Shown piece after piece: positions 1 to 64,000 of a DNA stretch of 64,000 nt; position 1 is the first letter of the stretch, and the number at the start of each line of letters is the position of its first letter. The notes below the pieces were generated by a model. It was given only the letters and a program-made list of their open reading frames with translations. It had not been told where the DNA came from and searched no databases. The position numbers were made by a program, and so were the translations under genes. Source of the DNA: Candidatus Sericytochromatia bacterium (GTDB taxonomy: Bacteria > Cyanobacteriota > Sericytochromatia > UBA7694); assembly GCA_964229355.1 (NCBI GenBank), contig CAXRDE010000019.1:389557-453556 (forward strand). Reading direction: 5' to 3'.

Positions 1-398
1 CCCGTGAGCTAGAAGCGCGCATTAAAACCATTTTGCGGCGGGTAGAGCGCTATGTAGAAGCTCCCGTAAACCCTCAGGAAGTTTACGAGTCACCGGGCTG
101 GAAGCTGGTGTTGAATGCCGATGCCCGTACGGTGAAGCTCGCGGGCCAGGACATTGAACTCACGGCCACCGAGTTTGATTTGCTCAAAATTTTAATGGCG
201 AACCGGGGATTGGTTTTAAGCCGTGATGCACTGATGCAGAAATTGCGGGGATATGATTGGGACGTGACCGATCGCAGTGTCGATATGCATGTGAGTAAAT
301 TGCGCCAAAAATTAGGAGATCCTTCCCGTAAGCCCCAGATGTTAAAAACCGTTTGGGGTGTCGGTTACGTGTTTTCAGAGCCGAAAAAATCGCGATGA
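1..398 (+). CDS. OmpR-family response regulator, C-terminal portion (5' end lies outside the window)
   Basis: The reading frame is open from base 3 (…RELEARIKTILRRVERYVE…). Winged-helix DNA-binding region: DRSVDMHVSKLRQKL … MLKTVWGVGYVF. The stop overlaps the kinase start (ATGA). Confidence 0.8.
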   Translation, partial: RELEARIKTILRRVERYVEAPVNPQEVYESPGWKLVLNADARTVKLAGQDIELTATEFDLLKILMANRGLVLSRDALMQKLRGYDWDVTDRSVDMHVSKLRQKLGDPSRKPQMLKTVWGVGYVFSEPKKSR

Positions 399-1771
399 AA
401 GGCCTCTATCGCCAGGTTTATTTTTACACCCTGGGCATTCTCATCGTGAGCCTGGTGATGGCCACCTTTACTACCGGTCTGTTGTTTAACCGGCGGGAGC
501 AAGGCCTGTTTCGCCAAATGGTACGCAGCCAAATTCTGTTGATTAAGCATGAAGCTCACAAAGTGCAGCGCCGTAACCCTGCTCTTTTGCCTGAACGTCT
601 GGCGGAGCTGTCAGAACAACTCAGTTGGAATATCGCGTATTGGTACGACGGGAATTTAATCTACGCTTCTGTAAAAACGCCTCCGCGCTTTGATGCCCTT
701 AAAAAACAGCGACAATTGCCCGAAGAGCTGCTTTTGTTAAGCTCCTGGACCGAGCGTCGTCCGCAGGTTGCCTTACAGGTGTCTCCGCGATCGCCACGGG
801 CCATTTTGTGGCTGGAACCCCGCTGGGCGGCGGTAGGTAAAGGACTCTTGCGGGGTCCTTTGATCGGGGCGCTATTGGTGTTGCTCTTTTTGGGACTCTT
901 ATTGATTCCTTTTACCCGCTTTCTTCTAAGGCCCTATCAGGACTTACAAGATTCTATTGAGCGCTTGAGTCATGGAAATTTTTTAGAGGCCATTCCCCCC
1001 GAAAAACACCGCTCTTTTAAACCTCTGATTTTGGCTTTTAACCACATGCAGCAGCAAATTAAAGCCATGATGCAACAAAAAGAGCGTTTGGTGGCCGATG
1101 TTTCCCATGAGCTCCGCTCGCCCTTAACCCGTTTGCGTCTGGCCCTGGAAATTCTGGCTCCTCGATTGCCGGAAAGTGAATCTGAGGGCTTGATGAAGCA
1201 AGCCATTGGCGAAATTGAAGAGTTAGATCATATTATTCAAGATGTCCTGGAGGTGTCTCGCCTACAGCTCAAAGGGCTAAAAATTTCACCGGAGCCGCTG
1301 AACTTAACCCTCTTCTTGTTTGAGCTGCTTGAAGACTATGAACTGAGTTTTGAGGAACAGTATCTCAACCTTGAGGTGGATATTCCTGACGAAAGTGTCT
1401 GGTTGACCGCTGATTCTCGTCTCTTAAAGCGGCTGTTTAATAATCTTTTAAGCAATGCCGTAAAATATGCGCCGGGACCCGGTGATTTATATCTGTGTTT
1501 AACAGAAACCGAGACTGAGGTGATGATTTTATTGCAGGATTCAGGGCCAGGTATTCCTGTGGAGCATCTCGCCAAAGTGTTTACGCCTTTTTATCGCATT
1601 GAAAACTCGCGTACCCGTGATAAAGGCGGTGTGGGCCTGGGCCTGGCCATTGCCTATGAAATTGTTAAAGCCCATGAGGGCAGTTTGCGCGTTGAAAATC
1701 GTCCGGCACCCGAAACCGGTTTACGCCTCTGGATTCGTTTTCCGCGCCAGATCGGACAGAAAGAAATTTAG
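395..1771 (+). CDS. Sensor histidine kinase
   Basis: TM segment, then a HAMP-like region, H-box SHELRSPLTRLRL, N-box LLSNAVKYA, G1 DSGPGIP, G2 GGVGLGLAIA. ATG at 395 overlaps the regulator stop. Confidence 0.85.
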   Translation: MKGLYRQVYFYTLGILIVSLVMATFTTGLLFNRREQGLFRQMVRSQILLIKHEAHKVQRRNPALLPERLAELSEQLSWNIAYWYDGNLIYASVKTPPRFDALKKQRQLPEELLLLSSWTERRPQVALQVSPRSPRAILWLEPRWAAVGKGLLRGPLIGALLVLLFLGLLLIPFTRFLLRPYQDLQDSIERLSHGNFLEAIPPEKHRSFKPLILAFNHMQQQIKAMMQQKERLVADVSHELRSPLTRLRLALEILAPRLPESESEGLMKQAIGEIEELDHIIQDVLEVSRLQLKGLKISPEPLNLTLFLFELLEDYELSFEEQYLNLEVDIPDESVWLTADSRLLKRLFNNLLSNAVKYAPGPGDLYLCLTETETEVMILLQDSGPGIPVEHLAKVFTPFYRIENSRTRDKGGVGLGLAIAYEIVKAHEGSLRVENRPAPETGLRLWIRFPRQIGQKEI

Positions 1772-1920
1772 TTTTTACAGTTTTTTTATGGAAAAAAAGT
1801 CACAACGACGATAGTTTTGTTGTGTCAGTGGGTATAAAGAAAGTAAGCAAACAAACTTCTCCAAAGTTGCCTCTTGTTTGCCACGTTAACGCTTGTTAAC
1901 GGATTATCAACGGGTGATAC

Positions 1921-1959
1921 GGGCAGAAGATAAAGGTCAAATCTTCTGCCCTTTTTTTC
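1921..1959 (+). terminator. Rho-independent terminator after the two-component operon
   Basis: Hairpin gggcagaagat…atcttctgccc followed by a T7 tract. Confidence 0.6.
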
Positions 1960-1974
1960 GTTCAAGATTTTGGG

Positions 1975-2670
1975 TTATTGGGTTTTGCTCACGCTATACA
2001 AACGCTGGACTTCTTCGGCCGAAAGCACCCGATTGTAAACCCTCACTTCGTCAATATCGCCTTCAAAAAACTTACCTGAAAAAGGGCTTGCTCCCACATA
2101 AAAGTATTCATAGCCCCCACGGGGAGCCAGTTCAGTGTCTTTTTGAATAAGTTGACCGTCCACATAAAAGGTCACTTCATTGGCCATGTTGTCATAGCTT
2201 ACGGTCAGATGTTGCCAGGTATTCTCTTTGACGGGTACCAGCGTTGTGTTGCCTGTATTTTCTGGGTGGGTGCTGCGAACCCAGGCGCTGAGGGTGACCT
2301 GGGGGAGAGCTTCACCATTGAAGTCGCGATCTATGCGAAAGAAGCTGTCGCCGCCATTGAAGTGCCAGGCCTGATCTGGGTTGCCCAGACGATCGGTGGT
2401 TTGGGTTACACCCGTTGCTTGCTCAGTATCTGTGGGCGGAGCTTCTGAAAAACTGAAATATTCAATCAAACCAGCCATCGGAATTTCGGGCTCTGGGCTG
2501 GCAGAGGGATTGCCTGATGGGGCTGTGCTGGAGGCTGTTGTGGGCGACGTTGTGGGATTGGTACTGGGTATGGGAGACGGTACACTGGTGTTGCCAGGTG
2601 AGTTGACATTGACCGTACATGCTGAAAAAGTAAGTGCGACCGTAGTAACCAAAAAAGTAGTTTTTAACAT
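1975..2670 (-). CDS. Lipoprotein with S/T/P-rich linker and C-terminal LamG (Laminin_G_3 / concanavalin-like) domain
   Basis: Signal peptide with Cys (…LTFSAC). Low-complexity PSPIPSTNPTTSPTTASS linker. LamG hallmark FEGDIDEVRVYNRVLSAEEV. Confidence 0.7.
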   Translation of the reverse strand: MLKTTFLVTTVALTFSACTVNVNSPGNTSVPSPIPSTNPTTSPTTASSTAPSGNPSASPEPEIPMAGLIEYFSFSEAPPTDTEQATGVTQTTDRLGNPDQAWHFNGGDSFFRIDRDFNGEALPQVTLSAWVRSTHPENTGNTTLVPVKENTWQHLTVSYDNMANEVTFYVDGQLIQKDTELAPRGGYEYFYVGASPFSGKFFEGDIDEVRVYNRVLSAEEVQRLYSVSKTQ

Positions 2671-2902
2671 GAGTAAACTCCGTTTTCATAAATGTGTAAT
2701 GGGGTTGGAATACTTTGAGAATACCAAATAAAATGCCGTGAAAATGCAGGAGGCCACACTGAAATTGTTAGAAGTCTCACATCCGACGCGAAAAAAACAT
2801 AAGAGAAGTTTAATGTTTATATAACAATTATTAAAGTCTCTTGAATGCCAGGATTTGAACCCTTATGATAAAAATATCTTAAAAAGCGTAGGATGATGAA
2901 AT

Positions 2903-3448
2903 ATGAACTTAAAAGTGAGTGCCCCTCAACAAATTCAAGCTCTGTTTAAAGCTCAGGGCGTGCGTGAACTCAGTGTTCCCCTTGAAGAAGCCGCCAAACA
3001 CACTGAAAATAACAATATGGACGAAGTCTTTTTCTCTTTTGAAGGAAAGGATTACGTGGCCTTTGGAAATCAACTGAAGTTTGATCCCATGAATACCCTG
3101 GAAGCCGTTTCTTTAAGCCGACAGGGCGTGGATATTCTTTACACCCAGGATGAGAGCAACACCATGGGTGAAGGCGCTCGCTCCGCGCTCAATTCCACAC
3201 CGGGTAAAATTGCCAAATATGGTGCGACTGGCCTGGGTGCATTGGCTGGCGCAGGTCTGGCTCTATTTGCAGGGGGCATGGCCAGCCGTCCTCAATTCGT
3301 GGGTATGGGTGCTTTATTGACCACCACGGCCATTGGTGGAGGCATTGGTGCTGCCGTGGGTTATGGCGCGACCGCCACTGTGGGAGCACTCAAAGGCGCC
3401 GTCACTTTTGCTGACACCTCAAGCATTGACGCCATTACAAAAAAATAA
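2903..3448 (+). CDS. Hypothetical protein with C-terminal glycine-zipper (GxxxG) membrane segment
   Basis: Hydrophilic N-terminal ~110 aa, then GATGLGALAGAGLALFAGGMAS…AIGGGIGAAVGYGATATVGAL. RBS-like aggatga upstream. Confidence 0.6.
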   Translation: MNLKVSAPQQIQALFKAQGVRELSVPLEEAAKHTENNNMDEVFFSFEGKDYVAFGNQLKFDPMNTLEAVSLSRQGVDILYTQDESNTMGEGARSALNSTPGKIAKYGATGLGALAGAGLALFAGGMASRPQFVGMGALLTTTAIGGGIGAAVGYGATATVGALKGAVTFADTSSIDAITKK

Positions 3449-3578
3449 TCCCTTATTAGTGTTCTTCAAAAGCAGTCTGTACCTTTGACAGGCTGCTTTC
3501 TTACATCTAACCCCCTGCAGAACCCCTTTGATATCCCGTACAATAGAGACACGATTTTGATACGGAGAACTTTTTGAC

Positions 3579-4559
3579 ATGCGCATCTGGGACCTTTACA
3601 AACTGGCAATTGACATGGGCATTGCAACGGATCCGCGAGGCCAGGCTGCCGTGTTGCAATTGTTAGAAGACAAACAAAACAACTACTATGAGGCGCCCAG
3701 TGCCAGGCCCGGCAGTCAAGAAGATTTACTGGGCATGTTCGATAAAGAGTTACTCCATAATCCTTACCCTGACACCCGTGTTTTAGGCGGAACGCCAGAA
3801 ACAGAAGTCAAACATTTATTTGCAGGCATTGATGTGGGCACCGCTGAGTTAATGCTCGTGGATCGCTTGAATCAAAAAGGTGCGGGCATTGATCTGGTGA
3901 TGGCCCACCACCCCGAAGGCATTGCCCTGACCACGCTGGCCCAGGCCATGGGCTTACAGGCCGATATGTTTGCCTGTTGTGGTGTACCGATTAACGCTGC
4001 CGAACACATTTTGGCGGGTGAAGCTGAAAAAACCACTATTGATCTGGTGACCGGCAATTATAACCGGGCGGTAGATGCTGCGCGCTTGTTGGAATTGCCT
4101 TTTATGTGTGTACATACCCCCACCGATAACCTGGTGCAACACTATTGGGAACAGCGCTTTGCTCAGGAGAAACCCGCCACCCTGGGTCAGATTATGGATA
4201 TGTTGAACGGTGAGCCTGAGTATATTGAAGCCACTAAATTTGCGGCGGGCCCCCAACTGCTTGCGGGAAGCCCTGAGATGCGTCCGGGTAAAATCATGGT
4301 GGATATGACCGGGGGAACCGATGCTGGCCCCAAACTCTATAAGCGTCTGGGTGCGGCAGGCGTGGGTACTCTGGTGGCCATGCACATGTCCAACGGGACC
4401 CTGGAAGTGATGCGTGAAAACCATATCAACGTGATTTTAGCAGGGCATATGTCCAGTGATTCTCTGGGGCTGAATCTCTATTTAGATGCGGTAGAAGCCC
4501 AGGGTGTAAAAGTGACAGCAGGTGCTGGCTTAACGCGTTTTAGCCGTCGCGCATCATGA
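3579..4559 (+). CDS. Hypothetical protein, possibly NIF3/YqfO-like dinuclear-metal family
   Basis: IDLVMAHHPEG (resembles the NIF3 ithHP motif), CVHTPTDN and AGHMSSDSLG motifs. Assignment from remembered family pattern only. Confidence 0.4.
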   Translation: MRIWDLYKLAIDMGIATDPRGQAAVLQLLEDKQNNYYEAPSARPGSQEDLLGMFDKELLHNPYPDTRVLGGTPETEVKHLFAGIDVGTAELMLVDRLNQKGAGIDLVMAHHPEGIALTTLAQAMGLQADMFACCGVPINAAEHILAGEAEKTTIDLVTGNYNRAVDAARLLELPFMCVHTPTDNLVQHYWEQRFAQEKPATLGQIMDMLNGEPEYIEATKFAAGPQLLAGSPEMRPGKIMVDMTGGTDAGPKLYKRLGAAGVGTLVAMHMSNGTLEVMRENHINVILAGHMSSDSLGLNLYLDAVEAQGVKVTAGAGLTRFSRRAS

Positions 4560-6559
4560 AACATTTAGCGCTTTACCGCAAGTGGCGTCCTCAGCGCTTT
4601 GAGGATCTGGTGGGACAGACCCATGTCTCTCGCACTTTATTAAACGCTATGCGCCTGGACCGTTTGGCCCACGCCTATTTATTCTGTGGGCCACGGGGCA
4701 CAGGCAAAACCAGTTCCGCGCGTCTTTTGGCCAAAGCCCTGAACTGTGAAAACCCTGTGGATTATGAACCCTGTAACCTCTGTCAAAACTGTGAGGAGAT
4801 TACCGCAGGCCACTCGCTCGACGTGATTGAAATCGATGCGGCCTCTAACCGGGGTATTGATTCAGCTCGCGACTTGCGGGAACAGGTGCGCTTTTCTGCC
4901 AGTGCAGGAAAATACCGCGTCTTTATTATTGATGAGTTTCACATGCTCACCAAAGAAGCCTTTAATGCGCTGCTCAAAACCCTTGAAGAACCCCCAGAAA
5001 AAGTGATTTTTGTGTTGGCTACCACTGAGCCACACGCCGTTTTACCCACCATTGTGTCGCGTTGTCAGCGCTTTGACTTTCAGCGTATTGGTGTCAGCGA
5101 TATGCGCCAATACCTGCGCAAAATTGCTACCGCAGAACACATTGGTATTTCTGATGCGGCCCTTGATGCTTTATCCCGTAAGGCCAATGGGGGATTGCGC
5201 GACGGCATGAGTTTGTTGGATCAGGTGCAGGCCATTGGGGAGCCCGGTGAACCCCTGCCCGATAAACTGGTGTACCTGACCCTGGGGCTGGTGGAAGAAA
5301 ACGCGCTGATTGCCTTGTTGGAAGCGGCTTTCTCGGGGGATGCCGAAACGCTGATTCACAATACACGTCTGCTGTTAGAACAAGGTCACGATGCCCTGCA
5401 GGTGGTACAAGAACTGATTCAATTGCTGCGTCATTTAAGTTTGGCCCATCTGCCCGAAGAGACCCTGGTGCAATTGAGTGTGCCAGCCCATCTGATCGAA
5501 GGGTTAAAGACCTTGTCAAAGACCGTATCACGGGGTGATCAGGTGAACGCCCTGGAATTGCTTCTTCGTACCGGAGACCGTTTGCACCATTGTGCCCAGC
5601 CCGATATTTGGCTGGAAGCCGATCTGTTGTGTTTGTGTTTGCAGAGTGAGGCAGTCCTGTTAAAACGGGTAGAACACTTAGAAAAGCAATTGCAAGCGGG
5701 GGTTCGCCCGGCAGCGACGAGTGCCCCGTCCACTCAGCGGCCTGTGCAACAGCCTCCTGGCTCTGTCAGCCCAGCACCCGCCATGCGCTCACCTGAGCCA
5801 GCGAGGCCTATTGTGTCGGCACCACTACCCTCAGTGCCTGCCGAGGCGACTCCCCTTGAGGTGAGTCCGGCCCCACCCCACCAGCACGAGATTACCGAAC
5901 AGGTAGTGCCGCTGAACACTCAGGATCCACGGGCTTTATGGGATGCGTTTGTAGAGGCTGTAAAAAACCATCAAAAACCCGTGATTGGCTTTTTGATGAA
6001 TGGTCATCTGGCCCATGTGGATACGCAAAACAAGACCTGGGTGCTGGCCTTTCAGGGACGTTTTCAGCGGGACCGTATTCAGCAAAAATTAAGCGATCGC
6101 AGTTTGCAGTCTCTGGTGTCTCAAATTATGGGCAGCCCCTTTGAGATTGAAGTCACCCTGGAGGGTGAAAAAAAAAACCGTGAACCCGCCCCGATAAAGC
6201 CCGCTGAACCCGTGGTCGTTCCTCAGGCCGCTCCTGCTCAGCACACTCCTGTCAAACTACCACCCGAAGCACCACACGCCCAGCCCCTTCCACAGGATGC
6301 GGTAGCGCCGGTCTGGAACGATGGGCAAGACTGGGATGATGATGACGAAATAGACGTTCATTATTCACCCGCAGAATTACATGGTCATGGTGTACCTGAA
6401 CTGTTGCCTCGCGCTGAGCAGCCTTCTCCAAAGCCAGAGCCGGTACCGTCCGCTTTAAGCCCTGAAGTCGAAGCCAATGCTGTGGAAGCTTTACCCATTG
6501 AGAGCTTACAAGAGGTGGCGGATATTTTTAAAGGAAAAATTGTGACCCGCAGGCACTAG
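4556..6559 (+). CDS. dnaX: DNA polymerase III subunit tau/gamma
   Basis: Walker A GPRGTGKTS, a 4-Cys zinc module CENPVDYEPCNLCQNC, DEFHML box, long Pro-rich linker, C-terminal tau domain and acidic tail. ATGA overlap with the upstream gene. Confidence 0.9.
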   Translation: MKHLALYRKWRPQRFEDLVGQTHVSRTLLNAMRLDRLAHAYLFCGPRGTGKTSSARLLAKALNCENPVDYEPCNLCQNCEEITAGHSLDVIEIDAASNRGIDSARDLREQVRFSASAGKYRVFIIDEFHMLTKEAFNALLKTLEEPPEKVIFVLATTEPHAVLPTIVSRCQRFDFQRIGVSDMRQYLRKIATAEHIGISDAALDALSRKANGGLRDGMSLLDQVQAIGEPGEPLPDKLVYLTLGLVEENALIALLEAAFSGDAETLIHNTRLLLEQGHDALQVVQELIQLLRHLSLAHLPEETLVQLSVPAHLIEGLKTLSKTVSRGDQVNALELLLRTGDRLHHCAQPDIWLEADLLCLCLQSEAVLLKRVEHLEKQLQAGVRPAATSAPSTQRPVQQPPGSVSPAPAMRSPEPARPIVSAPLPSVPAEATPLEVSPAPPHQHEITEQVVPLNTQDPRALWDAFVEAVKNHQKPVIGFLMNGHLAHVDTQNKTWVLAFQGRFQRDRIQQKLSDRSLQSLVSQIMGSPFEIEVTLEGEKKNREPAPIKPAEPVVVPQAAPAQHTPVKLPPEAPHAQPLPQDAVAPVWNDGQDWDDDDEIDVHYSPAELHGHGVPELLPRAEQPSPKPEPVPSALSPEVEANAVEALPIESLQEVADIFKGKIVTRRH

Positions 6560-7143
6560 CGGGCATTTTTTAGGCGGCGAGCCGCCTCCGTCAGGGGGCC
6601 GTTGGATACAATATGGCCGCGAATGGCTTTGCCTTCGCCGTCGCAGCCATAAATCAAGTAGCCGCTGGTAATGCTATTTGTATTGCCACCGTTAGCAGAA
6701 AGAAAGCGTGTGGTGGCATTCTGATTATTATCTAAGCCGATATACATCACGAGTCCCGGTGTCGGTTTACCATCTTCACCCTCAAAATCCAGCAATGAAT
6801 TGTCTGCAGAATTGGCTGAGCCTTCGTCATTGGTCCGCCAGGCGCCCTTTCCATCTGTGCCCGAGACTCCTGCCTGGTTGGTGTAGGGGTTGGTGAAGTT
6901 TTTATAATTGATAGTGCCAGTCATTTGAGGAATAGTGCCCGGATACAAGCCTCCCCAATCCACGGCATAGGTTTCGGCTACAATTTGCAGGACCTTTATA
7001 TTGGCTTTGACACTGGCTTGTTTGGCGCGGTCCTGAGCGGCTGCAAAATTGGGGAGTGCAATGGCAACCAGGATCCCGACAATCACGATGACAACCATCA
7101 ATTCAATGAGGGTCAATCCTTTTTGATGCTGAAGGCCTTTCAT
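6556..7143 (-). CDS. Type IV pilin-like protein (prepilin N-terminal methylation domain)
   Basis: N-terminus KGLTLIELMVVIVIVGILVAIALP, the classic prepilin cleavage/methylation motif, followed by a ~160-aa globular domain. Confidence 0.75.
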   Translation of the reverse strand: MKGLQHQKGLTLIELMVVIVIVGILVAIALPNFAAAQDRAKQASVKANIKVLQIVAETYAVDWGGLYPGTIPQMTGTINYKNFTNPYTNQAGVSGTDGKGAWRTNDEGSANSADNSLLDFEGEDGKPTPGLVMYIGLDNNQNATTRFLSANGGNTNSITSGYLIYGCDGEGKAIRGHIVSNGPLTEAARRLKNAR

Positions 7144-7275
7144 TGGTTAACACTTCCTGTTGGTGGGCTGCTTAAATATTCCCAGCCATCAGAGCGATTA
7201 AACGCATATTATTAAAAAATATTAAGTTATGTATACTATAATCACGCAAAATGGATAGATGTGAAGGTTCAATCA

Positions 7276-8895
7276 ATGACCAAGTATATTTTTATTACCG
7301 GTGGCGTGGTGTCGGGCATTGGCAAAGGCATTGTGGCTTCTTCGCTGGGAAGGCTCTTAAAAAACCATGGCTTTAAAATTTCGCTGCTTAAACTCGATCC
7401 GTATATTAATTTAGATCCAGGCACCATGAGCCCTTACCAGCATGGTGAGGTATTTGTGACCGAAGATGGTGCAGAAACGGATCTGGATTTAGGGCACTAT
7501 GAGCGCTTTACCGATGTGCATTTGACCCGACAGAGCAATCTAACAACGGGGGCTATTTATTTGCGCGTCATTCAAAAAGAGCGCAAAGGGGATTACCTGA
7601 GTGGAACGGTACAGGTGGTGCCCCACATTACCAATGCCATTAAAGAGCATATTCATACGGCGGCCAGTAAAGACACTGACGTGGTCATTACGGAAATTGG
7701 GGGGACCGTTGGCGATATCGAAAGCTTGCCGTTTATTGAAGGTATTCGTCAATTTCGCAAAGATGTGGGCAAAGACAATATTCTCTATGTGCACGTGACC
7801 TGGATTCCCTACATTAAAGTGGTGGGTGAACTTAAAACCAAGCCCAGTCAACACAGCGTGATGGAGTTGCGTCGCCACGGGATTCAACCGGATATTTTGG
7901 TGTGTCGCAGCGAAAAAACCTTAAACAAGGGCATTCGCGAAAAACTCTCGGTGTTTTGCGATATTGACCTGGACGCGGTCATCCCATGCAAAGATGCCCG
8001 CTCGATTTATGAGGTGCCGGCCACACTCCACAAGCATGGTCTGACCGAACAGGTGCTGCACCGCTTGCATTTGACGCCACCCCGTGCCGAGATGGACTGG
8101 GAAGGTTGGGTGAGTCAACCCGGACAACTCAAAAAGCCCAGTCATCGGGTCAGTATTGCCCTGGTAGGTAAATATGTGCAGTTGCCAGATGCCTATTTAA
8201 GTGTGACCGAGTCCCTACACCATGCCGCAGCAGCCTTAGACACCGAACTCGATATCCAATGGGTGCACGCCGATGAAGAAGTTGAAAAACTGGGCACCGA
8301 GGTCTTGCAGAACGCTGAAGGTATTTTGGTTCCCGGTGGCTTTGGGGAGCGAGGTGTTGAAGGCAAAATCAGTGCAATCCGCTATGCCCGTGAACAAAAG
8401 CTTCCCTTTTTGGGGCTGTGTTTGGGCATGCAATGTGCGGTGATTGAATACGCACGTCACGTATGTGGCTTAGCAGCTGCCCACAGTGCTGAGTTTGCAC
8501 CCGATACCCCTTACCCCGTTATTGATCTCATGCCCGCCCAGCGGGATTTAGAAAACCTGGGAGGAACCATGCGTCTGGGAGCCTACCCCTGTAAATTGGA
8601 CCCGGCCTCTCAACTGTATGCGCTCTACGGGGCCGATATGATTCAGGAACGGCACCGCCATCGCTATGAGGTGAACAACCAATATCGAGAAACCTTAGAA
8701 AATCATGGTTTGCGCATCTCGGGCACCTCGCCAGATGGTTATTTGGTGGAATCTATTGAGTTGCCTGGGCACCCTTTCTTTGTGGCCGTTCAGTTTCATC
8801 CTGAGTTTCGTTCGCGCCCGAACCGTCCGGGGCCTTGCTTTAAGGGCTTTATTGCTGCCTGTTTACAGGCCAAAGGAGTGGAAGTATGTCTTTAA
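7276..8895 (+). CDS. pyrG: CTP synthase
   Basis: [20 protein letters not shown]-terminus. Glutamine amidotransferase region with GLCLGMQ and HPEF. The ORF track starts it at 7261; the internal ATG at 7276 matches the canonical N-terminus. Confidence 0.9.
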
Positions 8896-9323
8896 ATCCA
8901 ATTGCCGAAACCCAGGCCCGTCAACTGATGGATATGGCAGAGCAGGCCTATACCCAGGCCTATGCCCCGTATTCTCGCTTTCGGGTGGGGGCAGCACTGT
9001 TGACCGTTCCCGATGAAGCGGGACACAGTGAGGTATTCAAGGGCTGTAATGTTGAAAACGCCGCGTATAGTCTGGCCATTTGCGCCGAGCGGGTGGCCAT
9101 GAGTCAGGCGGTGGCCCAGGGGTATCGTCAATTTCAGGCCATTGCTGTGGTGGCTGAGCAAACCCAACCCTGTTTTCCCTGTGGTTCTTGCCGTCAATTT
9201 TTGAGTGAGCTGGCCCCTGATTTGGAAGTGATTATTCTGGAGGCCGATCGGCGTTTAACCCGTTACCGGATTGCCGATCTTTTGCCCTATGCATTCAACG
9301 CCGATGCATTGCCACCCACCTAA
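8886..9323 (+). CDS. cdd: Cytidine/deoxycytidylate deaminase family protein
   Basis: CAERVAM and PCGSCRQFL zinc-binding motifs. Overlaps the pyrG stop. Confidence 0.75.
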
Positions 9324-9370
9324 CAGAAGCCGTACACTGCTTACATCATCTGAAGAAAAGGATTCAAGTT

Positions 9371-10219
9371 ATGGAAATTAAAAAAGTTGCCATTCTGGGT
9401 CTGGGCACCATGGGCTCAGGCATTGCCCAGGTCTGTGCCCAATCCGGTTTAGAAACCGTGTGCTTTGACGTCAAACAAGCGTTTGTAGACGCAGGTATGG
9501 CACGCATTCAAAAGAATTTAGACTACGGTCTCAACAAAGGGAAATTCACAGAAGAACACGTGAAAAGTACCCAATCTAAACTGAGTACCACCACCGACCT
9601 CAATACCCTGACCGATGTGGATCTGGTGATTGAAGCCGTGATTGAAGACATTGCCATTAAAAAGCAGGTGTTTGCGCAACTGGACGCTGTGTGCCCTGCT
9701 CACACCCTGATTGCCAGTAACACTTCTTCACTGTCCATTACGGATATGGCCAGCGCCACCCAACGCCGCGATAAGGTTTTGGGACTGCACTTTTTTAACC
9801 CTGCTTTCTTGATGAAACTGGTGGAAGTGGTCAAAGGCTTAGAAACCTCTGACGAGACGGTGGCTGCGGCTTATGCTTTTGCTGAAACCCTGGGTAAAAC
9901 CGCAGTGCTGTCTAAAGACACGCCCGGTTTTATTGTAAATCTCTTGCTGATTCCTTATTTGCTGGATGCTGCACGGGTTTATGAAAATGGACTGGCTTCT
10001 GCTGAAGACATCGACAACGCCATGAAACTGGGTGCAGGTTACCCCATGGGGCCGCTAACCCTTATGGATATGATTGGCATTGACGTGTGTGTCAAGGTGG
10101 GCGATATTTTGTTTGATGCATACCGCGAGAGCAAATACAATGTACCGCCGCTGCTGCGTCGCATGGTGATGGCCGGTCATTTGGGCCGCAAGTCAGGCCA
10201 GGGCTTCTACGCCTATTAA
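9371..10219 (+). CDS. hbd: 3-hydroxybutyryl-CoA / 3-hydroxyacyl-CoA dehydrogenase
   Basis: Rossmann motif ILGLGTMGSGIA. HFFNPA and 3HCDH C-terminal domain. RBS aaaagga. Confidence 0.85.
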   Translation: MEIKKVAILGLGTMGSGIAQVCAQSGLETVCFDVKQAFVDAGMARIQKNLDYGLNKGKFTEEHVKSTQSKLSTTTDLNTLTDVDLVIEAVIEDIAIKKQVFAQLDAVCPAHTLIASNTSSLSITDMASATQRRDKVLGLHFFNPAFLMKLVEVVKGLETSDETVAAAYAFAETLGKTAVLSKDTPGFIVNLLLIPYLLDAARVYENGLASAEDIDNAMKLGAGYPMGPLTLMDMIGIDVCVKVGDILFDAYRESKYNVPPLLRRMVMAGHLGRKSGQGFYAY

Positions 10220-10245
10220 GCGCAAACACTGTTGACTGAGCTCAC

Positions 10246-10287
10246 GGGCCTGATTCGTTTTAAACAAAGGAATCAGGCCCATTTTTT
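10246..10287. terminator. Hairpin terminator between convergent genes
   Basis: gggcctgatt … aatcaggccc followed by T6. Confidence 0.55.
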
Positions 10288-10303
10288 ACCGGACAGGTGG
10301 TGA

Positions 10304-11017
10304 TTAGCGGGCTGTTGGTTCTGGGGGCGTCCTTTGTGTTACTCTGGTCTGAAAAACGCTCCTGAGGGCCGCCTCGCATTGACGCACCTCTTGAACTGTT
10401 GTTAAGTGCAAAAACTCAGGTTTTACGCCCATTTCTTTGTCTGTCAAACGTTGTTGGTAGCGTTGGCGAATGGGCTCAAAATGGTTCCACACCCATAAAA
10501 TGAGCGAGTCACGGTGTAAAAAGGCCCGCGAGAAGCTTTCGTAATTGCCATTGCACACGGGGGTGCGGTACCCAATGCGTTTGCAGGTACGCCACAGCAC
10601 ACGCCGCATCACCAGGTGTTTGGGCAAGTCAAGCCAAATGACCAGATCGGCTTCTGGCCAGCTGATATCCTGCGTGCTGCCATAATTGCCTACCAGAATC
10701 CATTGGGGTTGGCTGACAATCTGACTGATTTTTTCGCGCAAGACGGGTAGGTCATGCATCTGCCAACCCGGTTGCCAGGCCAAATCGTCAATTTCAAAAC
10801 AAGGTAAGCCGGTAATCTGTGCTAAACGGTGGGCGAAGGTGCTTTTGCCTGCATTGCTGGAGCCCACCACCAACAGGCGTTGGGGTGTGTATTGATGCCA
10901 CCAGGATGAGAGCTCTTGCAGAGAAAGGGTTTTTTGCATAAGGTTTTTGGACGCTGAACGGGTGTTTCGGGTTCCATGATTACGGATAGATGCGCTGCTA
11001 GATATAGGGGTCAACAA
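10304..11017 (-). CDS. P-loop NTPase (AAA / adenylate-kinase-like) protein
   Basis: Walker A VVGSSNAGKST. The true start may be the internal Met at about 10939. Confidence 0.55.
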   Translation of the reverse strand: MLTPISSSASIRNHGTRNTRSASKNLMQKTLSLQELSSWWHQYTPQRLLVVGSSNAGKSTFAHRLAQITGLPCFEIDDLAWQPGWQMHDLPVLREKISQIVSQPQWILVGNYGSTQDISWPEADLVIWLDLPKHLVMRRVLWRTCKRIGYRTPVCNGNYESFSRAFLHRDSLILWVWNHFEPIRQRYQQRLTDKEMGVKPEFLHLTTVQEVRQCEAALRSVFQTRVTQRTPPEPTAR

Positions 11018-11077
11018 GGTCTTGATAAAATATTTACTTTATTGTAAAATTATTTAAATCTTCTTTTAAAGGATTCA

Positions 11078-11725
11078 TTGCGTATGTATCGTTTTTTACT
11101 GTGTTTGTGTCTCTGTGCCTGTAGTGCTCCCCAGGACTTATCCATTGTTCCCGCTACACCGACTCCCCAACCCACATCAGCCTCCATGGCTTCTGTTTTG
11201 CAAACGGTCCCCTCCGCTCTGCAGGGAGACTGGATTGAAACACAGCAGGCTTTTGCACCTGCAGCGTGGGAGTCTTACGGGGCTTTTCGTCAGCGGCTGA
11301 TTCAGCAACTGGAAGCGGGGGGACTTGAGTTACCCGAAACGCAGCCTGAGACAGAAGGCAATCCCACATCACTCCCCTATCGCCATTTCTATAATGGGTA
11401 TGCGCCGGTGTTGCATGTTATGGCAGCAGATTTGAGCTGGACAGACGTTCAACCCTCGCCACCTGGAGCAGCCGAAGGTGATACCGGGGCGGCTTCCCTG
11501 GGTTATGACGGCCAGCATTTGGTGTACACCACAGGGGATACGACGGTACATTATTATGTGTCAAAAGACCAGCGTCAATTGGTGCAGATTCCCGCTGAAA
11601 CGGGTTATACCCCGGCCTATGGCATTACCGTTTATCTGCGCGAAGCAGAAACCAAAACCCGCTATGGCATGTGTTTTAACCCCGCTGAAGGCAATGCCAT
11701 CAGCTGTGGTCAACTGGCACTGTAG
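11078..11725 (+). CDS. Lipoprotein, hypothetical
   Basis: Signal peptide with Cys-rich lipobox-like LCLCLCAC, Pro-rich segment. No recognised domain. Confidence 0.5.
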   Translation: MRMYRFLLCLCLCACSAPQDLSIVPATPTPQPTSASMASVLQTVPSALQGDWIETQQAFAPAAWESYGAFRQRLIQQLEAGGLELPETQPETEGNPTSLPYRHFYNGYAPVLHVMAADLSWTDVQPSPPGAAEGDTGAASLGYDGQHLVYTTGDTTVHYYVSKDQRQLVQIPAETGYTPAYGITVYLREAETKTRYGMCFNPAEGNAISCGQLAL

Positions 11726-11899
11726 TCCTGTAAATCACACCAAAGTATTTACAAAAGTCTGGTTTTTGGTTAAAGTAAAATCCCACCCTTGGATTTGAGG
11801 TAACGACAGATTTCAGGCTATTCTTCGATTGACTTTGCCCTTTTTTGCGATCGCGTCATTTTAGGGCGGGGCCAGGAACTGCGCGTTGAGAGCGCCCTG

Positions 11900-13255
11900 T
11901 TGGGTATTCGGGGCAATACCCTCGAAAGTGTCACCCCCCTTTCTCGGTCAGATTTTGAAGCCCGTCAGGGGCAGTATACGTTTCCCGTGCAGGATTTGGG
12001 TGCACAACTCTTAGGGCCTTCCTTTGTGAATGGCCACACCCATTTGGCCATGTCAGCCCTGCGGGGCCTTGAATTAAAGGCCCTGGCGGGCAACGTCATG
12101 GAGGACCTCTACTATGTGGTCGAGTCGCACATGTCTGCTGAAGACGTGCGGGCCTTTGTGCGTGTCGGGGCTTATGAAAGCCTGCTCTCCGGGGTGTCTG
12201 CCTGCTGGGATCACTATTACCATGCCGAAGCCATTGCCCTGGCTTTGCAAGATGTCGGCCTGTGCGGCGCTGTGGCTCCTACCCTTCAGGATGTGGGAGG
12301 ACCGGGCAAAGACAGCTGGCAAGCTGCCCTGGATACCACCCTGGCACTGCACGAAAACATCACCTTGCGTGAGGCGGGCATTGTCCCTGTTTTGGGGCCC
12401 CATGCCACCGACACAGTGAGCCCGGCGCTCTGGCAGCGGGTGGCTGAGCTGGCTTCCAGCCATCGTTTAACCATTCACTGTCATGTGTCTCAGTCCTTAG
12501 AAGAATATACCCGCATTCAAAATCAATATGGCACCACGCCCGTGGGCTATTTGGCCCAGCAGGGGATTTTGGATCTGCCGGTGCCGTTGGTGATGGTGCA
12601 TAGCCTGCTGTTGAGCCAGCAAGACATGGCGATGCTGTCGACGGATCGCCACATTCTGGGCTATTGTCCTTTTTCTCAGCTGCAATTTGGTTTTCCGGCA
12701 CCGGTAGAGCAGTGGTGGCAACAGGGCTTTCAGGTGCAAGTGGGCACCGATGCAGGAGCCTGCAATGACACCATGAATGTGCAACAGGAATTGCGTGCCC
12801 TGGCGGTCGGCAATGGCTTTGGGGTTACGCTGGGACAAACCTATGGGCGTTACCAGCAGCAGGCGGATGTGGATCAGGCCGAAGCCGTGTACGCTGAACG
12901 ACGCGACTTGCTGGCGGCGCGACCCCACACCGGACAGGTGTTAGAGAGCGTCTGGTCGGTACCCGGCACGAGCTGTCCTGAGTTGCGCCTGGGCGAAATT
13001 GCCGTGGGCAAACGGGCCAATCTTAACCTCTGGAACCCCAATCATCCAGCCCTGTGGCCTGCTACCGATCCCTTGCGGGCGCTGATTATGGGCAATGCGG
13101 CGGCGGCCCTGAATAACGTCATGATCAATGGCCAGTGGCGGGGGCAGGCAGAGCATGGCTTTCACGCCGCGATACTCAATAGCGCGGCGTATCAGAGTGC
13201 CCACAGCGAAGCCAGCGAGCGTTTACAACATCTCTTGCAGCGCTGTGGATTGTAG
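11900..13255 (+). CDS. Amidohydrolase-family metal-dependent hydrolase (chlorohydrolase / nucleoside-deaminase-like)
   Basis: Metal-binding FVNGHTHLAMSALRG near the N-terminus, HCHVSQS and VGTDAGA motifs typical of the amidohydrolase fold. Confidence 0.7.
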   Translation: MGIRGNTLESVTPLSRSDFEARQGQYTFPVQDLGAQLLGPSFVNGHTHLAMSALRGLELKALAGNVMEDLYYVVESHMSAEDVRAFVRVGAYESLLSGVSACWDHYYHAEAIALALQDVGLCGAVAPTLQDVGGPGKDSWQAALDTTLALHENITLREAGIVPVLGPHATDTVSPALWQRVAELASSHRLTIHCHVSQSLEEYTRIQNQYGTTPVGYLAQQGILDLPVPLVMVHSLLLSQQDMAMLSTDRHILGYCPFSQLQFGFPAPVEQWWQQGFQVQVGTDAGACNDTMNVQQELRALAVGNGFGVTLGQTYGRYQQQADVDQAEAVYAERRDLLAARPHTGQVLESVWSVPGTSCPELRLGEIAVGKRANLNLWNPNHPALWPATDPLRALIMGNAAAALNNVMINGQWRGQAEHGFHAAILNSAAYQSAHSEASERLQHLLQRCGL

Positions 13256-13267
13256 CGGCTTACGGTC

Positions 13268-15616
13268 TTACGCTTCAAAGCGGGCCACAAAGGCCTCTTG
13301 TTCTGCGGTTTCAATGGCGCGGGGTGAACGCACACTGCGCACCTCTGCCAGCGCCTGATGAACCGGTAAACCTTTGGTGCGCAAATAACTGGCAGCCACC
13401 ATACCACTGCGCCCCAATCCGCCGACACAGTGCAAGAGCACATTGCCTTTTTGCGCCAGGGCTTCTTGAATCCAGTCCAATACCTGAAACATTTCGTCTT
13501 GTGAAGTGACACCCTGATCCACAATGGGCAGGTGATAGGTTTCAAAGCCCGCTTCACGGTAAGCGGTGAGCAGTTCAGGTACCCCGTAATCGTTCATTTC
13601 TTGCTGGCTGAGCAAGGGCACAATATGGGTGACCCCTGCCTGTTTAAGGCTTTGCAGGTCGGTTTTGAGAACGCGGTGGCGATCCCGACGGCCGGGCAAG
13701 AGGGTTAAACCCAGGCGACCGGGTGCGGTGCGCAGACGAGACAGCCAGGAGACCCATAACTCGCCCTGTTGGGTTTGCATGCGTGATTCAATTTCCTGGG
13801 CACACAAGGTGGCGCTATAAAGGGCCCACTTTTTCTGACGCTCACTGGCCTCAGGAAAGCTGAGAGTGTGGGCCGCGTAACGCAATTGTCCAATAAACAG
13901 TTGTAAAGGGTTGCGGTCACTGTGAATTAACTCACTGTAAAAGCCTCTCAGGGTGCGTAGGGTGCGATAGGCCCGGCGCAGATGGGGGTCTTCGATGGGC
14001 AGCATATCCAGGGTAGGTAGCGGTTTACGCAGATCGTCCACCTGCATTAAAAACTTGCTCAGTTCGAGGGCCTCACTCAGCGCCTCATCACTCTCAAGGG
14101 GAGTCATCAGGTAAAGTAAATCATTTTCAAGCTTGATCAGGTCGCGCAGGACATGGCCCCGATGGGCGTGAAAAAAGTCAATGAGCCAGATGTTTTCATG
14201 GTCGTCCACCACAATATTGGCCCCGTTGAGATCCCCGTGTACAAAGGACATATAGCAGCCGGTGGCGGGTTTGGCCGCTTGCAATTGGGGTAAGGTTTTT
14301 TCGTAAAATAGCGCCAGGTTGGGAAATTCGGGGGTATTGGGCAAGTCGCTAAAGCGCACCCGATCGGCCTGGGCATCGTTGACCAGAGCTTCCATATGAC
14401 GGCGAACAGAACCTGCTTTTTCGCTGGTGAATTCGTAGTAATCCAATAAATCCTGGTGTTCGTATTGGGCAGCAGCATAAAGGCGGCCCAATTGTTCCAC
14501 AAAAACGGTGTACAGCAGTTTGTCGAGATCTGTGTCGTTTAGGGCGTTTTCGGCCTGGTATAACGACTGAAAGGTTTGCGAAAAGGAATTGCTCATGGAG
14601 GCGTAGCGGTATTTGAGGGCTGCGCGATCCCCTTGTTCCACAAAGTCTACAATGCGGGGAGCGTTGTTGCCCAGCACGGACTCAATCTGTTCAAAGGCCA
14701 CACGCTCTTTGCCCAACAGGTGATGCCAGCCAATTTTCACCACGTGAGACACCTGACGGTGGCCGTACTGATCGCTGCTCTGGGAACCCAACACCTCGTT
14801 GCCAGAGTAACCGCCGCTGAGCCGTTGCAGTTTGACCACCCGAGAATCGCGGAACAGGTAACGCACCAGCTGGCTATCGGCTTCGTCAAGGGTGGGAAAA
14901 CTATTCAGAACCAGCACAGGGCGGGTAGAGGCTTTCCAGCCGGTCAGGGGTAACTCAATGGCCTGCCCGCCCAAAAAGCGCACAAAAGCGGCCAGCGAGT
15001 GAAACACTTTGACGCCCAGGAGCTTTTGCATGTTTTCTAAAGCCACAAAGTGTTGGGCCCGAGAGGCTCCTGCGGTCAGTGCTGAGCACACGCCCAGTTC
15101 AAATTGAGGGTACCGTGAGCTCAGTTCATAAGCCAAATAGGTGATCTTGGCTTCGGTCCATACGCCCATGAGACCCACGCGTAATTTGTCTTCGTTGGTG
15201 GCCCGGGCCGCCAGCGGGGCCAGCAGGGCTTCGAGATCGGTTTCGTGAAAGTCATTGAGCGTGGGGGTGTTAACAATGCCGACATTTTTGGTGTGGTGTT
15301 CGGGAATCGGAAAGGCAAAGGCTGCACCGGGTGTGTCTGCTTCGCAGTGCAATCCAAAATGGGTCAAATGATCCATTTGTTTTAAGTCCAGACCGTCATG
15401 CCAATCTCGCAGGTGAATCAGCTTCAGGGTTTCGTCGGGAAGGCGATAAGCCCATTCCATGATGCGGGCCACGGGACCTTCGCTGGGAATGTCACCCATC
15501 AGGCGACGGGCTTCTTCGGCTCCAATATGCAGGGCGTTGGGTAAGGCTTCGTGGCGGCGAATGGGTTTGACAAAATCGTTTTGCAAACATTGGGTGATGA
15601 GTAAAGCTTGGGTCAT
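13268..15616 (-). CDS. Three-domain fusion: isochorismatase-like (degenerate) + APH/protein-kinase-like + dual-specificity protein phosphatase
   Basis: N-terminus ALLITQCLQNDFV (isochorismatase QNDF box, but the catalytic Asp position is Cys). Middle FVHGDLNGANIVV … IDFFHA (kinase catalytic loop and DFG-like). C-terminus LLHCVGGLGRSGMVAASYL (CX5R P-loop) with upstream LPIVDQG acid loop. Confidence 0.7.
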   Translation of the reverse strand: MTQALLITQCLQNDFVKPIRRHEALPNALHIGAEEARRLMGDIPSEGPVARIMEWAYRLPDETLKLIHLRDWHDGLDLKQMDHLTHFGLHCEADTPGAAFAFPIPEHHTKNVGIVNTPTLNDFHETDLEALLAPLAARATNEDKLRVGLMGVWTEAKITYLAYELSSRYPQFELGVCSALTAGASRAQHFVALENMQKLLGVKVFHSLAAFVRFLGGQAIELPLTGWKASTRPVLVLNSFPTLDEADSQLVRYLFRDSRVVKLQRLSGGYSGNEVLGSQSSDQYGHRQVSHVVKIGWHHLLGKERVAFEQIESVLGNNAPRIVDFVEQGDRAALKYRYASMSNSFSQTFQSLYQAENALNDTDLDKLLYTVFVEQLGRLYAAAQYEHQDLLDYYEFTSEKAGSVRRHMEALVNDAQADRVRFSDLPNTPEFPNLALFYEKTLPQLQAAKPATGCYMSFVHGDLNGANIVVDDHENIWLIDFFHAHRGHVLRDLIKLENDLLYLMTPLESDEALSEALELSKFLMQVDDLRKPLPTLDMLPIEDPHLRRAYRTLRTLRGFYSELIHSDRNPLQLFIGQLRYAAHTLSFPEASERQKKWALYSATLCAQEIESRMQTQQGELWVSWLSRLRTAPGRLGLTLLPGRRDRHRVLKTDLQSLKQAGVTHIVPLLSQQEMNDYGVPELLTAYREAGFETYHLPIVDQGVTSQDEMFQVLDWIQEALAQKGNVLLHCVGGLGRSGMVAASYLRTKGLPVHQALAEVRSVRSPRAIETAEQEAFVARFEA

Positions 15617-15947
15617 GGTTCTCTCCGGCGTGTCTGTTCAGGCAATGCGCATTGTATTACCGTTCATTGTACCGTGATTTTAGTAAAGCGCCTAAAAGAC
15701 CTGACCCAGGTAAACCTGTGCGGATTAATCAAAACTTAATCAGAACCATAAATACCCCGGGGCCCCCGTGAAAATTTGGCTGTGCTCTATTAAAGCTTGA
15801 TTAATTGACGGCAGGTGGAGCAGCGTTTTGGCCATAAGCTTAATGCTCACACCTCCAAGTGTTAAGCAAAACAGACCATTTATATTTCCACGTTCAACCC
15901 CCTCTGCGTTATGCAGGGGGGATTTTTCTTGGCTAAAAAACGGTATA

Positions 15948-16943
15948 ATGGCTCCCATGAATACATCTTTTTCTGAACAACTCAATCTTGAATTGCCCCT
16001 CATTTGCGGGCCCATGTACCCTTGCAGTAACAAAGAACTGGTGGCTGCCGTTTCTCAACACGGTGCTCTGGGGGTGGTGCAACCCCTCTCTATGGTCTTT
16101 GTCTATGGCGATGACTTTCGTGAGGGGCTGCGTTGGATTCGCAGCCAGACGGATCGCCCCATTGGCATGAACGTGCTGATTGAAAAGTCTTCAAAGGTCT
16201 ATGAAGAGCGTATGCGTCAATGGGTGGATATTGCCCTGGAAGAGGGAGTGAAGTTTTTCTTGACCTCTCTGGGTAATCCCCGGTGGGTGGTGGAAAAAGC
16301 CCATGCCCACGGGGCGTTGGTCTACCATGATGTGACCGAACGCAAATGGGCCCTGAAGGCTGTCGCCGCTGGTGTCGATGGTTTAATCTGTGTAAACAAT
16401 CGCGCCGGGGGGCACGCTGGTGAACGCTCTGCGCGTCGTTTATTGGCAGATCTTAAGGATTTGGGCAAACCCCTGATCTGTGCCGGAGGCGTGGGCAGCC
16501 CTGAGGAGTTTAAGGCGATGTTAGCGCTGGGCTATGACGGTGTGCAAATGGGAACCCGTTTTATTGCCTCCACGGAGTGCGCTGCCCACGGGGACTACAA
16601 GCAAGCGGTGGTAGACGCCAAAGCCGAAGATATTATGTTAACGGATCGTCTTTCGGGCACGCCCTGTGCTGTGATTCAGACCCCTTCGGTGGCCAAAATG
16701 CGTTTGGAAACCCATCCCGTGGAACGGTTTTTGTTAAAAAATCGCCGTACCAAATACCTGATGCGTACGCTTTACGCCCTGAGTTCGGTCTGGAAGCTCA
16801 AACAGGCGTCGCAAAAGGGCCTTTCGTATAAAGATGTGTGGCAAGCAGGCAAAAGTGTTGAGCATATTCATCAGGTGCAGCCTGTGGCTGAGATTCTGGC
16901 TGAGTACAAAGCTGCCCTGGCTCAGGACCGCCTCACGGTTTAA
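15948..16943 (+). CDS. Nitronate monooxygenase (NMO / 2-nitropropane dioxygenase, FMN-dependent) family
   Basis: GGVGSPEEFKAMLALGYDGVQMGTRFIAS, LICVNNRAGGH. The ORF opens at 15828; ATG at 15948 is the likely start. Confidence 0.7.
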   Translation: MAPMNTSFSEQLNLELPLICGPMYPCSNKELVAAVSQHGALGVVQPLSMVFVYGDDFREGLRWIRSQTDRPIGMNVLIEKSSKVYEERMRQWVDIALEEGVKFFLTSLGNPRWVVEKAHAHGALVYHDVTERKWALKAVAAGVDGLICVNNRAGGHAGERSARRLLADLKDLGKPLICAGGVGSPEEFKAMLALGYDGVQMGTRFIASTECAAHGDYKQAVVDAKAEDIMLTDRLSGTPCAVIQTPSVAKMRLETHPVERFLLKNRRTKYLMRTLYALSSVWKLKQASQKGLSYKDVWQAGKSVEHIHQVQPVAEILAEYKAALAQDRLTV

Positions 16944-18014
16944 GTGGAGCCGTTTCTTGTCCTCTTGATACTGGGGTGGTTACTGCGTCAGGGCTTGCAG
17001 CGCCAGGTGGAACGGGCCATTGCTCAGGACCATCTGGAGCGGGCTCTGGTCTGGGCCAGAGCATATGCCCTGTTATGCCCCACGCCCTTCAGTTTGGTAC
17101 AGTGGGGCAATCTGTTGGGGGATTTGCAAGCCTGGGAAGCCGCTCAGCATAAGTTTCGCTGGGCGCTGTGGCTGGGAGATAATCAGGGGGCTGTGCTGGG
17201 GTTGGGAACAGCTGCACTGGCGCTGGCCAGAACCCCGGAGCACAGTCAACAGGCCCATCGCTATTTTGCAACTTCCCAGGGACGCAATATACCGGAGATA
17301 CAGACCCTAACGGTGACGCAAAATCCAGAAATGGATCGGGCCTATTTGGCGCAATGTGCTGTGCAATACCTTCAGCAGGGTTGGGTTGTCCTGGATGATT
17401 TTTTAATACCCGAAACGGTCAATGCCTTGCACCAATGGTGCCAACAGCCTGGATTATGGCGGCACAGCTACCCAGGGTATGAGGGGGCGCATTTAGATGA
17501 TGGCCTTTCTCATCCTGCGATGTATGCCTTGGCTCAGCAATTGATTGTCGGTTTACCCGGTATTTTTGCGAACCACTTGCTCATGTACGCCTGGGCTTTT
17601 CGTTACCATGCCAATCATCAGGGGGTGGCCCTTCATCATGACAGTGCCCATGTGAATGTGAATCTGTGGCTGACCCCCGATCGCTACAATAGCGATCCTC
17701 ACACCGGTGGGCTTGTCTTGTACCCCGGTTCTCCCCCGGCGGCCTGGGATCTGGAACGCTACACCCTCAGCGCCGAGCAAATGGCGCAATGGATTCGCTC
17801 AGAAGCCCTGGAACCGGTGGTCATTCCTTACCGTCAGGGGCGCATGGTTTTGTTTAACTCCCGGTTTTTACACCAAACCCAGGATTTTCAGTTTCAGTTG
17901 GCCCCCCATCAACGGCGCCTCAATCTGACTTTGCTCTTTGGGCGGCAACCTTTGCGTTATCATCCGCGACAGGTTTTGCCTGCATCGTTGTTTCAGCAGG
18001 GTTTACAGACCTAA
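16944..18014 (+). CDS. 2OG-Fe(II) oxygenase-like protein with N-terminal helical-repeat region
   Basis: VVLDDFL, HHDSAHVNVNLW (HxD … H) and RMVLFNSRFLHQT (distal Arg). Start abuts the NMO stop. Confidence 0.5.
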   Translation: MEPFLVLLILGWLLRQGLQRQVERAIAQDHLERALVWARAYALLCPTPFSLVQWGNLLGDLQAWEAAQHKFRWALWLGDNQGAVLGLGTAALALARTPEHSQQAHRYFATSQGRNIPEIQTLTVTQNPEMDRAYLAQCAVQYLQQGWVVLDDFLIPETVNALHQWCQQPGLWRHSYPGYEGAHLDDGLSHPAMYALAQQLIVGLPGIFANHLLMYAWAFRYHANHQGVALHHDSAHVNVNLWLTPDRYNSDPHTGGLVLYPGSPPAAWDLERYTLSAEQMAQWIRSEALEPVVIPYRQGRMVLFNSRFLHQTQDFQFQLAPHQRRLNLTLLFGRQPLRYHPRQVLPASLFQQGLQT

Positions 18015-18406
18015 GGGGTGGGAAGCAGTGCGCCCCCGGCCAGACGAAACAAGCGTTGAAACAGCGCAGTGTCCATGCACTCGCTACCGTCAGCCAGTAC
18101 CTGGCGTTCCGGCCCCAAACCATTGCCACCCCGTGCTCCGGGTGTGGTGTCAGACTGGGGCAATGGGTTTAAAAAGTGGACCCGATCAGAAGAGAGAGAT
18201 TGCACAATGACCTGGTTATAGGTGTAGGTCTGGTCTCCGATTTGCTCGTACCACGGCAATTCCACATAGACGGCCTGAGCGGGTGTTGTGTGTAAAAATT
18301 CAGCCAATCTCTGGTAATCCAGGCACACTTCAAATTGGCCACCATGCAGTTGCGCTTCCAATCGCCCCAGCTTATCTAAACGGCTTTTGAGGGCTTCTTG
18401 TGACAT
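18011..18406 (-). CDS. Small hypothetical protein translationally coupled to the upstream cysteine protease (candidate inhibitor or immunity protein)
   Basis: ATGA start/stop overlap with the 411-aa protease gene. 131 aa. No recognised motifs. Confidence 0.5.
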   Translation of the reverse strand: MSQEALKSRLDKLGRLEAQLHGGQFEVCLDYQRLAEFLHTTPAQAVYVELPWYEQIGDQTYTYNQVIVQSLSSDRVHFLNPLPQSDTTPGARGGNGLGPERQVLADGSECMDTALFQRLFRLAGGALLPTP

Positions 18407-19641
18407 TAATGGGTCACCTCAGTGACGGTATTGGCCGGGGTCTGTTTGTCGTCCCAGCCCCAATCATCAATGCTGATGGCCGACTGTACATACTTTTTAA
18501 AGTCATCCACGGGCATGGTGTACTGTTCACCCCAGGTATTAATAATGACCTGATCATTTTTCTTGTCAATGCCGGTCACCAGCACCGCATGACCTTTAAA
18601 GCTAATGACTGCTGAACGCCCTCGGGCCACTTCGTCCTCGACGTAGCTGTAGAGGCTGCTGCCTGAATACATACTGTCTACCTGATAATCTGCTCCCATG
18701 ACTTCTCCCAGGGCATAATTGGTGTCATCGGAGTAAAGACCTGAATAATCATTCCAAAAGCTTTCGTTTTTATCCGCTTTGCTGTTGTAGGTCTGATCCA
18801 CCCCCACATTATTACCCAGGTCCATCAGTGCGTTTTGCATGATGCGAGCTGAAAAATTCCGGTTGTCATTGGTGTCGTCTTTCCAGGTGTCGTTCGGAGG
18901 CAGCGGGTCGCCACCGGTGGTGGTATAGGTTTTTCCCTCGCCCAACTGGGTAAGCGCCTGGGCATAGGTGGTGGGTTTTTCAAGGGCCCATTTCATTTGG
19001 ACGGCGGTGGCCGCGCAGGTGCCTTTGTTGGCCTGGTCAATGTTGGAGGGGTAGGCCATATCGCCTAAGGCGTTGCGCACCAGTTGTTTGGCATTAACAC
19101 CGTCATCGGGTTGGTTGCGGCTTAAAAAGTCTTGAAGGGTTTTTGCTACCTTGTTGGCCGTGGCCAGGCCATGACGTTCTTTGATCTTTGCTAAATCCCG
19201 TAAAACATTGGCGTACTGTGCTCCCCCGACGCCTGTGGGAGCCAGTTGGTCTGAAAGCCCTTTGATGGCTTCTGCCCCTTTCCATTTATCGTCGACACCT
19301 AATTTTTGGCGTAAGACTTCTTGAGAAGCCAGACCCGGTGTGTCATCGCCGGGGTCAGCATAGGCTTTGAGTGAGCTTTTGTAGGTCTTGGGCGTGGCAT
19401 TGGGCTCATCGGGAAAACGCATCATATTGGGATCCACTTCAGCGGTCATCACCAGGTTAAATTGTGGATTGTCCTCAATCTTCATGCCGGGCAGCGGTAC
19501 AAAATCTTTGGGTTTGATCTCCTGGGCGGGTGTTTCTTTCAGGCGATCAGTGATGCCCTGTAATGGGTTGTTTTGCACACCGGACGTGTTGCGTGAAATG
19601 GATGTCATTCTGGTTTTCCCCTCGATTTCGTATAAATTCAC
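18406..19641 (-). CDS. Papain-fold cysteine peptidase with ~200-aa N-terminal region, no Sec signal
   Basis: Q-x5-C (DQANKGTCAATAV), His in FKGHAVLVTG and Asn in INTWGEQY (papain NSWG-like) with papain-like spacing. Confidence 0.65.
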   Translation of the reverse strand: MNLYEIEGKTRMTSISRNTSGVQNNPLQGITDRLKETPAQEIKPKDFVPLPGMKIEDNPQFNLVMTAEVDPNMMRFPDEPNATPKTYKSSLKAYADPGDDTPGLASQEVLRQKLGVDDKWKGAEAIKGLSDQLAPTGVGGAQYANVLRDLAKIKERHGLATANKVAKTLQDFLSRNQPDDGVNAKQLVRNALGDMAYPSNIDQANKGTCAATAVQMKWALEKPTTYAQALTQLGEGKTYTTTGGDPLPPNDTWKDDTNDNRNFSARIMQNALMDLGNNVGVDQTYNSKADKNESFWNDYSGLYSDDTNYALGEVMGADYQVDSMYSGSSLYSYVEDEVARGRSAVISFKGHAVLVTGIDKKNDQVIINTWGEQYTMPVDDFKKYVQSAISIDDWGWDDKQTPANTVTEVTH

Positions 19642-19726
19642 AAAAATAGCTTATTTACTGTATACCCTTCATCTCGGAGTTCAAAACAGAAGCTGATACA
19701 ATGGAGAAAAACAAGGAGCTTAATTC

Positions 19727-20377
19727 ATGGATATATTTATTGATACCGCAAACATCGAGGAAATTAAAGAAGCTGCCAGCTGGGGCGTCATTGCCGGGGT
19801 GACCACCAACCCTTCACTCGTGGCCAAAGAAGGCCGTGATCACAAAGAAGTAATCGCTGAAATCACCCAAATTGTGGAAGGTCCTCTGAGTATTGAGACC
19901 GTGAGCTTAGATGCCGAAGGCATGATCAAAGAAGCCCATGAGTTTGTCACCTGGTCTCCCCATGCGGTGATTAAGGTTCCCATGACCGAAGAGGGCATTA
20001 AGGCCGTAAGCCAACTGTCTTCAGAAGGCATTAAAACCAATGTTACCCTGGTATTTAGTGCCAATCAGGCGCTGCTGGCTGCTTTGGCCGGTGCGACCTA
20101 CATCTCTCCCTTTGTGGGCCGTTTAGATGATATTGGTGAAGAAGGTATGGCGCTGATCGAAGAAATTCGCGAAGTGTACGACAATTATTTCTTTGATACC
20201 CAAATTTTGGCTGCGAGTATCCGTCACCCCCGTCACGTGACTTCAGCTGCCAAAGTGGGTGCTGATGTAGCCACCATTCCCTATAAGGTGCTGAAGCAAA
20301 TGTTCAGTCACCCCCTCACCGACAGCGGTGTGGAAAAGTTCTTAAGCGACTGGGAAAAATATCAGAAAAATGTCTAA
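19727..20377 (+). CDS. tal: Transaldolase / fructose-6-phosphate aldolase family (short type)
   Basis: 216 aa. [14 protein letters not shown]-terminus, Schiff-base Lys region [15 protein letters not shown]. Confidence 0.85.
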
Positions 20378-20804
20378 GCTTTTTGCAAGCTTGAGTCTTG
20401 CCACCACCTTATGCTTAATGACCGGTTGTGATCAGTTGAAAACCACCTGGCAACGCCCTGCCAAAGAAATGGAGCGCTTGCAGAAAGAAAACCGCAAACT
20501 GACCAAAGAAGTGGCCACTTTGCAGGACCGCATTGCGCAATCTGAGGCCGAAGGCATTATGAACAAGGTGTTGGTATCGCTTTACGATTTGCGTCATGCG
20601 CTAGAGAAATATGCCCAGGACAATGAAGGCAAGTACCCTTTAGCAGACAATATCACCGATTTGCAAACCCGTTTAAACCGCTATCTGCCCGAAAACTTTG
20701 AGGTAGAAGCGGTTTATATTGAACGGGTGCGCTCTCAACAGCGGGGCTATATCATGATCGCCAACGTCAAGGGGCGAGAAATTGTGGTGAGTAATCTGTT
20801 GTAA
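20370..20804 (+). CDS. Lipoprotein with coiled-coil segment, hypothetical
   Basis: Signal plus lipobox LMTGC. Overlaps the tal stop. Confidence 0.5.
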
Positions 20805-20951
20805 GGTGGATTTCAAAAAAAACGCTTTTTTTTGAAATTTGTGATGCATGTCTACTTGTGACACCTTAAAAAAGCGTGTAATATGTATCTCTGTGGCGCG
20901 CAAACGAATTTAACTTTTGCTTAAGCTTGAGTTAGGTTTAGCGTGAAGTTC

Positions 20952-21024
20952 GCCGATGTAGCTCAACTGGTAGAGCAACGGTTTTGTAAACCGTAGGTCG
21001 TAGGTTCGAGTCCTATCATCGGCA
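20952..21024 (+). tRNA. tRNA-Thr (anticodon TGT)
   Basis: Acceptor GCCGATG/CATCGGC, anticodon stem ACGGT/ACCGT, loop TTTGTAA. Confidence 0.85.
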
Positions 21025-21036
21025 CTGCCCAATCAT

Positions 21037-21119
21037 GGGAGAATGGCCGAGTGGTTAAAGGCGGCAGACTGTAAATCTGCTCACGTTCGTGTACGCTGGT
21101 TCGAATCCAGCTTCTCCCA
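21037..21119 (+). tRNA. tRNA-Tyr (anticodon GTA)
   Basis: GGGAGAATGGCCGAGTGG…, anticodon loop CTGTAAA, long variable arm, 83 nt. Confidence 0.85.
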
Positions 21120-21124
21120 TACTT

Positions 21125-21196
<72 letters not shown>

Positions 21197-21262
21197 CTTT
21201 TTTATATCTATAAAATAGTAGCAGTACACGTACACACGACAATAAAGGAACTAAACAATAAC

Positions 21263-21862
21263 ATGACCCTAAGATACGCCGATAAGCTCGTCTTTGGTCT
21301 GCTGTTCTTTGCAGCGTTTCTCTTATTGATAAGCTTACTTCTTTTTAATCACGGTGAAGACCTGGCCTTCTTTATCTTGGCCATCACCATGATTCTCTCT
21401 GCAGTGGGCGTGGTCACCATCAAAGAAATTATACGCAGCGGCTTTTTAATGGCGCTGTGTTTTTTGTGTTTGGGGGGACTGTATATTGTCCTCAATGCCA
21501 GCTTTTTAGGTGCCGCACAAATCTTGATTTATACGGGTGCCGTGGCCATTCTTTTTGTCTTTGGCATCATGCTGACCCACAAAGGCGGTGCAGAAACACC
21601 TGAACACAGCTCTGAATTTAAATCGCTGTCCTTTATTTTTGTTTTTGTAGGGCTCTTTTTACTGATTGTTCGCGGCGTGTGGTTCGGAACCTGGAAGCTT
21701 GCTGAACAGGCAGCCAGTCAAGACATGGAGTCCATTGTGGTGATTGGTCAGCAATTCTTTAGCACCTACTTACTGCCCTTTGAAATTGCCTCACTGATTT
21801 TGTTGATGGCGCTGATGGGGGCCATCTTGATTGCCCGCAAGGAGGACGTTCTCCATGAATGA
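21263..21862 (+). CDS. nuoJ: NADH-quinone oxidoreductase subunit J
   Basis: Polytopic membrane protein. The ORF opens at 21155 inside the tRNA, so the ATG at 21263 with RBS aaaggaa is used. Confidence 0.75.
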
Positions 21863-22208
21863 CGCATTACAGCAACCCGGGTTGATTCAACAAATTCTCG
21901 ACGTATCGCTGGGTCACTATTTGGTGGCAGCAGCGCTTTTGTTCTGTATTGGGCTTTATGGGGTAACCACCTCACGCAATCTGATCAAAGTCTTGATGTC
22001 TATTGAGTTAATCTTAAATGCGGTAAATCTCAATTTTGTGGCCTTTTCAAAATACGTCACCCCCGAAACCTTAAACGGCCAGGTCGCGGCAATCTTTATT
22101 ATGACGATTGCTGCCGCTGAAGCGGGCGTGGGTCTTGCGATTGCACTCTCTATTTTTAGACATTTTAAAACGGTGGATATGGAAAAAATCCACCTGATGA
22201 AATGGTGA
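21855..22208 (+). CDS. nuoK: NADH-quinone oxidoreductase subunit K
   Basis: ~117 aa, three TM helices. RBS ggagga precedes the ATG at 21855. ORF opens at 21831. Confidence 0.75.
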   Translation: MNDALQQPGLIQQILDVSLGHYLVAAALLFCIGLYGVTTSRNLIKVLMSIELILNAVNLNFVAFSKYVTPETLNGQVAAIFIMTIAAAEAGVGLAIALSIFRHFKTVDMEKIHLMKW

Positions 22209-22212
22209 TGCC

Positions 22213-24219
22213 ATGCAATTGATCGCACAAAATGCCTGGCTGGTAGCTCTTTTTCCGCTACTGGCTTCTTTGCTTATTTTTTTGGCGGCCAGCGTTAATC
22301 GCGAAGCCAACCGCCTGGGGATGAGTCTGTCAATTCTTGGCACGGCCCTCTCTTTTCTCTGGTCCCTCGGTTTACTCGGCACCCGCTTAATGCAGCCCGA
22401 TGTGGTCATGCAAGGCGCCATGCGCTGGCTGACGGCCGGTGAATTTGATTTTCAGATTGGCTGGGCCGTGGATAATCTGACTGCCATGATGCTGGTGGTG
22501 GTGACTTTTATTAGTCTGCTGGTGCAAATTTACTCTGCAGAATACATGGCCCACGATAAAGGAATCCCTCGTTACTACGGGGCCTTATCGCTGTTTACCT
22601 TTTCGATGCTGTTGTTGGTGTTGGCGGACAACCTCATGGTACTTTACGCCGGCTGGGAGCTTGTTGGGGTATCCTCTTACCTGCTGATTGGTTTTTATAC
22701 CGAAAAACCCGCCGCGGGTGCAGCCGCTAAAAAAGCGTTTATTGTGAACCGTGTGGGTGACTTTGGTTTTTTGATTGGCATTATGATTCTGTTTTATATG
22801 ACCGATGCCCTGGGTTTTTCAGCGGTGACCGAAGGCGTTCTGGCGGGTAAAGTACCCGGTATGACCCTGACCCTTGCTGCATTGCTCCTGTTCTTTGGCC
22901 CCATTGGTAAGTCGGCCCAGTTCCCCTTGCACGTGTGGCTCCCTGATGCCATGGAAGGCCCTACCCCTGTTTCTGCCCTGATTCACGCGGCCACCATGGT
23001 GGTTGCTGGCGTTTATATGGTAGCTAAACTGATGCCCATTTTTGCCAGTGCCACCACCCCGCTGTTTGGTTCGTTCCTGGTGCTGGATTTTATTGGACTC
23101 ATTGGGGGCATTACCGCCATTTTGGCTGCAGCCATTGCGGTCACCCAAAACGATATCAAGCGGGTTTTGGCCTATTCTACCGTCTCACAACTGGGCTTTA
23201 TGATGATGGCGCTGGGCATGTACCAGCCTGTGATAGAAAACGAAGTGCTTGTTTCTATCGTGCCCCTGGGTTACACCGCTGCAATTTTTCACCTCTTTAC
23301 CCATGCCTTTTTTAAAGCCATGTTATTCCTCTGTTCAGGTAGCGTGATTCATGCGGTTCACACCAACGATATGCAAAAAATGGGTGGCTTGCGCCAATGG
23401 ATGCCGGTTACCGCTATCACCTGTTTGATTGGTACGGCTTCTATTTCCGGTTTTCCCTTTATTACCGCCGGTTTCTGGAGCAAAGATGAATTGTTGCTGG
23501 CCATGTGGCAGGCGGGCTCACCTCTCTTTGGCTTGGCTGCCATTGCCGCTGTTCTCACGGCTTTTTACATGTTCCGTCTTTATTTTATGACCTTTGAAGG
23601 CGATTACCGCGGTGACTTGCCCGCTGAAAAAATTCATGAATCGGGTTGGGCCATGAAGGGCCCTCTGGTGATTTTGGCCATTCCGTCTATTTTCGCAGGA
23701 TTCTTGGGCACACCCTACACCCCTGAAAACTTACATTTCAGCAGCTTTATTCACTACGTGGCTCCCCACGCCGCAGGGCATGGTGAGGGCCATGGGGCTG
23801 CACACCACAGCGGATTGGACCCTGTGGTATTTGGTGTGTCACTGTGTGTCTTTTTATTGGGTGCCGGTCTGGCCTATGCCATGTACCGTCGCAATCCGCT
23901 GCTCTCAGCCTCTGCGCTCGCAGAAAAGTTGGCGCCTTTGTATAAGGCCTCTTTGAACCGCTTCTATTTTGACGAGCTCTATATGCTGGGCGTGAAGTGG
24001 GGCATTTTGATGGTGGCTAAACTGTCGTACTTTGTCGATAAATTTATTATTGACGGTATGTTGGTTAATGGGGCTGGTTTATTGACCCTGGCCAGCAGTG
24101 AAACCCTGAAATATACCCAATCGGGTCGTATTCAAAATTATCTTCTGTCCGTTGTAGCACTGGTGGTCTTTTTACTGCTGGTGTTCTTCTGGTTGCCTTT
24201 TGGAAAGGTAATCCTCTAA
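22213..24219 (+). CDS. nuoL: NADH-quinone oxidoreductase subunit L
   Basis: 668-aa antiporter-like subunit. WLPDAMEGPTPVSALIHAATMV motif. Confidence 0.9.
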   Translation: MQLIAQNAWLVALFPLLASLLIFLAASVNREANRLGMSLSILGTALSFLWSLGLLGTRLMQPDVVMQGAMRWLTAGEFDFQIGWAVDNLTAMMLVVVTFISLLVQIYSAEYMAHDKGIPRYYGALSLFTFSMLLLVLADNLMVLYAGWELVGVSSYLLIGFYTEKPAAGAAAKKAFIVNRVGDFGFLIGIMILFYMTDALGFSAVTEGVLAGKVPGMTLTLAALLLFFGPIGKSAQFPLHVWLPDAMEGPTPVSALIHAATMVVAGVYMVAKLMPIFASATTPLFGSFLVLDFIGLIGGITAILAAAIAVTQNDIKRVLAYSTVSQLGFMMMALGMYQPVIENEVLVSIVPLGYTAAIFHLFTHAFFKAMLFLCSGSVIHAVHTNDMQKMGGLRQWMPVTAITCLIGTASISGFPFITAGFWSKDELLLAMWQAGSPLFGLAAIAAVLTAFYMFRLYFMTFEGDYRGDLPAEKIHESGWAMKGPLVILAIPSIFAGFLGTPYTPENLHFSSFIHYVAPHAAGHGEGHGAAHHSGLDPVVFGVSLCVFLLGAGLAYAMYRRNPLLSASALAEKLAPLYKASLNRFYFDELYMLGVKWGILMVAKLSYFVDKFIIDGMLVNGAGLLTLASSETLKYTQSGRIQNYLLSVVALVVFLLLVFFWLPFGKVIL

Positions 24220-25742
24220 TGCAAAGCAATAGTTTTTTACTGACGCTGATTTTGGTCATGCCCTTGTTGGGTGCCCTCTCGATCGGTTTGATCAAGAGTG
24301 AAAAAGATCGTTTTTATCACTGGTTGGCAGCATTTTGGAGCGGCCTGACCTTTGTGCTGTCTCTGATTTTATTGGGGCGCTACGATATGAACGCCACCGG
24401 CTTTCAGTTTGTGGATGCCTTGCCCTGGATTCCACAGTTTAATATTCAATACCAGGTAGGCGTAGACGGTCTGAGTCTGCCCATGGTGATTCTTACCAGC
24501 CTGATTGTTTTTATTGCTGTCTTTGTATCCTGGCCGATTACCCATCGTTCCCGCCTCTTTTTTGCCATGTTATTGATTATGGAAACCGGTGTGCTGGGCG
24601 TCTTTACGGCCTTAGACCTGTTCCTTTTCTTTGCCATGTGGGAGCTGGAATTGATTCCCATGTATTTCCTGATTGGCCTCTGGGGCGGCGCGCGCCGTCA
24701 GTATGCGTCTATGAAGTTTATTCTTTACACCATGCTGGCCAGTGCGTTTATGTTCCTGGCATTTTTGGCCATTTACTTCCTGTCTACACCCCATACCTTT
24801 GACGTTATTGTGCTTTTACAAAATCAGGACACCATTTTGGCTGGACTGGGTAAGCCTTTGCAAATGGCTTTGTTTATTGCACTCTTTTGTTGCTTTGCCG
24901 TCAAACTGCCGATGGTGCCTTTGCACACCTGGTTGCCCGATGCCCACGTGGAAGCGCCCACCGCTATTTCTGTGGTGCTGGCAGGTGTCTTACTGAAAAT
25001 GGGTGCCTACGGCATGATTCGCTTTAACATGGGCTTCTTTCCCGACATGATGCATTACCTCAGTGTAGGTTTTGCGGTGCTGGGCATGATTAATATTCTT
25101 TATGGGGCCTTATTGGCCCTGGCCCAAACCGATATGAAGCGTGTGATTGCCTATTCGAGTGTTAGTCATATGGGCTTTGTGCTACTGGGCCTGGCAGCCT
25201 GGAACCCCACCGGTTTAAACGGTGCCATTCTGCAAATGTTTACCCACGGAACGATTACTGCCCTGCTGTTTATTTTTGTGGGTGTTGTTTACGAGCGCAC
25301 CCATACCCGTCAGTTGGAAGACCTGGGTGGCCTGAGTGCGCGTATGCCGTTGGCCTCTGCCCTGTTTGTGGTCTCAGCCCTGGCCTCTGTGGGCGCGCCG
25401 GGTATGAGTGGTTTTGTAAGCGAATTTTTGATCTTTACCGGCACCTATGCCAATACCCTGGCTGGAACCCCTCATTTTGTGATTCAAATCGCGACCATTT
25501 TGGCCGCTGTGGGGATTATTCTGGGAGCTGGCTACATGCTCTGGCTTACCCGCCGGGTGTTCTTCGGTCCGCTGGCTGAGCGTTGGCAACACCTGACCGA
25601 TATCAATGCCATTGAAACAGCCACTGTTGCAATCTTAATGATTCTGGTGTTTGTTTTGGGTATTTACCCCGCCTTATTGGTGGACTACATTAACCCCGCC
25701 ACGGTGCAACTCTTAAGTCAAGCACCTGGAATGGGAGGCTAA
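24219..25742 (+). CDS. nuoM: NADH-quinone oxidoreductase subunit M
   Basis: 507 aa. WLPDAHVEAPTAISVVLAGVLLK. Confidence 0.9.
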   Translation: MQSNSFLLTLILVMPLLGALSIGLIKSEKDRFYHWLAAFWSGLTFVLSLILLGRYDMNATGFQFVDALPWIPQFNIQYQVGVDGLSLPMVILTSLIVFIAVFVSWPITHRSRLFFAMLLIMETGVLGVFTALDLFLFFAMWELELIPMYFLIGLWGGARRQYASMKFILYTMLASAFMFLAFLAIYFLSTPHTFDVIVLLQNQDTILAGLGKPLQMALFIALFCCFAVKLPMVPLHTWLPDAHVEAPTAISVVLAGVLLKMGAYGMIRFNMGFFPDMMHYLSVGFAVLGMINILYGALLALAQTDMKRVIAYSSVSHMGFVLLGLAAWNPTGLNGAILQMFTHGTITALLFIFVGVVYERTHTRQLEDLGGLSARMPLASALFVVSALASVGAPGMSGFVSEFLIFTGTYANTLAGTPHFVIQIATILAAVGIILGAGYMLWLTRRVFFGPLAERWQHLTDINAIETATVAILMILVFVLGIYPALLVDYINPATVQLLSQAPGMGG

Positions 25743-25743
25743 G

Positions 25744-27291
25744 ATGGACTTTATTGCACTCATTCCCGAAATTCTGGTCTGTGTGACCGCTTTGCTGGTC
25801 ATTGCCTTTGACCTTTTGATGGATCCTGCGAAGCCCGCTGCGGAACGTACGGGCAAACTGGCTTTTGTGACCGGTGCAGGTCTTACGGCGGCCCTGGGCG
25901 CTTTAATCGGTTTGCATTTGGGCGGCTATTACGGTACCTCAGATTTTTATAACGCTTTTTTGCCTGACGCCATGTCGCTCTATTTCCGTGGAGCACTTCT
26001 GGTTTCGGGGCTATTGACCCTGTGTTTGTCTGTGGACTATGTGCGCCGCTTTATTAAGTATCCCGGTGAATTTTTTGCGCTGATTTCTCTGGCCACTCTG
26101 GGTGCCATGTTCTTAACCGCAGCCACTGAAATTACCACCTTGTACCTGGCGCTGGAGTTATTGAGCCTGTCTTCGTTTGTTCTGGTCGCCATGCGTAAAG
26201 ATCGTCCTCGCTCTGCAGAAGCCTCCATTAAATACCTCATTTTTGGTGCGGTGTCTTCGGGTATTTTGCTTTATGGTTTTTCATTGCTGTTTGGTATCAC
26301 CGGCAGCTTGAGCCTGGCGGAAATTCACAGTTATTTGCAACAAAACGGTGCTGACTTTGTGTACATGAACCAGCCTGCCACCCAGGGCCTGTCAAATGCC
26401 ATCGACTACGGCTGGCAGTCGGGTCACTTAAAGCTTGAGCTTTTGGCCGCCATTCTAATGGTATTGGGTGGATTGGCATATAAGATTGCCGCCGTACCCT
26501 TTCATATGTGGGCACCCGATGTGTATGAGGGCGCTCCCATCCCCGTCACGGCATTTTTGTCCGCCACATCTAAAGTTGCTGGATTTGCTGCCTTGATTCG
26601 GGTGTTTGAAATGTTTAACACCACCAACACCCTGGTGATTGCCACCAATTTCGTAATCATTATGGCCGTGTTATCTATGACCTTTGGCAACATTGTGGCC
26701 ATTGCGCAAAAGAACGTTAAGCGTATGTTCGCCTATTCCAGTATTGCCCATGCGGGCTATTTGCTCATGGGAATTGTGGCATTGTCGGATCTTAAGACCC
26801 GCGAAACCGCCTTATTGGGCTTATTCTTTTACCTGTTGGTGTACATCTTTATGAACCTGGGCGCTTTTGCGGTCATGACCCATTTGAGCACCCAGGCCAG
26901 AAGTTCAGACCTCCATGACTGGAGTGGTCTGGGTCGCCGCTACCCCTGGTTGGGCTTTGTGCTGGCCTGCTGTCTCTTGTCATTGACCGGCTTACCTCCC
27001 TTTGCGGGCTTTACCGGTAAATTCTACATTTTTGGTGCGGTCACCATGATGGGTACCGGCTATTTGTGGCTGGTGCTGGTGGGTGTGCTTAATTCGGTGA
27101 TCTCCCTGTATTATTATGCCCGTGTGGTACGTACCCTCTTCTTTGGTGAGCCTTCCGAAGGCCATGCCCCTGAAGCGCCTCATCCGGCCCTAACCTTTGC
27201 CAGTGTTGTGGCTTTTGCCGGTATTCTTGGACTCTTTTTGTTTCCCAGGTGGATCGGCGATTTTGTTTCTCAAGTGGGCACCCTACTTTAG
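25744..27291 (+). CDS. nuoN: NADH-quinone oxidoreductase subunit N
   Basis: 515 aa. WAPDVYEGAPIPVTAFLS. Last gene of the run. Confidence 0.85.
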   Translation: MDFIALIPEILVCVTALLVIAFDLLMDPAKPAAERTGKLAFVTGAGLTAALGALIGLHLGGYYGTSDFYNAFLPDAMSLYFRGALLVSGLLTLCLSVDYVRRFIKYPGEFFALISLATLGAMFLTAATEITTLYLALELLSLSSFVLVAMRKDRPRSAEASIKYLIFGAVSSGILLYGFSLLFGITGSLSLAEIHSYLQQNGADFVYMNQPATQGLSNAIDYGWQSGHLKLELLAAILMVLGGLAYKIAAVPFHMWAPDVYEGAPIPVTAFLSATSKVAGFAALIRVFEMFNTTNTLVIATNFVIIMAVLSMTFGNIVAIAQKNVKRMFAYSSIAHAGYLLMGIVALSDLKTRETALLGLFFYLLVYIFMNLGAFAVMTHLSTQARSSDLHDWSGLGRRYPWLGFVLACCLLSLTGLPPFAGFTGKFYIFGAVTMMGTGYLWLVLVGVLNSVISLYYYARVVRTLFFGEPSEGHAPEAPHPALTFASVVAFAGILGLFLFPRWIGDFVSQVGTLL

Positions 27292-27303
27292 GGTAAAGAT
27301 GGC

Positions 27304-27546
27304 ATGATTAAAGCACGGTGGCAGGGTTTTAACGTCGAATCCGGCGAAAATCAGGCTCCCATGCTGGTCACCCATTGGTATGTGTTGCAACAGGGCTTAA
27401 TTTTTGCCCTGTTTGCGGTGCCTCTTTTTTCTGGCCTTGCGGTGTGGCTGAGTCGTTTTTTACTCAAAGTTCAAGATAGACCTGTTTATATTCAAGGAGA
27501 TGCCCCCCATGAACCCACCCCTGAAAGTGCGCCCCCCTCATCTTAA
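27304..27546 (+). CDS. Small hypothetical membrane protein
   Basis: 80-aa ORF directly after nuoN with one predicted TM helix. Weak support. Confidence 0.3.
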   Translation: MIKARWQGFNVESGENQAPMLVTHWYVLQQGLIFALFAVPLFSGLAVWLSRFLLKVQDRPVYIQGDAPHEPTPESAPPSS

Positions 27547-29524
27547 GTCCCGTTGGCTCTGTGCTGTCCTGGCCCTGAGCCTATTCAGTCTACAGAGCAC
27601 CACTGCTCTGGCCCAGACGGCTTCTGCGGTAAAGGTGCCCGAGGCCATGGTGACCCGGAATATTCCAGCCCTGTCTGCGGAGCTTAAGGCTGATGTAGAA
27701 CAATACCGCCATGTGCGTTCAGCGGCCTTCGTGGATTGGTATCCGCCGCTGGCAGGACAAACCCACAGTCCCGGTATTTTAATGACCACCCGCTTTGCCA
27801 ATACCTATCAATTGCATCGGATCACACGCCCCGGTGGACGTCGTGAGCAATTGACCTTTTTTGAAGAGCCCGTGACCAGTGGCAGTTTTTCGCCCACTCA
27901 ACGGGACTGGTTTTTGTTTGGTAAAGACATCGGCGGCAGTGAAAACTATCAATTGTTTTTGCTGAATGCGCGCACCGGCAAGTCGCAGATGATTTCAGAT
28001 GGCCAGTCCCGCCATGGTGGGGCGATGTGGTCTCCCGATGGACAGCAGTTTGTGTTTAACAGTACCCGACGCAACCAAAAAGATAATGATATCTACCTTT
28101 CCGAGCTCTCAAGCCCCAGCCAGGCTCGCCGTGTCTTTACGGGCGAAGGCTACTGGACCACCATTGATTGGTCCACTGACGGCCGTGAGCTGCTAATCTA
28201 TCGCTATCTTTCGGCCCAAAGTTCTGAAATCCATCGTTTAAATCTTGCCACCGGCGAGGTGATACCCGTGTTTCCAGACAAAAACCGCAACGTGTCTTTT
28301 GGCAACGCGGTTTTTGCCAAAGACGGACAGGGGGTGTACTATACCTCTGATGAGCGGGGCGACTTTAAGCAGCTTTATTATCAAGCGTTTGATCAGTCTG
28401 CACCTGTGGCCTTAACCCCTCATATTCATTGGGATATTGGGGAGATGGTTCGCTCTCATGACGGCAAGACCCTTGCCTTTGTTAGCAATGAAGACGGTAT
28501 TGCTCAGCTGCGCTTATTGGATACCCGTACCCGTCAGATTTCGAAATTGACAGACCTTCCCATCGGGCAAATTTCGCGTCTGGCTTTTTCGCCCGACGAC
28601 ACGCAATTGGCCTTAACCCTGGCGACGGCCAGAGCGCCTGGTGAGGTGTATACCTTGCGTTTGCAGCAGCCTTTGCAATTGCAGCGCTGGACCTATTCAG
28701 AGGTCGGAGGCTTAGATACCGACGGCTTTGCTGATGCTCAGTTGATCCACTACCCCAGTTTCGATGGCCGTAAAATTCCTGCTTTTTACTATCACCCCCC
28801 GCATTTAAAAGGTCAAAAAGTACCCGTGGTGATCCAAATTCACGGGGGTCCCGAGGGGCAATACCGTCCGGGTTTTTCGTCCCGTATGCAGTATTGGCTC
28901 AATGAGTTAGGCATTGCGGTGATTGCACCCAATGTGCGAGGCTCCAGTGGCTATGGCAAAGAATATATTTCACTGGACAACGGTTATTTGCGTGAAGATT
29001 CGGTCAAAGATATTGGCGCTCTTTTGGATTGGATTGAAACCCAACCGCAATTGGATAAAGATCGCGTGGCAGTCTATGGTGGCTCCTACGGAGGGTATAT
29101 GGTTTTGGCTTCGCTGATTCATTACGGTAAACGCTTGCGCGCGGGTGTAGACAGTGTGGGTATTAGTAATTTTGTGACCTTTTTAAACAATACCAAAGCC
29201 TATCGGCGAGACCTGCGACGGGTAGAGTATGGTGATGAGCGAGATCCAAAAATGCGTGCCTTTTTAGAGAAAATTTCACCCACCACTCAGGCGGCTAAAA
29301 TTCAGTCTCCGCTCCTGGTGGTACAGGGCCTTAATGACCCCAGGGTGCCCGCCAGTGAGGCCGAACAGATCGCCAAAGCGGTAGCAGCCCAGGGAACACC
29401 GGTGTGGTTTTTAATGGCGAAAGATGAAGGGCATGGGTTCAGTAAAAAAGAAAATAGTGATTACTTAGAATACGTGATTGCGGAGTTTTGGAAAACCCAT
29501 CTGCTTCCCCCGGTGAAGCCGTAA
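27500..29524 (+). CDS. S9-family serine peptidase (prolyl oligopeptidase / acylaminoacyl-peptidase-like) with N-terminal beta-propeller
   Basis: Signal peptide. Repeated propeller blades. Catalytic GGSYGGYM nucleophile elbow with downstream Asp/His region (DEGHGF). Confidence 0.85.
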   Translation: MPPMNPPLKVRPPHLKSRWLCAVLALSLFSLQSTTALAQTASAVKVPEAMVTRNIPALSAELKADVEQYRHVRSAAFVDWYPPLAGQTHSPGILMTTRFANTYQLHRITRPGGRREQLTFFEEPVTSGSFSPTQRDWFLFGKDIGGSENYQLFLLNARTGKSQMISDGQSRHGGAMWSPDGQQFVFNSTRRNQKDNDIYLSELSSPSQARRVFTGEGYWTTIDWSTDGRELLIYRYLSAQSSEIHRLNLATGEVIPVFPDKNRNVSFGNAVFAKDGQGVYYTSDERGDFKQLYYQAFDQSAPVALTPHIHWDIGEMVRSHDGKTLAFVSNEDGIAQLRLLDTRTRQISKLTDLPIGQISRLAFSPDDTQLALTLATARAPGEVYTLRLQQPLQLQRWTYSEVGGLDTDGFADAQLIHYPSFDGRKIPAFYYHPPHLKGQKVPVVIQIHGGPEGQYRPGFSSRMQYWLNELGIAVIAPNVRGSSGYGKEYISLDNGYLREDSVKDIGALLDWIETQPQLDKDRVAVYGGSYGGYMVLASLIHYGKRLRAGVDSVGISNFVTFLNNTKAYRRDLRRVEYGDERDPKMRAFLEKISPTTQAAKIQSPLLVVQGLNDPRVPASEAEQIAKAVAAQGTPVWFLMAKDEGHGFSKKENSDYLEYVIAEFWKTHLLPPVKP

Positions 29525-29553
29525 AACAGCTTGAATGTAAATCCATAAAGAAA

Positions 29554-29582
29554 GGCCGTTATCTCAGGATAACGGCCTTTTT
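29554..29582. terminator. Hairpin terminator shared by convergent genes
   Basis: ggccgttatc tcag gataacggcc followed by T5; A-run on the opposite side. Confidence 0.65.
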
Positions 29583-29603
29583 AAGAAGCGTGTATAAGAA
29601 GGT

Positions 29604-30269
29604 TTAGAGGACGGTTTTGATGAGACGGTTGTTTTGCCACTGGGTTTCTTGACGATACCCGTAAGCGTCTACATATTGCTGCTGGCCGCCCGCATCGTTT
29701 TTATCACCACTGAAGTAAGCGATGGTTCCACCTACCACAGCACCGATGGCCATACCGGCAACACCTTTGCTCATGCCGAGCTTGCTGCCCACGGCTTCGT
29801 GCAGTTTGTTGACCAGCGGAATCTTACTGGTTACGCCACCGAACATGCCTCCACCCAGAGCACCGGTAACGGTCCGCTCAAAGGTGCCGACTTTTTCGCC
29901 AGAAGAGACGGGTTGACCCACCACTGCAGACTTTAACTCGTCTTCAACGAGCCAGCCGTCGTGGTTGACGTCAAACATGCGTAGCTCTTGACCGAGCTGG
30001 GCGTTTTGTTGTTCGACAGAAGCAATGTTCAATTGATCCGTGGAAATAACCTGATAGCCCTGGTTTGCGTCCTGGACAACGATCTCAACGCGACCGTTGT
30101 TGCGCATACCGTTCAGTTGGGTTTGGTTGGTTAAAGCAAATTGTTGGGTATTTGAAGGAGGAGCCTGTTGAACCGGCTGTTGATATTGTGGCTGTTGGGG
30201 GGCCGGTTGCTGGTACTGCGGTTGCTGTACCGGCTGCATAATCTGATTAAGGGGTCTTAACTGTCCCAT
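29604..30269 (-). CDS. Q/P-rich repeat protein with canonical EF-hand loop and C-terminal glycine-zipper membrane segment
   Basis: N-terminus QQPQYQQPAPQQPQYQQPVQQ repeats. EF-hand DVNHDGWLVEDE (D-x-N-x-D-G-x-L-x-x-x-E). C-terminus GALGGGMFGGVTS … GMAIGAVVGGTIAY. Confidence 0.65.
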   Translation of the reverse strand: MGQLRPLNQIMQPVQQPQYQQPAPQQPQYQQPVQQAPPSNTQQFALTNQTQLNGMRNNGRVEIVVQDANQGYQVISTDQLNIASVEQQNAQLGQELRMFDVNHDGWLVEDELKSAVVGQPVSSGEKVGTFERTVTGALGGGMFGGVTSKIPLVNKLHEAVGSKLGMSKGVAGMAIGAVVGGTIAYFSGDKNDAGGQQQYVDAYGYRQETQWQNNRLIKTVL

Positions 30270-30567
30270 TGTGATTCCTCCAAGACATTTGGCTTCTTAT
30301 ACCTGTATATCGGGCTGTCGGGATCAGATCTTGTGCCCTATGCTTACATTTTCTAAGAATTTAATCCTAATTTAATCCCATGACGGTGAAATGATTCTGG
30401 TAAAACCCCGTCTCTGCGTGTATTATAACGGATCTCAGGGTTGGAATACAACACCCGCGAACGTCCCCGGGTGGCGGGCTTTCAGATGCGTAAAACCCTG
30501 CCTTGATGCTGTGCGGGCTTTGAAACTGCTACACTGAAAGACAGCAAAACACGAGGGAGCTATACCC

Positions 30568-30930
30568 ATGGGCATGTTTTGGAATATGCATCAAGATCAA
30601 AAAATTCGCGCCGCAGCTGAACAGAGCAGCCGCAGCAGCCAAAAGGCCTCTCAGCTTGATGACCGCTTGCGCTTATTGGAGCAACGCCTTGACCATTTAA
30701 CCCTTTACACCCAGGCCATGTGGGAGCTGATTCGGGAAAACACCCGTCTTGAAGAGCAAGATATTATTGAACGCGCCCAACTGATTGATGGCCGTGATGG
30801 CAAAACCGATGGTAAAATTAGCACGTTGATTCTGACCTGTCCGGCCTGTCAACGCAACAATAACTCTGCAAAAAAGCAATGCATGTACTGTGGTGAAGCC
30901 CTACCCCGTGAACATATTTTTGAAAGCTAG
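30568..30930 (+). CDS. Small coiled-coil protein with C-terminal zinc-ribbon
   Basis: CPACQRNN … CMYCGEAL (CxxC…CxxC). Confidence 0.5.
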   Translation: MGMFWNMHQDQKIRAAAEQSSRSSQKASQLDDRLRLLEQRLDHLTLYTQAMWELIRENTRLEEQDIIERAQLIDGRDGKTDGKISTLILTCPACQRNNNSAKKQCMYCGEALPREHIFES

Positions 30931-32215
30931 TCGTCTTCTGCTGTCTCGAACCCCTTTGCTCTGGGTTCTGGTCTTTTGTTTTGGCCTGAATACCGCTGCT
31001 GGGGCTCAACCGCTCACCTACCAACCTTTGCCTGAAAGTTTTAATGAGGCCTTACAGCGCAGCCCCCTTCAGGTGGCCTTTACCCGTACTCCAGCGCAGC
31101 TGCAAAGTCCCGTACTGCCCGAAACCTATCGCCTGGACAGTGAAGACCAACTCACCCTTGACCTACAAAGTCCCCGTATCGCGCAAACCCATGCGGTAAC
31201 GGTGAACGAACAGGGGTTTGTCTTTATTCCCCGTCTGGGAACCCTTTTTGTCAAAGGCTTAACCCGAGAGGCGCTGGCGGCGCAGATTCAGCAACAGGTG
31301 CAGCAGCGCTTTGGTGACAGCAGTTTGCGGGTCAGCGTTTTTTTGCGACAGCCACGCCCGATCCAGGTTTTGGTGAGCGGTCAGGTGGCCCGTCCGGGGT
31401 ATCATCGGGTGCCCCAGGGAACGCCGGTGTTAGAGCTCTTGCGTACGGCGGGTGGGGTGTTGGATACAGGCTCGGTGATGGCGGTGCAATGGCAGCGGTC
31501 AACGGCGACCCGGAGCTTAAATCTCTGGCGCTTCTATGAACAGGGCAAAACCGATGAAAACCCCATGTTACAGGCGAGAGACCATGTCCATGTTCCGCCC
31601 ATGCCCTACCGTATGATGGCGCTGGGGGCTTTTAGCCAACCCGGTGTGTATGAAATTTCCACACCGCGTGTTTCGGTGCAGGATTTTGTGACCATGGCGG
31701 GCGGGGTAAAACCCAATGCCTCTCGGCTGTGGCATTGGCCACAGTTGCTGCAGGCCGGGCAGGGGCAGGGGGCCATGGCCGTGACGGCGACGTCAATGTT
31801 AGCGGCTGAAGATGTGCTCTATGCGCCACCTCAGCAGGTGGCGCAAGTGTCACGCTCGGTGTTGGTTCAGGGCATGGTTAAGCAACCTGGCTCACGGCCC
31901 TGGCAGCAAGGACAGCGTGTTTTAGACCTTTTAGAGCAAACCGGTGGGGCACAACCCAATGCCGATTTGAGCCAGGTACAATTGAGCCGTTATGAGGCCA
32001 GTACAGGGCAACGTACAACCCAGATCATTAACGTACAGGCTTATTTAAACGGTGCTGACCCCGATCTTCATAACCCTGTGTTGGCGGCTGGAGACGTCAT
32101 TACCGTGCCCGAAAATTTCTTCAATATCCGCAATATCAGCGAATTGACCACGTTGTTGATCAGTGCGTTAGGGATTGTCTCTGTCATTATTAACCTGAGT
32201 GCCGGGGGCAATTAG
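30890..32215 (+). CDS. Polysaccharide export protein (Wza/Poly_export + SLBB family)
   Basis: Signal peptide. Poly_export-like TVNEQGFVFIPRLGTLFVKGLTREAL. Repeated SLBB-like units. C-terminal TM helix. Start ambiguous (ATG 30890, GTG 30908, TTG 30920). Confidence 0.7.
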   Translation: MVKPYPVNIFLKASRLLLSRTPLLWVLVFCFGLNTAAGAQPLTYQPLPESFNEALQRSPLQVAFTRTPAQLQSPVLPETYRLDSEDQLTLDLQSPRIAQTHAVTVNEQGFVFIPRLGTLFVKGLTREALAAQIQQQVQQRFGDSSLRVSVFLRQPRPIQVLVSGQVARPGYHRVPQGTPVLELLRTAGGVLDTGSVMAVQWQRSTATRSLNLWRFYEQGKTDENPMLQARDHVHVPPMPYRMMALGAFSQPGVYEISTPRVSVQDFVTMAGGVKPNASRLWHWPQLLQAGQGQGAMAVTATSMLAAEDVLYAPPQQVAQVSRSVLVQGMVKQPGSRPWQQGQRVLDLLEQTGGAQPNADLSQVQLSRYEASTGQRTTQIINVQAYLNGADPDLHNPVLAAGDVITVPENFFNIRNISELTTLLISALGIVSVIINLSAGGN

Positions 32216-32218
32216 ACC

Positions 32219-33433
32219 ATGGATTTACAAGCGGTCTGGAGGATTTTGCGCGCTTACCGTTGGTTCTTGGCCCTGGGTACCTTGAGCGGTGTGCTGGTCA
32301 CGGCCGGCTTGCTCTGGTTTGTGGTGACGCCCATGTACCGTGCAGAAACCAGTCTATTGCTCTTGAAAAACAGTCCCGGTGGGGTGAGTGCTTTGTTGCG
32401 ACAGTTAGAGGGCAGCTTAGACATGTTGGGCTCTTTGCAAAATTTAGGCATTCAAGCCAATCGTTCGGTCCAGGAAGACGTGATGAGTTTATTAAAAAGC
32501 CGCCGTTTGACCCAGTCGGTACAGGCGCAATTGCCTTTGCGCGCGCTGCCTGAGTTTCAGCGCGAACTTGAATTGTCTGCTCAACAAGAAGCTCAGTGGA
32601 GCGAAGAGACCCGAGAGCGTTTTTATCAGCATCAGGTTACCGAGCGCTTGCAAGAGCTGGTGCGCATTCTCCCGCCTGATGCCCGACATCACACCCTGCG
32701 CATTCAGGCTGAATTGAGTGACCCTGAACTATCGGCCCGGCTTGTGAACACCTACGTGAGTGATTTACACCGCCTCATGGAAGAGATTCTCAATCAGGAA
32801 GAAAATGAGCAATTGCAGTATCTAAAGGCCCAGACAGAGACCTTGCAAAAAGAGCTAACAACGGCGGAAAACGACCTGTTGGCCTTCCAGCAAAAACACC
32901 ATACGGTGGTGCTAGAAGAAGAAGTCAAACAACGTATTAAAGCGCTGGCTGAACTTGAAGCGCAGGCCCTGAGTGCCGAGGCGGCTTTTAAAGATGCGCA
33001 GGCCCGTCAGCAGGCGCTACAGGGATCTGTTGCAGAACTGTCTCCTGAAAGTACCCTGACCCGCAATAGCTTAGAATTAGATATCGCGGGCCTGCAGCAG
33101 CGTCGCCGCAGTCTGCAGCAGGCTCAGAATGCTTATACGGCCAGCTTACGTACCCTGCCCAGCCAGGGATTGGCTCTGGCCCGCTTGCAGCGTCAGGTGA
33201 GTTTGAAAAATCAGTTGTTTTTGCTTTTAAAGCAGCAAACCCAGGCCACCGAGCTGGATCAACAGCGACAGTTTAAGGCGTTTCGCGTGCTCGATGCGGC
33301 GGAAGTTCCCTTTGAACCGAGCCGCCCGGTTAAGCCTTTATGGCTGGCTGTTTCTTGTGTTCTGTCCTTTTTTCTCTGCCTTTTGCTAAGCTTGATCCAT
33401 CACAATAACCGTCTCCAAAAGGCTGTGTTATGA
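32219..33433 (+). CDS. Polysaccharide co-polymerase (Wzz/GumC-like chain-length determinant) without kinase domain
   Basis: TM helices at both ends flanking a ~300-aa coiled-coil periplasmic region. No Walker motifs. Confidence 0.6.
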   Translation: MDLQAVWRILRAYRWFLALGTLSGVLVTAGLLWFVVTPMYRAETSLLLLKNSPGGVSALLRQLEGSLDMLGSLQNLGIQANRSVQEDVMSLLKSRRLTQSVQAQLPLRALPEFQRELELSAQQEAQWSEETRERFYQHQVTERLQELVRILPPDARHHTLRIQAELSDPELSARLVNTYVSDLHRLMEEILNQEENEQLQYLKAQTETLQKELTTAENDLLAFQQKHHTVVLEEEVKQRIKALAELEAQALSAEAAFKDAQARQQALQGSVAELSPESTLTRNSLELDIAGLQQRRRSLQQAQNAYTASLRTLPSQGLALARLQRQVSLKNQLFLLLKQQTQATELDQQRQFKAFRVLDAAEVPFEPSRPVKPLWLAVSCVLSFFLCLLLSLIHHNNRLQKAVL

Positions 33434-33460
33434 TGTAGACCAACATGGAGGACAAGTCAG

Positions 33461-33877
33461 ATGATACAGCGTGTCTTTAGCGGTGGATTGCTTGTGTTTG
33501 TGTGCAGCCTGTGCTTATGGGCCTGTGCAGGTCCTGAGACCCGTGCGCAGAACGCATTTCAAACCGACATGCAAAGAGCACATGTTGCCCTGGTGGATGT
33601 GCAAGGTCTGGTAAACTCCAATAAATTTGCCAAGGTGCGCTACACAGAACGGGTTAACCGGATGGTGCCCATTGCACAGCAAGCGCTGAAAAAATACCAG
33701 GGCACTGAAAAAGAGTCTGATCCCACCTATCAGAGTTTAAAAAAAGCCTTTGAGCATTACGTAATGGCCGATCACCTCTGGAAGCAAGACAAAGGTTTGG
33801 TCATTGTCAACAAACGCTTAGCCGATGCGGACCAGGAGCTCGCCCGTGCAGCCCGGTCGATGAAGGAGCCTGAATAA
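33461..33877 (+). CDS. Small lipoprotein, hypothetical
   Basis: Signal plus LWAC lipobox. Confidence 0.45.
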   Translation: MIQRVFSGGLLVFVCSLCLWACAGPETRAQNAFQTDMQRAHVALVDVQGLVNSNKFAKVRYTERVNRMVPIAQQALKKYQGTEKESDPTYQSLKKAFEHYVMADHLWKQDKGLVIVNKRLADADQELARAARSMKEPE

Positions 33878-34791
33878 TGTCTGTGTCATTACCCCCTGCG
33901 GTCACTCTGGTGGAGGTGGGACCGCGAGATGGTTTGCAAAATGAAAGTCAGGTGTTGCCAACGCAGGACAAAATTAAAATGATTGATCAGCTCTCTGAGA
34001 GCGGTCTAAAGTACATTGAAATTGGTTCTTTTGTCAGACCCGACCGTATTCCTCCTTTGGCAGATACCGACGTGGTTGCTGCGGGCATTCAGCGCAAACC
34101 AGGAGTGACTTATGCTGCTCTGGTTCCCAATATTAAAGGCTTAGAGCGGGCTGTAGCGGCTCAACTGGATGAGATTGCTATTTTTATGTCCGCCACCAAT
34201 GCCCACAATTTAAAAAACACCAACCGCACCACTGCTGAGGCCCTGGCGATGTACCCTGAGCTCGTGCAAGCAGCGCGTGAACAGGGCTTGAAAGTAAGGG
34301 CTTATTTGTCCACGGTATTTGGCTGTCCTTATGAAGGGGATGTGGCGGTAGAAACGGTGGCACCGTTGGTTCATGCCTTGCTCGACATGGGGGTGTATCA
34401 GGTGTCATTGGGAGATACCATTGGCGTCACCAATCCTGTGGCGGTACAGCATGTGCTGTCTCACTTATTGACGGACTTACAACCCGAACAATTGGCCCTG
34501 CATTTTCACGATACCCGTGGAACGGCGTTGGCCAATATTCTTGCGGGTTTGCAAATGGGCATTACCACCTTTGATGCCTCTGTGGGCGGATTGGGCGGTT
34601 GCCCATATGCCCCCGGTGCCGCAGGCAATATGTCGACGGAAGACCTGGTGTACATGTTGCAGGGGATGGGGGTTGAAACCGGTGTGAGCCTGGATCGCCT
34701 GGTGAGTGTGAACCATTATCTGGCGGAGCGTTTTAACCGGCAATTGATGAGTAAATATGCCCTGACCCGGCCGGGTGCAGAGATTAAGTAA
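33877..34791 (+). CDS. Hydroxymethylglutaryl-CoA lyase
   Basis: VEVGPRDGLQNE N-terminal motif. DRE-TIM-type barrel signatures. Confidence 0.85.
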   Translation: MSVSLPPAVTLVEVGPRDGLQNESQVLPTQDKIKMIDQLSESGLKYIEIGSFVRPDRIPPLADTDVVAAGIQRKPGVTYAALVPNIKGLERAVAAQLDEIAIFMSATNAHNLKNTNRTTAEALAMYPELVQAAREQGLKVRAYLSTVFGCPYEGDVAVETVAPLVHALLDMGVYQVSLGDTIGVTNPVAVQHVLSHLLTDLQPEQLALHFHDTRGTALANILAGLQMGITTFDASVGGLGGCPYAPGAAGNMSTEDLVYMLQGMGVETGVSLDRLVSVNHYLAERFNRQLMSKYALTRPGAEIK

Positions 34792-34871
34792 CACATTTTT
34801 GTTGCAAAAATGTTGATTTATAGAGATATGTTGTGTTTATATAAAGAAACTACACCATAAGGATCCGCATC

Positions 34872-35066
34872 ATGTCTCAACTGCTTTTGCCCCGCTTATC
34901 TGAAGAGCGCTTCGCGGCACTGCAAGCCCAATGTCATCTGTCTGCCGAGGCCATTGATCATCTGGTGGCTGAGCTGCATGAGGCAGAAGCTGTCCATTCA
35001 CCCCTCACGTCAGAGACCCCCGCTGCGCAAGATCTACGAGCTACGCAAGAGGATGCCAGCCTGTAA
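34872..35066 (+). CDS. Small acidic helical ORF (64 aa, single Cys), unknown
   Basis: AAGGA-like RBS 9 nt upstream. Convergent with a 33-nt overlap on the DUF2063-like gene. Confidence 0.3.
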   Translation: MSQLLLPRLSEERFAALQAQCHLSAEAIDHLVAELHEAEAVHSPLTSETPAAQDLRATQEDASL

Positions 35067-35798
35067 AAATGCTTGTGCTGCACGAATGAGCGTTTCTGCA
35101 TCTCGTTGTGCATCGCTCTCAGGGTGTTTTTGAAGCACCTCAGCCACAAGGGTCTCCCAGGATTTTTCTCCCAGACATTGCAACAGGCACTCCGCCAGCA
35201 AAGGGCTGATTTTTTCAAGTCTCACGCCTTTAAACTCCTGGAGGAGTAAATAGGGGGTACTCGGATATAAAGGCCATTGTAAAAGGTCTTTCGCTTGCGT
35301 ATGGGGCTGCTGTAAAGCTGACCACACCAAAGGAAAATAAGGTCCCAGATAAACAACTCTGGCCCAGCTGGCCAATTGAGGACCCGCGCAGGCAGGAAAT
35401 ACCTGCGGTAATTGATAAAAACTCAGTGACTTGATGTGGGCTTCATAACGACACAGTTCTGCAAAGTGCAGGGTGCCTGCTTCAGAATAATCCGCCAAAA
35501 AACGCAATAATCTTACCTGTACTTGCTGTGTACTCTCATGGGCGCAGTGCTTATACACATCAAAAAAATCTAACAAAGCGGTATTCAACCGATCGGGCCG
35601 TGCGAGCTTTTTGACGCTGGGCGACAACTGTTGGTAGAAGTACACCAGGGTCTGTTCTTGCATCGATTGACGCATGGGTTGAGCCTCATGCCAGTTTTGC
35701 AAATGGCCCTTTTCGTGTTCAGAGAGAGAACTTGACAGCGTAGACGGATTTGAAAATAGGGCATTGAGCCAGCTGTTTTGGTACTGTTTTAAGCTCAT
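35034..35798 (-). CDS. DUF2063-like protein (MbnC/BufC/TglI-type MNIO partner)
   Basis: 254 aa. N-terminus LKQYQNSWLNALFSNPS, an internal motif TLVYFYQQL (vYrnn-like), C-terminus AFLQAGILL, as remembered for DUF2063. Start abuts the stop of the upstream MNIO-fusion gene. Confidence 0.5.
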   Translation of the reverse strand: MSLKQYQNSWLNALFSNPSTLSSSLSEHEKGHLQNWHEAQPMRQSMQEQTLVYFYQQLSPSVKKLARPDRLNTALLDFFDVYKHCAHESTQQVQVRLLRFLADYSEAGTLHFAELCRYEAHIKSLSFYQLPQVFPACAGPQLASWARVVYLGPYFPLVWSALQQPHTQAKDLLQWPLYPSTPYLLLQEFKGVRLEKISPLLAECLLQCLGEKSWETLVAEVLQKHPESDAQRDAETLIRAAQAFLQAGILLRSS

Positions 35799-37180
35799 CA
35801 GGTGACCTGCTTTATAAACTGTTGGTGTAGGGGCTCGAGTATTTTCAGATCTGCTTCTGAGTGGGGACCTGGTGTGTAACTCAGCATTTGTAGGGGAAAG
35901 CGCTGCAAGATCGTCTGGGCTAACTGGGCAATACGGGGGGTGTGGAGGCGGGTCGGCTTTTCGATATGCAAGGCAACCACATGGGCGGTGGGGAGTTTAT
36001 CGAGATACGCTTCGGGTGTCATGTAAAAGGCGCTGGCATTGACCAGCAAGGTGTCTAAAGACAGAGACAACAGGCATTGGGCTTCTTCGGCAATATGTTT
36101 TAGAAAGGTGGCTTCGTCCATTTCATAGCTTTTGGGTGGCACACGATAGGCCACCGGCTCTAAAATAGGAATCACGCCCAGGTTCTGACGGAGTGTTTTG
36201 AGTTGGCTTTTCACGTGCTCGAGGGCTTCTTCACCGGGTAAGAGGGCATGTAAAAATGGACTCCCATTGTTTTCGGTATAGCGAAAACCCAGTCCCATTT
36301 TAAGCCAATTGGTATTTAAGCGCTGGATAAGACGGTGCAAATGAGAGCGAATATTTTCAGGGGGCGGTGTGGTACTGGCCAGAGATAACTGTTGACTGTA
36401 CATGCCCAAAGGTTTTTTTTGGGATAGGTGCAGCAGAAGACTGTCAAAGCTCAGGGGTTCAAGGTGGGCAGCAGGCAGCTCCAAATAGTCCACCTGGGGG
36501 ATATTAACAATCGTTTGCGGATCCTGGCTCGTGTGGTGCCTCACGGCAAAACCGGCCGGAGTCAGGGGTTGAAAAGGAGATTGCGAGTGGATTTGAAAGG
36601 GTTTTTGCAGAATGCGCTGCTCTACCTGATGCGGCGCCTGGGGATCCAGATTACGCACCTGGGCTTTGCCCTGAAAAGCCCAGAGGGTTTGCCAATCCGC
36701 AAAGCGCTTTGTGAACTCTTCTGGGCTAAAAACCCCCGTGGGGCGTGGCGAGATTTGGTTGCTGGTGCGGGCTAATTTTTCGTGGGCCCAGACGTCTTCG
36801 GGTGAAAGACCTGAAACAATGAAAAAACCACCGGGTTTAAGGGCTGACTTTAAGCGGCCGATAATGCGGGCCCGTTCCCCATTGGGAATAAAGGGAAAGA
36901 CGTTGAGACCCAAAATGAGTCCGTAGGTGTCCCGCTGCATGCGAAACCCGCGAATATCCTGGTGTAACCAGGTAATGTTGGGATGGGGATAGCGCTGCTG
37001 TGCCTCGGTGACACATTGTTGATCCACGTCTAAGGCCGTGACATGAAAGCCGTACTCGGCCAAATGATGGGTTAACTCGCCCCTGCCAAAGCCAATGTCG
37101 CACACATGGAGATGAGGAATCCAGGGCAATAAACGCAAGAGGTCACTCAGGTGCAGTTGTCGGCTCGAGAAGACGCTCAT
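35798..37180 (-). CDS. Fusion of class-I SAM-dependent methyltransferase (N-terminal) with a DUF692 / MNIO-like TIM-barrel domain (C-terminal)
   Basis: MTase motif I VCDIGFGRGELTHHLAEYG with acidic post-I HVTALDVD. C-terminal ~250 aa carry DUF692-like blocks (QVDYLELPAAH, LGMYSQQLSLAS, LLPGEEALEHV…LGVIPILEPVAYR, CLLSLSLDTLLVNASAF, HVVALHIEKP). Several expected metal ligands appear substituted. Confidence 0.6.
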   Translation of the reverse strand: MSVFSSRQLHLSDLLRLLPWIPHLHVCDIGFGRGELTHHLAEYGFHVTALDVDQQCVTEAQQRYPHPNITWLHQDIRGFRMQRDTYGLILGLNVFPFIPNGERARIIGRLKSALKPGGFFIVSGLSPEDVWAHEKLARTSNQISPRPTGVFSPEEFTKRFADWQTLWAFQGKAQVRNLDPQAPHQVEQRILQKPFQIHSQSPFQPLTPAGFAVRHHTSQDPQTIVNIPQVDYLELPAAHLEPLSFDSLLLHLSQKKPLGMYSQQLSLASTTPPPENIRSHLHRLIQRLNTNWLKMGLGFRYTENNGSPFLHALLPGEEALEHVKSQLKTLRQNLGVIPILEPVAYRVPPKSYEMDEATFLKHIAEEAQCLLSLSLDTLLVNASAFYMTPEAYLDKLPTAHVVALHIEKPTRLHTPRIAQLAQTILQRFPLQMLSYTPGPHSEADLKILEPLHQQFIKQVT

Positions 37181-37215
37181 GGACGGTTCCTCATGGGAAA
37201 AAAGTCACAAAAAAA

Positions 37216-37287
37216 AGGCGATGGCCGGAATCGAACCGGCGAATAAAGCTTTTGCAGAGCTCGGCCTTACCACTTGGCTACATCGCC
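37216..37287 (-). tRNA. tRNA-Cys (anticodon GCA)
   Basis: Acceptor GGCGATG/CATCGCC with discriminator U73. Anticodon stem GAGCT/AGCTT, loop CTGCAAA. T-arm GGTTCGATTCC. No encoded CCA. Confidence 0.85.
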
Positions 37288-37354
37288 CTATCATCGCGTT
37301 ACGCCTGAGGGCGCGTTGCAATAGGATATGCAATTTAACATACTGTAAAGCCCT

Positions 37355-38299
37355 TTAGCAATGGTTTCGTAGAAAGCACTCAATAATTTCAAACACCTGA
37401 TCTGGCGGTAAAAAGCTGCGGGAGCCGTTGGGGCGACGCGGTGCGCCACCAATGCTGCTGCCCCCACCCCAACCCGGTTCAATATCGTTGAGATGCTCTA
37501 AAATGGCTGGAATATTAAAGTCTTTGATGAGGTCTGACTGTTTAGCAATGGTGTAAGAAAAAGAACGCTCCACATTGCCATCAGGCCCTGTGACTTCAAT
37601 TTCATGAAAAGAAACCACTTTGGCGTAACCGTCGCGGTATAAAGAGCCGAAGACCCGCTCAGGGCTATGGGTCATGACCCAACCTGAGCCCTCATGGGTG
37701 ATTTCATAGCGGCACCCGCGGTTGCGGGCATACTGTGGAATCGTATAGCGCTTATTGTGAAAGATGAGCTTATCGGTACGTTTGAGACACGCAAAGAGCA
37801 ATTGATAAAGATCCGCTGTGGCATAGGCATTTTCGCGGCGACACCGGCATTCAGGCTCCATGGCCCCTTTAAAAAAGCGCTGGCACAACTCTGAGTCACG
37901 CACGTAGGCAAAGTAAGAGGGGCCGTGAGCGTCTACGTTGGCCACATCCTCCACCAGATTGCGTACCCGCGGGTTATTGATGGCCGACGGATGGCGCAAG
38001 AGCCAGGTGGCGAGCACCGTGTCGGCGTCGATATCGTTTAAATAAACGGTCATATTTCCGGGATCGAGTCCCAGGATCAAGGCGTCCAAGACTTGTGCAC
38101 ACGTTGCTTTTGTCACCAGGCGAATACAGCCCGCATGGTGGTCAAAGCTGTATTTATGCGCTTTGACGTCGATGGCGGGTCCCTGGACATAGCCATCTAA
38201 AGCAATTGATCGAGGAGGCAGCTCCTCAAAGGGCACAATCTTGCCGCGTTTAATGATTATTTTCATGGCAAAGCCCGATGTTTTCTCAGATCTTAGCAT
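37355..38299 (-). CDS. Hypothetical Cys-rich protein (314 aa) ending in a C-terminal Cys
   Basis: No confident family. Contains FDHHAGC and NDIDADTV motifs (order not that of the DHH family). CRCRREN cluster. Gly-rich GWGGGSSIGG. Alternative start at 38266 (MKIIIKRGK). Confidence 0.5.
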   Translation of the reverse strand: MLRSEKTSGFAMKIIIKRGKIVPFEELPPRSIALDGYVQGPAIDVKAHKYSFDHHAGCIRLVTKATCAQVLDALILGLDPGNMTVYLNDIDADTVLATWLLRHPSAINNPRVRNLVEDVANVDAHGPSYFAYVRDSELCQRFFKGAMEPECRCRRENAYATADLYQLLFACLKRTDKLIFHNKRYTIPQYARNRGCRYEITHEGSGWVMTHSPERVFGSLYRDGYAKVVSFHEIEVTGPDGNVERSFSYTIAKQSDLIKDFNIPAILEHLNDIEPGWGGGSSIGGAPRRPNGSRSFLPPDQVFEIIECFLRNHC

Positions 38300-38421
38300 A
38301 AGATGGAAGCTTTTTGCGATTGTTCTCTGGTTACAGACCCAGAATCTTCAGAGATGTTAGACTGAACAGCAATATTTTAACATTGTGTGACGGAGAGTTA
38401 AATTTGAATATTATAGATGTG

Positions 38422-40104
38422 ATGGGCAACATTACTGCCTTCTTATGGGGCCCCTGGACCTTTTTTGTCTTGATGGGCTCGGGTATTTTATTCACCATTT
38501 GGAGTAAATTCGTTCAATTCCGGGCAGTGACCCATGGTATTGAAGTGGTACGCGGGGTGTATGATGATCCCGATGACCCTGGTGCGATCAACCATTTTCA
38601 GGCCCTTTCGGCTGCCCTTTCAGGGACCGTGGGCCTCGGCAATATTGGCGGTGTGGCGATGGCCATCGCCCTCGGTGGACCAGGTTCGCTCTTTTGGATG
38701 TGGGTGGTCGGCTTTTTAGGGATGGCCATTAAAACCGTTGAAGTGACATTGGCTTTGATGTACCGCAATATGGACGATCCCGACAACCCTCACGGGGGAG
38801 CCATGTGGGTTATCGATAAAACCCTGGGCAAATACAACGACTGGCGCAAGGGCCTGGCCCGCGTGCTGGCCGTCTTTTTCTGCTGTACCTTGCTTATTTC
38901 CAGCATGACGGGCGGCAATATGTTTCAGTCCTGGAACGTGGGCGAAATTTTGAATGTGTACTTTGGAGTGCCTCAAATTGCCACCGGAATTGTGCTTGCC
39001 ATTGTGGTGGGCATGGTGATTGTGGGCGGTATTAAGCGCATTGGCGATGTGGCAGGCAAAGTTGTGCCTCTGATGTGTGCCCTTTATGTCTTAGCGGGCT
39101 TAGCGGTATTGGCTGTCAATATTCAGGCCATTCCCTCGATGTTGGCCTTGATTGTTTCGAGCGCCTTTACCCCTGTGGCTGCAGGCGGTGCCTTTGTGGG
39201 GGTGACCATGTATGCCACCTTTGAAATTGGCTTACAGCGTGCGCTGTTTTCCAATGAAGCGGGTCAGGGTTCTGCGCCCATTGCTCACGCGGCGGCGAAA
39301 AGTCATGAAGCCACCCGTGAAGGGGTTGTGGCTGGTTTAGAGCCTCTGATTGATACCATTCTCATTTGTACCCTAACTGCACTGGTGATTTTGTGTACGG
39401 GTACCTGGAATCGCGATGCCATTGGTCAATTAAGTGGTCCTGCAGTGATGGCGCAAAATGCAGAAGGCAAAACAGTTTTGCAAGCCCCCAATCAGGTGTC
39501 AGACTTGCCGGAATTGGCCTCCTGGGAAAAATGGCAGCCCGGTTCTCAAATCTTTATGATGGTTGATGTGCCTGCTGAGGACGGCACCGTTAAGCGAGGC
39601 AAAATCTACGGCACCATCGTCGCGGGAGCCACCGCTGGCAAAGATATGGTGGAGTGGGGAGAGGTTCCCGAAGGTGCTCAGTGGGTGATGGTGGATGGTA
39701 AGCCGGACCAGAGCATTTACCGTAATTTTGTGGGAGCCAGTCTGACGGGCCATGCTTTTGACCGGGCCTTTCCGGGCCTGGGTAAATGGCTGATTACCGT
39801 CGCTGCCGTGCTTTTTGCGGTTTCCACGATGATCTCCTGGAGCTATTATGGTGAACAGGGCGTTATCTTTATCTTTGGAGGTAAAGGCATCCTCATTTAT
39901 AAGGCCATTTTCTTGTTGGGAACCCTGGCCGCGCCAGTGCTGATTACCACCGATAAAGAACTGGGCATTTTGGCGGATTTTGGTACGGGCTGGATGCTCT
40001 GGGCCAATATCCCCATTTTGCTGATTATGGGGCACCTTGCCATTCGTGAGATGAGTGGCTATTTTGCCAAACTGGATCGTGGCGAGTTCACCCGTCAGAA
40101 GTAA
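38422..40104 (+). CDS. Alanine/glycine:cation symporter (AGCS) family transporter
   Basis: ALSGTVGLGNIGGVAMAIALGGPGSLFWMW. The ORF opens at 38314; ATG at 38422 gives the typical N-terminus. Confidence 0.8.
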   Translation: MGNITAFLWGPWTFFVLMGSGILFTIWSKFVQFRAVTHGIEVVRGVYDDPDDPGAINHFQALSAALSGTVGLGNIGGVAMAIALGGPGSLFWMWVVGFLGMAIKTVEVTLALMYRNMDDPDNPHGGAMWVIDKTLGKYNDWRKGLARVLAVFFCCTLLISSMTGGNMFQSWNVGEILNVYFGVPQIATGIVLAIVVGMVIVGGIKRIGDVAGKVVPLMCALYVLAGLAVLAVNIQAIPSMLALIVSSAFTPVAAGGAFVGVTMYATFEIGLQRALFSNEAGQGSAPIAHAAAKSHEATREGVVAGLEPLIDTILICTLTALVILCTGTWNRDAIGQLSGPAVMAQNAEGKTVLQAPNQVSDLPELASWEKWQPGSQIFMMVDVPAEDGTVKRGKIYGTIVAGATAGKDMVEWGEVPEGAQWVMVDGKPDQSIYRNFVGASLTGHAFDRAFPGLGKWLITVAAVLFAVSTMISWSYYGEQGVIFIFGGKGILIYKAIFLLGTLAAPVLITTDKELGILADFGTGWMLWANIPILLIMGHLAIREMSGYFAKLDRGEFTRQK

Positions 40105-40218
40105 ATTCTGTGGGGTGTCATCCTGTCAAAAAAAAGCCCAGATACACAACGGTGTATCTGGGTTTGGCATTTGTGGAAGGAATTCCTTCGTTTAGAACAA
40201 AGTAAAACTATCGTAGGA

Positions 40219-40728
40219 TTAAGCGTCAAAGCCTTCTTGCTTGATTTGTTCTACCCAGGCTTCGACCCGTTGGGGTGTGAGATCTTCTTCATTGTCATTG
40301 TCCAGAGCCAGTCCCACAAAAAAGTCCTCGTCCAGTAAGCCTTTGGACTCCATAAAGTCATAGTCATCGGTGGGCCAGTGTCCCACCACGGTGGCACCCT
40401 GGGCAATAAATTTTTCATAGAGCATGCCAATGGCGTCTAAAAAAGTATAGGGGTAGCCTTGCTGATCTCCCAGGCCAAAGAGCGCGATGGTTTGGGTGCT
40501 CAGGTCTAAAGTGTCAATGTCTTCATAGACATCGTACCAGTCGCCCTGGAGCTCGCCGTCGTTCCAGGTGGGAATACCAATAATGAGATGGCTATAAGCT
40601 GTCAGCTCTTCGGCTTTAATATTCCGCACGTCCAGCAGGGTGGCTTCAGGAAAGTATTCGGCGATATTTTTGGCAACGTGTTCTGTGTTGCCGGTGTCAG
40701 AGCCGTAAAGAATGGCGAGTTTTTTCAT
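40219..40728 (-). CDS. Flavodoxin (long-chain)
   Basis: MKKLAILYGSDTGNTEHVAK N-terminal FMN loop. The ORF extends to 40818, but the ATG at 40728 gives the canonical start. Confidence 0.8.
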   Translation of the reverse strand: MKKLAILYGSDTGNTEHVAKNIAEYFPEATLLDVRNIKAEELTAYSHLIIGIPTWNDGELQGDWYDVYEDIDTLDLSTQTIALFGLGDQQGYPYTFLDAIGMLYEKFIAQGATVVGHWPTDDYDFMESKGLLDEDFFVGLALDNDNEEDLTPQRVEAWVEQIKQEGFDA

Positions 40729-40736
40729 AAGTATAG

Positions 40737-41078
40737 CTAACCTTGTGTATGTTTGACAGCGGGCTGAGAAAAGCTGTTCTCTAGCGTTTCTCGCATGATT
40801 TCGATTTGCACGCGGCATAGCAAGTCAATTAAGTCTTCGAGCTCTCGTTCGTTAAAAATCAAAGAGATATCGGCAAATTTGAATTGCACTTCGCTCTGCT
40901 TTTCGCCCACAATTTTGCGTTGTTGTAGATCTTCTAAGAAAACCACAAAACTTTTAAGTTGGGTACTTTTAAAAGGCAGTAAAGCGCAGGCGCAGCGCAG
41001 TTTGATATGTTCACAGTCCTTACACCAACAGGCGCTGTAGAAGCGGCTTTCGAAATGGACACAGCGACAGTCAGACAT
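40737..41078 (-). CDS. Small Cys-rich protein (CxC…CxCxxC…CxC), hypothetical, upstream of flavodoxin
   Basis: AAGGAG RBS 10 nt before the ATG at 41078. N-terminal MSDCRCVHFESRFYSACWCKDCEHIKLRCAC. Stop lies 9 nt before the flavodoxin start. Confidence 0.5.
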   Translation of the reverse strand: MSDCRCVHFESRFYSACWCKDCEHIKLRCACALLPFKSTQLKSFVVFLEDLQQRKIVGEKQSEVQFKFADISLIFNERELEDLIDLLCRVQIEIMRETLENSFSQPAVKHTQG

Positions 41079-41099
41079 TGCCCAGGGCTCCTTTAATAA

Positions 41100-41528
41100 A
41101 AAGATTTGATCATTCGATTTAGACACATCTTAAAAATGTTTCTGTAGTTTGTCAACGTAAAATGCTTTAATTACGTTGGTTAGTTATTTTCCGTTTTGTA
41201 TTGAAAAACAATTTATAAAAGTTTAAATAGGTCTATAATCTTGTTTTTGGAATAAATAAAAATGAGAGGCAAAAAAAATATTTTTTTAAATGTTTTTTTA
41301 TTGAAAATCTTTGATCTTAAAAAAAAAAGCGTGTATTATATTTTCTCATTAAAAAATTAGCTGATATAAGAAGGTTATGGAGGTTTTTTACGTTGGTTTA
41401 TAAATTTATTTGGAAAATGGAATTAATTTATGAACGTAAATGTTGTTTTTCTCGCGAAATATTCATTGACAAGACTTCCCTGCATTGTTTAGGATTAAAT
41501 TAATCAAATCCTATAAGAAGGTTAAATT
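41100..41528. promoter_or_regulatory. ~430-bp AT-rich divergent control region between the Cys-rich/flavodoxin operon and feoABC
   Basis: Very low GC compared with flanks. Two copies of inverted-repeat arms TTACGTT / AACGTAA (about 41150-41180 and 41388-41440). TTGACA hexamer at 41466-41471 upstream of feoA. Confidence 0.5.
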
Positions 41529-41837
41529 ATGCCGGTGTCATCTCCCCTGTTCTTTTCGCCCGAGTCCCTGTCTATGGCACAGCCTTCTGAGGCTCTACCT
41601 GTGATTAAGCGCTCTCAACCCATTGCGCAGTTTGAGGGCGGTGCGCGCGTTAAAATCACTGAAATTAAAGGGGATGAGCAATTGTGCCACCGCTTATTGA
41701 GTATGGGTATTTTTCCGGGGCGTGAAGTGCATATTTTACGCAAACAGGGTACATCACTTATGTTGCGTCACGGACACATGTGCCTTGGCGTTCGCCTGGC
41801 GCCTTCTTTTGTGATTGAGGCTGAGGCGATTGCTTAA
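41529..41837 (+). CDS. feoA: Ferrous iron transport protein A
   Basis: SH3-like FeoA core (VKITEIKGDEQLCHRLLSMGIFPGREVHILRKQG). Confidence 0.75.
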   Translation: MPVSSPLFFSPESLSMAQPSEALPVIKRSQPIAQFEGGARVKITEIKGDEQLCHRLLSMGIFPGREVHILRKQGTSLMLRHGHMCLGVRLAPSFVIEAEAIA

Positions 41838-41843
41838 GATGCC

Positions 41844-43808
41844 ATGTCTGCTGTGAGTTCTGATCCCCATACGTTAACCATCGCTTTTGCAGGAAACCCC
41901 AATGTCGGAAAAACAGCCCTGATCAATGCCGTGAGCCAAAGTCGTCTGAAAGTGGGCAACTGGCCTGGCGTCACCGTCGAAAAAAAAGAAGCCCGTTATG
42001 TTCAGGGACAGCATCAGTTTCATTTGATTGATTTGCCTGGCACCTACAGCCTGGTGCCCCATAGTATTGAAGAGCGGGTCTGTCGTGACTATCTGAATGA
42101 AACTCCTCCGGACCTGTTGATCAATGTGGTCGATGCCAGCAATCTCGAAAAAAGCCTTTCTCTAACCCTTGAGCTCCTGGAACAACGCATCCCCATGGTG
42201 CTGTTGCTAAATATGTGGGATGAGTTTGAAATCCGCGAAGAACGCCTGGATGTGGAGCGTCTTGCAGCGACCCTGGGTATTCCGGTCCTGGCGACTTCTG
42301 CAGTGACAGGCCAGGGCATTGAGGACTTAAAAAAACTGTTAGCAGAGCAAACCCAGCGGCTCACCCCGCTCCCCGTCCTGCCCGATATTCCAGAAGATAC
42401 TTCTCAGCGCTACGCATTGATTCAACGCTGGGCCCATGCGGTCATGACGCGACCGGATCAGATGAAACCCAGTATGACAGAACGCGTGGATCAGGTGCTC
42501 CTCAATGAGTGGAGTGGCATTCCCATTTTTCTGGCGCTGCTGTTTTTGGTGTTTAAACTGACCTTTGATGTGTCTACCCCCTTTGTCGATTGGATTGATG
42601 GCTTCTTTAACGGCTTTTTAGGTCGTTGGGCTGAACTGGCGTTGGGGGCTTTGTCGGTGCCTGACATTGTGATTTCTCTGGTGAAAGACGGTATGATTGG
42701 TGGCGTGGGCCTGGTGCTCACCTTTGTGCCCATTCTCATGTTTTTGTACTTATTTCTGGCCTTACTCGAAGAGAGTGGCTATATGGCCAGAGCTGCCTTT
42801 TTAATGGATCGCTTTATGCACCGTTTTGGTTTACACGGCAAAGCGTTTGTGCCTTTGCTCGTGGGCTTTGGTTGCAACGTACCCGGTGTCTATGCCACCC
42901 GTGCCCTGGATAGCGAAACCGACCGCAAAATTACCGTGGCGGTGATGTCTTTTATGTCCTGTGGGGCCAAACTTCCTATTTACGCCCTGTTTACGGCGGT
43001 GTTTTTTCAGCGTTACCAGGCCTTTGTGATTTTGGCCATGTACGTGCTGGGTGTTTCTGTCGCTATCTTTTGGGCGGTGTTGCTGCGTAAAACCCGTTTT
43101 AAAGGCGAAATTCCGGTATTTATGATGGAGTTGCCGCCCTATCGCTTTCCACAATGGAAAGCCCTGTGGGGCTCCATTTGGAGCAAAACCCGCTCTTTTA
43201 TAAGACAAGCGGGTACGGTGATTGCGGTGAGTATGGTCCTGTTATGGGCCCTTGTCAATTTGCCCTACGGTAATCCCCCTGAAAAAACCGTCCTGGGCTA
43301 TAGCGCCCGCGCCGCGGCTCCGCTGTTTTTGCCTCAGGGTTTTGGTCAGCGCTGGGAGCCTGTGGCCGCGATTTTACCCGGTTTTATGGCCAAAGAAATG
43401 GTGGTAGGTACCCTCGGGGTGGTACTCAGTGTGCAGCAAGAAGAAGCCTCCACTGAAAAACCCGCTTTCTGGTCAGAGTTGGGTGCCCAACTGGTGGGCC
43501 TCAAAGATGCGGCTGTGGCGGCTGTGGCCACCGTTTTTTCAGGCTTGACGCCTGCGCCCCTTGCCATGGATGATTCCGCCAATACCTCAAGTCTTACGGC
43601 TGCCGTACGCAATACCTTTACGCCGCTTACGGCTTTTGCGTACATGGTTTTTAATCTTTTTCTGATTTCGTGTATTTCGGTGGTGGGGGCCATGACCGCT
43701 GAATTTGGTGGGCGGTACTTTGGTTTTGTGTTTTGTATTACCAGCGGTACCGCTTATGTGCTTTCAGCCCTCGTTTATCAAGTGGGACTTGTGTTAGGAT
43801 TTCAGTGA
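41844..43808 (+). CDS. feoB: Ferrous iron transport protein B
   Basis: N-terminal G-domain GNPNVGKT and DLPG, followed by polytopic membrane domain with two Gate motifs. Confidence 0.9.
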   Translation: MSAVSSDPHTLTIAFAGNPNVGKTALINAVSQSRLKVGNWPGVTVEKKEARYVQGQHQFHLIDLPGTYSLVPHSIEERVCRDYLNETPPDLLINVVDASNLEKSLSLTLELLEQRIPMVLLLNMWDEFEIREERLDVERLAATLGIPVLATSAVTGQGIEDLKKLLAEQTQRLTPLPVLPDIPEDTSQRYALIQRWAHAVMTRPDQMKPSMTERVDQVLLNEWSGIPIFLALLFLVFKLTFDVSTPFVDWIDGFFNGFLGRWAELALGALSVPDIVISLVKDGMIGGVGLVLTFVPILMFLYLFLALLEESGYMARAAFLMDRFMHRFGLHGKAFVPLLVGFGCNVPGVYATRALDSETDRKITVAVMSFMSCGAKLPIYALFTAVFFQRYQAFVILAMYVLGVSVAIFWAVLLRKTRFKGEIPVFMMELPPYRFPQWKALWGSIWSKTRSFIRQAGTVIAVSMVLLWALVNLPYGNPPEKTVLGYSARAAAPLFLPQGFGQRWEPVAAILPGFMAKEMVVGTLGVVLSVQQEEASTEKPAFWSELGAQLVGLKDAAVAAVATVFSGLTPAPLAMDDSANTSSLTAAVRNTFTPLTAFAYMVFNLFLISCISVVGAMTAEFGGRYFGFVFCITSGTAYVLSALVYQVGLVLGFQ

Positions 43809-43821
43809 GGAGAGTGTCATT

Positions 43822-44010
43822 ATGATGGAAAATCTCTTTGTGAGTGGTGTCCTGATGGTGTCAGGCCTGTTTATTATTCAGCGTTTGCGCACGGTGATCG
43901 GCCACGGTGCTCGCCGTGAGTCCGCCTGCGGAAGTTGTGCCAGTGGCACCTGTAGCAGCAAAAGTTTAAATCCTGCTGAAACCGAGCTTCCGATGGCGGG
44001 TTCTCTCTAG
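43822..44010 (+). CDS. FeoB-associated Cys-rich small membrane protein
   Basis: Single TM helix followed by CGSCASGTC, immediately after feoB. Confidence 0.55.
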   Translation: MMENLFVSGVLMVSGLFIIQRLRTVIGHGARRESACGSCASGTCSSKSLNPAETELPMAGSL

Positions 44011-44029
44011 CCCATTCTGGTGATGCAGC

Positions 44030-45124
44030 TTAGACTTTGAGCGGAGTTTCGGCAGATTGTGGCAGCGGTAAAAACTTGCGCACCGCGCTGTACACCTGTT
44101 TGACCTGAATGCCCGTGAGACAGTCCAGCGCGTCGCAGGTGGTATTGCGGGTCGCCCAGAGACAGGGACGACAGGGCACATCATGTTTAATTACGCTATA
44201 TTTGCTGTCCTGGGGCACCAGTTTCTTTTCGTCTGTGGGACCGAAAATGGCGACCAATTGGGCTTGTAGCGCAATGGCCAAATGCATGGGCGCAGAATCG
44301 ACACAGACCGTCACCGCAGCCGCTTCAATGAGGCCCCCCAGTTGGTAGAGATCCCGTGTATGGCCATAGGCTTGCTTGAGCAATGGGTGTTGAATCCGCT
44401 GGGTGATGTAGGCGATTTCCTCGGCGTCGTCGGGGCCCCCCGCCAGGACCACCGGGGTTTTCTCTTTTAACAGGCGCTCAATCAGCTGGCACCAGCGATC
44501 CCGTTCCCAGCTTTTGATCAGTTTTTTCTCTTTGCTCATGAGACTCACACCGGGATGAATGAGGACATAGCTGTGGGCTTTTAAACCCTGGCTTTCGAGC
44601 CAGCGTTGGCTCCAGTGTTTAACAATATTGGGCAGGGTGGTGTGAGGTACTACCGAAGGTCGCACCAGTCCCAGCGGTTGCAGTAAGTCGTGATACATAT
44701 CTGCGGCATATTGCTCTTTATTCAGGGGGGCCTGGTGGGTGAGCAACTGGGGAAAGCGCCCCGATTGGTAACCTACCCGGACTTTGGCGCCGCTGAGAAA
44801 TAAAAGCGGAGCGACCATTGACGAGCCCCCGCTGGAAATCACCATGTCAGGGGCATTGCTGCGAATGAGCGTGAGCAAATCAAGCAGATCCCCGGGGCTT
44901 TTGCGGTGCTTAATATCAAAGGTGAGCACTTCATCAATAAAGTAATGGTGATCCATTAAGTTGTGGCAGCGAGGTTCTACCAACATGGAGATATAAGCGT
45001 GGGGGTACGCATAGCGCAAGGTTTCGATCACGGGAAAAAAGAGAATTTCGTCTCCAATTCCGCCAAAATTGATCAATAAAATACGGTCTACATCAAGGGG
45101 TTTGGGCATTTCCTGTGACATCAT
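44030..45124 (-). CDS. Glycosyltransferase family 9 (LPS heptosyltransferase-like)
   Basis: ILLINFGGIGDEILFFPVIETLR N-terminus. GT-B fold C-terminal half. Confidence 0.75.
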   Translation of the reverse strand: MMSQEMPKPLDVDRILLINFGGIGDEILFFPVIETLRYAYPHAYISMLVEPRCHNLMDHHYFIDEVLTFDIKHRKSPGDLLDLLTLIRSNAPDMVISSGGSSMVAPLLFLSGAKVRVGYQSGRFPQLLTHQAPLNKEQYAADMYHDLLQPLGLVRPSVVPHTTLPNIVKHWSQRWLESQGLKAHSYVLIHPGVSLMSKEKKLIKSWERDRWCQLIERLLKEKTPVVLAGGPDDAEEIAYITQRIQHPLLKQAYGHTRDLYQLGGLIEAAAVTVCVDSAPMHLAIALQAQLVAIFGPTDEKKLVPQDSKYSVIKHDVPCRPCLWATRNTTCDALDCLTGIQVKQVYSAVRKFLPLPQSAETPLKV

Positions 45125-45132
45125 GGTGCCTC

Positions 45133-45744
45133 CTAAATAATGCGACGCCCTTCTAAAGCGCGTGCAAGGGTCACTTCATCGGCGTACTCTAAATCACCCC
45201 CCATGGGCAAGCCAAAAGCGATTTGACTCATTTTTAAATTGAGGGGGCGCAGTAAGCGCGTGAGGTAAAGGGTGGTCGCGTCTCCTTCAATGGTGGGACT
45301 GAGGGCAAAGATGACTTCTTTGGTGTGTTGCTCAGGAGACAGGTTTTGCAATCGCTGAACCAGCGATTTGATTTTGAGTTGTTCGGGACCAATGCCTTCC
45401 ATGGGTGAAATCAATCCCTGTAAGACATGGTAAGCACCCCGGTATTCATGGGTACGTTCCAGGGCCAGGACATCGCGGGCATCAGCCACAATGCAAATGG
45501 TTTGTTGATCACGGGCTGAGTTGGTACAGATTTCGCAAGGGTCACTGGCACTCAAATTTGAACAAATGGAGCAAAAGCGAATATTGGCTTTGGCCTCAAC
45601 AAGTGCCTTTGCCAGGTCTTGTGCCAGTTGATCGGGTTGGTTAATGACAAAAAAGGCCAACCTCTGAGCGGTTTTGGGACCAATACCCGGGAGCTTTTGA
45701 AAAGCCCCCACCAACTTGCCCAGAGGTGGGGTAAGACCTGACAT
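45133..45744 (-). CDS. recR: Recombination protein RecR
   Basis: Hh[16 protein letters not shown]4 zinc finger CSICSN…CEIC, Toprim. Confidence 0.9.
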
Positions 45745-46103
45745 TAGAATAAGCCGTCAAGTCCTGGGATTTGCAGTCCGCCAGTGACATCATTCATGCG
45801 TGCAGCAGCGTGTTGATTGGCTTTTTCTAAAGCCATGTTGAAGGCGGCCAACAGCATGTCTTCTAACATTTCTAAATCATCTTCATCCACTGCATCGGGA
45901 TTGATTTTCACGTTTTTAACTTCGTGCTTACCGGTCATGGAGATGACCACTGCACCGTTGCCGGCAGAGCCTTCGACCACTTCTTCGCCCAGCTGTTCTT
46001 GCACGTCCATTAAAGACTTTTGCATTTGCTGTGCTTGTTGTAGCATGGCACTCATATTGCCAGCACCGCCAGGTTGTCCTGGACGTTTTCCAAGGGGTTT
46101 CAT
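45744..46103 (-). CDS. ybaB: Nucleoid-associated protein YbaB/EbfC
   Basis: 119 aa, typical YbaB sequence. Start overlaps recR start region (coupled). Confidence 0.85.
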
Positions 46104-46153
46104 TCTGAGATTACCTCTATCCTAAGATCTAACTTGTATTATAACATTGGCAG

Positions 46154-48604
46154 CTATTTCGCTGGGGTAAAACGCAACTGTCCCATGCGGTCAAGACGGT
46201 GAATACCACCATAGGTAAATGACCAGCAGTGAAAATCGGCGATTTCCTGTGGACGACGGCGACAAAAGTTACCACGCCAGTTTTTATCTCCGGCTTTAAT
46301 GCCCAGAGATTGGAAGGGAATGGCCATTTCCACGATCCAGCCATGGGAAAATTGACGGGCCGCACTCTGCCAGGGGCGATTCCAGCTCTGGTCAAAGGAC
46401 GCCCGCTGATAACGCACATTGGCGGGGTTCACCACAAAATAATAGTAGCTGGAACCTTTGCCTTCGGGATCTAAAAACAATTGTACGGTGTCATCGGTAT
46501 TCAAAAAGGAACTGTCCTGACGGTACGAAATATTGACCCGATCGTTCCGGGGCTCGTCATTGACATAGGCCACATAGAGGGCATTGTCATCGTAGGTGAT
46601 ACGCACTTCTGTACTGGTGTTGGCACGGGCGGAGCCAGTGTTCCAGAAAAACTGCGGTAATCGGTAAGCCTGTTGCCAGAGGGGTTCGTCGATGCGCGCG
46701 TCGATACTCGGCGCGGAACGGGTATAGGGAATCTCCATACTGGGCAGGGGACGGGCTTCAGGCAACACCTTACTGGGGGGGTTGGTGGGGGGAACGTAGC
46801 CGGGCTTACTGATGGCTTGCTGGTAATTGCGGGACAGCTTAACCAGATCCCTATAGTGTTGCACAATGCGCGGTTTAAGCTCTGCGGGAAAAGTCAGGGT
46901 GCCTTCTTGAATGCCTTTGTGTTCGGCCTGTATATTGGCCACCAGGCTGCTTGCTGAAGCGCGCAGGGGTTTCTCTGCCAGGGTGGCGTTGAGAGACTTT
47001 AAGCGCGCAGAGGCGTCGCGCAATACCTGTTGGTTGGCTTTACTCAGCGCTTGCGTGCTGGCGCCTTTTTCGGCCATGTCGTTGAGCCACTGGCGCAAAA
47101 ATTGAACCTGGGTCAGCAGGGCTTTGGGCAGATCGTGGTGAGGGACCACGGCTTTTTGCTTAAAAGGACCGACCTGTAAGGCCTTTAACATATTGCCTGT
47201 GAGTTGACTGCTGGCAAAAATAGACATACCGTTGGCGTTGCGTTGCCGTAGCATATGGATCTGATTGAGCATTTCCAGGCTGTTTTGCCCCAGTTTGTGG
47301 GCGCCAATAATCGGGTAAATCACGTCGTGACGCTGCTCTTGATCCGTCTCCCACTCCATCCAGAGATCCAGGTCTCTAAAGTCACTGGTGTACATCATGG
47401 GAGAAATGTAATTGATCCAGTGGTTATTGCCCCAGTGTCGCCAGTGTTGCATTTTGGTGTTGCGGGCCTGAATTTCGTTGCGAAAAACGGCTCCACCCAA
47501 ATCCAGGGGTCTTTTTTGATTGCTCAAGAGCAAGCGCAGGTCTTTGACCATGCTGTGCACCTGTTCTTCGCGCCACAAATGCCACTGGGCTTGTAAGTCG
47601 CTGTCGGGTGCAATGCGGGGCGACGGAAAGGATCCCACCTTGCGGAAGTAATCCAGTTGAAAGCGGGTTAGGCTTAATTCGTCTTCTACCTGGTTATTGC
47701 CGTAGCGAATATAGTCCATCAAAAAGCCCTGAATGGGGTACTTGCTGGCGGTTTGATTCATCAGACCCGCGAGCAGCTCTCGCCACTCGTGCGAAGCGGG
47801 GCTCATAAAAGAGGTGGACTCGTCTTCAATTTCACTGTTCGTGCTGCGGTAAGCGCGGCCGTCTAGTGGATCCGCCATTAAGGCAGGCAAGCGCCGGGTC
47901 AAGGGGTTTTGTTTGGCAATGGTGGGCGATAACACGCGGAACATCCAAAACCAGGGATATACTTCTAATCCCTCTGCCTGGGCGGCATCGGTAACGAGCT
48001 TTAACATGTCCATATTTGGGGGTAATTCGGGGTCAAGGGCCACAGTGGGGTTCGGAAACAGCGCATAACCCCGGCGAAAAATTTCGGGGTAGACAGCGTT
48101 AAAACCGGCCTCTTTAAAGCGCTTCATTAGACGGCGCATGGCTTCGGCATTTTTGGGCAGCATGCCTGCATCAAGCAAGGCGCCGCGCAATTCCACCCGA
48201 CGGGTGGGCAACATCTGAATCTGGGCATGGATCAAGTCAAAATAGGTGCGCTGTAAAAGCTCTTTTTGCTCGTCATTATCGAGGAAATTGCTGATTTTTT
48301 TACGGTCTTCACCGGCGCTGATTTTCTTGCGGATGTCTTCAATGCGCTGCAAGTTGCTGCTAACAAGGTTAAGCCGCTGACGAATCTCATCATCAGGTAC
48401 ATCGGGGTCTAATCTTAGCACTTGCCATTGGCCTTCTACCTGACGGTAAAGGCTGCGTAGCGCTTCGGTGGTCTCTTGCTGATCATTGGGCAGGGTCATG
48501 AATTGAGAGGGTATGCTCTCGGGAATTGCTGCTGAAAGGGGAGCGCTGAAACTGCTCCAGAGCAGACAGGCCATAATGCCGCAAAAATATGAACGTAACG
48601 CCAT
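46154..48604 (-). CDS. Secreted glycoside-hydrolase-like family 10 (GHL10) protein with C-terminal CBM9-like domain
   Basis: Signal peptide. GFNAVYPEIFRRGYALFP core typical of GHL10. C-terminal DARIDEPLWQQAYRL…ITYDDNALYVAYV resembles CBM9. Confidence 0.55.
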   Translation of the reverse strand: MALRSYFCGIMACLLWSSFSAPLSAAIPESIPSQFMTLPNDQQETTEALRSLYRQVEGQWQVLRLDPDVPDDEIRQRLNLVSSNLQRIEDIRKKISAGEDRKKISNFLDNDEQKELLQRTYFDLIHAQIQMLPTRRVELRGALLDAGMLPKNAEAMRRLMKRFKEAGFNAVYPEIFRRGYALFPNPTVALDPELPPNMDMLKLVTDAAQAEGLEVYPWFWMFRVLSPTIAKQNPLTRRLPALMADPLDGRAYRSTNSEIEDESTSFMSPASHEWRELLAGLMNQTASKYPIQGFLMDYIRYGNNQVEDELSLTRFQLDYFRKVGSFPSPRIAPDSDLQAQWHLWREEQVHSMVKDLRLLLSNQKRPLDLGGAVFRNEIQARNTKMQHWRHWGNNHWINYISPMMYTSDFRDLDLWMEWETDQEQRHDVIYPIIGAHKLGQNSLEMLNQIHMLRQRNANGMSIFASSQLTGNMLKALQVGPFKQKAVVPHHDLPKALLTQVQFLRQWLNDMAEKGASTQALSKANQQVLRDASARLKSLNATLAEKPLRASASSLVANIQAEHKGIQEGTLTFPAELKPRIVQHYRDLVKLSRNYQQAISKPGYVPPTNPPSKVLPEARPLPSMEIPYTRSAPSIDARIDEPLWQQAYRLPQFFWNTGSARANTSTEVRITYDDNALYVAYVNDEPRNDRVNISYRQDSSFLNTDDTVQLFLDPEGKGSSYYYFVVNPANVRYQRASFDQSWNRPWQSAARQFSHGWIVEMAIPFQSLGIKAGDKNWRGNFCRRRPQEIADFHCWSFTYGGIHRLDRMGQLRFTPAK

Positions 48605-48732
48605 GAGGAAAATTAAACCCCGTTATCAAGAATGTTAAAATAGGCTGAACTGCATTTTAACGCAATATTGGCACAGATACCTTTTGATATGCGTATAATG
48701 AAAAAAAGATTGCGAGATAGGTGGGTATTACA

Positions 48733-49416
48733 ATGTCTCATTCTATTCTGGTGGTGGAAGATGATCCAGATTTAGGATTGCTCCTGAAGCTAGAATTGGA
48801 AGCGGAAGGTTACGAAGTGACGTTGGCCAAAGATGGTATGCAAGGCCTGATTGAACTGCGTCAAAAGAACCCCGATATTATGGTTCTCGATCGCTCTCTG
48901 CCCAAAATGAATGGCATTGAGGTCTGTCTACGAACCCGTCAAACCTCCGATATTCCTATTTTAATGCTCACCAGCTTTGATCGGGTTGAAGAAAAAGTCG
49001 AAGGCTTAGATGCCGGGGCGAATGACTACTTAACCAAGCCCTTTCACATTAACGAATTGCTGGCGCGCATTCGTTCTCTCGTGCGTCATCTGGGCGTTCA
49101 AAGCACCCAGGGTGCGCATCTGACCTTTGCCGATGTTTCGCTAGACCTGCTCAAGCGTGAAGCCCATCGCGGTGACAAAACCCTAAACCTGTCCACCAAG
49201 GAGTTTGACCTTTTGACCTTTTTTATGCATCATCCCAATCAGGTGCTCTCAAAGTCTCGCCTGATCGAAGCGGTGTGGGAATGGGATTACGATGGGGAAG
49301 ACAATATTGTGGAAGTGTATATTCACAACCTGCGCAAAAAATTAAGCTATAACGACGCGCAGCCTCGCCTTTTGCATACGGTGCGGGGTGCCGGATATAT
49401 TTTGAAAGAAGATTAA
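48733..49416 (+). CDS. OmpR-family response regulator
   Basis: Receiver ILVVEDD…D, winged helix EVYIHNLRKKL. ORF opens with GTG at 48721. Confidence 0.85.
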   Translation: MSHSILVVEDDPDLGLLLKLELEAEGYEVTLAKDGMQGLIELRQKNPDIMVLDRSLPKMNGIEVCLRTRQTSDIPILMLTSFDRVEEKVEGLDAGANDYLTKPFHINELLARIRSLVRHLGVQSTQGAHLTFADVSLDLLKREAHRGDKTLNLSTKEFDLLTFFMHHPNQVLSKSRLIEAVWEWDYDGEDNIVEVYIHNLRKKLSYNDAQPRLLHTVRGAGYILKED

Positions 49417-49421
49417 GCCCC

Positions 49422-50597
49422 ATGCCCATGCGTTATTTGACTGCCGGAGAATCCCATGGCAAGGCGCTGGTGGGCATTATTGAAGGTTTACCCTCAAACA
49501 TTGCGGTAGATGCCGAGGCCATTGTGCACCAATTGCAGCGCCGCAAGCACGGCTATGGTCGCGGTCGGCGCATGCAGATCGAAACCGATGCCATTGAAAT
49601 TTTGTCGGGGGTTCGTCACGGTTTGACCCTGGGCAGCCCCATTGGCGTGATTCTGCCCAACAAGGACTGGAAAAACTGGCAAGATATTATGCAGCCAGAA
49701 CCCGCCGAGGGCGATATTAAGCGCCAGGTGTTTGTGCCCCGTCCGGGCCACGCCGATCTGGTGGGAGCGATTAAGTACAAATATCACGATCTGCGCAATT
49801 CACTGGAGCGCGCGAGCGCTCGTGAAACGGCCATGCGCGTGGCCTTGAGCTGTTTTGCCCGTCAGTTTTTAGAACAGTTGGGCATTCACATTTCGAGCCG
49901 TGTGACCCAAATTGGCGCAGTACAAGACACTTCTGTCCTGGCCCATGATATTGCCGATCTCAACGCGGCCATTGATGCTTCACCGGTGCGGGTGCAAGAT
50001 CCCCAGGCCGAAGCCGCCATGATGGCCGCCATTGACGAAGCCAAAGCCGAGGGCGATAGCCTGGGTGGCATTTTTGAAGTGTACGCTTCGGGGCTGCCCG
50101 TGGGATTGGGGTCTTACAGCCAGTGGGACCGTCGCTTAGACACGCGCATTGGCGCCGTATTTTTGGGCATGAACGCCATCAAAGGCGTGGAACTGGGCTT
50201 AGGCTTTGAGGCCGCTCGTATTAAAGGCTCTTTGGCCCACGACGAAATGACCCCCGGCGAAGGCCCTTTAGATGTAAATTACCCCACCAATCGCGCAGGC
50301 GGTATTGCAGCGGGTGTCAGCACCGGTCAACCCCTGGTGGTACGGGTGGCAAAAAAACCCATTGCCACACTCATGAAGCCGCTTCAGTCTGTGGATTTGC
50401 GCAGCGGCGAAGCTGACAAGGCCCATATTGAACGCTCCGACACCTGCGCCGTGCCTGCGGCTGCCGTGATCGGCGAAGCCCTGCTGGCGCTCACCCTGAC
50501 CGAGTTCATCTTAGAAAAATTCGGGGGCGATAGCTTTGAAGAGGTGCAAGAGCGCTTTCAGAGCTGGGGCGAAAGTCTAAAGCAGGCGCAGCTTTAA
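49422..50597 (+). CDS. aroC: Chorismate synthase
   Basis: MRYLTAGESHG N-terminal signature, GRSSARETA-like region. Confidence 0.9.
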   Translation: MPMRYLTAGESHGKALVGIIEGLPSNIAVDAEAIVHQLQRRKHGYGRGRRMQIETDAIEILSGVRHGLTLGSPIGVILPNKDWKNWQDIMQPEPAEGDIKRQVFVPRPGHADLVGAIKYKYHDLRNSLERASARETAMRVALSCFARQFLEQLGIHISSRVTQIGAVQDTSVLAHDIADLNAAIDASPVRVQDPQAEAAMMAAIDEAKAEGDSLGGIFEVYASGLPVGLGSYSQWDRRLDTRIGAVFLGMNAIKGVELGLGFEAARIKGSLAHDEMTPGEGPLDVNYPTNRAGGIAAGVSTGQPLVVRVAKKPIATLMKPLQSVDLRSGEADKAHIERSDTCAVPAAAVIGEALLALTLTEFILEKFGGDSFEEVQERFQSWGESLKQAQL

Positions 50598-50642
50598 GAA
50601 TTCTGTGAAGCCTCTTATAGCAGGGATAGGCTCACCGTCAAT

Positions 50643-51779
50643 TCATTCAATAGCCTCGGCTTGTGTTGCAGATGCTTTAAAGATTTCGGGGGAGAGTTGA
50701 ATGCGGTGAAGTGTCTTTGTGGGGCTGTCGATGATGTAGAGATGTCCATCACCCCCTTCAGCAAGGCCAGCGGGTTTGATTTGGGAAGAGAGCCCTTGCC
50801 AGCAGCCTGTTTCAGGAGAGGTCCAGGTGGGAATACCATAGCCTTGAAAAAGTACTTGATAGCGTGGGCTATAGTTTAAATTCCATATACCAATGGGATT
50901 GCTCTTTTCGATAAAAGATTTCTTACCTCGTTGTGCAACGGAAGGTAGAGACGAGATTTCTCCAGAAGTGAGGTTAACGCTAAATATTTCTCTCCATCCG
51001 TCATCACTTCCTATAAACATCTGTTTAGGATCAAAGGTAATACTTGAGGGGACAGTCATAACAGTATTCTTTATGGTATTTAAACTTCTTTCGGCAAATT
51101 GTTTGCGGTTAGAATAGATGTCAAATTTTTCTATATTGGCATGGTAGTTTAATTCAAACAATTTGGGTGTGAGGTCGTGGGTGTAATAAAAAATTCTTGA
51201 ACTATCAGGGCTACTGAAAAAAAGTTTTTGTTGTGGACTAAATTGTAGTGAGTTGTAGCGAGAGATACTTAAATGACCAACTCCCTCAATATCTTGTTCA
51301 AGCTTTGTCCAGGTTTTATTGGTGTTGTGGTATTGAAAGAGTTGATCTGTTTCATCATCACCAAGATAAAGATTTTCTTGTTTGTCCACTGCACAAATGA
51401 TTAACTTTTTAAAATCGGGTGAGTTTTCAAAAACTTTTTGTGCTCGCTGCGTGTTGATGTCAAAATGAAACACCTCCGTATCGGTGAGTAAATATAAGTC
51501 ACCAGTAGCCGGACTGCTACACATCGCGTGCAGCGCTTGCGGTGCGTTGCTGATTTTTTCGACGGGTAATTCGAGGTTTTGCGGGGTGAGGTGAAAGTCA
51601 GGACAAGGGTTGTCAGGGTTCTCGATATCTTGAGGAGGTTCTGCTTCAAGTGTGGGGGTAATTTCGGAAGTGGGTTGTGCAGAAGGCTGGTCTTCAGAAG
51701 GCGCTATAGATGCCGTGGTACAGGCCCATAAGAGCAATGAACAGCCCAGACTGAGCAAAGAAAAAATTTTCATAAACAA
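50643..51779 (-). CDS. Secreted/lipoprotein beta-propeller repeat protein, hypothetical
   Basis: Signal with LGCS/LWAC Cys. Repeated ~45-aa beta-propeller-like blades. Confidence 0.5.
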   Translation of the reverse strand: MFMKIFSLLSLGCSLLLWACTTASIAPSEDQPSAQPTSEITPTLEAEPPQDIENPDNPCPDFHLTPQNLELPVEKISNAPQALHAMCSSPATGDLYLLTDTEVFHFDINTQRAQKVFENSPDFKKLIICAVDKQENLYLGDDETDQLFQYHNTNKTWTKLEQDIEGVGHLSISRYNSLQFSPQQKLFFSSPDSSRIFYYTHDLTPKLFELNYHANIEKFDIYSNRKQFAERSLNTIKNTVMTVPSSITFDPKQMFIGSDDGWREIFSVNLTSGEISSLPSVAQRGKKSFIEKSNPIGIWNLNYSPRYQVLFQGYGIPTWTSPETGCWQGLSSQIKPAGLAEGGDGHLYIIDSPTKTLHRIQLSPEIFKASATQAEAIE

Positions 51780-51860
51780 AATGCCCCCGGTGATGATGCC
51801 GTGATGCCTTTATCATAGCAGGCATTCGGCAGCGGTCAACCGAGGGGCTGTTGTCAGCTT

Positions 51861-52103
51861 TTATTGAATCGTGCCCGGAATACCCAAACCTTTACACTCG
51901 CCGGGTTCGGTGCTGGTTTGACCGGCCGCATCGGCCTTGCACTGGTTGGAATAGGTGTTGCCATCGGCGCCACAAACGGGCTGGTAAATGTCAGGACAGG
52001 CCATGGGCTGATTGGTGTCTGTGGGGGTGTTTGAGCGGCGGCAACTGGGGGTGCTGAGCATTAAAATACACAGGGTTGCCAGGGCAAAGCGAGAAGTAAG
52101 CAT
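51861..52103 (-). CDS. Secreted Kazal-type serine-protease-inhibitor domain protein
   Basis: Signal peptide, then CPDIYQPVCGADGNTYSNQCKA…C matching the Kazal consensus C-x-P-x-x-x-P-V-C-G-x-D-G-x-T-Y-x-N-x-C. Confidence 0.65.
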   Translation of the reverse strand: MLTSRFALATLCILMLSTPSCRRSNTPTDTNQPMACPDIYQPVCGADGNTYSNQCKADAAGQTSTEPGECKGLGIPGTIQ

Positions 52104-52203
52104 GAGGGCCTCTTGTTTTTAATTAGATAGGTAGATGTCTAGTTTAACAAAAAATGCGCACTAAAAAAGCGCCCCGAGTCGAAACTCAGAGCGCCTTGTT
52201 TTA

Positions 52204-52277
52204 GGCTGGGGTACTAGGATTCGAACCTAGGAATGTCGGGACCAAAACCCGATGCCTTACCGCTTGGCGATACCCCA
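52204..52277 (-). tRNA. tRNA-Gln (anticodon TTG)
   Basis: Reverse complement reads TGGGGTATCGCCAAGCGGTAAGGC…, anticodon stem TCGGG/CCCGA, loop TTTTGGT. Confidence 0.8.
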
Positions 52278-52374
52278 ATCGTTTAATATAATATCACATC
52301 CCCGATTTGAGGCAACAGGATACCCACGAAAAATTTTGAGATAAATTTGTCAGGATTTTTGCTAAGATAAACAC

Positions 52375-52986
52375 ATGTTCATGACAACCCCTGAAGTCAG
52401 TGCCTTACTGCAAAATCTACAGCCTACCTCTTCCTTCTTGCAAATCATTGAAGGTTACGAAGATGTGGAGAGCGTGGTGGCGGTGCTTGAGACCCAGGAA
52501 AGCTTTGACTTAAAGCAAAATCTGGCCCGCTACCATCAGGATCATCCGCTGGCACAGCTCGAGGGCAAAGAAAAACTCAAATACCTGGGCTTTTTTTTGA
52601 TGCAAAACCTGAATGCGCAAAAGTCCTTTGAGGTGGAGCTACGCTTTCTCCCTCGCTATGCTTATGTGCCTTTGGTGTTGATGTTAAAAGGTTTTGGGCT
52701 GCGAGGCCAAAAGCGAATCCAGATCACCCAGGGCCTCATTTTGCACCAGGAAGCGGTGATCAATAGCGCGGGCATTGTGCGCTTTCACTTTGAACCCCTG
52801 GCGGATTGGGTCAAAGACCTTTCACGGGTCACCGGATTTATGGTGTATTTGCTCTGGCCGCACGCCGATACGGCGCAGGTCAAAGCCCATGAGGCCGAGA
52901 CGTCACAGCCGGTAGCGCCAGAATCCGGTATGATGAGAGCACGTCCAGGATTGAACGTTTACCGCAAAATAGATACGAGAGTTTAG
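52375..52986 (+). CDS. Hypothetical protein
   Basis: 203-aa ORF, no recognised motifs. Confidence 0.4.
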
Positions 52987-52996
52987 AGAGATAATT

Positions 52997-54049
52997 ATGT
53001 GGCAAGGCCTTATTCATGCATACCGGGAGTACCTTCCCGTCAGTGACAAAACCCCGGTGGTGTCTTTACACGAAGGCAATACCCCGCTGATTTATGCCTG
53101 TCATTTGAGCGAAATGACCGGTGCCCAGGTGTGGTTGAAATACGAAGGCTTAAACCCCACGGGCTCCTTTAAAGATCGGGGCATGACCATGGCCATTTCA
53201 AAGGCCGCCGAGGCCGGTGCCAAAGCCGTGATGTGCGCCTCGACGGGCAACACCTCGGCCTCCATGGCTGCTTATGCCGCTCGCGCTGGCATGAAAGGGT
53301 ATATTCTGGTGCCCGATGGCTATGTGGCGCTGGGCAAGCTCTCTCAGGCCATGGCCCACGGCGCTCAGGTGATTCCCATTAAGGGCAATTTTGACAAAGC
53401 CTTAGAACTGGTGCGTGAAATCTGCGATAAATACCCGGTCACCCTGGTGAACTCTGTGAATCCTTTTCGCATTGAAGGCCAGAAAACCGGTGCTTTTGAG
53501 GTGTGTGATCAGCTGGGCTTTGCCCCGGATATCCTGGCGATTCCCGTGGGGAACGCGGGCAATATTACCGCTTACTGGCGCGGTTTTACCCTGTATGCCG
53601 AAGCCCATAAAATTGAGTCAACACCCCATATGTGGGGCTTTCAGGCGGCGGGTTCAGCGCCCATTGTGAACAAGCAGCGTGTAGAGAACCCTGAAACCAT
53701 TGCCACCGCCATTCGCATTGGAAATCCCGCCAGCTGGGAATTCGCCAACGAGGCCCTTGAGGCGTCAGAAGGGCACATTGATGCGGTGACCGATGACGAA
53801 ATTTTGGCCGCCTATGGCCTGCTGTCCACCCGCGAAGGGGTTTTTTGTGAACCTGCCTCTGCCGCGTCAGTGGCGGGTGTCTTAAAAATGGCTGAAGCTG
53901 GTCGGGTCAAAAAAGGCAGTCGTATTGTGTGTGTGCTCACGGGCCATGGCTTGAAAGATCCCGATCGCGCCATCGATTACCATATTTCGGGCAAAATTGA
54001 GGCCACAGAGGCCCATTTAGAGGCCCTTGTGGATCTCATGGGGCTCTAG
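52997..54049 (+). CDS. thrC: Threonine synthase
   Basis: PLP-lysine motif [12 protein letters not shown]-fold signatures. Confidence 0.9.
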
Positions 54050-54051
54050 CC

Positions 54052-54753
54052 GTGTTGCCTACCTTTGCTGCCGCGACGGTGACCCCAGAGGTGCTGGGGC
54101 AGACGCTGCGTGAGGTGGGGGCCTGTATTTTAAAAGACTTTCCCTGTAATGACCGAACCTTTTTAGAACAGCAGGTCAGGGCCTGGGGAGAGCCCGTCAT
54201 CGAAGCGCGCAATCTGGAGGGCGGCATGGTGTTTGAGGTGACCGTTGACACCAGCGCTGAGTTACCGGCTTATGCCGCCACGCCCTATGCCTTTGACTGC
54301 CACACCGATTGTGCAGAGTTTGCTGAGCCCCCGGATACCGTCCTGTTGCTTTGTGAGCAAGCGGCTGAGCTGGGCGGTGAGAGCCTGTGGGTGCCTTTAG
54401 ATGCCGTCATTCCCCATTTGTCTTACGAGACCTTACGGCAATTGCAAAAACCGCAATTTTACTTCAAAGGCCATTCGCACCCTATTTTGAGCTTAGGCTC
54501 TACCGGTGAGATTGAAGTGCGTTACCAGCCCCTGGCTTTTATGCTGAGTGAGCAATTGGGCGTGTGGCACAAGACCCCCGATCAGGCGGCGGCCCTGGCT
54601 GAGTTTGCCCAGGCCCTGGCCCAGACGGTACAGATCTTTAACCTGGTTCCGGGGGATTGTTTTGTATTTCACAATCGCCGCAGTCTGCACGGTCGTACGG
54701 CGTTTCAGGGGCAGCGGCTTTTAAAACGGGTGCGTTTTAACTTTAAAGCTTAA
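54052..54753 (+). CDS. TauD/TfdA-like Fe(II)/2-oxoglutarate dioxygenase
   Basis: HTDCAEF (HxD), FHNRRSLHGRTAF (distal His and Arg). Confidence 0.55.
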   Translation: MLPTFAAATVTPEVLGQTLREVGACILKDFPCNDRTFLEQQVRAWGEPVIEARNLEGGMVFEVTVDTSAELPAYAATPYAFDCHTDCAEFAEPPDTVLLLCEQAAELGGESLWVPLDAVIPHLSYETLRQLQKPQFYFKGHSHPILSLGSTGEIEVRYQPLAFMLSEQLGVWHKTPDQAAALAEFAQALAQTVQIFNLVPGDCFVFHNRRSLHGRTAFQGQRLLKRVRFNFKA

Positions 54754-54848
54754 GCAAAGGTTTACCTTCCTTAACGTCAGAGCCTTTTACCCAAATCCGA
54801 TAATACCTGTGAAATACTCTTGAAACTAAGCAAAAAGAAGGTAAACGC

Positions 54849-55439
54849 ATGATTAATAACAAACCGGTGGGTCCAAATCCTGATTGGGTGAACAAAGCCC
54901 AGGAGTCCGTGAAAGAGGCCGCAAAAAATATTTCCGGTCCCATGACGCCGCCCGAGTCGGTCAAGGAATCCTTGCGCGATGTGGCTGCGCACGCCGAAAA
55001 AGCAGCTGATAGCGTTCTCGAAGGTGCCAAAGCGCTGTTCCGCTCTGAGAACACCGATATTATTGCTAAAAAAATGAACATCTTTGGTTCAGACACCAAC
55101 CCCAAAGAACTCGTCGAAAACATTCGTAATGCTGAGGGCACTGCTCAGGCCAAATTGTTATTGGGCTTTCAAAAAGAACTCGATGAAATGAGCCCCAAAC
55201 AGCTGGATCAAACCATGGAATACATTGTGGATCAAATGGCTGACGACAAAAATATAGACGATTCACTGCTGGGTGCCCTGGCCAAGTCGGTTATGGAGGA
55301 ATCCTCTAGCCGTGGCATAAAAACCTTACCTGGCCCACGCTGGCCCCACTTGCCCCGTCCCATGCCCATTCAACCCCATTTGATTGAGCGTACAACCCCT
55401 CAGGTTATTAAGCGTCTTGATGACGTGATGCTAGATTAG
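54849..55439 (+). CDS. Hypothetical protein
   Basis: 196-aa ORF with aagaagg RBS. Competing antisense ORF 54743..55141 judged less likely. Confidence 0.4.
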   Translation: MINNKPVGPNPDWVNKAQESVKEAAKNISGPMTPPESVKESLRDVAAHAEKAADSVLEGAKALFRSENTDIIAKKMNIFGSDTNPKELVENIRNAEGTAQAKLLLGFQKELDEMSPKQLDQTMEYIVDQMADDKNIDDSLLGALAKSVMEESSSRGIKTLPGPRWPHLPRPMPIQPHLIERTTPQVIKRLDDVMLD

Positions 55440-55507
55440 GCCGATACGCCAAACAAAAAGCCCGGCATTAAAATGATGCCGGGCTTTTGTGATATTTAAA
55501 GGGGCGT

Positions 55508-56005
55508 TTAACGGTAGTTGTTAAACACCAGCGGTACTTCAATATCTTCTTGCTCACGCAAGAAGCGTTGCACCGCTTGTAAATCATCGCGGTTTTTGGA
55601 CGCGACACGAATGCTATCCCCCTGAATGGTGGGCTTCACGTCTTTTTTAAATTCATCGCGAATCATTTTGGTGATTTTTTTTGCGTTTTCGGTGTCTAAG
55701 GCTTTCACCAGGGCCACGTTTTGTTTCACGGTGCCCCCTAAGGCATGGTCCACATCGCCAAATTTTAAAATTTTAGGACTCAGCTTGCGGCTGGCCAATC
55801 GGGTCAGCAACACCTGATGAATGGCCGTTAACTTCATATCGTCTTCGGTTTTAATGACCAGTTGCTCAGGCTGCAGGTCCAGCTCTGCTTTGACACCTTT
55901 AAAGTCATAGCGGGTGGTAATTTCTTTGATAGCCTGATCGACGGCGTTACGCAATTCTTGAAAATCAAATTCGCTTACAATATCAAAAGAACTCTCTTTT
56001 GCCAT
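55508..56005 (-). CDS. yajQ: YajQ-family nucleotide-binding protein (UPF0234)
   Basis: SFDIVSEFDFQELRNAVDQAIKEITTRYDFKG N-terminus. Confidence 0.8.
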   Translation of the reverse strand: MAKESSFDIVSEFDFQELRNAVDQAIKEITTRYDFKGVKAELDLQPEQLVIKTEDDMKLTAIHQVLLTRLASRKLSPKILKFGDVDHALGGTVKQNVALVKALDTENAKKITKMIRDEFKKDVKPTIQGDSIRVASKNRDDLQAVQRFLREQEDIEVPLVFNNYR

Positions 56006-56095
56006 TGGGTTTCCTTTCTTTTGCTTGGGTTTGTTACCCAGTATATATTATGATGGATAGAGAATTCTCCTAAGCAGAAAGGTGGTGGTGGATCG

Positions 56096-57274
56096 GTGAG
56101 TGAGGACAAAGACTCCAAAACCGAAGACGCAACCCCAAAACGACGTCAAGAAGCGCGACAAAAGGGTCAAATCCTCAAGAGTAAGGAAGTCAATACGGCA
56201 GTCCTGATCTTGATGTCTGCGTATGCGTTGAACTGGTCCGGCGGCTTTATTTATCGGACGATTTTTAAGTACATTCAAATGACGTACTTTGAAATGCCCT
56301 GGATTGCGGAAGGATTCACTAAAGCAAACCTTTTTAATTACGGCATTAAGTCTGTACAGATTATGGGCATGATGCTGGCCCCGATCTTTGCCATTCTTTT
56401 TCTTTCGGCCTTATTGGTGGAACTGGTGCAGGTGGGCATTTTGATCAGTGGTAAGCCCCTGAAGCCCCAGCTGGAGCGGATTCACCCCATTAAAGGCTTT
56501 AAGCGGGTGTTTTCGCTGAAGTCTATTGTAGAGCTGGTGAAAAGTACCGTTAAAACCGTGATTGTGGGCTATATCGTGTTTACTACCATTCGCGATTACC
56601 TACCCATGATCATTTACAGTCTTAAAAACCCGGTAGCCAATGCCATGGTGATTGCGGGGACGCTGATTATTACCATTGCCAAAAAGACCGCTGCAGCCAT
56701 GCTGGTGGTGGCTTTTATTGACTATTTCTACCAGCGCTGGGAATTTGAAAAAGGCCTGCGCATGTCGAAGCAAGAGGTCAAGGACGAATACAAGCAGACC
56801 GAGGGTGACCCCTTAATCAAGGGTAAACAGAAGCAGAAAATGCGCCAGATGAGTATGGGACAGGTGCAACAGGCCGTTCCTGATGCCTCGGCGGTGGTCA
56901 CCAACCCCACCCACTACGCGGTAGGTATTCGTTATGAAGACGGCATGGAAGCTCCCAAGGTGGTAGCCAAGGGCCGCGATGAACTGGCCATTTATATTAA
57001 AGAAGTGGCCAAGGAACACGATATCCCTATTTTTGAAGATCCGCCCCTGGCTCGCGGACTGTACGGCAGTTGCGAGCTGGGCGAGTTTATTCACCCCGAC
57101 TTCTTTATGGCCATTGCCAAAATTATTGCCTACCTGATGAAACAAAAAGGCGGCAAAATTGCACCCCCTGATGACAGTGAAAAAGAAAGTCGCGGTCGCC
57201 AGGGCCTGGGCATGAGTGATGAAGATCGCGAAAGTTTAGATACCGGGGGCGATGGCCCTCTCATTCAACATTAA
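56096..57274 (+). CDS. flhB: FlhB/SctU-family type III secretion export-apparatus switch protein
   Basis: GTG start with ggtggtgg RBS. N-terminus EDKDSKTEDATPKRRQEARQKGQILKSKEV, four TM helices, NPTH autocleavage motif (VVTNPTHYAVGIRY), extended acidic C-tail. Confidence 0.75.
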   Translation: MSEDKDSKTEDATPKRRQEARQKGQILKSKEVNTAVLILMSAYALNWSGGFIYRTIFKYIQMTYFEMPWIAEGFTKANLFNYGIKSVQIMGMMLAPIFAILFLSALLVELVQVGILISGKPLKPQLERIHPIKGFKRVFSLKSIVELVKSTVKTVIVGYIVFTTIRDYLPMIIYSLKNPVANAMVIAGTLIITIAKKTAAAMLVVAFIDYFYQRWEFEKGLRMSKQEVKDEYKQTEGDPLIKGKQKQKMRQMSMGQVQQAVPDASAVVTNPTHYAVGIRYEDGMEAPKVVAKGRDELAIYIKEVAKEHDIPIFEDPPLARGLYGSCELGEFIHPDFFMAIAKIIAYLMKQKGGKIAPPDDSEKESRGRQGLGMSDEDRESLDTGGDGPLIQH

Positions 57275-57286
57275 GGCGGTGAATGG

Positions 57287-59308
57287 GTGGCTGTAGCGCC
57301 TTTTCAACTCATGCCCGATCAGCAGGCCATTCAAAGCGGCTATCAGGGCGGTAAAGCGGCTGTGCTGGCCGCTCCAGGCGCAGGCAAAACCACACTGATC
57401 TCGCGTCTCATTGCCCATTGGATGCAGCACCAAAAGGTGTTGGGGCAGCATATTCTGGTGTTGACCTTCACCGAAAATGCCGCTCGCGAGTTTGAACAAC
57501 GTACCCTGACGCTCTTGCGTGAAACGGCTCCCCATCAGGCATCGCCCACCTTTGCCACCATTCACAGTTTTTGTAATCGTTTATTGCGCCAATGGGATGC
57601 CCAATACGCTGAGCGTCAGGTGGCCGGGGACGAACGTCGCTATGCCATTCTTGACGAACTGCTGAGCGAGGCCAATCTCTGGAGCAGTGATCTGGACTAT
57701 ACCCGTGTGCTGGCAGACACTTTAATTCCCGCCTATCGGCAGCGGCCCTATTTGCGCCAACCTGAAAGTGCGGCCCAATTGCAGGACTGGGTGGGCATTG
57801 ACTCGGAACACGCTCCCTTGTTATTGCAATTGCCCGAACTGGTACAACGTTACGATGCAGCGCTGGCTGAGGCTGAACTCATCGATTATGACCTGATGAT
57901 TGTGGCCACCTGTGAACTCTTGCAGGCCCAGCCCGTGCTCTTGCAACGCCTACGCCAGCGCTACCGCTATGTGCTTGAAGACGAAGCTCAGGATTCTAAC
58001 GCGGCCCAAAGTGCGCTGTTGGCTCTGATTTGTGGCCCTGAGGGGCACTGGTTGCGCGTGGGAGACCCCAACCAGAGTATTTATGGTTTTGGCGGTGCTG
58101 ACTTTCGGCAATTGCAGCAATTTGCCGAAGCAGAGCAGTTTTTTCCTATGGCGCAGAGCAACCGTTCCAGCGCCGGGATCATGCAGTTCGCCAATGCTTA
58201 TCAGCAGGCCTTTGACGGGTTTTTTCCTTCGGCGGTGCAGCTCAAGCCGGGCTTTAAAAACCCCGACAACGGATGGATCTGGGTCAAAGCCTATGGCCAT
58301 TGGCAAGAGGAGCTGCAGGCCACGCTGCAGGCGGCGCGAACCCTGTTAGCGGAACAGCACAGTGTGGGTGTCCTGTGTCGCACCAACCAAAATGCCCAGT
58401 GGCTTTATGAACAGTTTCAAGCGGTGGGTTTGCCTGCGGTATTGCACCATGACCGGGCCGATCACTTCTTTCAGTCTGAGGGTGTAAAAGCCTTAGAGCA
58501 GGTCATGGCCTTTTTGCTGGAACCCCATCAATTTTACCGTTACCAGCAGGCGCTGTTGGCTTTGGGGATTGATCGTCACAGTCTCAAGCTGTTACTGAAC
58601 CCCGACTCTCCCGTTGCCACCCAGATGCAAGCGCTGGCAGAAGGCCTGGTGTATCACCCGGCAGCCCCGGCTCAGGCTTATCAACGTTTGCTCACCGTCA
58701 ACCAGCACCTGTGGTTTTTGATTGAGCACGCCCATTACCCGCTGGCAGACCTTTTAGAGTGGGTGGTAGAAACCCTCTTTGAGACCCCTGAGGCCCGCAT
58801 GCAGCTGCGTATTTTGCAGGGGCTGTGGCAACAGGCGCACCCGGTGCCGGTACAGCAGCCTGAGATGTTTCACCAGTGGCTGTCGCAGGCGGGCAGCCGC
58901 AAAATTCGCCAGGCGCTAATTCCTGATGCAGCCCAGTCAGAGCTCACCCGACCCGGTGTACTGCACCTGATGACGGTGCATAAATCCAAGGGCCTGGAGT
59001 GGGATGCGGTGTTAATGCCCCTGTTTCACTTTGGTAAGCCCTTTGATTTTCCCGATACCGAAGTGCGTATTTTGCAAAAATGCTTACAGCAGGGAGCCAC
59101 CTACCCTGCCATGCTGGATCAGGTCAAGGAACAAGAAGAAGCTGAAAGTGTGCGCCTGGTTTACGTGGGTCTGACCCGCGCCCGTCGCTTTTTAAGCTTA
59201 ACCCGTGCCCGCGAAAAATACCGGCCCGCAGGCGTCTTTCAGGCCGGAGATGATGCGTTTTTTGCCACCTTACAACAGATTTACAAACACCAAAAAAGCG
59301 AGGCCTAA
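57287..59308 (+). CDS. UvrD/Rep-family ATP-dependent DNA helicase (short form)
   Basis: Walker A APGAGKTT, DEAQD, LMTVHKSKGLEWDAV, VGLTRAR. Confidence 0.75.
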   Translation: MAVAPFQLMPDQQAIQSGYQGGKAAVLAAPGAGKTTLISRLIAHWMQHQKVLGQHILVLTFTENAAREFEQRTLTLLRETAPHQASPTFATIHSFCNRLLRQWDAQYAERQVAGDERRYAILDELLSEANLWSSDLDYTRVLADTLIPAYRQRPYLRQPESAAQLQDWVGIDSEHAPLLLQLPELVQRYDAALAEAELIDYDLMIVATCELLQAQPVLLQRLRQRYRYVLEDEAQDSNAAQSALLALICGPEGHWLRVGDPNQSIYGFGGADFRQLQQFAEAEQFFPMAQSNRSSAGIMQFANAYQQAFDGFFPSAVQLKPGFKNPDNGWIWVKAYGHWQEELQATLQAARTLLAEQHSVGVLCRTNQNAQWLYEQFQAVGLPAVLHHDRADHFFQSEGVKALEQVMAFLLEPHQFYRYQQALLALGIDRHSLKLLLNPDSPVATQMQALAEGLVYHPAAPAQAYQRLLTVNQHLWFLIEHAHYPLADLLEWVVETLFETPEARMQLRILQGLWQQAHPVPVQQPEMFHQWLSQAGSRKIRQALIPDAAQSELTRPGVLHLMTVHKSKGLEWDAVLMPLFHFGKPFDFPDTEVRILQKCLQQGATYPAMLDQVKEQEEAESVRLVYVGLTRARRFLSLTRAREKYRPAGVFQAGDDAFFATLQQIYKHQKSEA

Positions 59309-59311
59309 GTC

Positions 59312-60289
59312 ATGTCGACCCGTCACCGTACCCGCTGCCCCTATTGTCAAAAACTCAATACCCACTGGGAAGACACTGAACAGACCGAAGCCCGCTGCCG
59401 GCGTTGTCGCTTGCCCCTGGCCACCCCCACCCATAAAAAATGGCAGGCCGTGGATCCCGACGCTTACATTCATCCCTTAGATCGTCAGGCCCTACAGGCG
59501 CTGCGCAGTATCCCCGGCGTCGATACCATTTTGAAAAAATTGATCGGTTTTACCAGCGAACGCATGTATCGCATTTTGTTTATGGCCAATAGCGTCAAGG
59601 TCGGGCCTGAGCAATACGCCCATCTTGATGAAAAACTGCGGGTGGTGTGTGACACCCTCGGCATGAAAAAGCCGGAGTTGTATGTGTCGGTCAGCCAATT
59701 TGGTGGGCTGGAGATCAATGCTTTTACCACCGGTACTGAAGAACCTTTTATTGTGCTTTATGCAGGTCTGGTGGAGCGCCTCAGCGATATTGAGTTGCTG
59801 GCCGTGCTGGCCCATGAAATGGGGCATATTCACTGCCAGCACTTGCTTTACAAGGCGGCGGCCAATACACTCATTTACCTGTTGGCCTCTACCCTGGGTC
59901 GTACCCCTGCGGGAGCCTTGCTAAACACCATTAGCCTGCCCGTTAAAATTGCCTTGATCATGTGGAGCCACAAGGCAGAGCTAAGCTGTGACCGCACCGC
60001 TATGCTGGTGGTGCAGGATCGTGAGGTGGTGATGAACGCTCTCATTAAAATCTCAGGGGGTGTGCTCAATAATGAGCTTAACCTAGACGCTTACCTGGCA
60101 CAGGCTCGTGAGTTTGACCGCAATTACGAAGAGGGCTTCCTTGATAAAATGTGGACCCTCCTGGCCGCTGCGCAGAGCAGTCATCCCTTTCCCGTGTGGC
60201 GGATTTCTGAAATTCTCAAGTGGACAGAAGATGACTCACGCAAGGGCTATCCGGCAATCTCTGCCCAAGATGATACAATCCGTGCTTAA
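59312..60289 (+). CDS. M48-family zinc metallopeptidase with N-terminal zinc-ribbon
   Basis: CPYCQK…CRRCRL ribbon. HEMGH (HExxH) in LAVLAHEMGHIHCQH. Confidence 0.65.
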   Translation: MSTRHRTRCPYCQKLNTHWEDTEQTEARCRRCRLPLATPTHKKWQAVDPDAYIHPLDRQALQALRSIPGVDTILKKLIGFTSERMYRILFMANSVKVGPEQYAHLDEKLRVVCDTLGMKKPELYVSVSQFGGLEINAFTTGTEEPFIVLYAGLVERLSDIELLAVLAHEMGHIHCQHLLYKAAANTLIYLLASTLGRTPAGALLNTISLPVKIALIMWSHKAELSCDRTAMLVVQDREVVMNALIKISGGVLNNELNLDAYLAQAREFDRNYEEGFLDKMWTLLAAAQSSHPFPVWRISEILKWTEDDSRKGYPAISAQDDTIRA

Positions 60290-60298
60290 CTAGAGCCT

Positions 60299-61363
60299 AT
60301 GACAAGTGCACTTGAAAACACATTAGCAGGCTGTTTGGTGGGAACCGCCATCGGCGATGCTCTGGGATTACCTGCAGAAGGTTTATCGCGAGAGCGTCAG
60401 TTTCGCATCTATCCTGACCTGGATCGTTACCGTTTCTTTTTTGGTAAGGGCATGACCTCTGATGACAGTGAGCATACCTTTATGTTGGCCCAGGCGCTCA
60501 TCTCTTCTCGGCAAACCCCGGCCCAATTGCAGCAGCGTTTTAGCTGGAAGTTGCGCCTGTGGTTATTGGGCTTGCCTGCGGGGCTAGGTGGCACCACCTT
60601 AAAAGCGATTTTACGGCTCTGGCTAGGCATTCCGCCCGAGCGCAGCGGGCTTTTTTCGGCGGGCAATGCGCCCGCCATGCGCAGCGCGATTCTGGGGATT
60701 GTGTATGGTCATGATCTGCAAACCCTGCGCAATTATGTGCGGGCGATAACGCGCTTAACCCATACTGATCCGGCGGCGGAATACGGGGCCATGGCGGTGG
60801 CGCTGGCGGCCTCGCTGGGGGCCCGCTACCAACGGGTGGACCCTGAGCAGTATTACCAGTATGTGAAACAGGCCTGCCGCAATGACGACAGCAATTTTAT
60901 TGTGCTCATGCGCAAGACCACCCGCTCGGTGCAAAACAAAGAGAGTCTGCGGGAGTTTCTGCTGCGTCTCAACTGCGGCAGCGGCATCAGCGGCTATATT
61001 CAGCACACGGTGCCTGCGGTTATTCACATCTGGTTAACCCATCAAGATAATTTCCGTCTGGCACTGCTAGAGACCATTCACGCCGGTGGCGACACCGACA
61101 CCACCGCGGCGATTATGGGGGCGATTATGGGGGCGCGGGTAGGCTTTGATGGCCTACCTCAGGATTGGGTGAACGATCTGATTGAGTGGCCCCGCAATAT
61201 CGAATGGCAGCGCGAGCTGGCCAGACGGCTGGCGGAGTCTTTAGACACCGATGAATTGCAAAAAGAGCTGCCGGTTAACGTACCGGGTTTGGTGCTGCGC
61301 AATGTCTTCTTTATGTTTTGGGTTATCTTGCATGGCTTTCGCCGTTATTTGCCCCCGTATTGA
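60299..61363 (+). CDS. ADP-ribosylglycohydrolase (ARH/DraG) family protein
   Basis: N-terminal LAGCLVGTAIGDALGLPAEG, C-terminal HAGGDTDTTAAIMGAIMGA metal-binding Asp/Thr cluster. Confidence 0.7.
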   Translation: MTSALENTLAGCLVGTAIGDALGLPAEGLSRERQFRIYPDLDRYRFFFGKGMTSDDSEHTFMLAQALISSRQTPAQLQQRFSWKLRLWLLGLPAGLGGTTLKAILRLWLGIPPERSGLFSAGNAPAMRSAILGIVYGHDLQTLRNYVRAITRLTHTDPAAEYGAMAVALAASLGARYQRVDPEQYYQYVKQACRNDDSNFIVLMRKTTRSVQNKESLREFLLRLNCGSGISGYIQHTVPAVIHIWLTHQDNFRLALLETIHAGGDTDTTAAIMGAIMGARVGFDGLPQDWVNDLIEWPRNIEWQRELARRLAESLDTDELQKELPVNVPGLVLRNVFFMFWVILHGFRRYLPPY

Positions 61364-63207
61364 GTGCTCTCTAAGGCAAAGATTTTATCTTCTAAAATCT
61401 GAATTTCAGAGCGGTAGCGCTCGCTGCTCTGGCGTAGGGTCTCCATGTCTTTGGACTGGCCTTCGCTATGCTTTTTCAGGCGATTGTACAGCTGTTCCCC
61501 TTGTTTGAGTTTCTCTTTTAACTCTTCAATGGTTTGGTTGCGGCGCTGTTGCTGAGCACCCATCAGTTGCAGAGACTGGCGCAATTGCTCAATTTCCAAT
61601 TGAAACTGCTCTGCATCCATGTCCGCCAGTTTTTCTTCGAGGTTGCGTTTGTCAAAGGCGAGTTGGGCCTTGTCTTCGCGCAATTGCTCTAAGCTATCTC
61701 TCAGATATTCCATCTCTAAGCGCAACTGATCTCGCTCCTGGGTCATTTGCACCAACACCTGTTGGTCTTCATCGTGTAGCTCTTGTGCGTATTCTAAATC
61801 CGAGAGCTTGTCCTCTAGGGTTTCACTCAGTAAGGCCATTTCCCGCTGGTGACGCTGAAGTTCTTCGGCCAGCTCTTCAATCATTTGCTGGGCCTGGTTC
61901 AGACGTTCAGCACGGGTGTTGAGTTCTTTGTACAAACGCTGAATCTCAGAACTGCGTTCGGCTTTGTCTAAATTGAGTCCCAGGTTGGCCTGCTCGATTT
62001 CGTCTTTGGCCTCAATCAGGGCCGCAATGATTTGCTGGGCTTCTTCTAAATTGGCGGGTAGATTATCTACCTTTTCGTTGAGCTTTTTGTACGCCACCGA
62101 TAACTCTCGCAGTTTCAGGCGGGCGTTTTTCATTTGGTCGCGCAGCTTCTTATTTTGCTCTTCTTTCTCGTGATTCAGCTGCATGAGTTTGCGCTTGTCT
62201 TTGGCCCATTGCTCTTCTTTTTTAAGTAGGCGCTCGTGAGATTGTTGAAAGCTCAGCACATTTTGTTCGAGCTCGTGCAATTGCTTCAGCTGGGACTTGG
62301 CGTTCTGCTCGCGCTCCTGGGATTGTGCGAGATCTTTTTGCAGGTGTTGTTGGTGGTTGTACATGAGGTGTAATTGCTCTTCGTATTCCACAATTTGCTG
62401 TCGCAGAGCCTGCTCATAATCCTGGGTTTTGGCCAGGGACTGGCTTAATGCATTGAGCTCACCGTGTAAGTGATCGTCATGGGCCTGAGGGTTTTTGGTT
62501 TCGGACAACTTCTTGCGCAGGGCATCGTTTTGGGTTTGCATTTGCTTCAGGCTGCCCTGGAGCTTTTCAATATCTGCCAGGGCGGCAGTGGCCCGTGACA
62601 CCGATTTGGGTACGCTGCGTTGGGCCAGTTGGTCTCTGAGCTGTTGGTTTTCGTGCTGCAGGCTTTTGATGCGCTGGGTTTGTTCGTCTTCGTCGTGTTG
62701 TTGCTGATTAAGTAAGATCAGGGTGTCGGTTTGATCGTTAAAGCGTTCGCGCTGTAAATAGTCCCAGAGGGCAGCCAGCAGCCCCACAAACAGGGCCAAC
62801 ACCAAAGGAAAGAGCAGATTGAAATCCAGCCATTGCACCGGCATCCGGTAATAAAAGCGGTAGTCGCCCTGGGGAGAGCTTTCGTAGGGTAGCGCTTCGT
62901 TTTTGAGCACAAAAGCCCCTTGCTGTTGGTGGGCCGTCGCCGAATTGCCCAGGTTGCTGGTAATGGCGACCCCGCCTGCATCGGCCACGATCACGGTCAG
63001 GGGCAACTGGCTTAAAAAACGTTCCACCTCTCCGTCTTCTTGATCTTGCAGCAGGCGACTCAGGCGAGGAATGGCCTGTTGTAAGGGAGCCAGTTGATCG
63101 GCGGGGGCAGCCGAACGAAACCCGAACCAGTACCAGCCCGCCATGGGTAGAAACAAACCGACGGTAATGCTAAAAACCAGTACAAGCGCGCGCAAGGGGT
63201 TTGACAT
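61345..63207 (-). CDS. Membrane-anchored long coiled-coil protein (two N-terminal TM helices, ~450-aa coiled coil)
   Basis: TM1 ALVLVFSITVGLFLP, TM2 LLFPLVLALFVGLLAAL. Heptad-rich Q/E/K/L remainder. Confidence 0.55.
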   Translation of the reverse strand: MSNPLRALVLVFSITVGLFLPMAGWYWFGFRSAAPADQLAPLQQAIPRLSRLLQDQEDGEVERFLSQLPLTVIVADAGGVAITSNLGNSATAHQQQGAFVLKNEALPYESSPQGDYRFYYRMPVQWLDFNLLFPLVLALFVGLLAALWDYLQRERFNDQTDTLILLNQQQHDEDEQTQRIKSLQHENQQLRDQLAQRSVPKSVSRATAALADIEKLQGSLKQMQTQNDALRKKLSETKNPQAHDDHLHGELNALSQSLAKTQDYEQALRQQIVEYEEQLHLMYNHQQHLQKDLAQSQEREQNAKSQLKQLHELEQNVLSFQQSHERLLKKEEQWAKDKRKLMQLNHEKEEQNKKLRDQMKNARLKLRELSVAYKKLNEKVDNLPANLEEAQQIIAALIEAKDEIEQANLGLNLDKAERSSEIQRLYKELNTRAERLNQAQQMIEELAEELQRHQREMALLSETLEDKLSDLEYAQELHDEDQQVLVQMTQERDQLRLEMEYLRDSLEQLREDKAQLAFDKRNLEEKLADMDAEQFQLEIEQLRQSLQLMGAQQQRRNQTIEELKEKLKQGEQLYNRLKKHSEGQSKDMETLRQSSERYRSEIQILEDKIFALESTQYGGK

Positions 63208-63329
63208 GGTGGGGCCGCCTACTTCATATTTTTTAACAATTATAGCAGTTGCTCTTTAAGCTTCAACTAAGACCACCCGTAAACTGCGCTAGAATACCTC
63301 CATCATCTATACCTGCAGGAGCCAACACA

Positions 63330-64000
63330 TGAGTCAATCCCCATGGGGCATGTCCATTCAAAAAAAAGGGGGCGTCGATGTCCTCAAACCCGTCGCTTTG
63401 CCCCGCGAAAAACCAGGGCCTGAGCAAATTGCTGTAGAGGTCAAGGCCTGTGGCGTCAACTTTGCCGATGTGCTCATGCGCATGGGGCTTTACCCTGAAG
63501 CGCCCTCCACGCCTTTTGTACCGGGTTATGAAGTGGCCGGTGTGGTGGCTGAAGTGGGGGAGAAGGTCACCGCCTACAAGCCCGGTGATCGCGTCATGGC
63601 CGCCACCTATTTTGGTGGGTACGCCTCGTATGTGGTGGTCGAAGAAGAAAAGGCCCTGCCCCTGCCCGAGCACCTGAGTTTTGAAGAGGGGGCTGGACTG
63701 TTGGTGAACTTTATGACCGCCTGGGTGGCCTTGCACGAAATGGCCCGCATTCGCGAAGGGGATCATGTGCTGATTCACGGCATTGCCGGAGGCGTGGGAC
63801 TGGCGGCCCTGCAGGTGGCCCATAATGCGGGCTGCCACATTTACGGTACCGCAGGCTCTGAAGCCAAGCTCGAAGCCGCGAAGGCCATGGGTATGCACTA
63901 CGGCGTCAATTACCGCAAAACCTCCTTTGTCTCAGATATTCGCCTGAATGTGGCCCGTCGCCCCCTTGATGTCATTTTAGATCCTATCGGCGGCGATAAC
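63330..64000 (+). CDS. Zn-independent MDR-family NADPH:quinone oxidoreductase (3' end outside the window)
   Basis: ATG at 63330. KACGVNFADV, GYEVAGVV, GIAGGVGLAALQVA Rossmann. Runs to the window edge, so absent from the ORF track. The antisense ORF 63263..63898 is therefore spurious. Confidence 0.7.

What the first reader, a model, noticed from the sequence alone, without database searches (positions are those of the whole stretch)
40737..41528. Divergent iron-type control region: Cys-rich protein-flavodoxin operon facing feoABC across a ~430-bp AT-rich spacer with paired TTACGTT/AACGTAA inverted repeats
The intergenic region is far more AT-rich than anything else in the window. It contains two copies of inverted-repeat arms TTACGTT…AACGTAA (around 41150-41180 and 41388-41440) plus a TTGACA hexamer 57 nt upstream of feoA. 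Flavodoxin and FeoAB are classic iron-limitation genes, so this is probably a shared metalloregulator operator (Fur or other). The unusual partner is an uncharacterised 113-aa protein with a CxC…CxCxxC…CxC cluster transcribed ahead of flavodoxin. It could be a metal sensor, chaperone or regulator.
Basis: partly seen in the sequence, partly recalled or inferred. Interest (0 to 1): 0.5.

Follow-up and report, generated by a model that had tools for sequence, protein, structure and literature searches.

The report
Conserved feoAB control region, DUF6686 partner
In an uncultured sister group of the cyanobacteria, the ferrous-iron transporter genes feoAB always face a small cysteine-bearing protein of unknown function across a long AT-rich spacer that carries a conserved, previously undescribed DNA box in front of both promoters. 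This points to a lineage-specific way of controlling iron uptake, not to the classical Fur switch.

Summary
The 450-nt spacer (41079-41528) has 24.7% GC against 51% for the window. It carries four copies of AACGTAA/TTACGTT (0.09 expected; 0 of 5000 shuffles reach four). The 113-aa ORF has the stated cysteine pattern.

Comparative data change the picture. The ORF is a divergent member of Pfam DUF6686, a tiny family (about 19 clusters among 5.8 billion proteins). The only named sources are Candidatus Sericytochromatia. In every relative with upstream DNA, down to 21% identity, the gene sits divergently from feoA-feoB across a 446-559 nt AT-rich spacer. The downstream gene varies: flavodoxin, a symporter, aconitase or a MoCF-domain gene.

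AACGTA is the most enriched hexamer across seven non-alignable spacers. An oriented box, TTAWTNAACGTAAWTAAA, lies 20-21 or 32 nt upstream of each conserved TTGACA -35. The paired-arm architecture itself is not conserved. No Fur, PerR, Zur, DtxR, FNR or IscR consensus match exceeds shuffles.

AlphaFold models (pLDDT 92 and 82) give a PUR/PC4-like fold with an invariant CxxC.

Best reading (about 0.4): DUF6686 is the local, Cys-dependent regulator that binds these boxes. Near-equal rival: an unlinked factor binds them and DUF6686 is a co-regulated Feo accessory protein.

The parts
40219..40728 (-). Long-chain flavodoxin, second gene of the DUF6686 operon in this sub-clade only.
   Evidence: Pfam Flavodoxin_1, E = 3.5e-24. 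TIGR01752 flav_long, 207 bits against a cutoff of 147. The ATG at 40728 lies 8 nt after the DUF6686 stop codon. The gene is absent from this position in L003, L007, L011, L012, L015, L018 and L019.
40737..41078 (-). 113-aa Cys-rich protein, a divergent DUF6686 (PF20391) member with a predicted PUR/PC4-like fold and an invariant CxxC (C19, C22).
41127..41155 (-). Sigma-70-type promoter of the DUF6686 operon: -35 TTGACA at 41155-41150 and -10 TAAGAT at 41132-41127.
   Evidence: Promoter scan, 10 of 12 matches. TTGACA(A) and a TAnnnT -10 are conserved in all 12 lineages.
41153..41160 (+). CAACGTAA arm overlapping the DUF6686 -35. It is specific to this strain's clade and is not conserved.
   Evidence: Alignment A2: the other lineages have ACATC, TGCTA or TACTA at this position.
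41165..41183 (-). Box S3, CTAACCAACGTAATTAAAG. It is oriented toward the DUF6686 promoter, with ACG 21 nt upstream of the -35 (about -55 from the inferred start).
   Evidence: The ACGTAAnTAAAnnATT core is invariant in A2. The box is present in all 12 lineages at 20-21 or 32 nt from the -35. PWM score 23.3, the best hit in the window.
41184..41387 (.). Central AT-rich filler. Its sequence is not conserved, but its AT content and approximate length are.
   Evidence: A2 shows no conservation here. Spacers measure 446-462 or 517-559 nt with GC 0.21-0.33, against 0.44-0.55 for the longer loci. There is no 10-11 nt A-tract phasing and no Rfam hit.
41388..41395 (-). Box S2 core (TTACGTTG on the plus strand), about 45 nt upstream of S1 and inverted relative to it. 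It is partly conserved.
   Evidence: Equivalent sites that were not used for training score 12.5-19.3 in L003, L010, L012, L015 and L018 at the same position.
41427..41445 (+). Box S1, TTTATGAACGTAAATGTTG. It is oriented toward the feoA promoter, with ACG 32 nt upstream of the -35 (about -67 from the inferred start).
   Evidence: Conserved at 31-32 nt in the window, L003, L004, L008, L009, L010 and L011; degenerate in L012, L015 and L018. PWM score 19.2, the second best hit in the window.
41466..41495 (+). Sigma-70-type promoter of feoAB: -35 TTGACA at 41466-41471 and -10 TAGGAT at 41490-41495.
   Evidence: Promoter scan, 10 of 12 matches. The -35 is conserved in 10 of 11 lineages.
41493..41505 (.). 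6-1-6 palindrome GATTAAATTAATC across the feoA -10 and +1. It is a possible second, repressor-type operator, conserved only in the close clade.
   Evidence: Read from A2: GATTAAnTTAATC, GATTAAcCTAATC and GATTGAcTTAATC. It does not match the Fur 7-1-7 consensus above chance in the window (9 of 14).
41529..43808 (+). feoA (41529-41837) and feoB (41844-43808).
   Evidence: Pfam FeoA E = 2.5e-8. FeoB_N E = 3.6e-57, plus Gate and FeoB_C.
43822..44010 (+). 62-aa peptide after feoB with an N-terminal hydrophobic helix and a CxSCxSxTC motif. It is not FeoC.
   Evidence: 47% identical in L003. No Pfam or NCBIfam match.

Best explanation
The spacer is a conserved bidirectional control region of Candidatus Sericytochromatia. 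Two sigma-70-type promoters sit at its outer ends. One drives feoAB; the other drives an operon headed by a DUF6686 protein, which in this genome also includes flavodoxin.

Each promoter is preceded by an oriented copy of a box, TTAWTNAACGTAAWTAAA. The ACG core lies 20-21 nt upstream of the DUF6686 -35 (32 nt in one lineage) and 31-32 nt upstream of the feoA -35. A third, inverted copy lies about 45 nt further from feoA.

Those steps are shown. The following steps are inferred. The box is bound by the DUF6686 protein itself, a small PUR/PC4-like nucleic-acid-binding fold. Its invariant CxxC, together with clade-specific extra Cys or His residues, holds a metal or Fe-S centre that reports iron or redox state. 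From its upstream, face-of-helix-conserved position, the protein modulates RNA polymerase at both promoters. This autoregulates its own operon and co-regulates ferrous-iron uptake and, in this genome, the iron-sparing flavodoxin. The upstream position favours an activator-type or co-regulator-type action over promoter occlusion.
For: Gene linkage. The DUF6686 gene is divergent from feoA-feoB in every lineage that has upstream DNA, from 100% down to 21% protein identity. Downstream genes vary, and the gene is never co-directional with feoAB.

The box is a real element. AACGTA occurs in 7 of 7 non-alignable spacers (1.15 expected; 0 of 300 shuffles), on a par with TTGACA. There are four heptamer copies in this spacer against 0.09 expected.

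Geometry. Orientation toward each promoter is fixed. Offsets of 20-21 and 31-32 nt differ by about one helical turn.

The box looks local. In the 64-kb window only the two spacer sites score high (23.3 and 19.2); the next best is 12.2, inside a gene. In about 55 kb of relatives' loci, every hit above 14 lies in a spacer, including sites not used for training.

Cysteines. The CxxC is invariant in 20 members, and additional Cys or His residues sit at different positions in each clade.
Against: - No DNA-binding assay or expression data exist.
- The family is acidic (pI 4.8-6.7 in 19 of 20 members, 7.8 in one).
- Apart from the CxxC, the most conserved residues lie in helix 2 (E93, R96, L99, E100, F103). 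They do not lie on the beta-sheet that binds nucleic acid in PC4-like proteins.
- All loci were found through DUF6686. The box therefore cannot be shown to follow the protein and not feoAB.
- Locality was tested on only about 2% of a genome.
- PUR-type proteins prefer single strands and purine-rich repeats, not an ACGT-core box.
Confidence: 0.4

Rival explanations
1. The boxes are bound by an unlinked transcription factor, for example an iron- or redox-responsive regulator encoded elsewhere. DUF6686 is not a regulator. It is a co-regulated, Cys-ligated accessory of ferrous-iron uptake or handling, functionally analogous to FeoC or to an iron or Fe-S chaperone, and it acts on FeoAB or its cargo through protein-protein contacts.
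For: The same box precedes both promoters, as expected for co-regulated genes. The protein is acidic, and its best conserved surface is an amphipathic helix (E..R..LE..F) together with the CxxC. That pattern suits protein or metal binding more than duplex DNA binding. The operon partners are cofactor-related: flavodoxin in this genome and a MoCF-domain protein in others. Some FeoC proteins are small Cys-rich Fe-S binders of unresolved function that bind FeoB (bioRxiv 10.1101/2022.02.26.482101). No classical DNA-binding domain is found.
Against: The gene is never in the feoAB operon or co-directional with it in 12 lineages, which is unusual for a transporter accessory. The fold class is predominantly nucleic-acid binding (PMC7549692). 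No candidate regulator gene is conserved nearby; the response regulators near L011 and L012 are not conserved. The box was not seen elsewhere in about 120 kb examined.
Confidence: 0.38
2. The spacer is a Fur (or Zur or PerR) operator region. A Fur-family repressor nucleates on the AT-rich DNA and represses feoAB and the flavodoxin operon when iron is replete.
For: feoAB and flavodoxin are classical Fur targets in other bacteria (general knowledge). The spacer is extremely AT-rich. A TGATTAAnnTAATCA-like palindrome spans the feoA -10 and +1 in the close clade. In L003 this palindrome matches the 19-bp Fur box at 14 of 19, with 0.01 of shuffles as good.
Against: In the window the best Fur matches are 12 of 19 and 9 of 14, no better than shuffles. 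The same holds for L010, L011, L012, L015 and L018, and for PerR and Zur. The only element conserved across all lineages, the AACGTAA box, is unlike any Fur-family 7-1-7 site. It occurs as single oriented copies upstream of the -35 with variable partner spacing. No Fur homologue lies in the window, which is weak evidence.
Confidence: 0.08
3. DUF6686 acts after transcription. Like BpuR, the PUR-like protein binds RNA (its own leader or the feoA leader). The DNA boxes belong to a different factor.
For: The fold is PUR-like, and BpuR autoregulates translation by binding its own mRNA (PMC6736767). The feoA leader and ribosome-binding region are strongly conserved in the close clade. In the L016/L017/L020 lineage the DUF6686 leader is long and carries a hairpin followed by a U7 run.
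Against: The leaders are not conserved across clades. The L017 leader as a whole folds no better than shuffles (z = 0). No Rfam element is present.
Confidence: 0.08

Closest known systems
FeoC (PF09012), the third Feo protein of gammaproteobacteria
   Same: It is a small soluble protein genetically tied to feoAB. Some members carry Cys clusters that bind an O2-labile [4Fe-4S] centre. It has been suspected, but not proven, to regulate Feo (bioRxiv 10.1101/2022.02.26.482101).
   Different: FeoC is a winged-helix protein encoded downstream in the feoABC operon. The protein here has a bbbb-a-bb-a PUR-like fold, is always transcribed divergently, and has no FeoC Pfam match.
PUR/PC4-like (Whirly-type) nucleic-acid-binding domains, including Borrelia BpuR
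   Different: The second repeat has only two strands. There is no detectable sequence similarity. An invariant CxxC is present, which PUR proteins do not have. The candidate target has an ACGT core in AT-rich duplex DNA, not purine-rich single strands. The protein is acidic.
Cyanobacterial structural-genomics proteins 2it9 (Prochlorococcus NATL2A) and 2nvn (Synechococcus PCC 7942), function unknown
   Different: Sequence identity is 5-8%. There is no profile match. No feoAB link is known for them, and their function is also unknown.
Fur-controlled feo and flavodoxin (isiB, fldA) promoters
   Same: The genes under common control are the same, and the likely physiological signal is iron supply.
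   Different: There is no Fur-box match above chance in the window. The conserved element lies upstream of the -35 hexamers and does not cover the promoter.
Divergent local regulator and transporter loci (LysR-, MerR- and ArsR-type arrangements)
   Same: A small gene faces its target operon. Conserved sites lie in the shared spacer, and there is a site near -65 of the target promoter.
   Different: No HTH or other known DNA-binding domain is present. The spacer is unusually long, about 450 nt, of which some 200 nt are non-conserved AT-rich filler.

Membership tests
DUF6686 (PF20391) | Score at or above the Pfam gathering cutoff of 23.9 bits | tested here: inconclusive
   The window protein scores 21.4 bits (E = 2.6e-4), just under the cutoff. 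Homologues reached by its own profile, P0009-P0014, score 24.5-39.8 bits and pass. P0015-P0022 carry a precomputed PF20391 annotation.
DUF6686 (PF20391) | Full-length alignment with shared invariant residues | tested here: met
   The 20-sequence alignment A4 shows M1, C19, C22, R96 and L99 invariant, and L34, L48, F75, E79, E93 and F103 at 90% or more.
FeoC (PF09012) | Winged-helix fold or FeoC profile match | tested here: not met
   Neither the 113-aa protein nor the 62-aa peptide has a FeoC hit at E <= 0.1. The predicted fold is bbbb-a-bb-a.
FeoC (PF09012) | Encoded downstream of feoB in the same operon | tested here: not met
   The DUF6686 gene is divergent in all lineages.
PUR / PC4-like domain | b-b-b-b-a repeat pair forming one domain | tested here: inconclusive
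PUR / PC4-like domain | Sequence or profile similarity to PurA, Whirly or PC4 families | tested here: not met
   No such Pfam hit. No PDB sequence hit apart from short helical matches.
PUR / PC4-like domain | Binds single-stranded DNA or RNA through the beta-sheet face | not testable with these tools
   This needs EMSA or fluorescence anisotropy with purified protein.
Fur-family operator | 19-bp Fur box or 7-1-7 inverted repeat better than chance | tested here: not met
   The window gives 12 of 19 and 9 of 14, and 0.81-1.0 of shuffles do as well. Five of the six other lineages are also negative.
Fur-family operator | Operator overlaps the -35, -10 or +1 of the regulated promoter | tested here: not met
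   The conserved boxes lie 20-32 nt upstream of the -35 hexamers. Only a clade-specific palindrome overlaps the feoA -10.
Long-chain flavodoxin (TIGR01752) | Score above the curated cutoff | tested here: met
   207.2 bits against a cutoff of 146.75.

The most novel reading that the evidence does not exclude
DUF6686 is a new class of bacterial transcription factor. A PUR/PC4-like fold carries a Cys-ligated metal or Fe-S sensor. It binds oriented AACGTAA boxes upstream of two divergent promoters and switches on ferrous-iron uptake, and in some lineages flavodoxin, in response to iron or redox state. It would be a Fur-independent, lineage-specific iron switch in the non-photosynthetic sister group of cyanobacteria.
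Probability: 0.3. Interest if true: 0.75.

Novelty: new variant of a known kind. Interest (0 to 1): 0.55.

Why it matters
Regulation of Feo is understood almost only through Fur, FNR and ArcA in proteobacteria, and the role of the small Cys-rich FeoC is still unresolved. This locus offers three things:
- a strict gene-neighbourhood rule that gives a function context to a Pfam DUF (DUF6686 with feoAB);
- a defined, testable 19-nt cis-element with fixed promoter geometry;
- a candidate sensor with a fold not previously linked to metal sensing.

Sericytochromatia are the closest non-photosynthetic relatives of cyanobacteria, so their iron economy bears on how iron demand was managed before oxygenic photosynthesis. 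The practical value is limited because the lineage is known mainly from metagenomes and the family is tiny.

Tried and rejected
- **Rfam.** A scan of 40000-42500 at E <= 1 found nothing.
- **Classical operators.** Scans for Fur, PerR, Zur, DtxR, FNR and IscR consensus sequences in seven lineages gave nothing above dinucleotide shuffles, apart from two isolated hits in L003.
- **DNA curvature or looping.** AA/TT periodicity at 10-11 nt in the central spacer does not differ from shuffles in 11 lineages. S1-S3 distances (258-324 nt) keep no helical phase (derived from the coordinates).
- **The 13-nt exact repeat TATAAGAAGGTTA (41365 and 41512) with a possible 8-codon leader ORF.** It is not conserved even in the near-identical strain L002 and was dropped.
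- **RpaB HLR1-like and LysR T-N11-A readings of the box.** Compared by eye only. The second HLR1 repeat is absent and T-N11-A is too loose to test, so neither was adopted.
- **The extra AACGTAA at 48592 and the PWM hit at 56332.** The hit at 56332 lies inside an ORF. The copy at 48592 appears to lie in coding sequence by eye. Both are treated as chance.
- **Sequence search of PDB with the family profile.** Only short helical matches were found.
- **afdb50 fold search.** The library was unavailable.
- **Literature.** A search for 'DUF6686' returned no papers. The one paper that mentions both Sericytochromatia and FeoB is unrelated.
- **Paralogues and Fur in the window.** No DUF6686 paralogue or Fur homologue was found.

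Full report
**1. What is in the window**

The region contains these features:
- long-chain flavodoxin, 40219-40728, minus strand
- a 113-aa Cys-rich ORF, 40737-41078, minus strand
- a 450-nt spacer, 41079-41528
- feoA, 41529-41837, plus strand
- feoB, 41844-43808, plus strand
- a 62-aa ORF, 43822-44010, plus strand

The spacer has 24.7% GC against 51.1% for the window. It contains the lowest 300-nt GC value in the window, 0.21; the next lowest regions reach 0.32-0.33.

AACGTAA/TTACGTT occurs five times in 64 kb, and four of those copies lie in the spacer, at 41154, 41171, 41388 and 41433. Dinucleotide shuffles of the spacer give 0.09 copies on average and never more than two in 5000 trials. 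Four of the nine CpGs in the spacer lie in this heptamer.

TTGACA at 41466 lies 57 nt before the feoA ATG and pairs with TAGGAT at 18 nt. On the other strand, TTGACA (41155-41150) pairs with TAAGAT at 17 nt upstream of the Cys-rich ORF. The one exception is that the third feo gene is not FeoC (no Pfam or NCBIfam match).

**2. The Cys-rich protein belongs to a very small family that is always next to feoAB**

A word-indexed search of 5.8 billion proteins found six relatives. An exhaustive profile search of 1.84 billion cluster representatives found eight. A second profile search found 19 clusters.

The window protein scores just below the Pfam DUF6686 cutoff (21.4 against 23.9 bits), but the distant relatives P0009-P0014 pass it. 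The only organism names attached to the family are Candidatus Sericytochromatia. No paper in the library mentions DUF6686.

Gene context was retrieved for 12 lineages:
- window/L001/L002
- L003
- L004/L005
- L008
- L009/L007
- L006
- L010
- L011
- L012-L014
- L015
- L016/L017/L019-L021
- L018

Wherever upstream DNA exists, the gene is transcribed divergently from feoA-feoB. The spacer measures 446-462 nt in the closer clades and 517-559 nt in the more distant clade.

The downstream neighbour is not conserved:
- flavodoxin in the window, L004 and L005, and probably L006
- a Na:Ala symporter on the opposite strand in L003 and L011
- aconitase in L012
- a MoCF-domain gene in L015, L016, L018 and L019, overlapping the DUF6686 stop codon in L015 and L018

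The conserved unit is therefore DUF6686 facing feoAB. It is not the 'Cys-rich protein-flavodoxin operon' of the finding.

**3. The spacer compared across lineages**

Every spacer is AT-rich (GC 0.21-0.33), while the longer loci have GC 0.44-0.55. The close lineages can be aligned (A2). That alignment shows four things:
- The ends of the spacer are conserved: both -35 hexamers, both -10 hexamers, and the feoA leader with its ribosome-binding site.
- An ACGTAAnTAAAnnATT block lies upstream of the DUF6686 -35.
- A TTTACGTT block lies upstream of the feoA -35.
- The middle, roughly 200 nt, is not conserved.

An unbiased word count was run over seven lineages whose spacers cannot be aligned. AACGTA/TACGTT ranked first: it is present in 7 of 7 against 1.15 expected, and 0 of 300 shuffles matched this. 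That puts it level with TTGACA.

Anchoring on the -35 hexamers gives the geometry:
- On the DUF6686 side, the A of ACG lies 20-21 nt upstream of TTGACA in ten lineages and 32 nt upstream in the L016/L017/L020 lineage.
- On the feoA side it lies 31-32 nt upstream.
- In both cases the box reads 5'-AACGTAA-3' toward the promoter it precedes.
- The two offset classes differ by about one helical turn.
- A third copy lies about 45 nt further from feoA, in inverted orientation. It is recognisable in most lineages.

A 19-nt matrix (TTAWTNAACGTAAWTAAA) was built from 19 promoter-proximal sites. In the window it scores 23.3 at 41165 (minus strand) and 19.2 at 41427 (plus strand). The next best hit in 128 kb of scanned strand scores 12.2 and lies inside a gene. 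In about 55 kb of relatives' loci, every hit above 14 falls in a spacer. These include sites not used for training in L003, L010, L011, L015 and L018.

The arm that overlaps the DUF6686 -35 in the window (41153-41160) is not conserved. Partner-arm spacing differs among lineages:
- 0 nt in L015, where ACGTAATTACGT is a perfect palindrome, and nearly so in L018
- 10 nt in the window
- about 46 nt on the feoA side

'Paired inverted repeats' is therefore not the conserved architecture. Single oriented boxes at fixed promoter offsets are.

**4. It does not look like a Fur operator**

Consensus scans were run in seven lineages for the 19-bp Fur box, the Fur, PerR and Zur 7-1-7 motifs, and the DtxR/IdeR, FNR and IscR type 1 motifs. 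With two exceptions, none exceeded dinucleotide shuffles. Both exceptions are in L003 and lie on the palindrome at the feoA -10: Fur at 14 of 19 and DtxR at 13 of 19, each with 0.01 of shuffles as good. Neither repeats in any other lineage.

The window's best Fur matches are 12 of 19 and 9 of 14. The test has low power in AT-rich DNA, and the consensus sequences come from other phyla. Even so, the only element conserved in all lineages is unlike a Fur-family site and lies upstream of the -35 hexamers, not over them.

A 6-1-6 palindrome, GATTAAATTAATC (41493-41505), spans the feoA -10 and +1 in the close clade. It could be a separate repressor-type operator. This remains untested.

**5. The protein**

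AlphaFold2 with the 12-sequence alignment gives pLDDT 91.9 and pTM 0.82, with topology b1-b4, helix, b5-b6, helix. A second model was built for a member only 21% identical (P0017). It gives the same topology at pLDDT 82.2.

This is the PC4-like/PUR fold, a b-b-b-b-a repeat class that mostly binds single-stranded DNA or RNA (PMC7549692). Borrelia BpuR is a bacterial example that acts as a transcriptional co-repressor and translational autoregulator (PMC3764826, PMC6736767). Here the second repeat keeps only two strands.

Across 20 family members, only M1, C19, C22, R96 and L99 are invariant. Each clade has its own additional Cys or His residues near the CxxC:
- C4, C6, C17, C29 and C31 in the window clade
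- a CxCC motif, often preceded by His, in the P0012-P0022 clade
- a Cys on strand b6 in P0009-P0011

This pattern was read from the alignment and the Cys positions. A fixed CxxC with moving extra ligands fits a metal or cluster site, possibly one shared between subunits. That is an inference.

The proteins are acidic: pI is 4.8-6.7 in 19 of the 20 members and 7.8 in one. That, together with conservation concentrated in helix 2, argues against a classical duplex-DNA binder.

**6. Mechanism**

These points are shown:
- Two conserved promoters sit at the ends of the spacer.
- Three conserved boxes keep a fixed orientation and a fixed helical face relative to those promoters.
- DUF6686 is strictly linked to feoAB.
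- Flavodoxin has been recruited into the box-controlled operon in this sub-clade.

These points are inferred:
- One factor binds the boxes and co-regulates both transcription units.
- The signal is iron or redox supply. The basis is that the controlled genes are Fe(II) uptake and an iron-sparing electron carrier.
- The factor acts from upstream, in activator or co-regulator fashion, and does not occlude the promoter.

The identity of the factor is open. I favour DUF6686 itself (about 0.4) for four reasons: it is never co-directional with feoAB, its own promoter carries the best box, its fold class binds nucleic acids, and the box was not seen elsewhere in the DNA available.

The near-equal rival (about 0.38) is an unlinked regulator, with DUF6686 as a Cys-ligated Feo accessory or iron-handling protein. 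The rival draws support from the acidic character of the family and its helix-centred conservation. Fur control (about 0.08) and an RNA-level role (about 0.08) are less likely.

The reason for the long, AT-rich, length-conserved but sequence-free middle of the spacer remains unexplained. No A-tract phasing was found, nor any Rfam element, and the S1-S3 distance keeps no helical phase.

**7. Novelty**

The family exists in Pfam only as a DUF. No literature was found on it, on its link to feoAB or on the box. The locus is a new variant of a known kind, a divergent control region for an iron transporter. If the protein proves to be the sensor-regulator, it would be a new class of metal-responsive factor.

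Noticed in passing
window 35798-37180 (-): A 460-aa protein fuses an N-terminal SAM methyltransferase to an MNIO (MbnB/TglH/ChrH-type) domain. NCBIfam gives sub-threshold matches to RiPP maturases such as BufB and HvfB. A 254-aa ORF with no Pfam hit follows it in L001. This may be a RiPP-type peptide-modification locus.
   Followed up: no
window 37355-38299 (-) and 38314-40104 (+): A 314-aa protein with no Pfam or NCBIfam hit is paired divergently with a Na:alanine symporter. The same pair flanks the DUF6686 gene in L003 and L011, so synteny is conserved beyond the feo locus.
   Followed up: partly
window 43822-44010 (+): A 62-aa ORF directly after feoB has an N-terminal hydrophobic helix and a CxSCxSxTC motif. 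It is 47% identical in L003. By recollection it resembles the 'FeoB-associated Cys-rich membrane protein' type, but it has no Pfam or NCBIfam hit.
   Followed up: partly
L016 150-265, L017 85-199, L020 445-559: In the most distant DUF6686 lineage, the gene's leader is about 105 nt long. It contains a GC-rich hairpin (GUGGAGCCCGCUGAAGCAGGCUUCAC) followed by U7, just before the ribosome-binding site. This looks like a terminator and could be an attenuator. The leader as a whole folds no better than shuffles.
   Followed up: partly
window 41365-41377 and 41512-41524: The exact 13-nt repeat TATAAGAAGGTTA occurs twice. The second copy is the feoA ribosome-binding region. The first is followed by ATG and an 8-codon ORF. 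The repeat is not conserved in the near-identical strain L002.
   Followed up: yes
window 2580-3090 and 50838-51499: These are the two other low-GC stretches of the window (minimum 0.32-0.33). The second lies mostly within a 378-aa minus-strand ORF (50643-51779).
   Followed up: no
window 48735 onward (+): An ORF starting MSHSILVVEDDPDLGLLLKLELE looks by eye like an OmpR-type response regulator. It lies about 7 kb from the feo locus. Response regulators also lie near feoB in L011 and near aconitase in L012, but they are not conserved across lineages.
   Followed up: no
L015 4360-5502, L018 5371-6492, L016 691-1872, L019 5417-6604: In the distant clade, DUF6686 is followed by a 373-395-aa MoCF_biosynth-domain protein. 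In L015 and L018 this gene overlaps the DUF6686 stop codon. It is a different operon partner from the flavodoxin seen in the window.
   Followed up: partly
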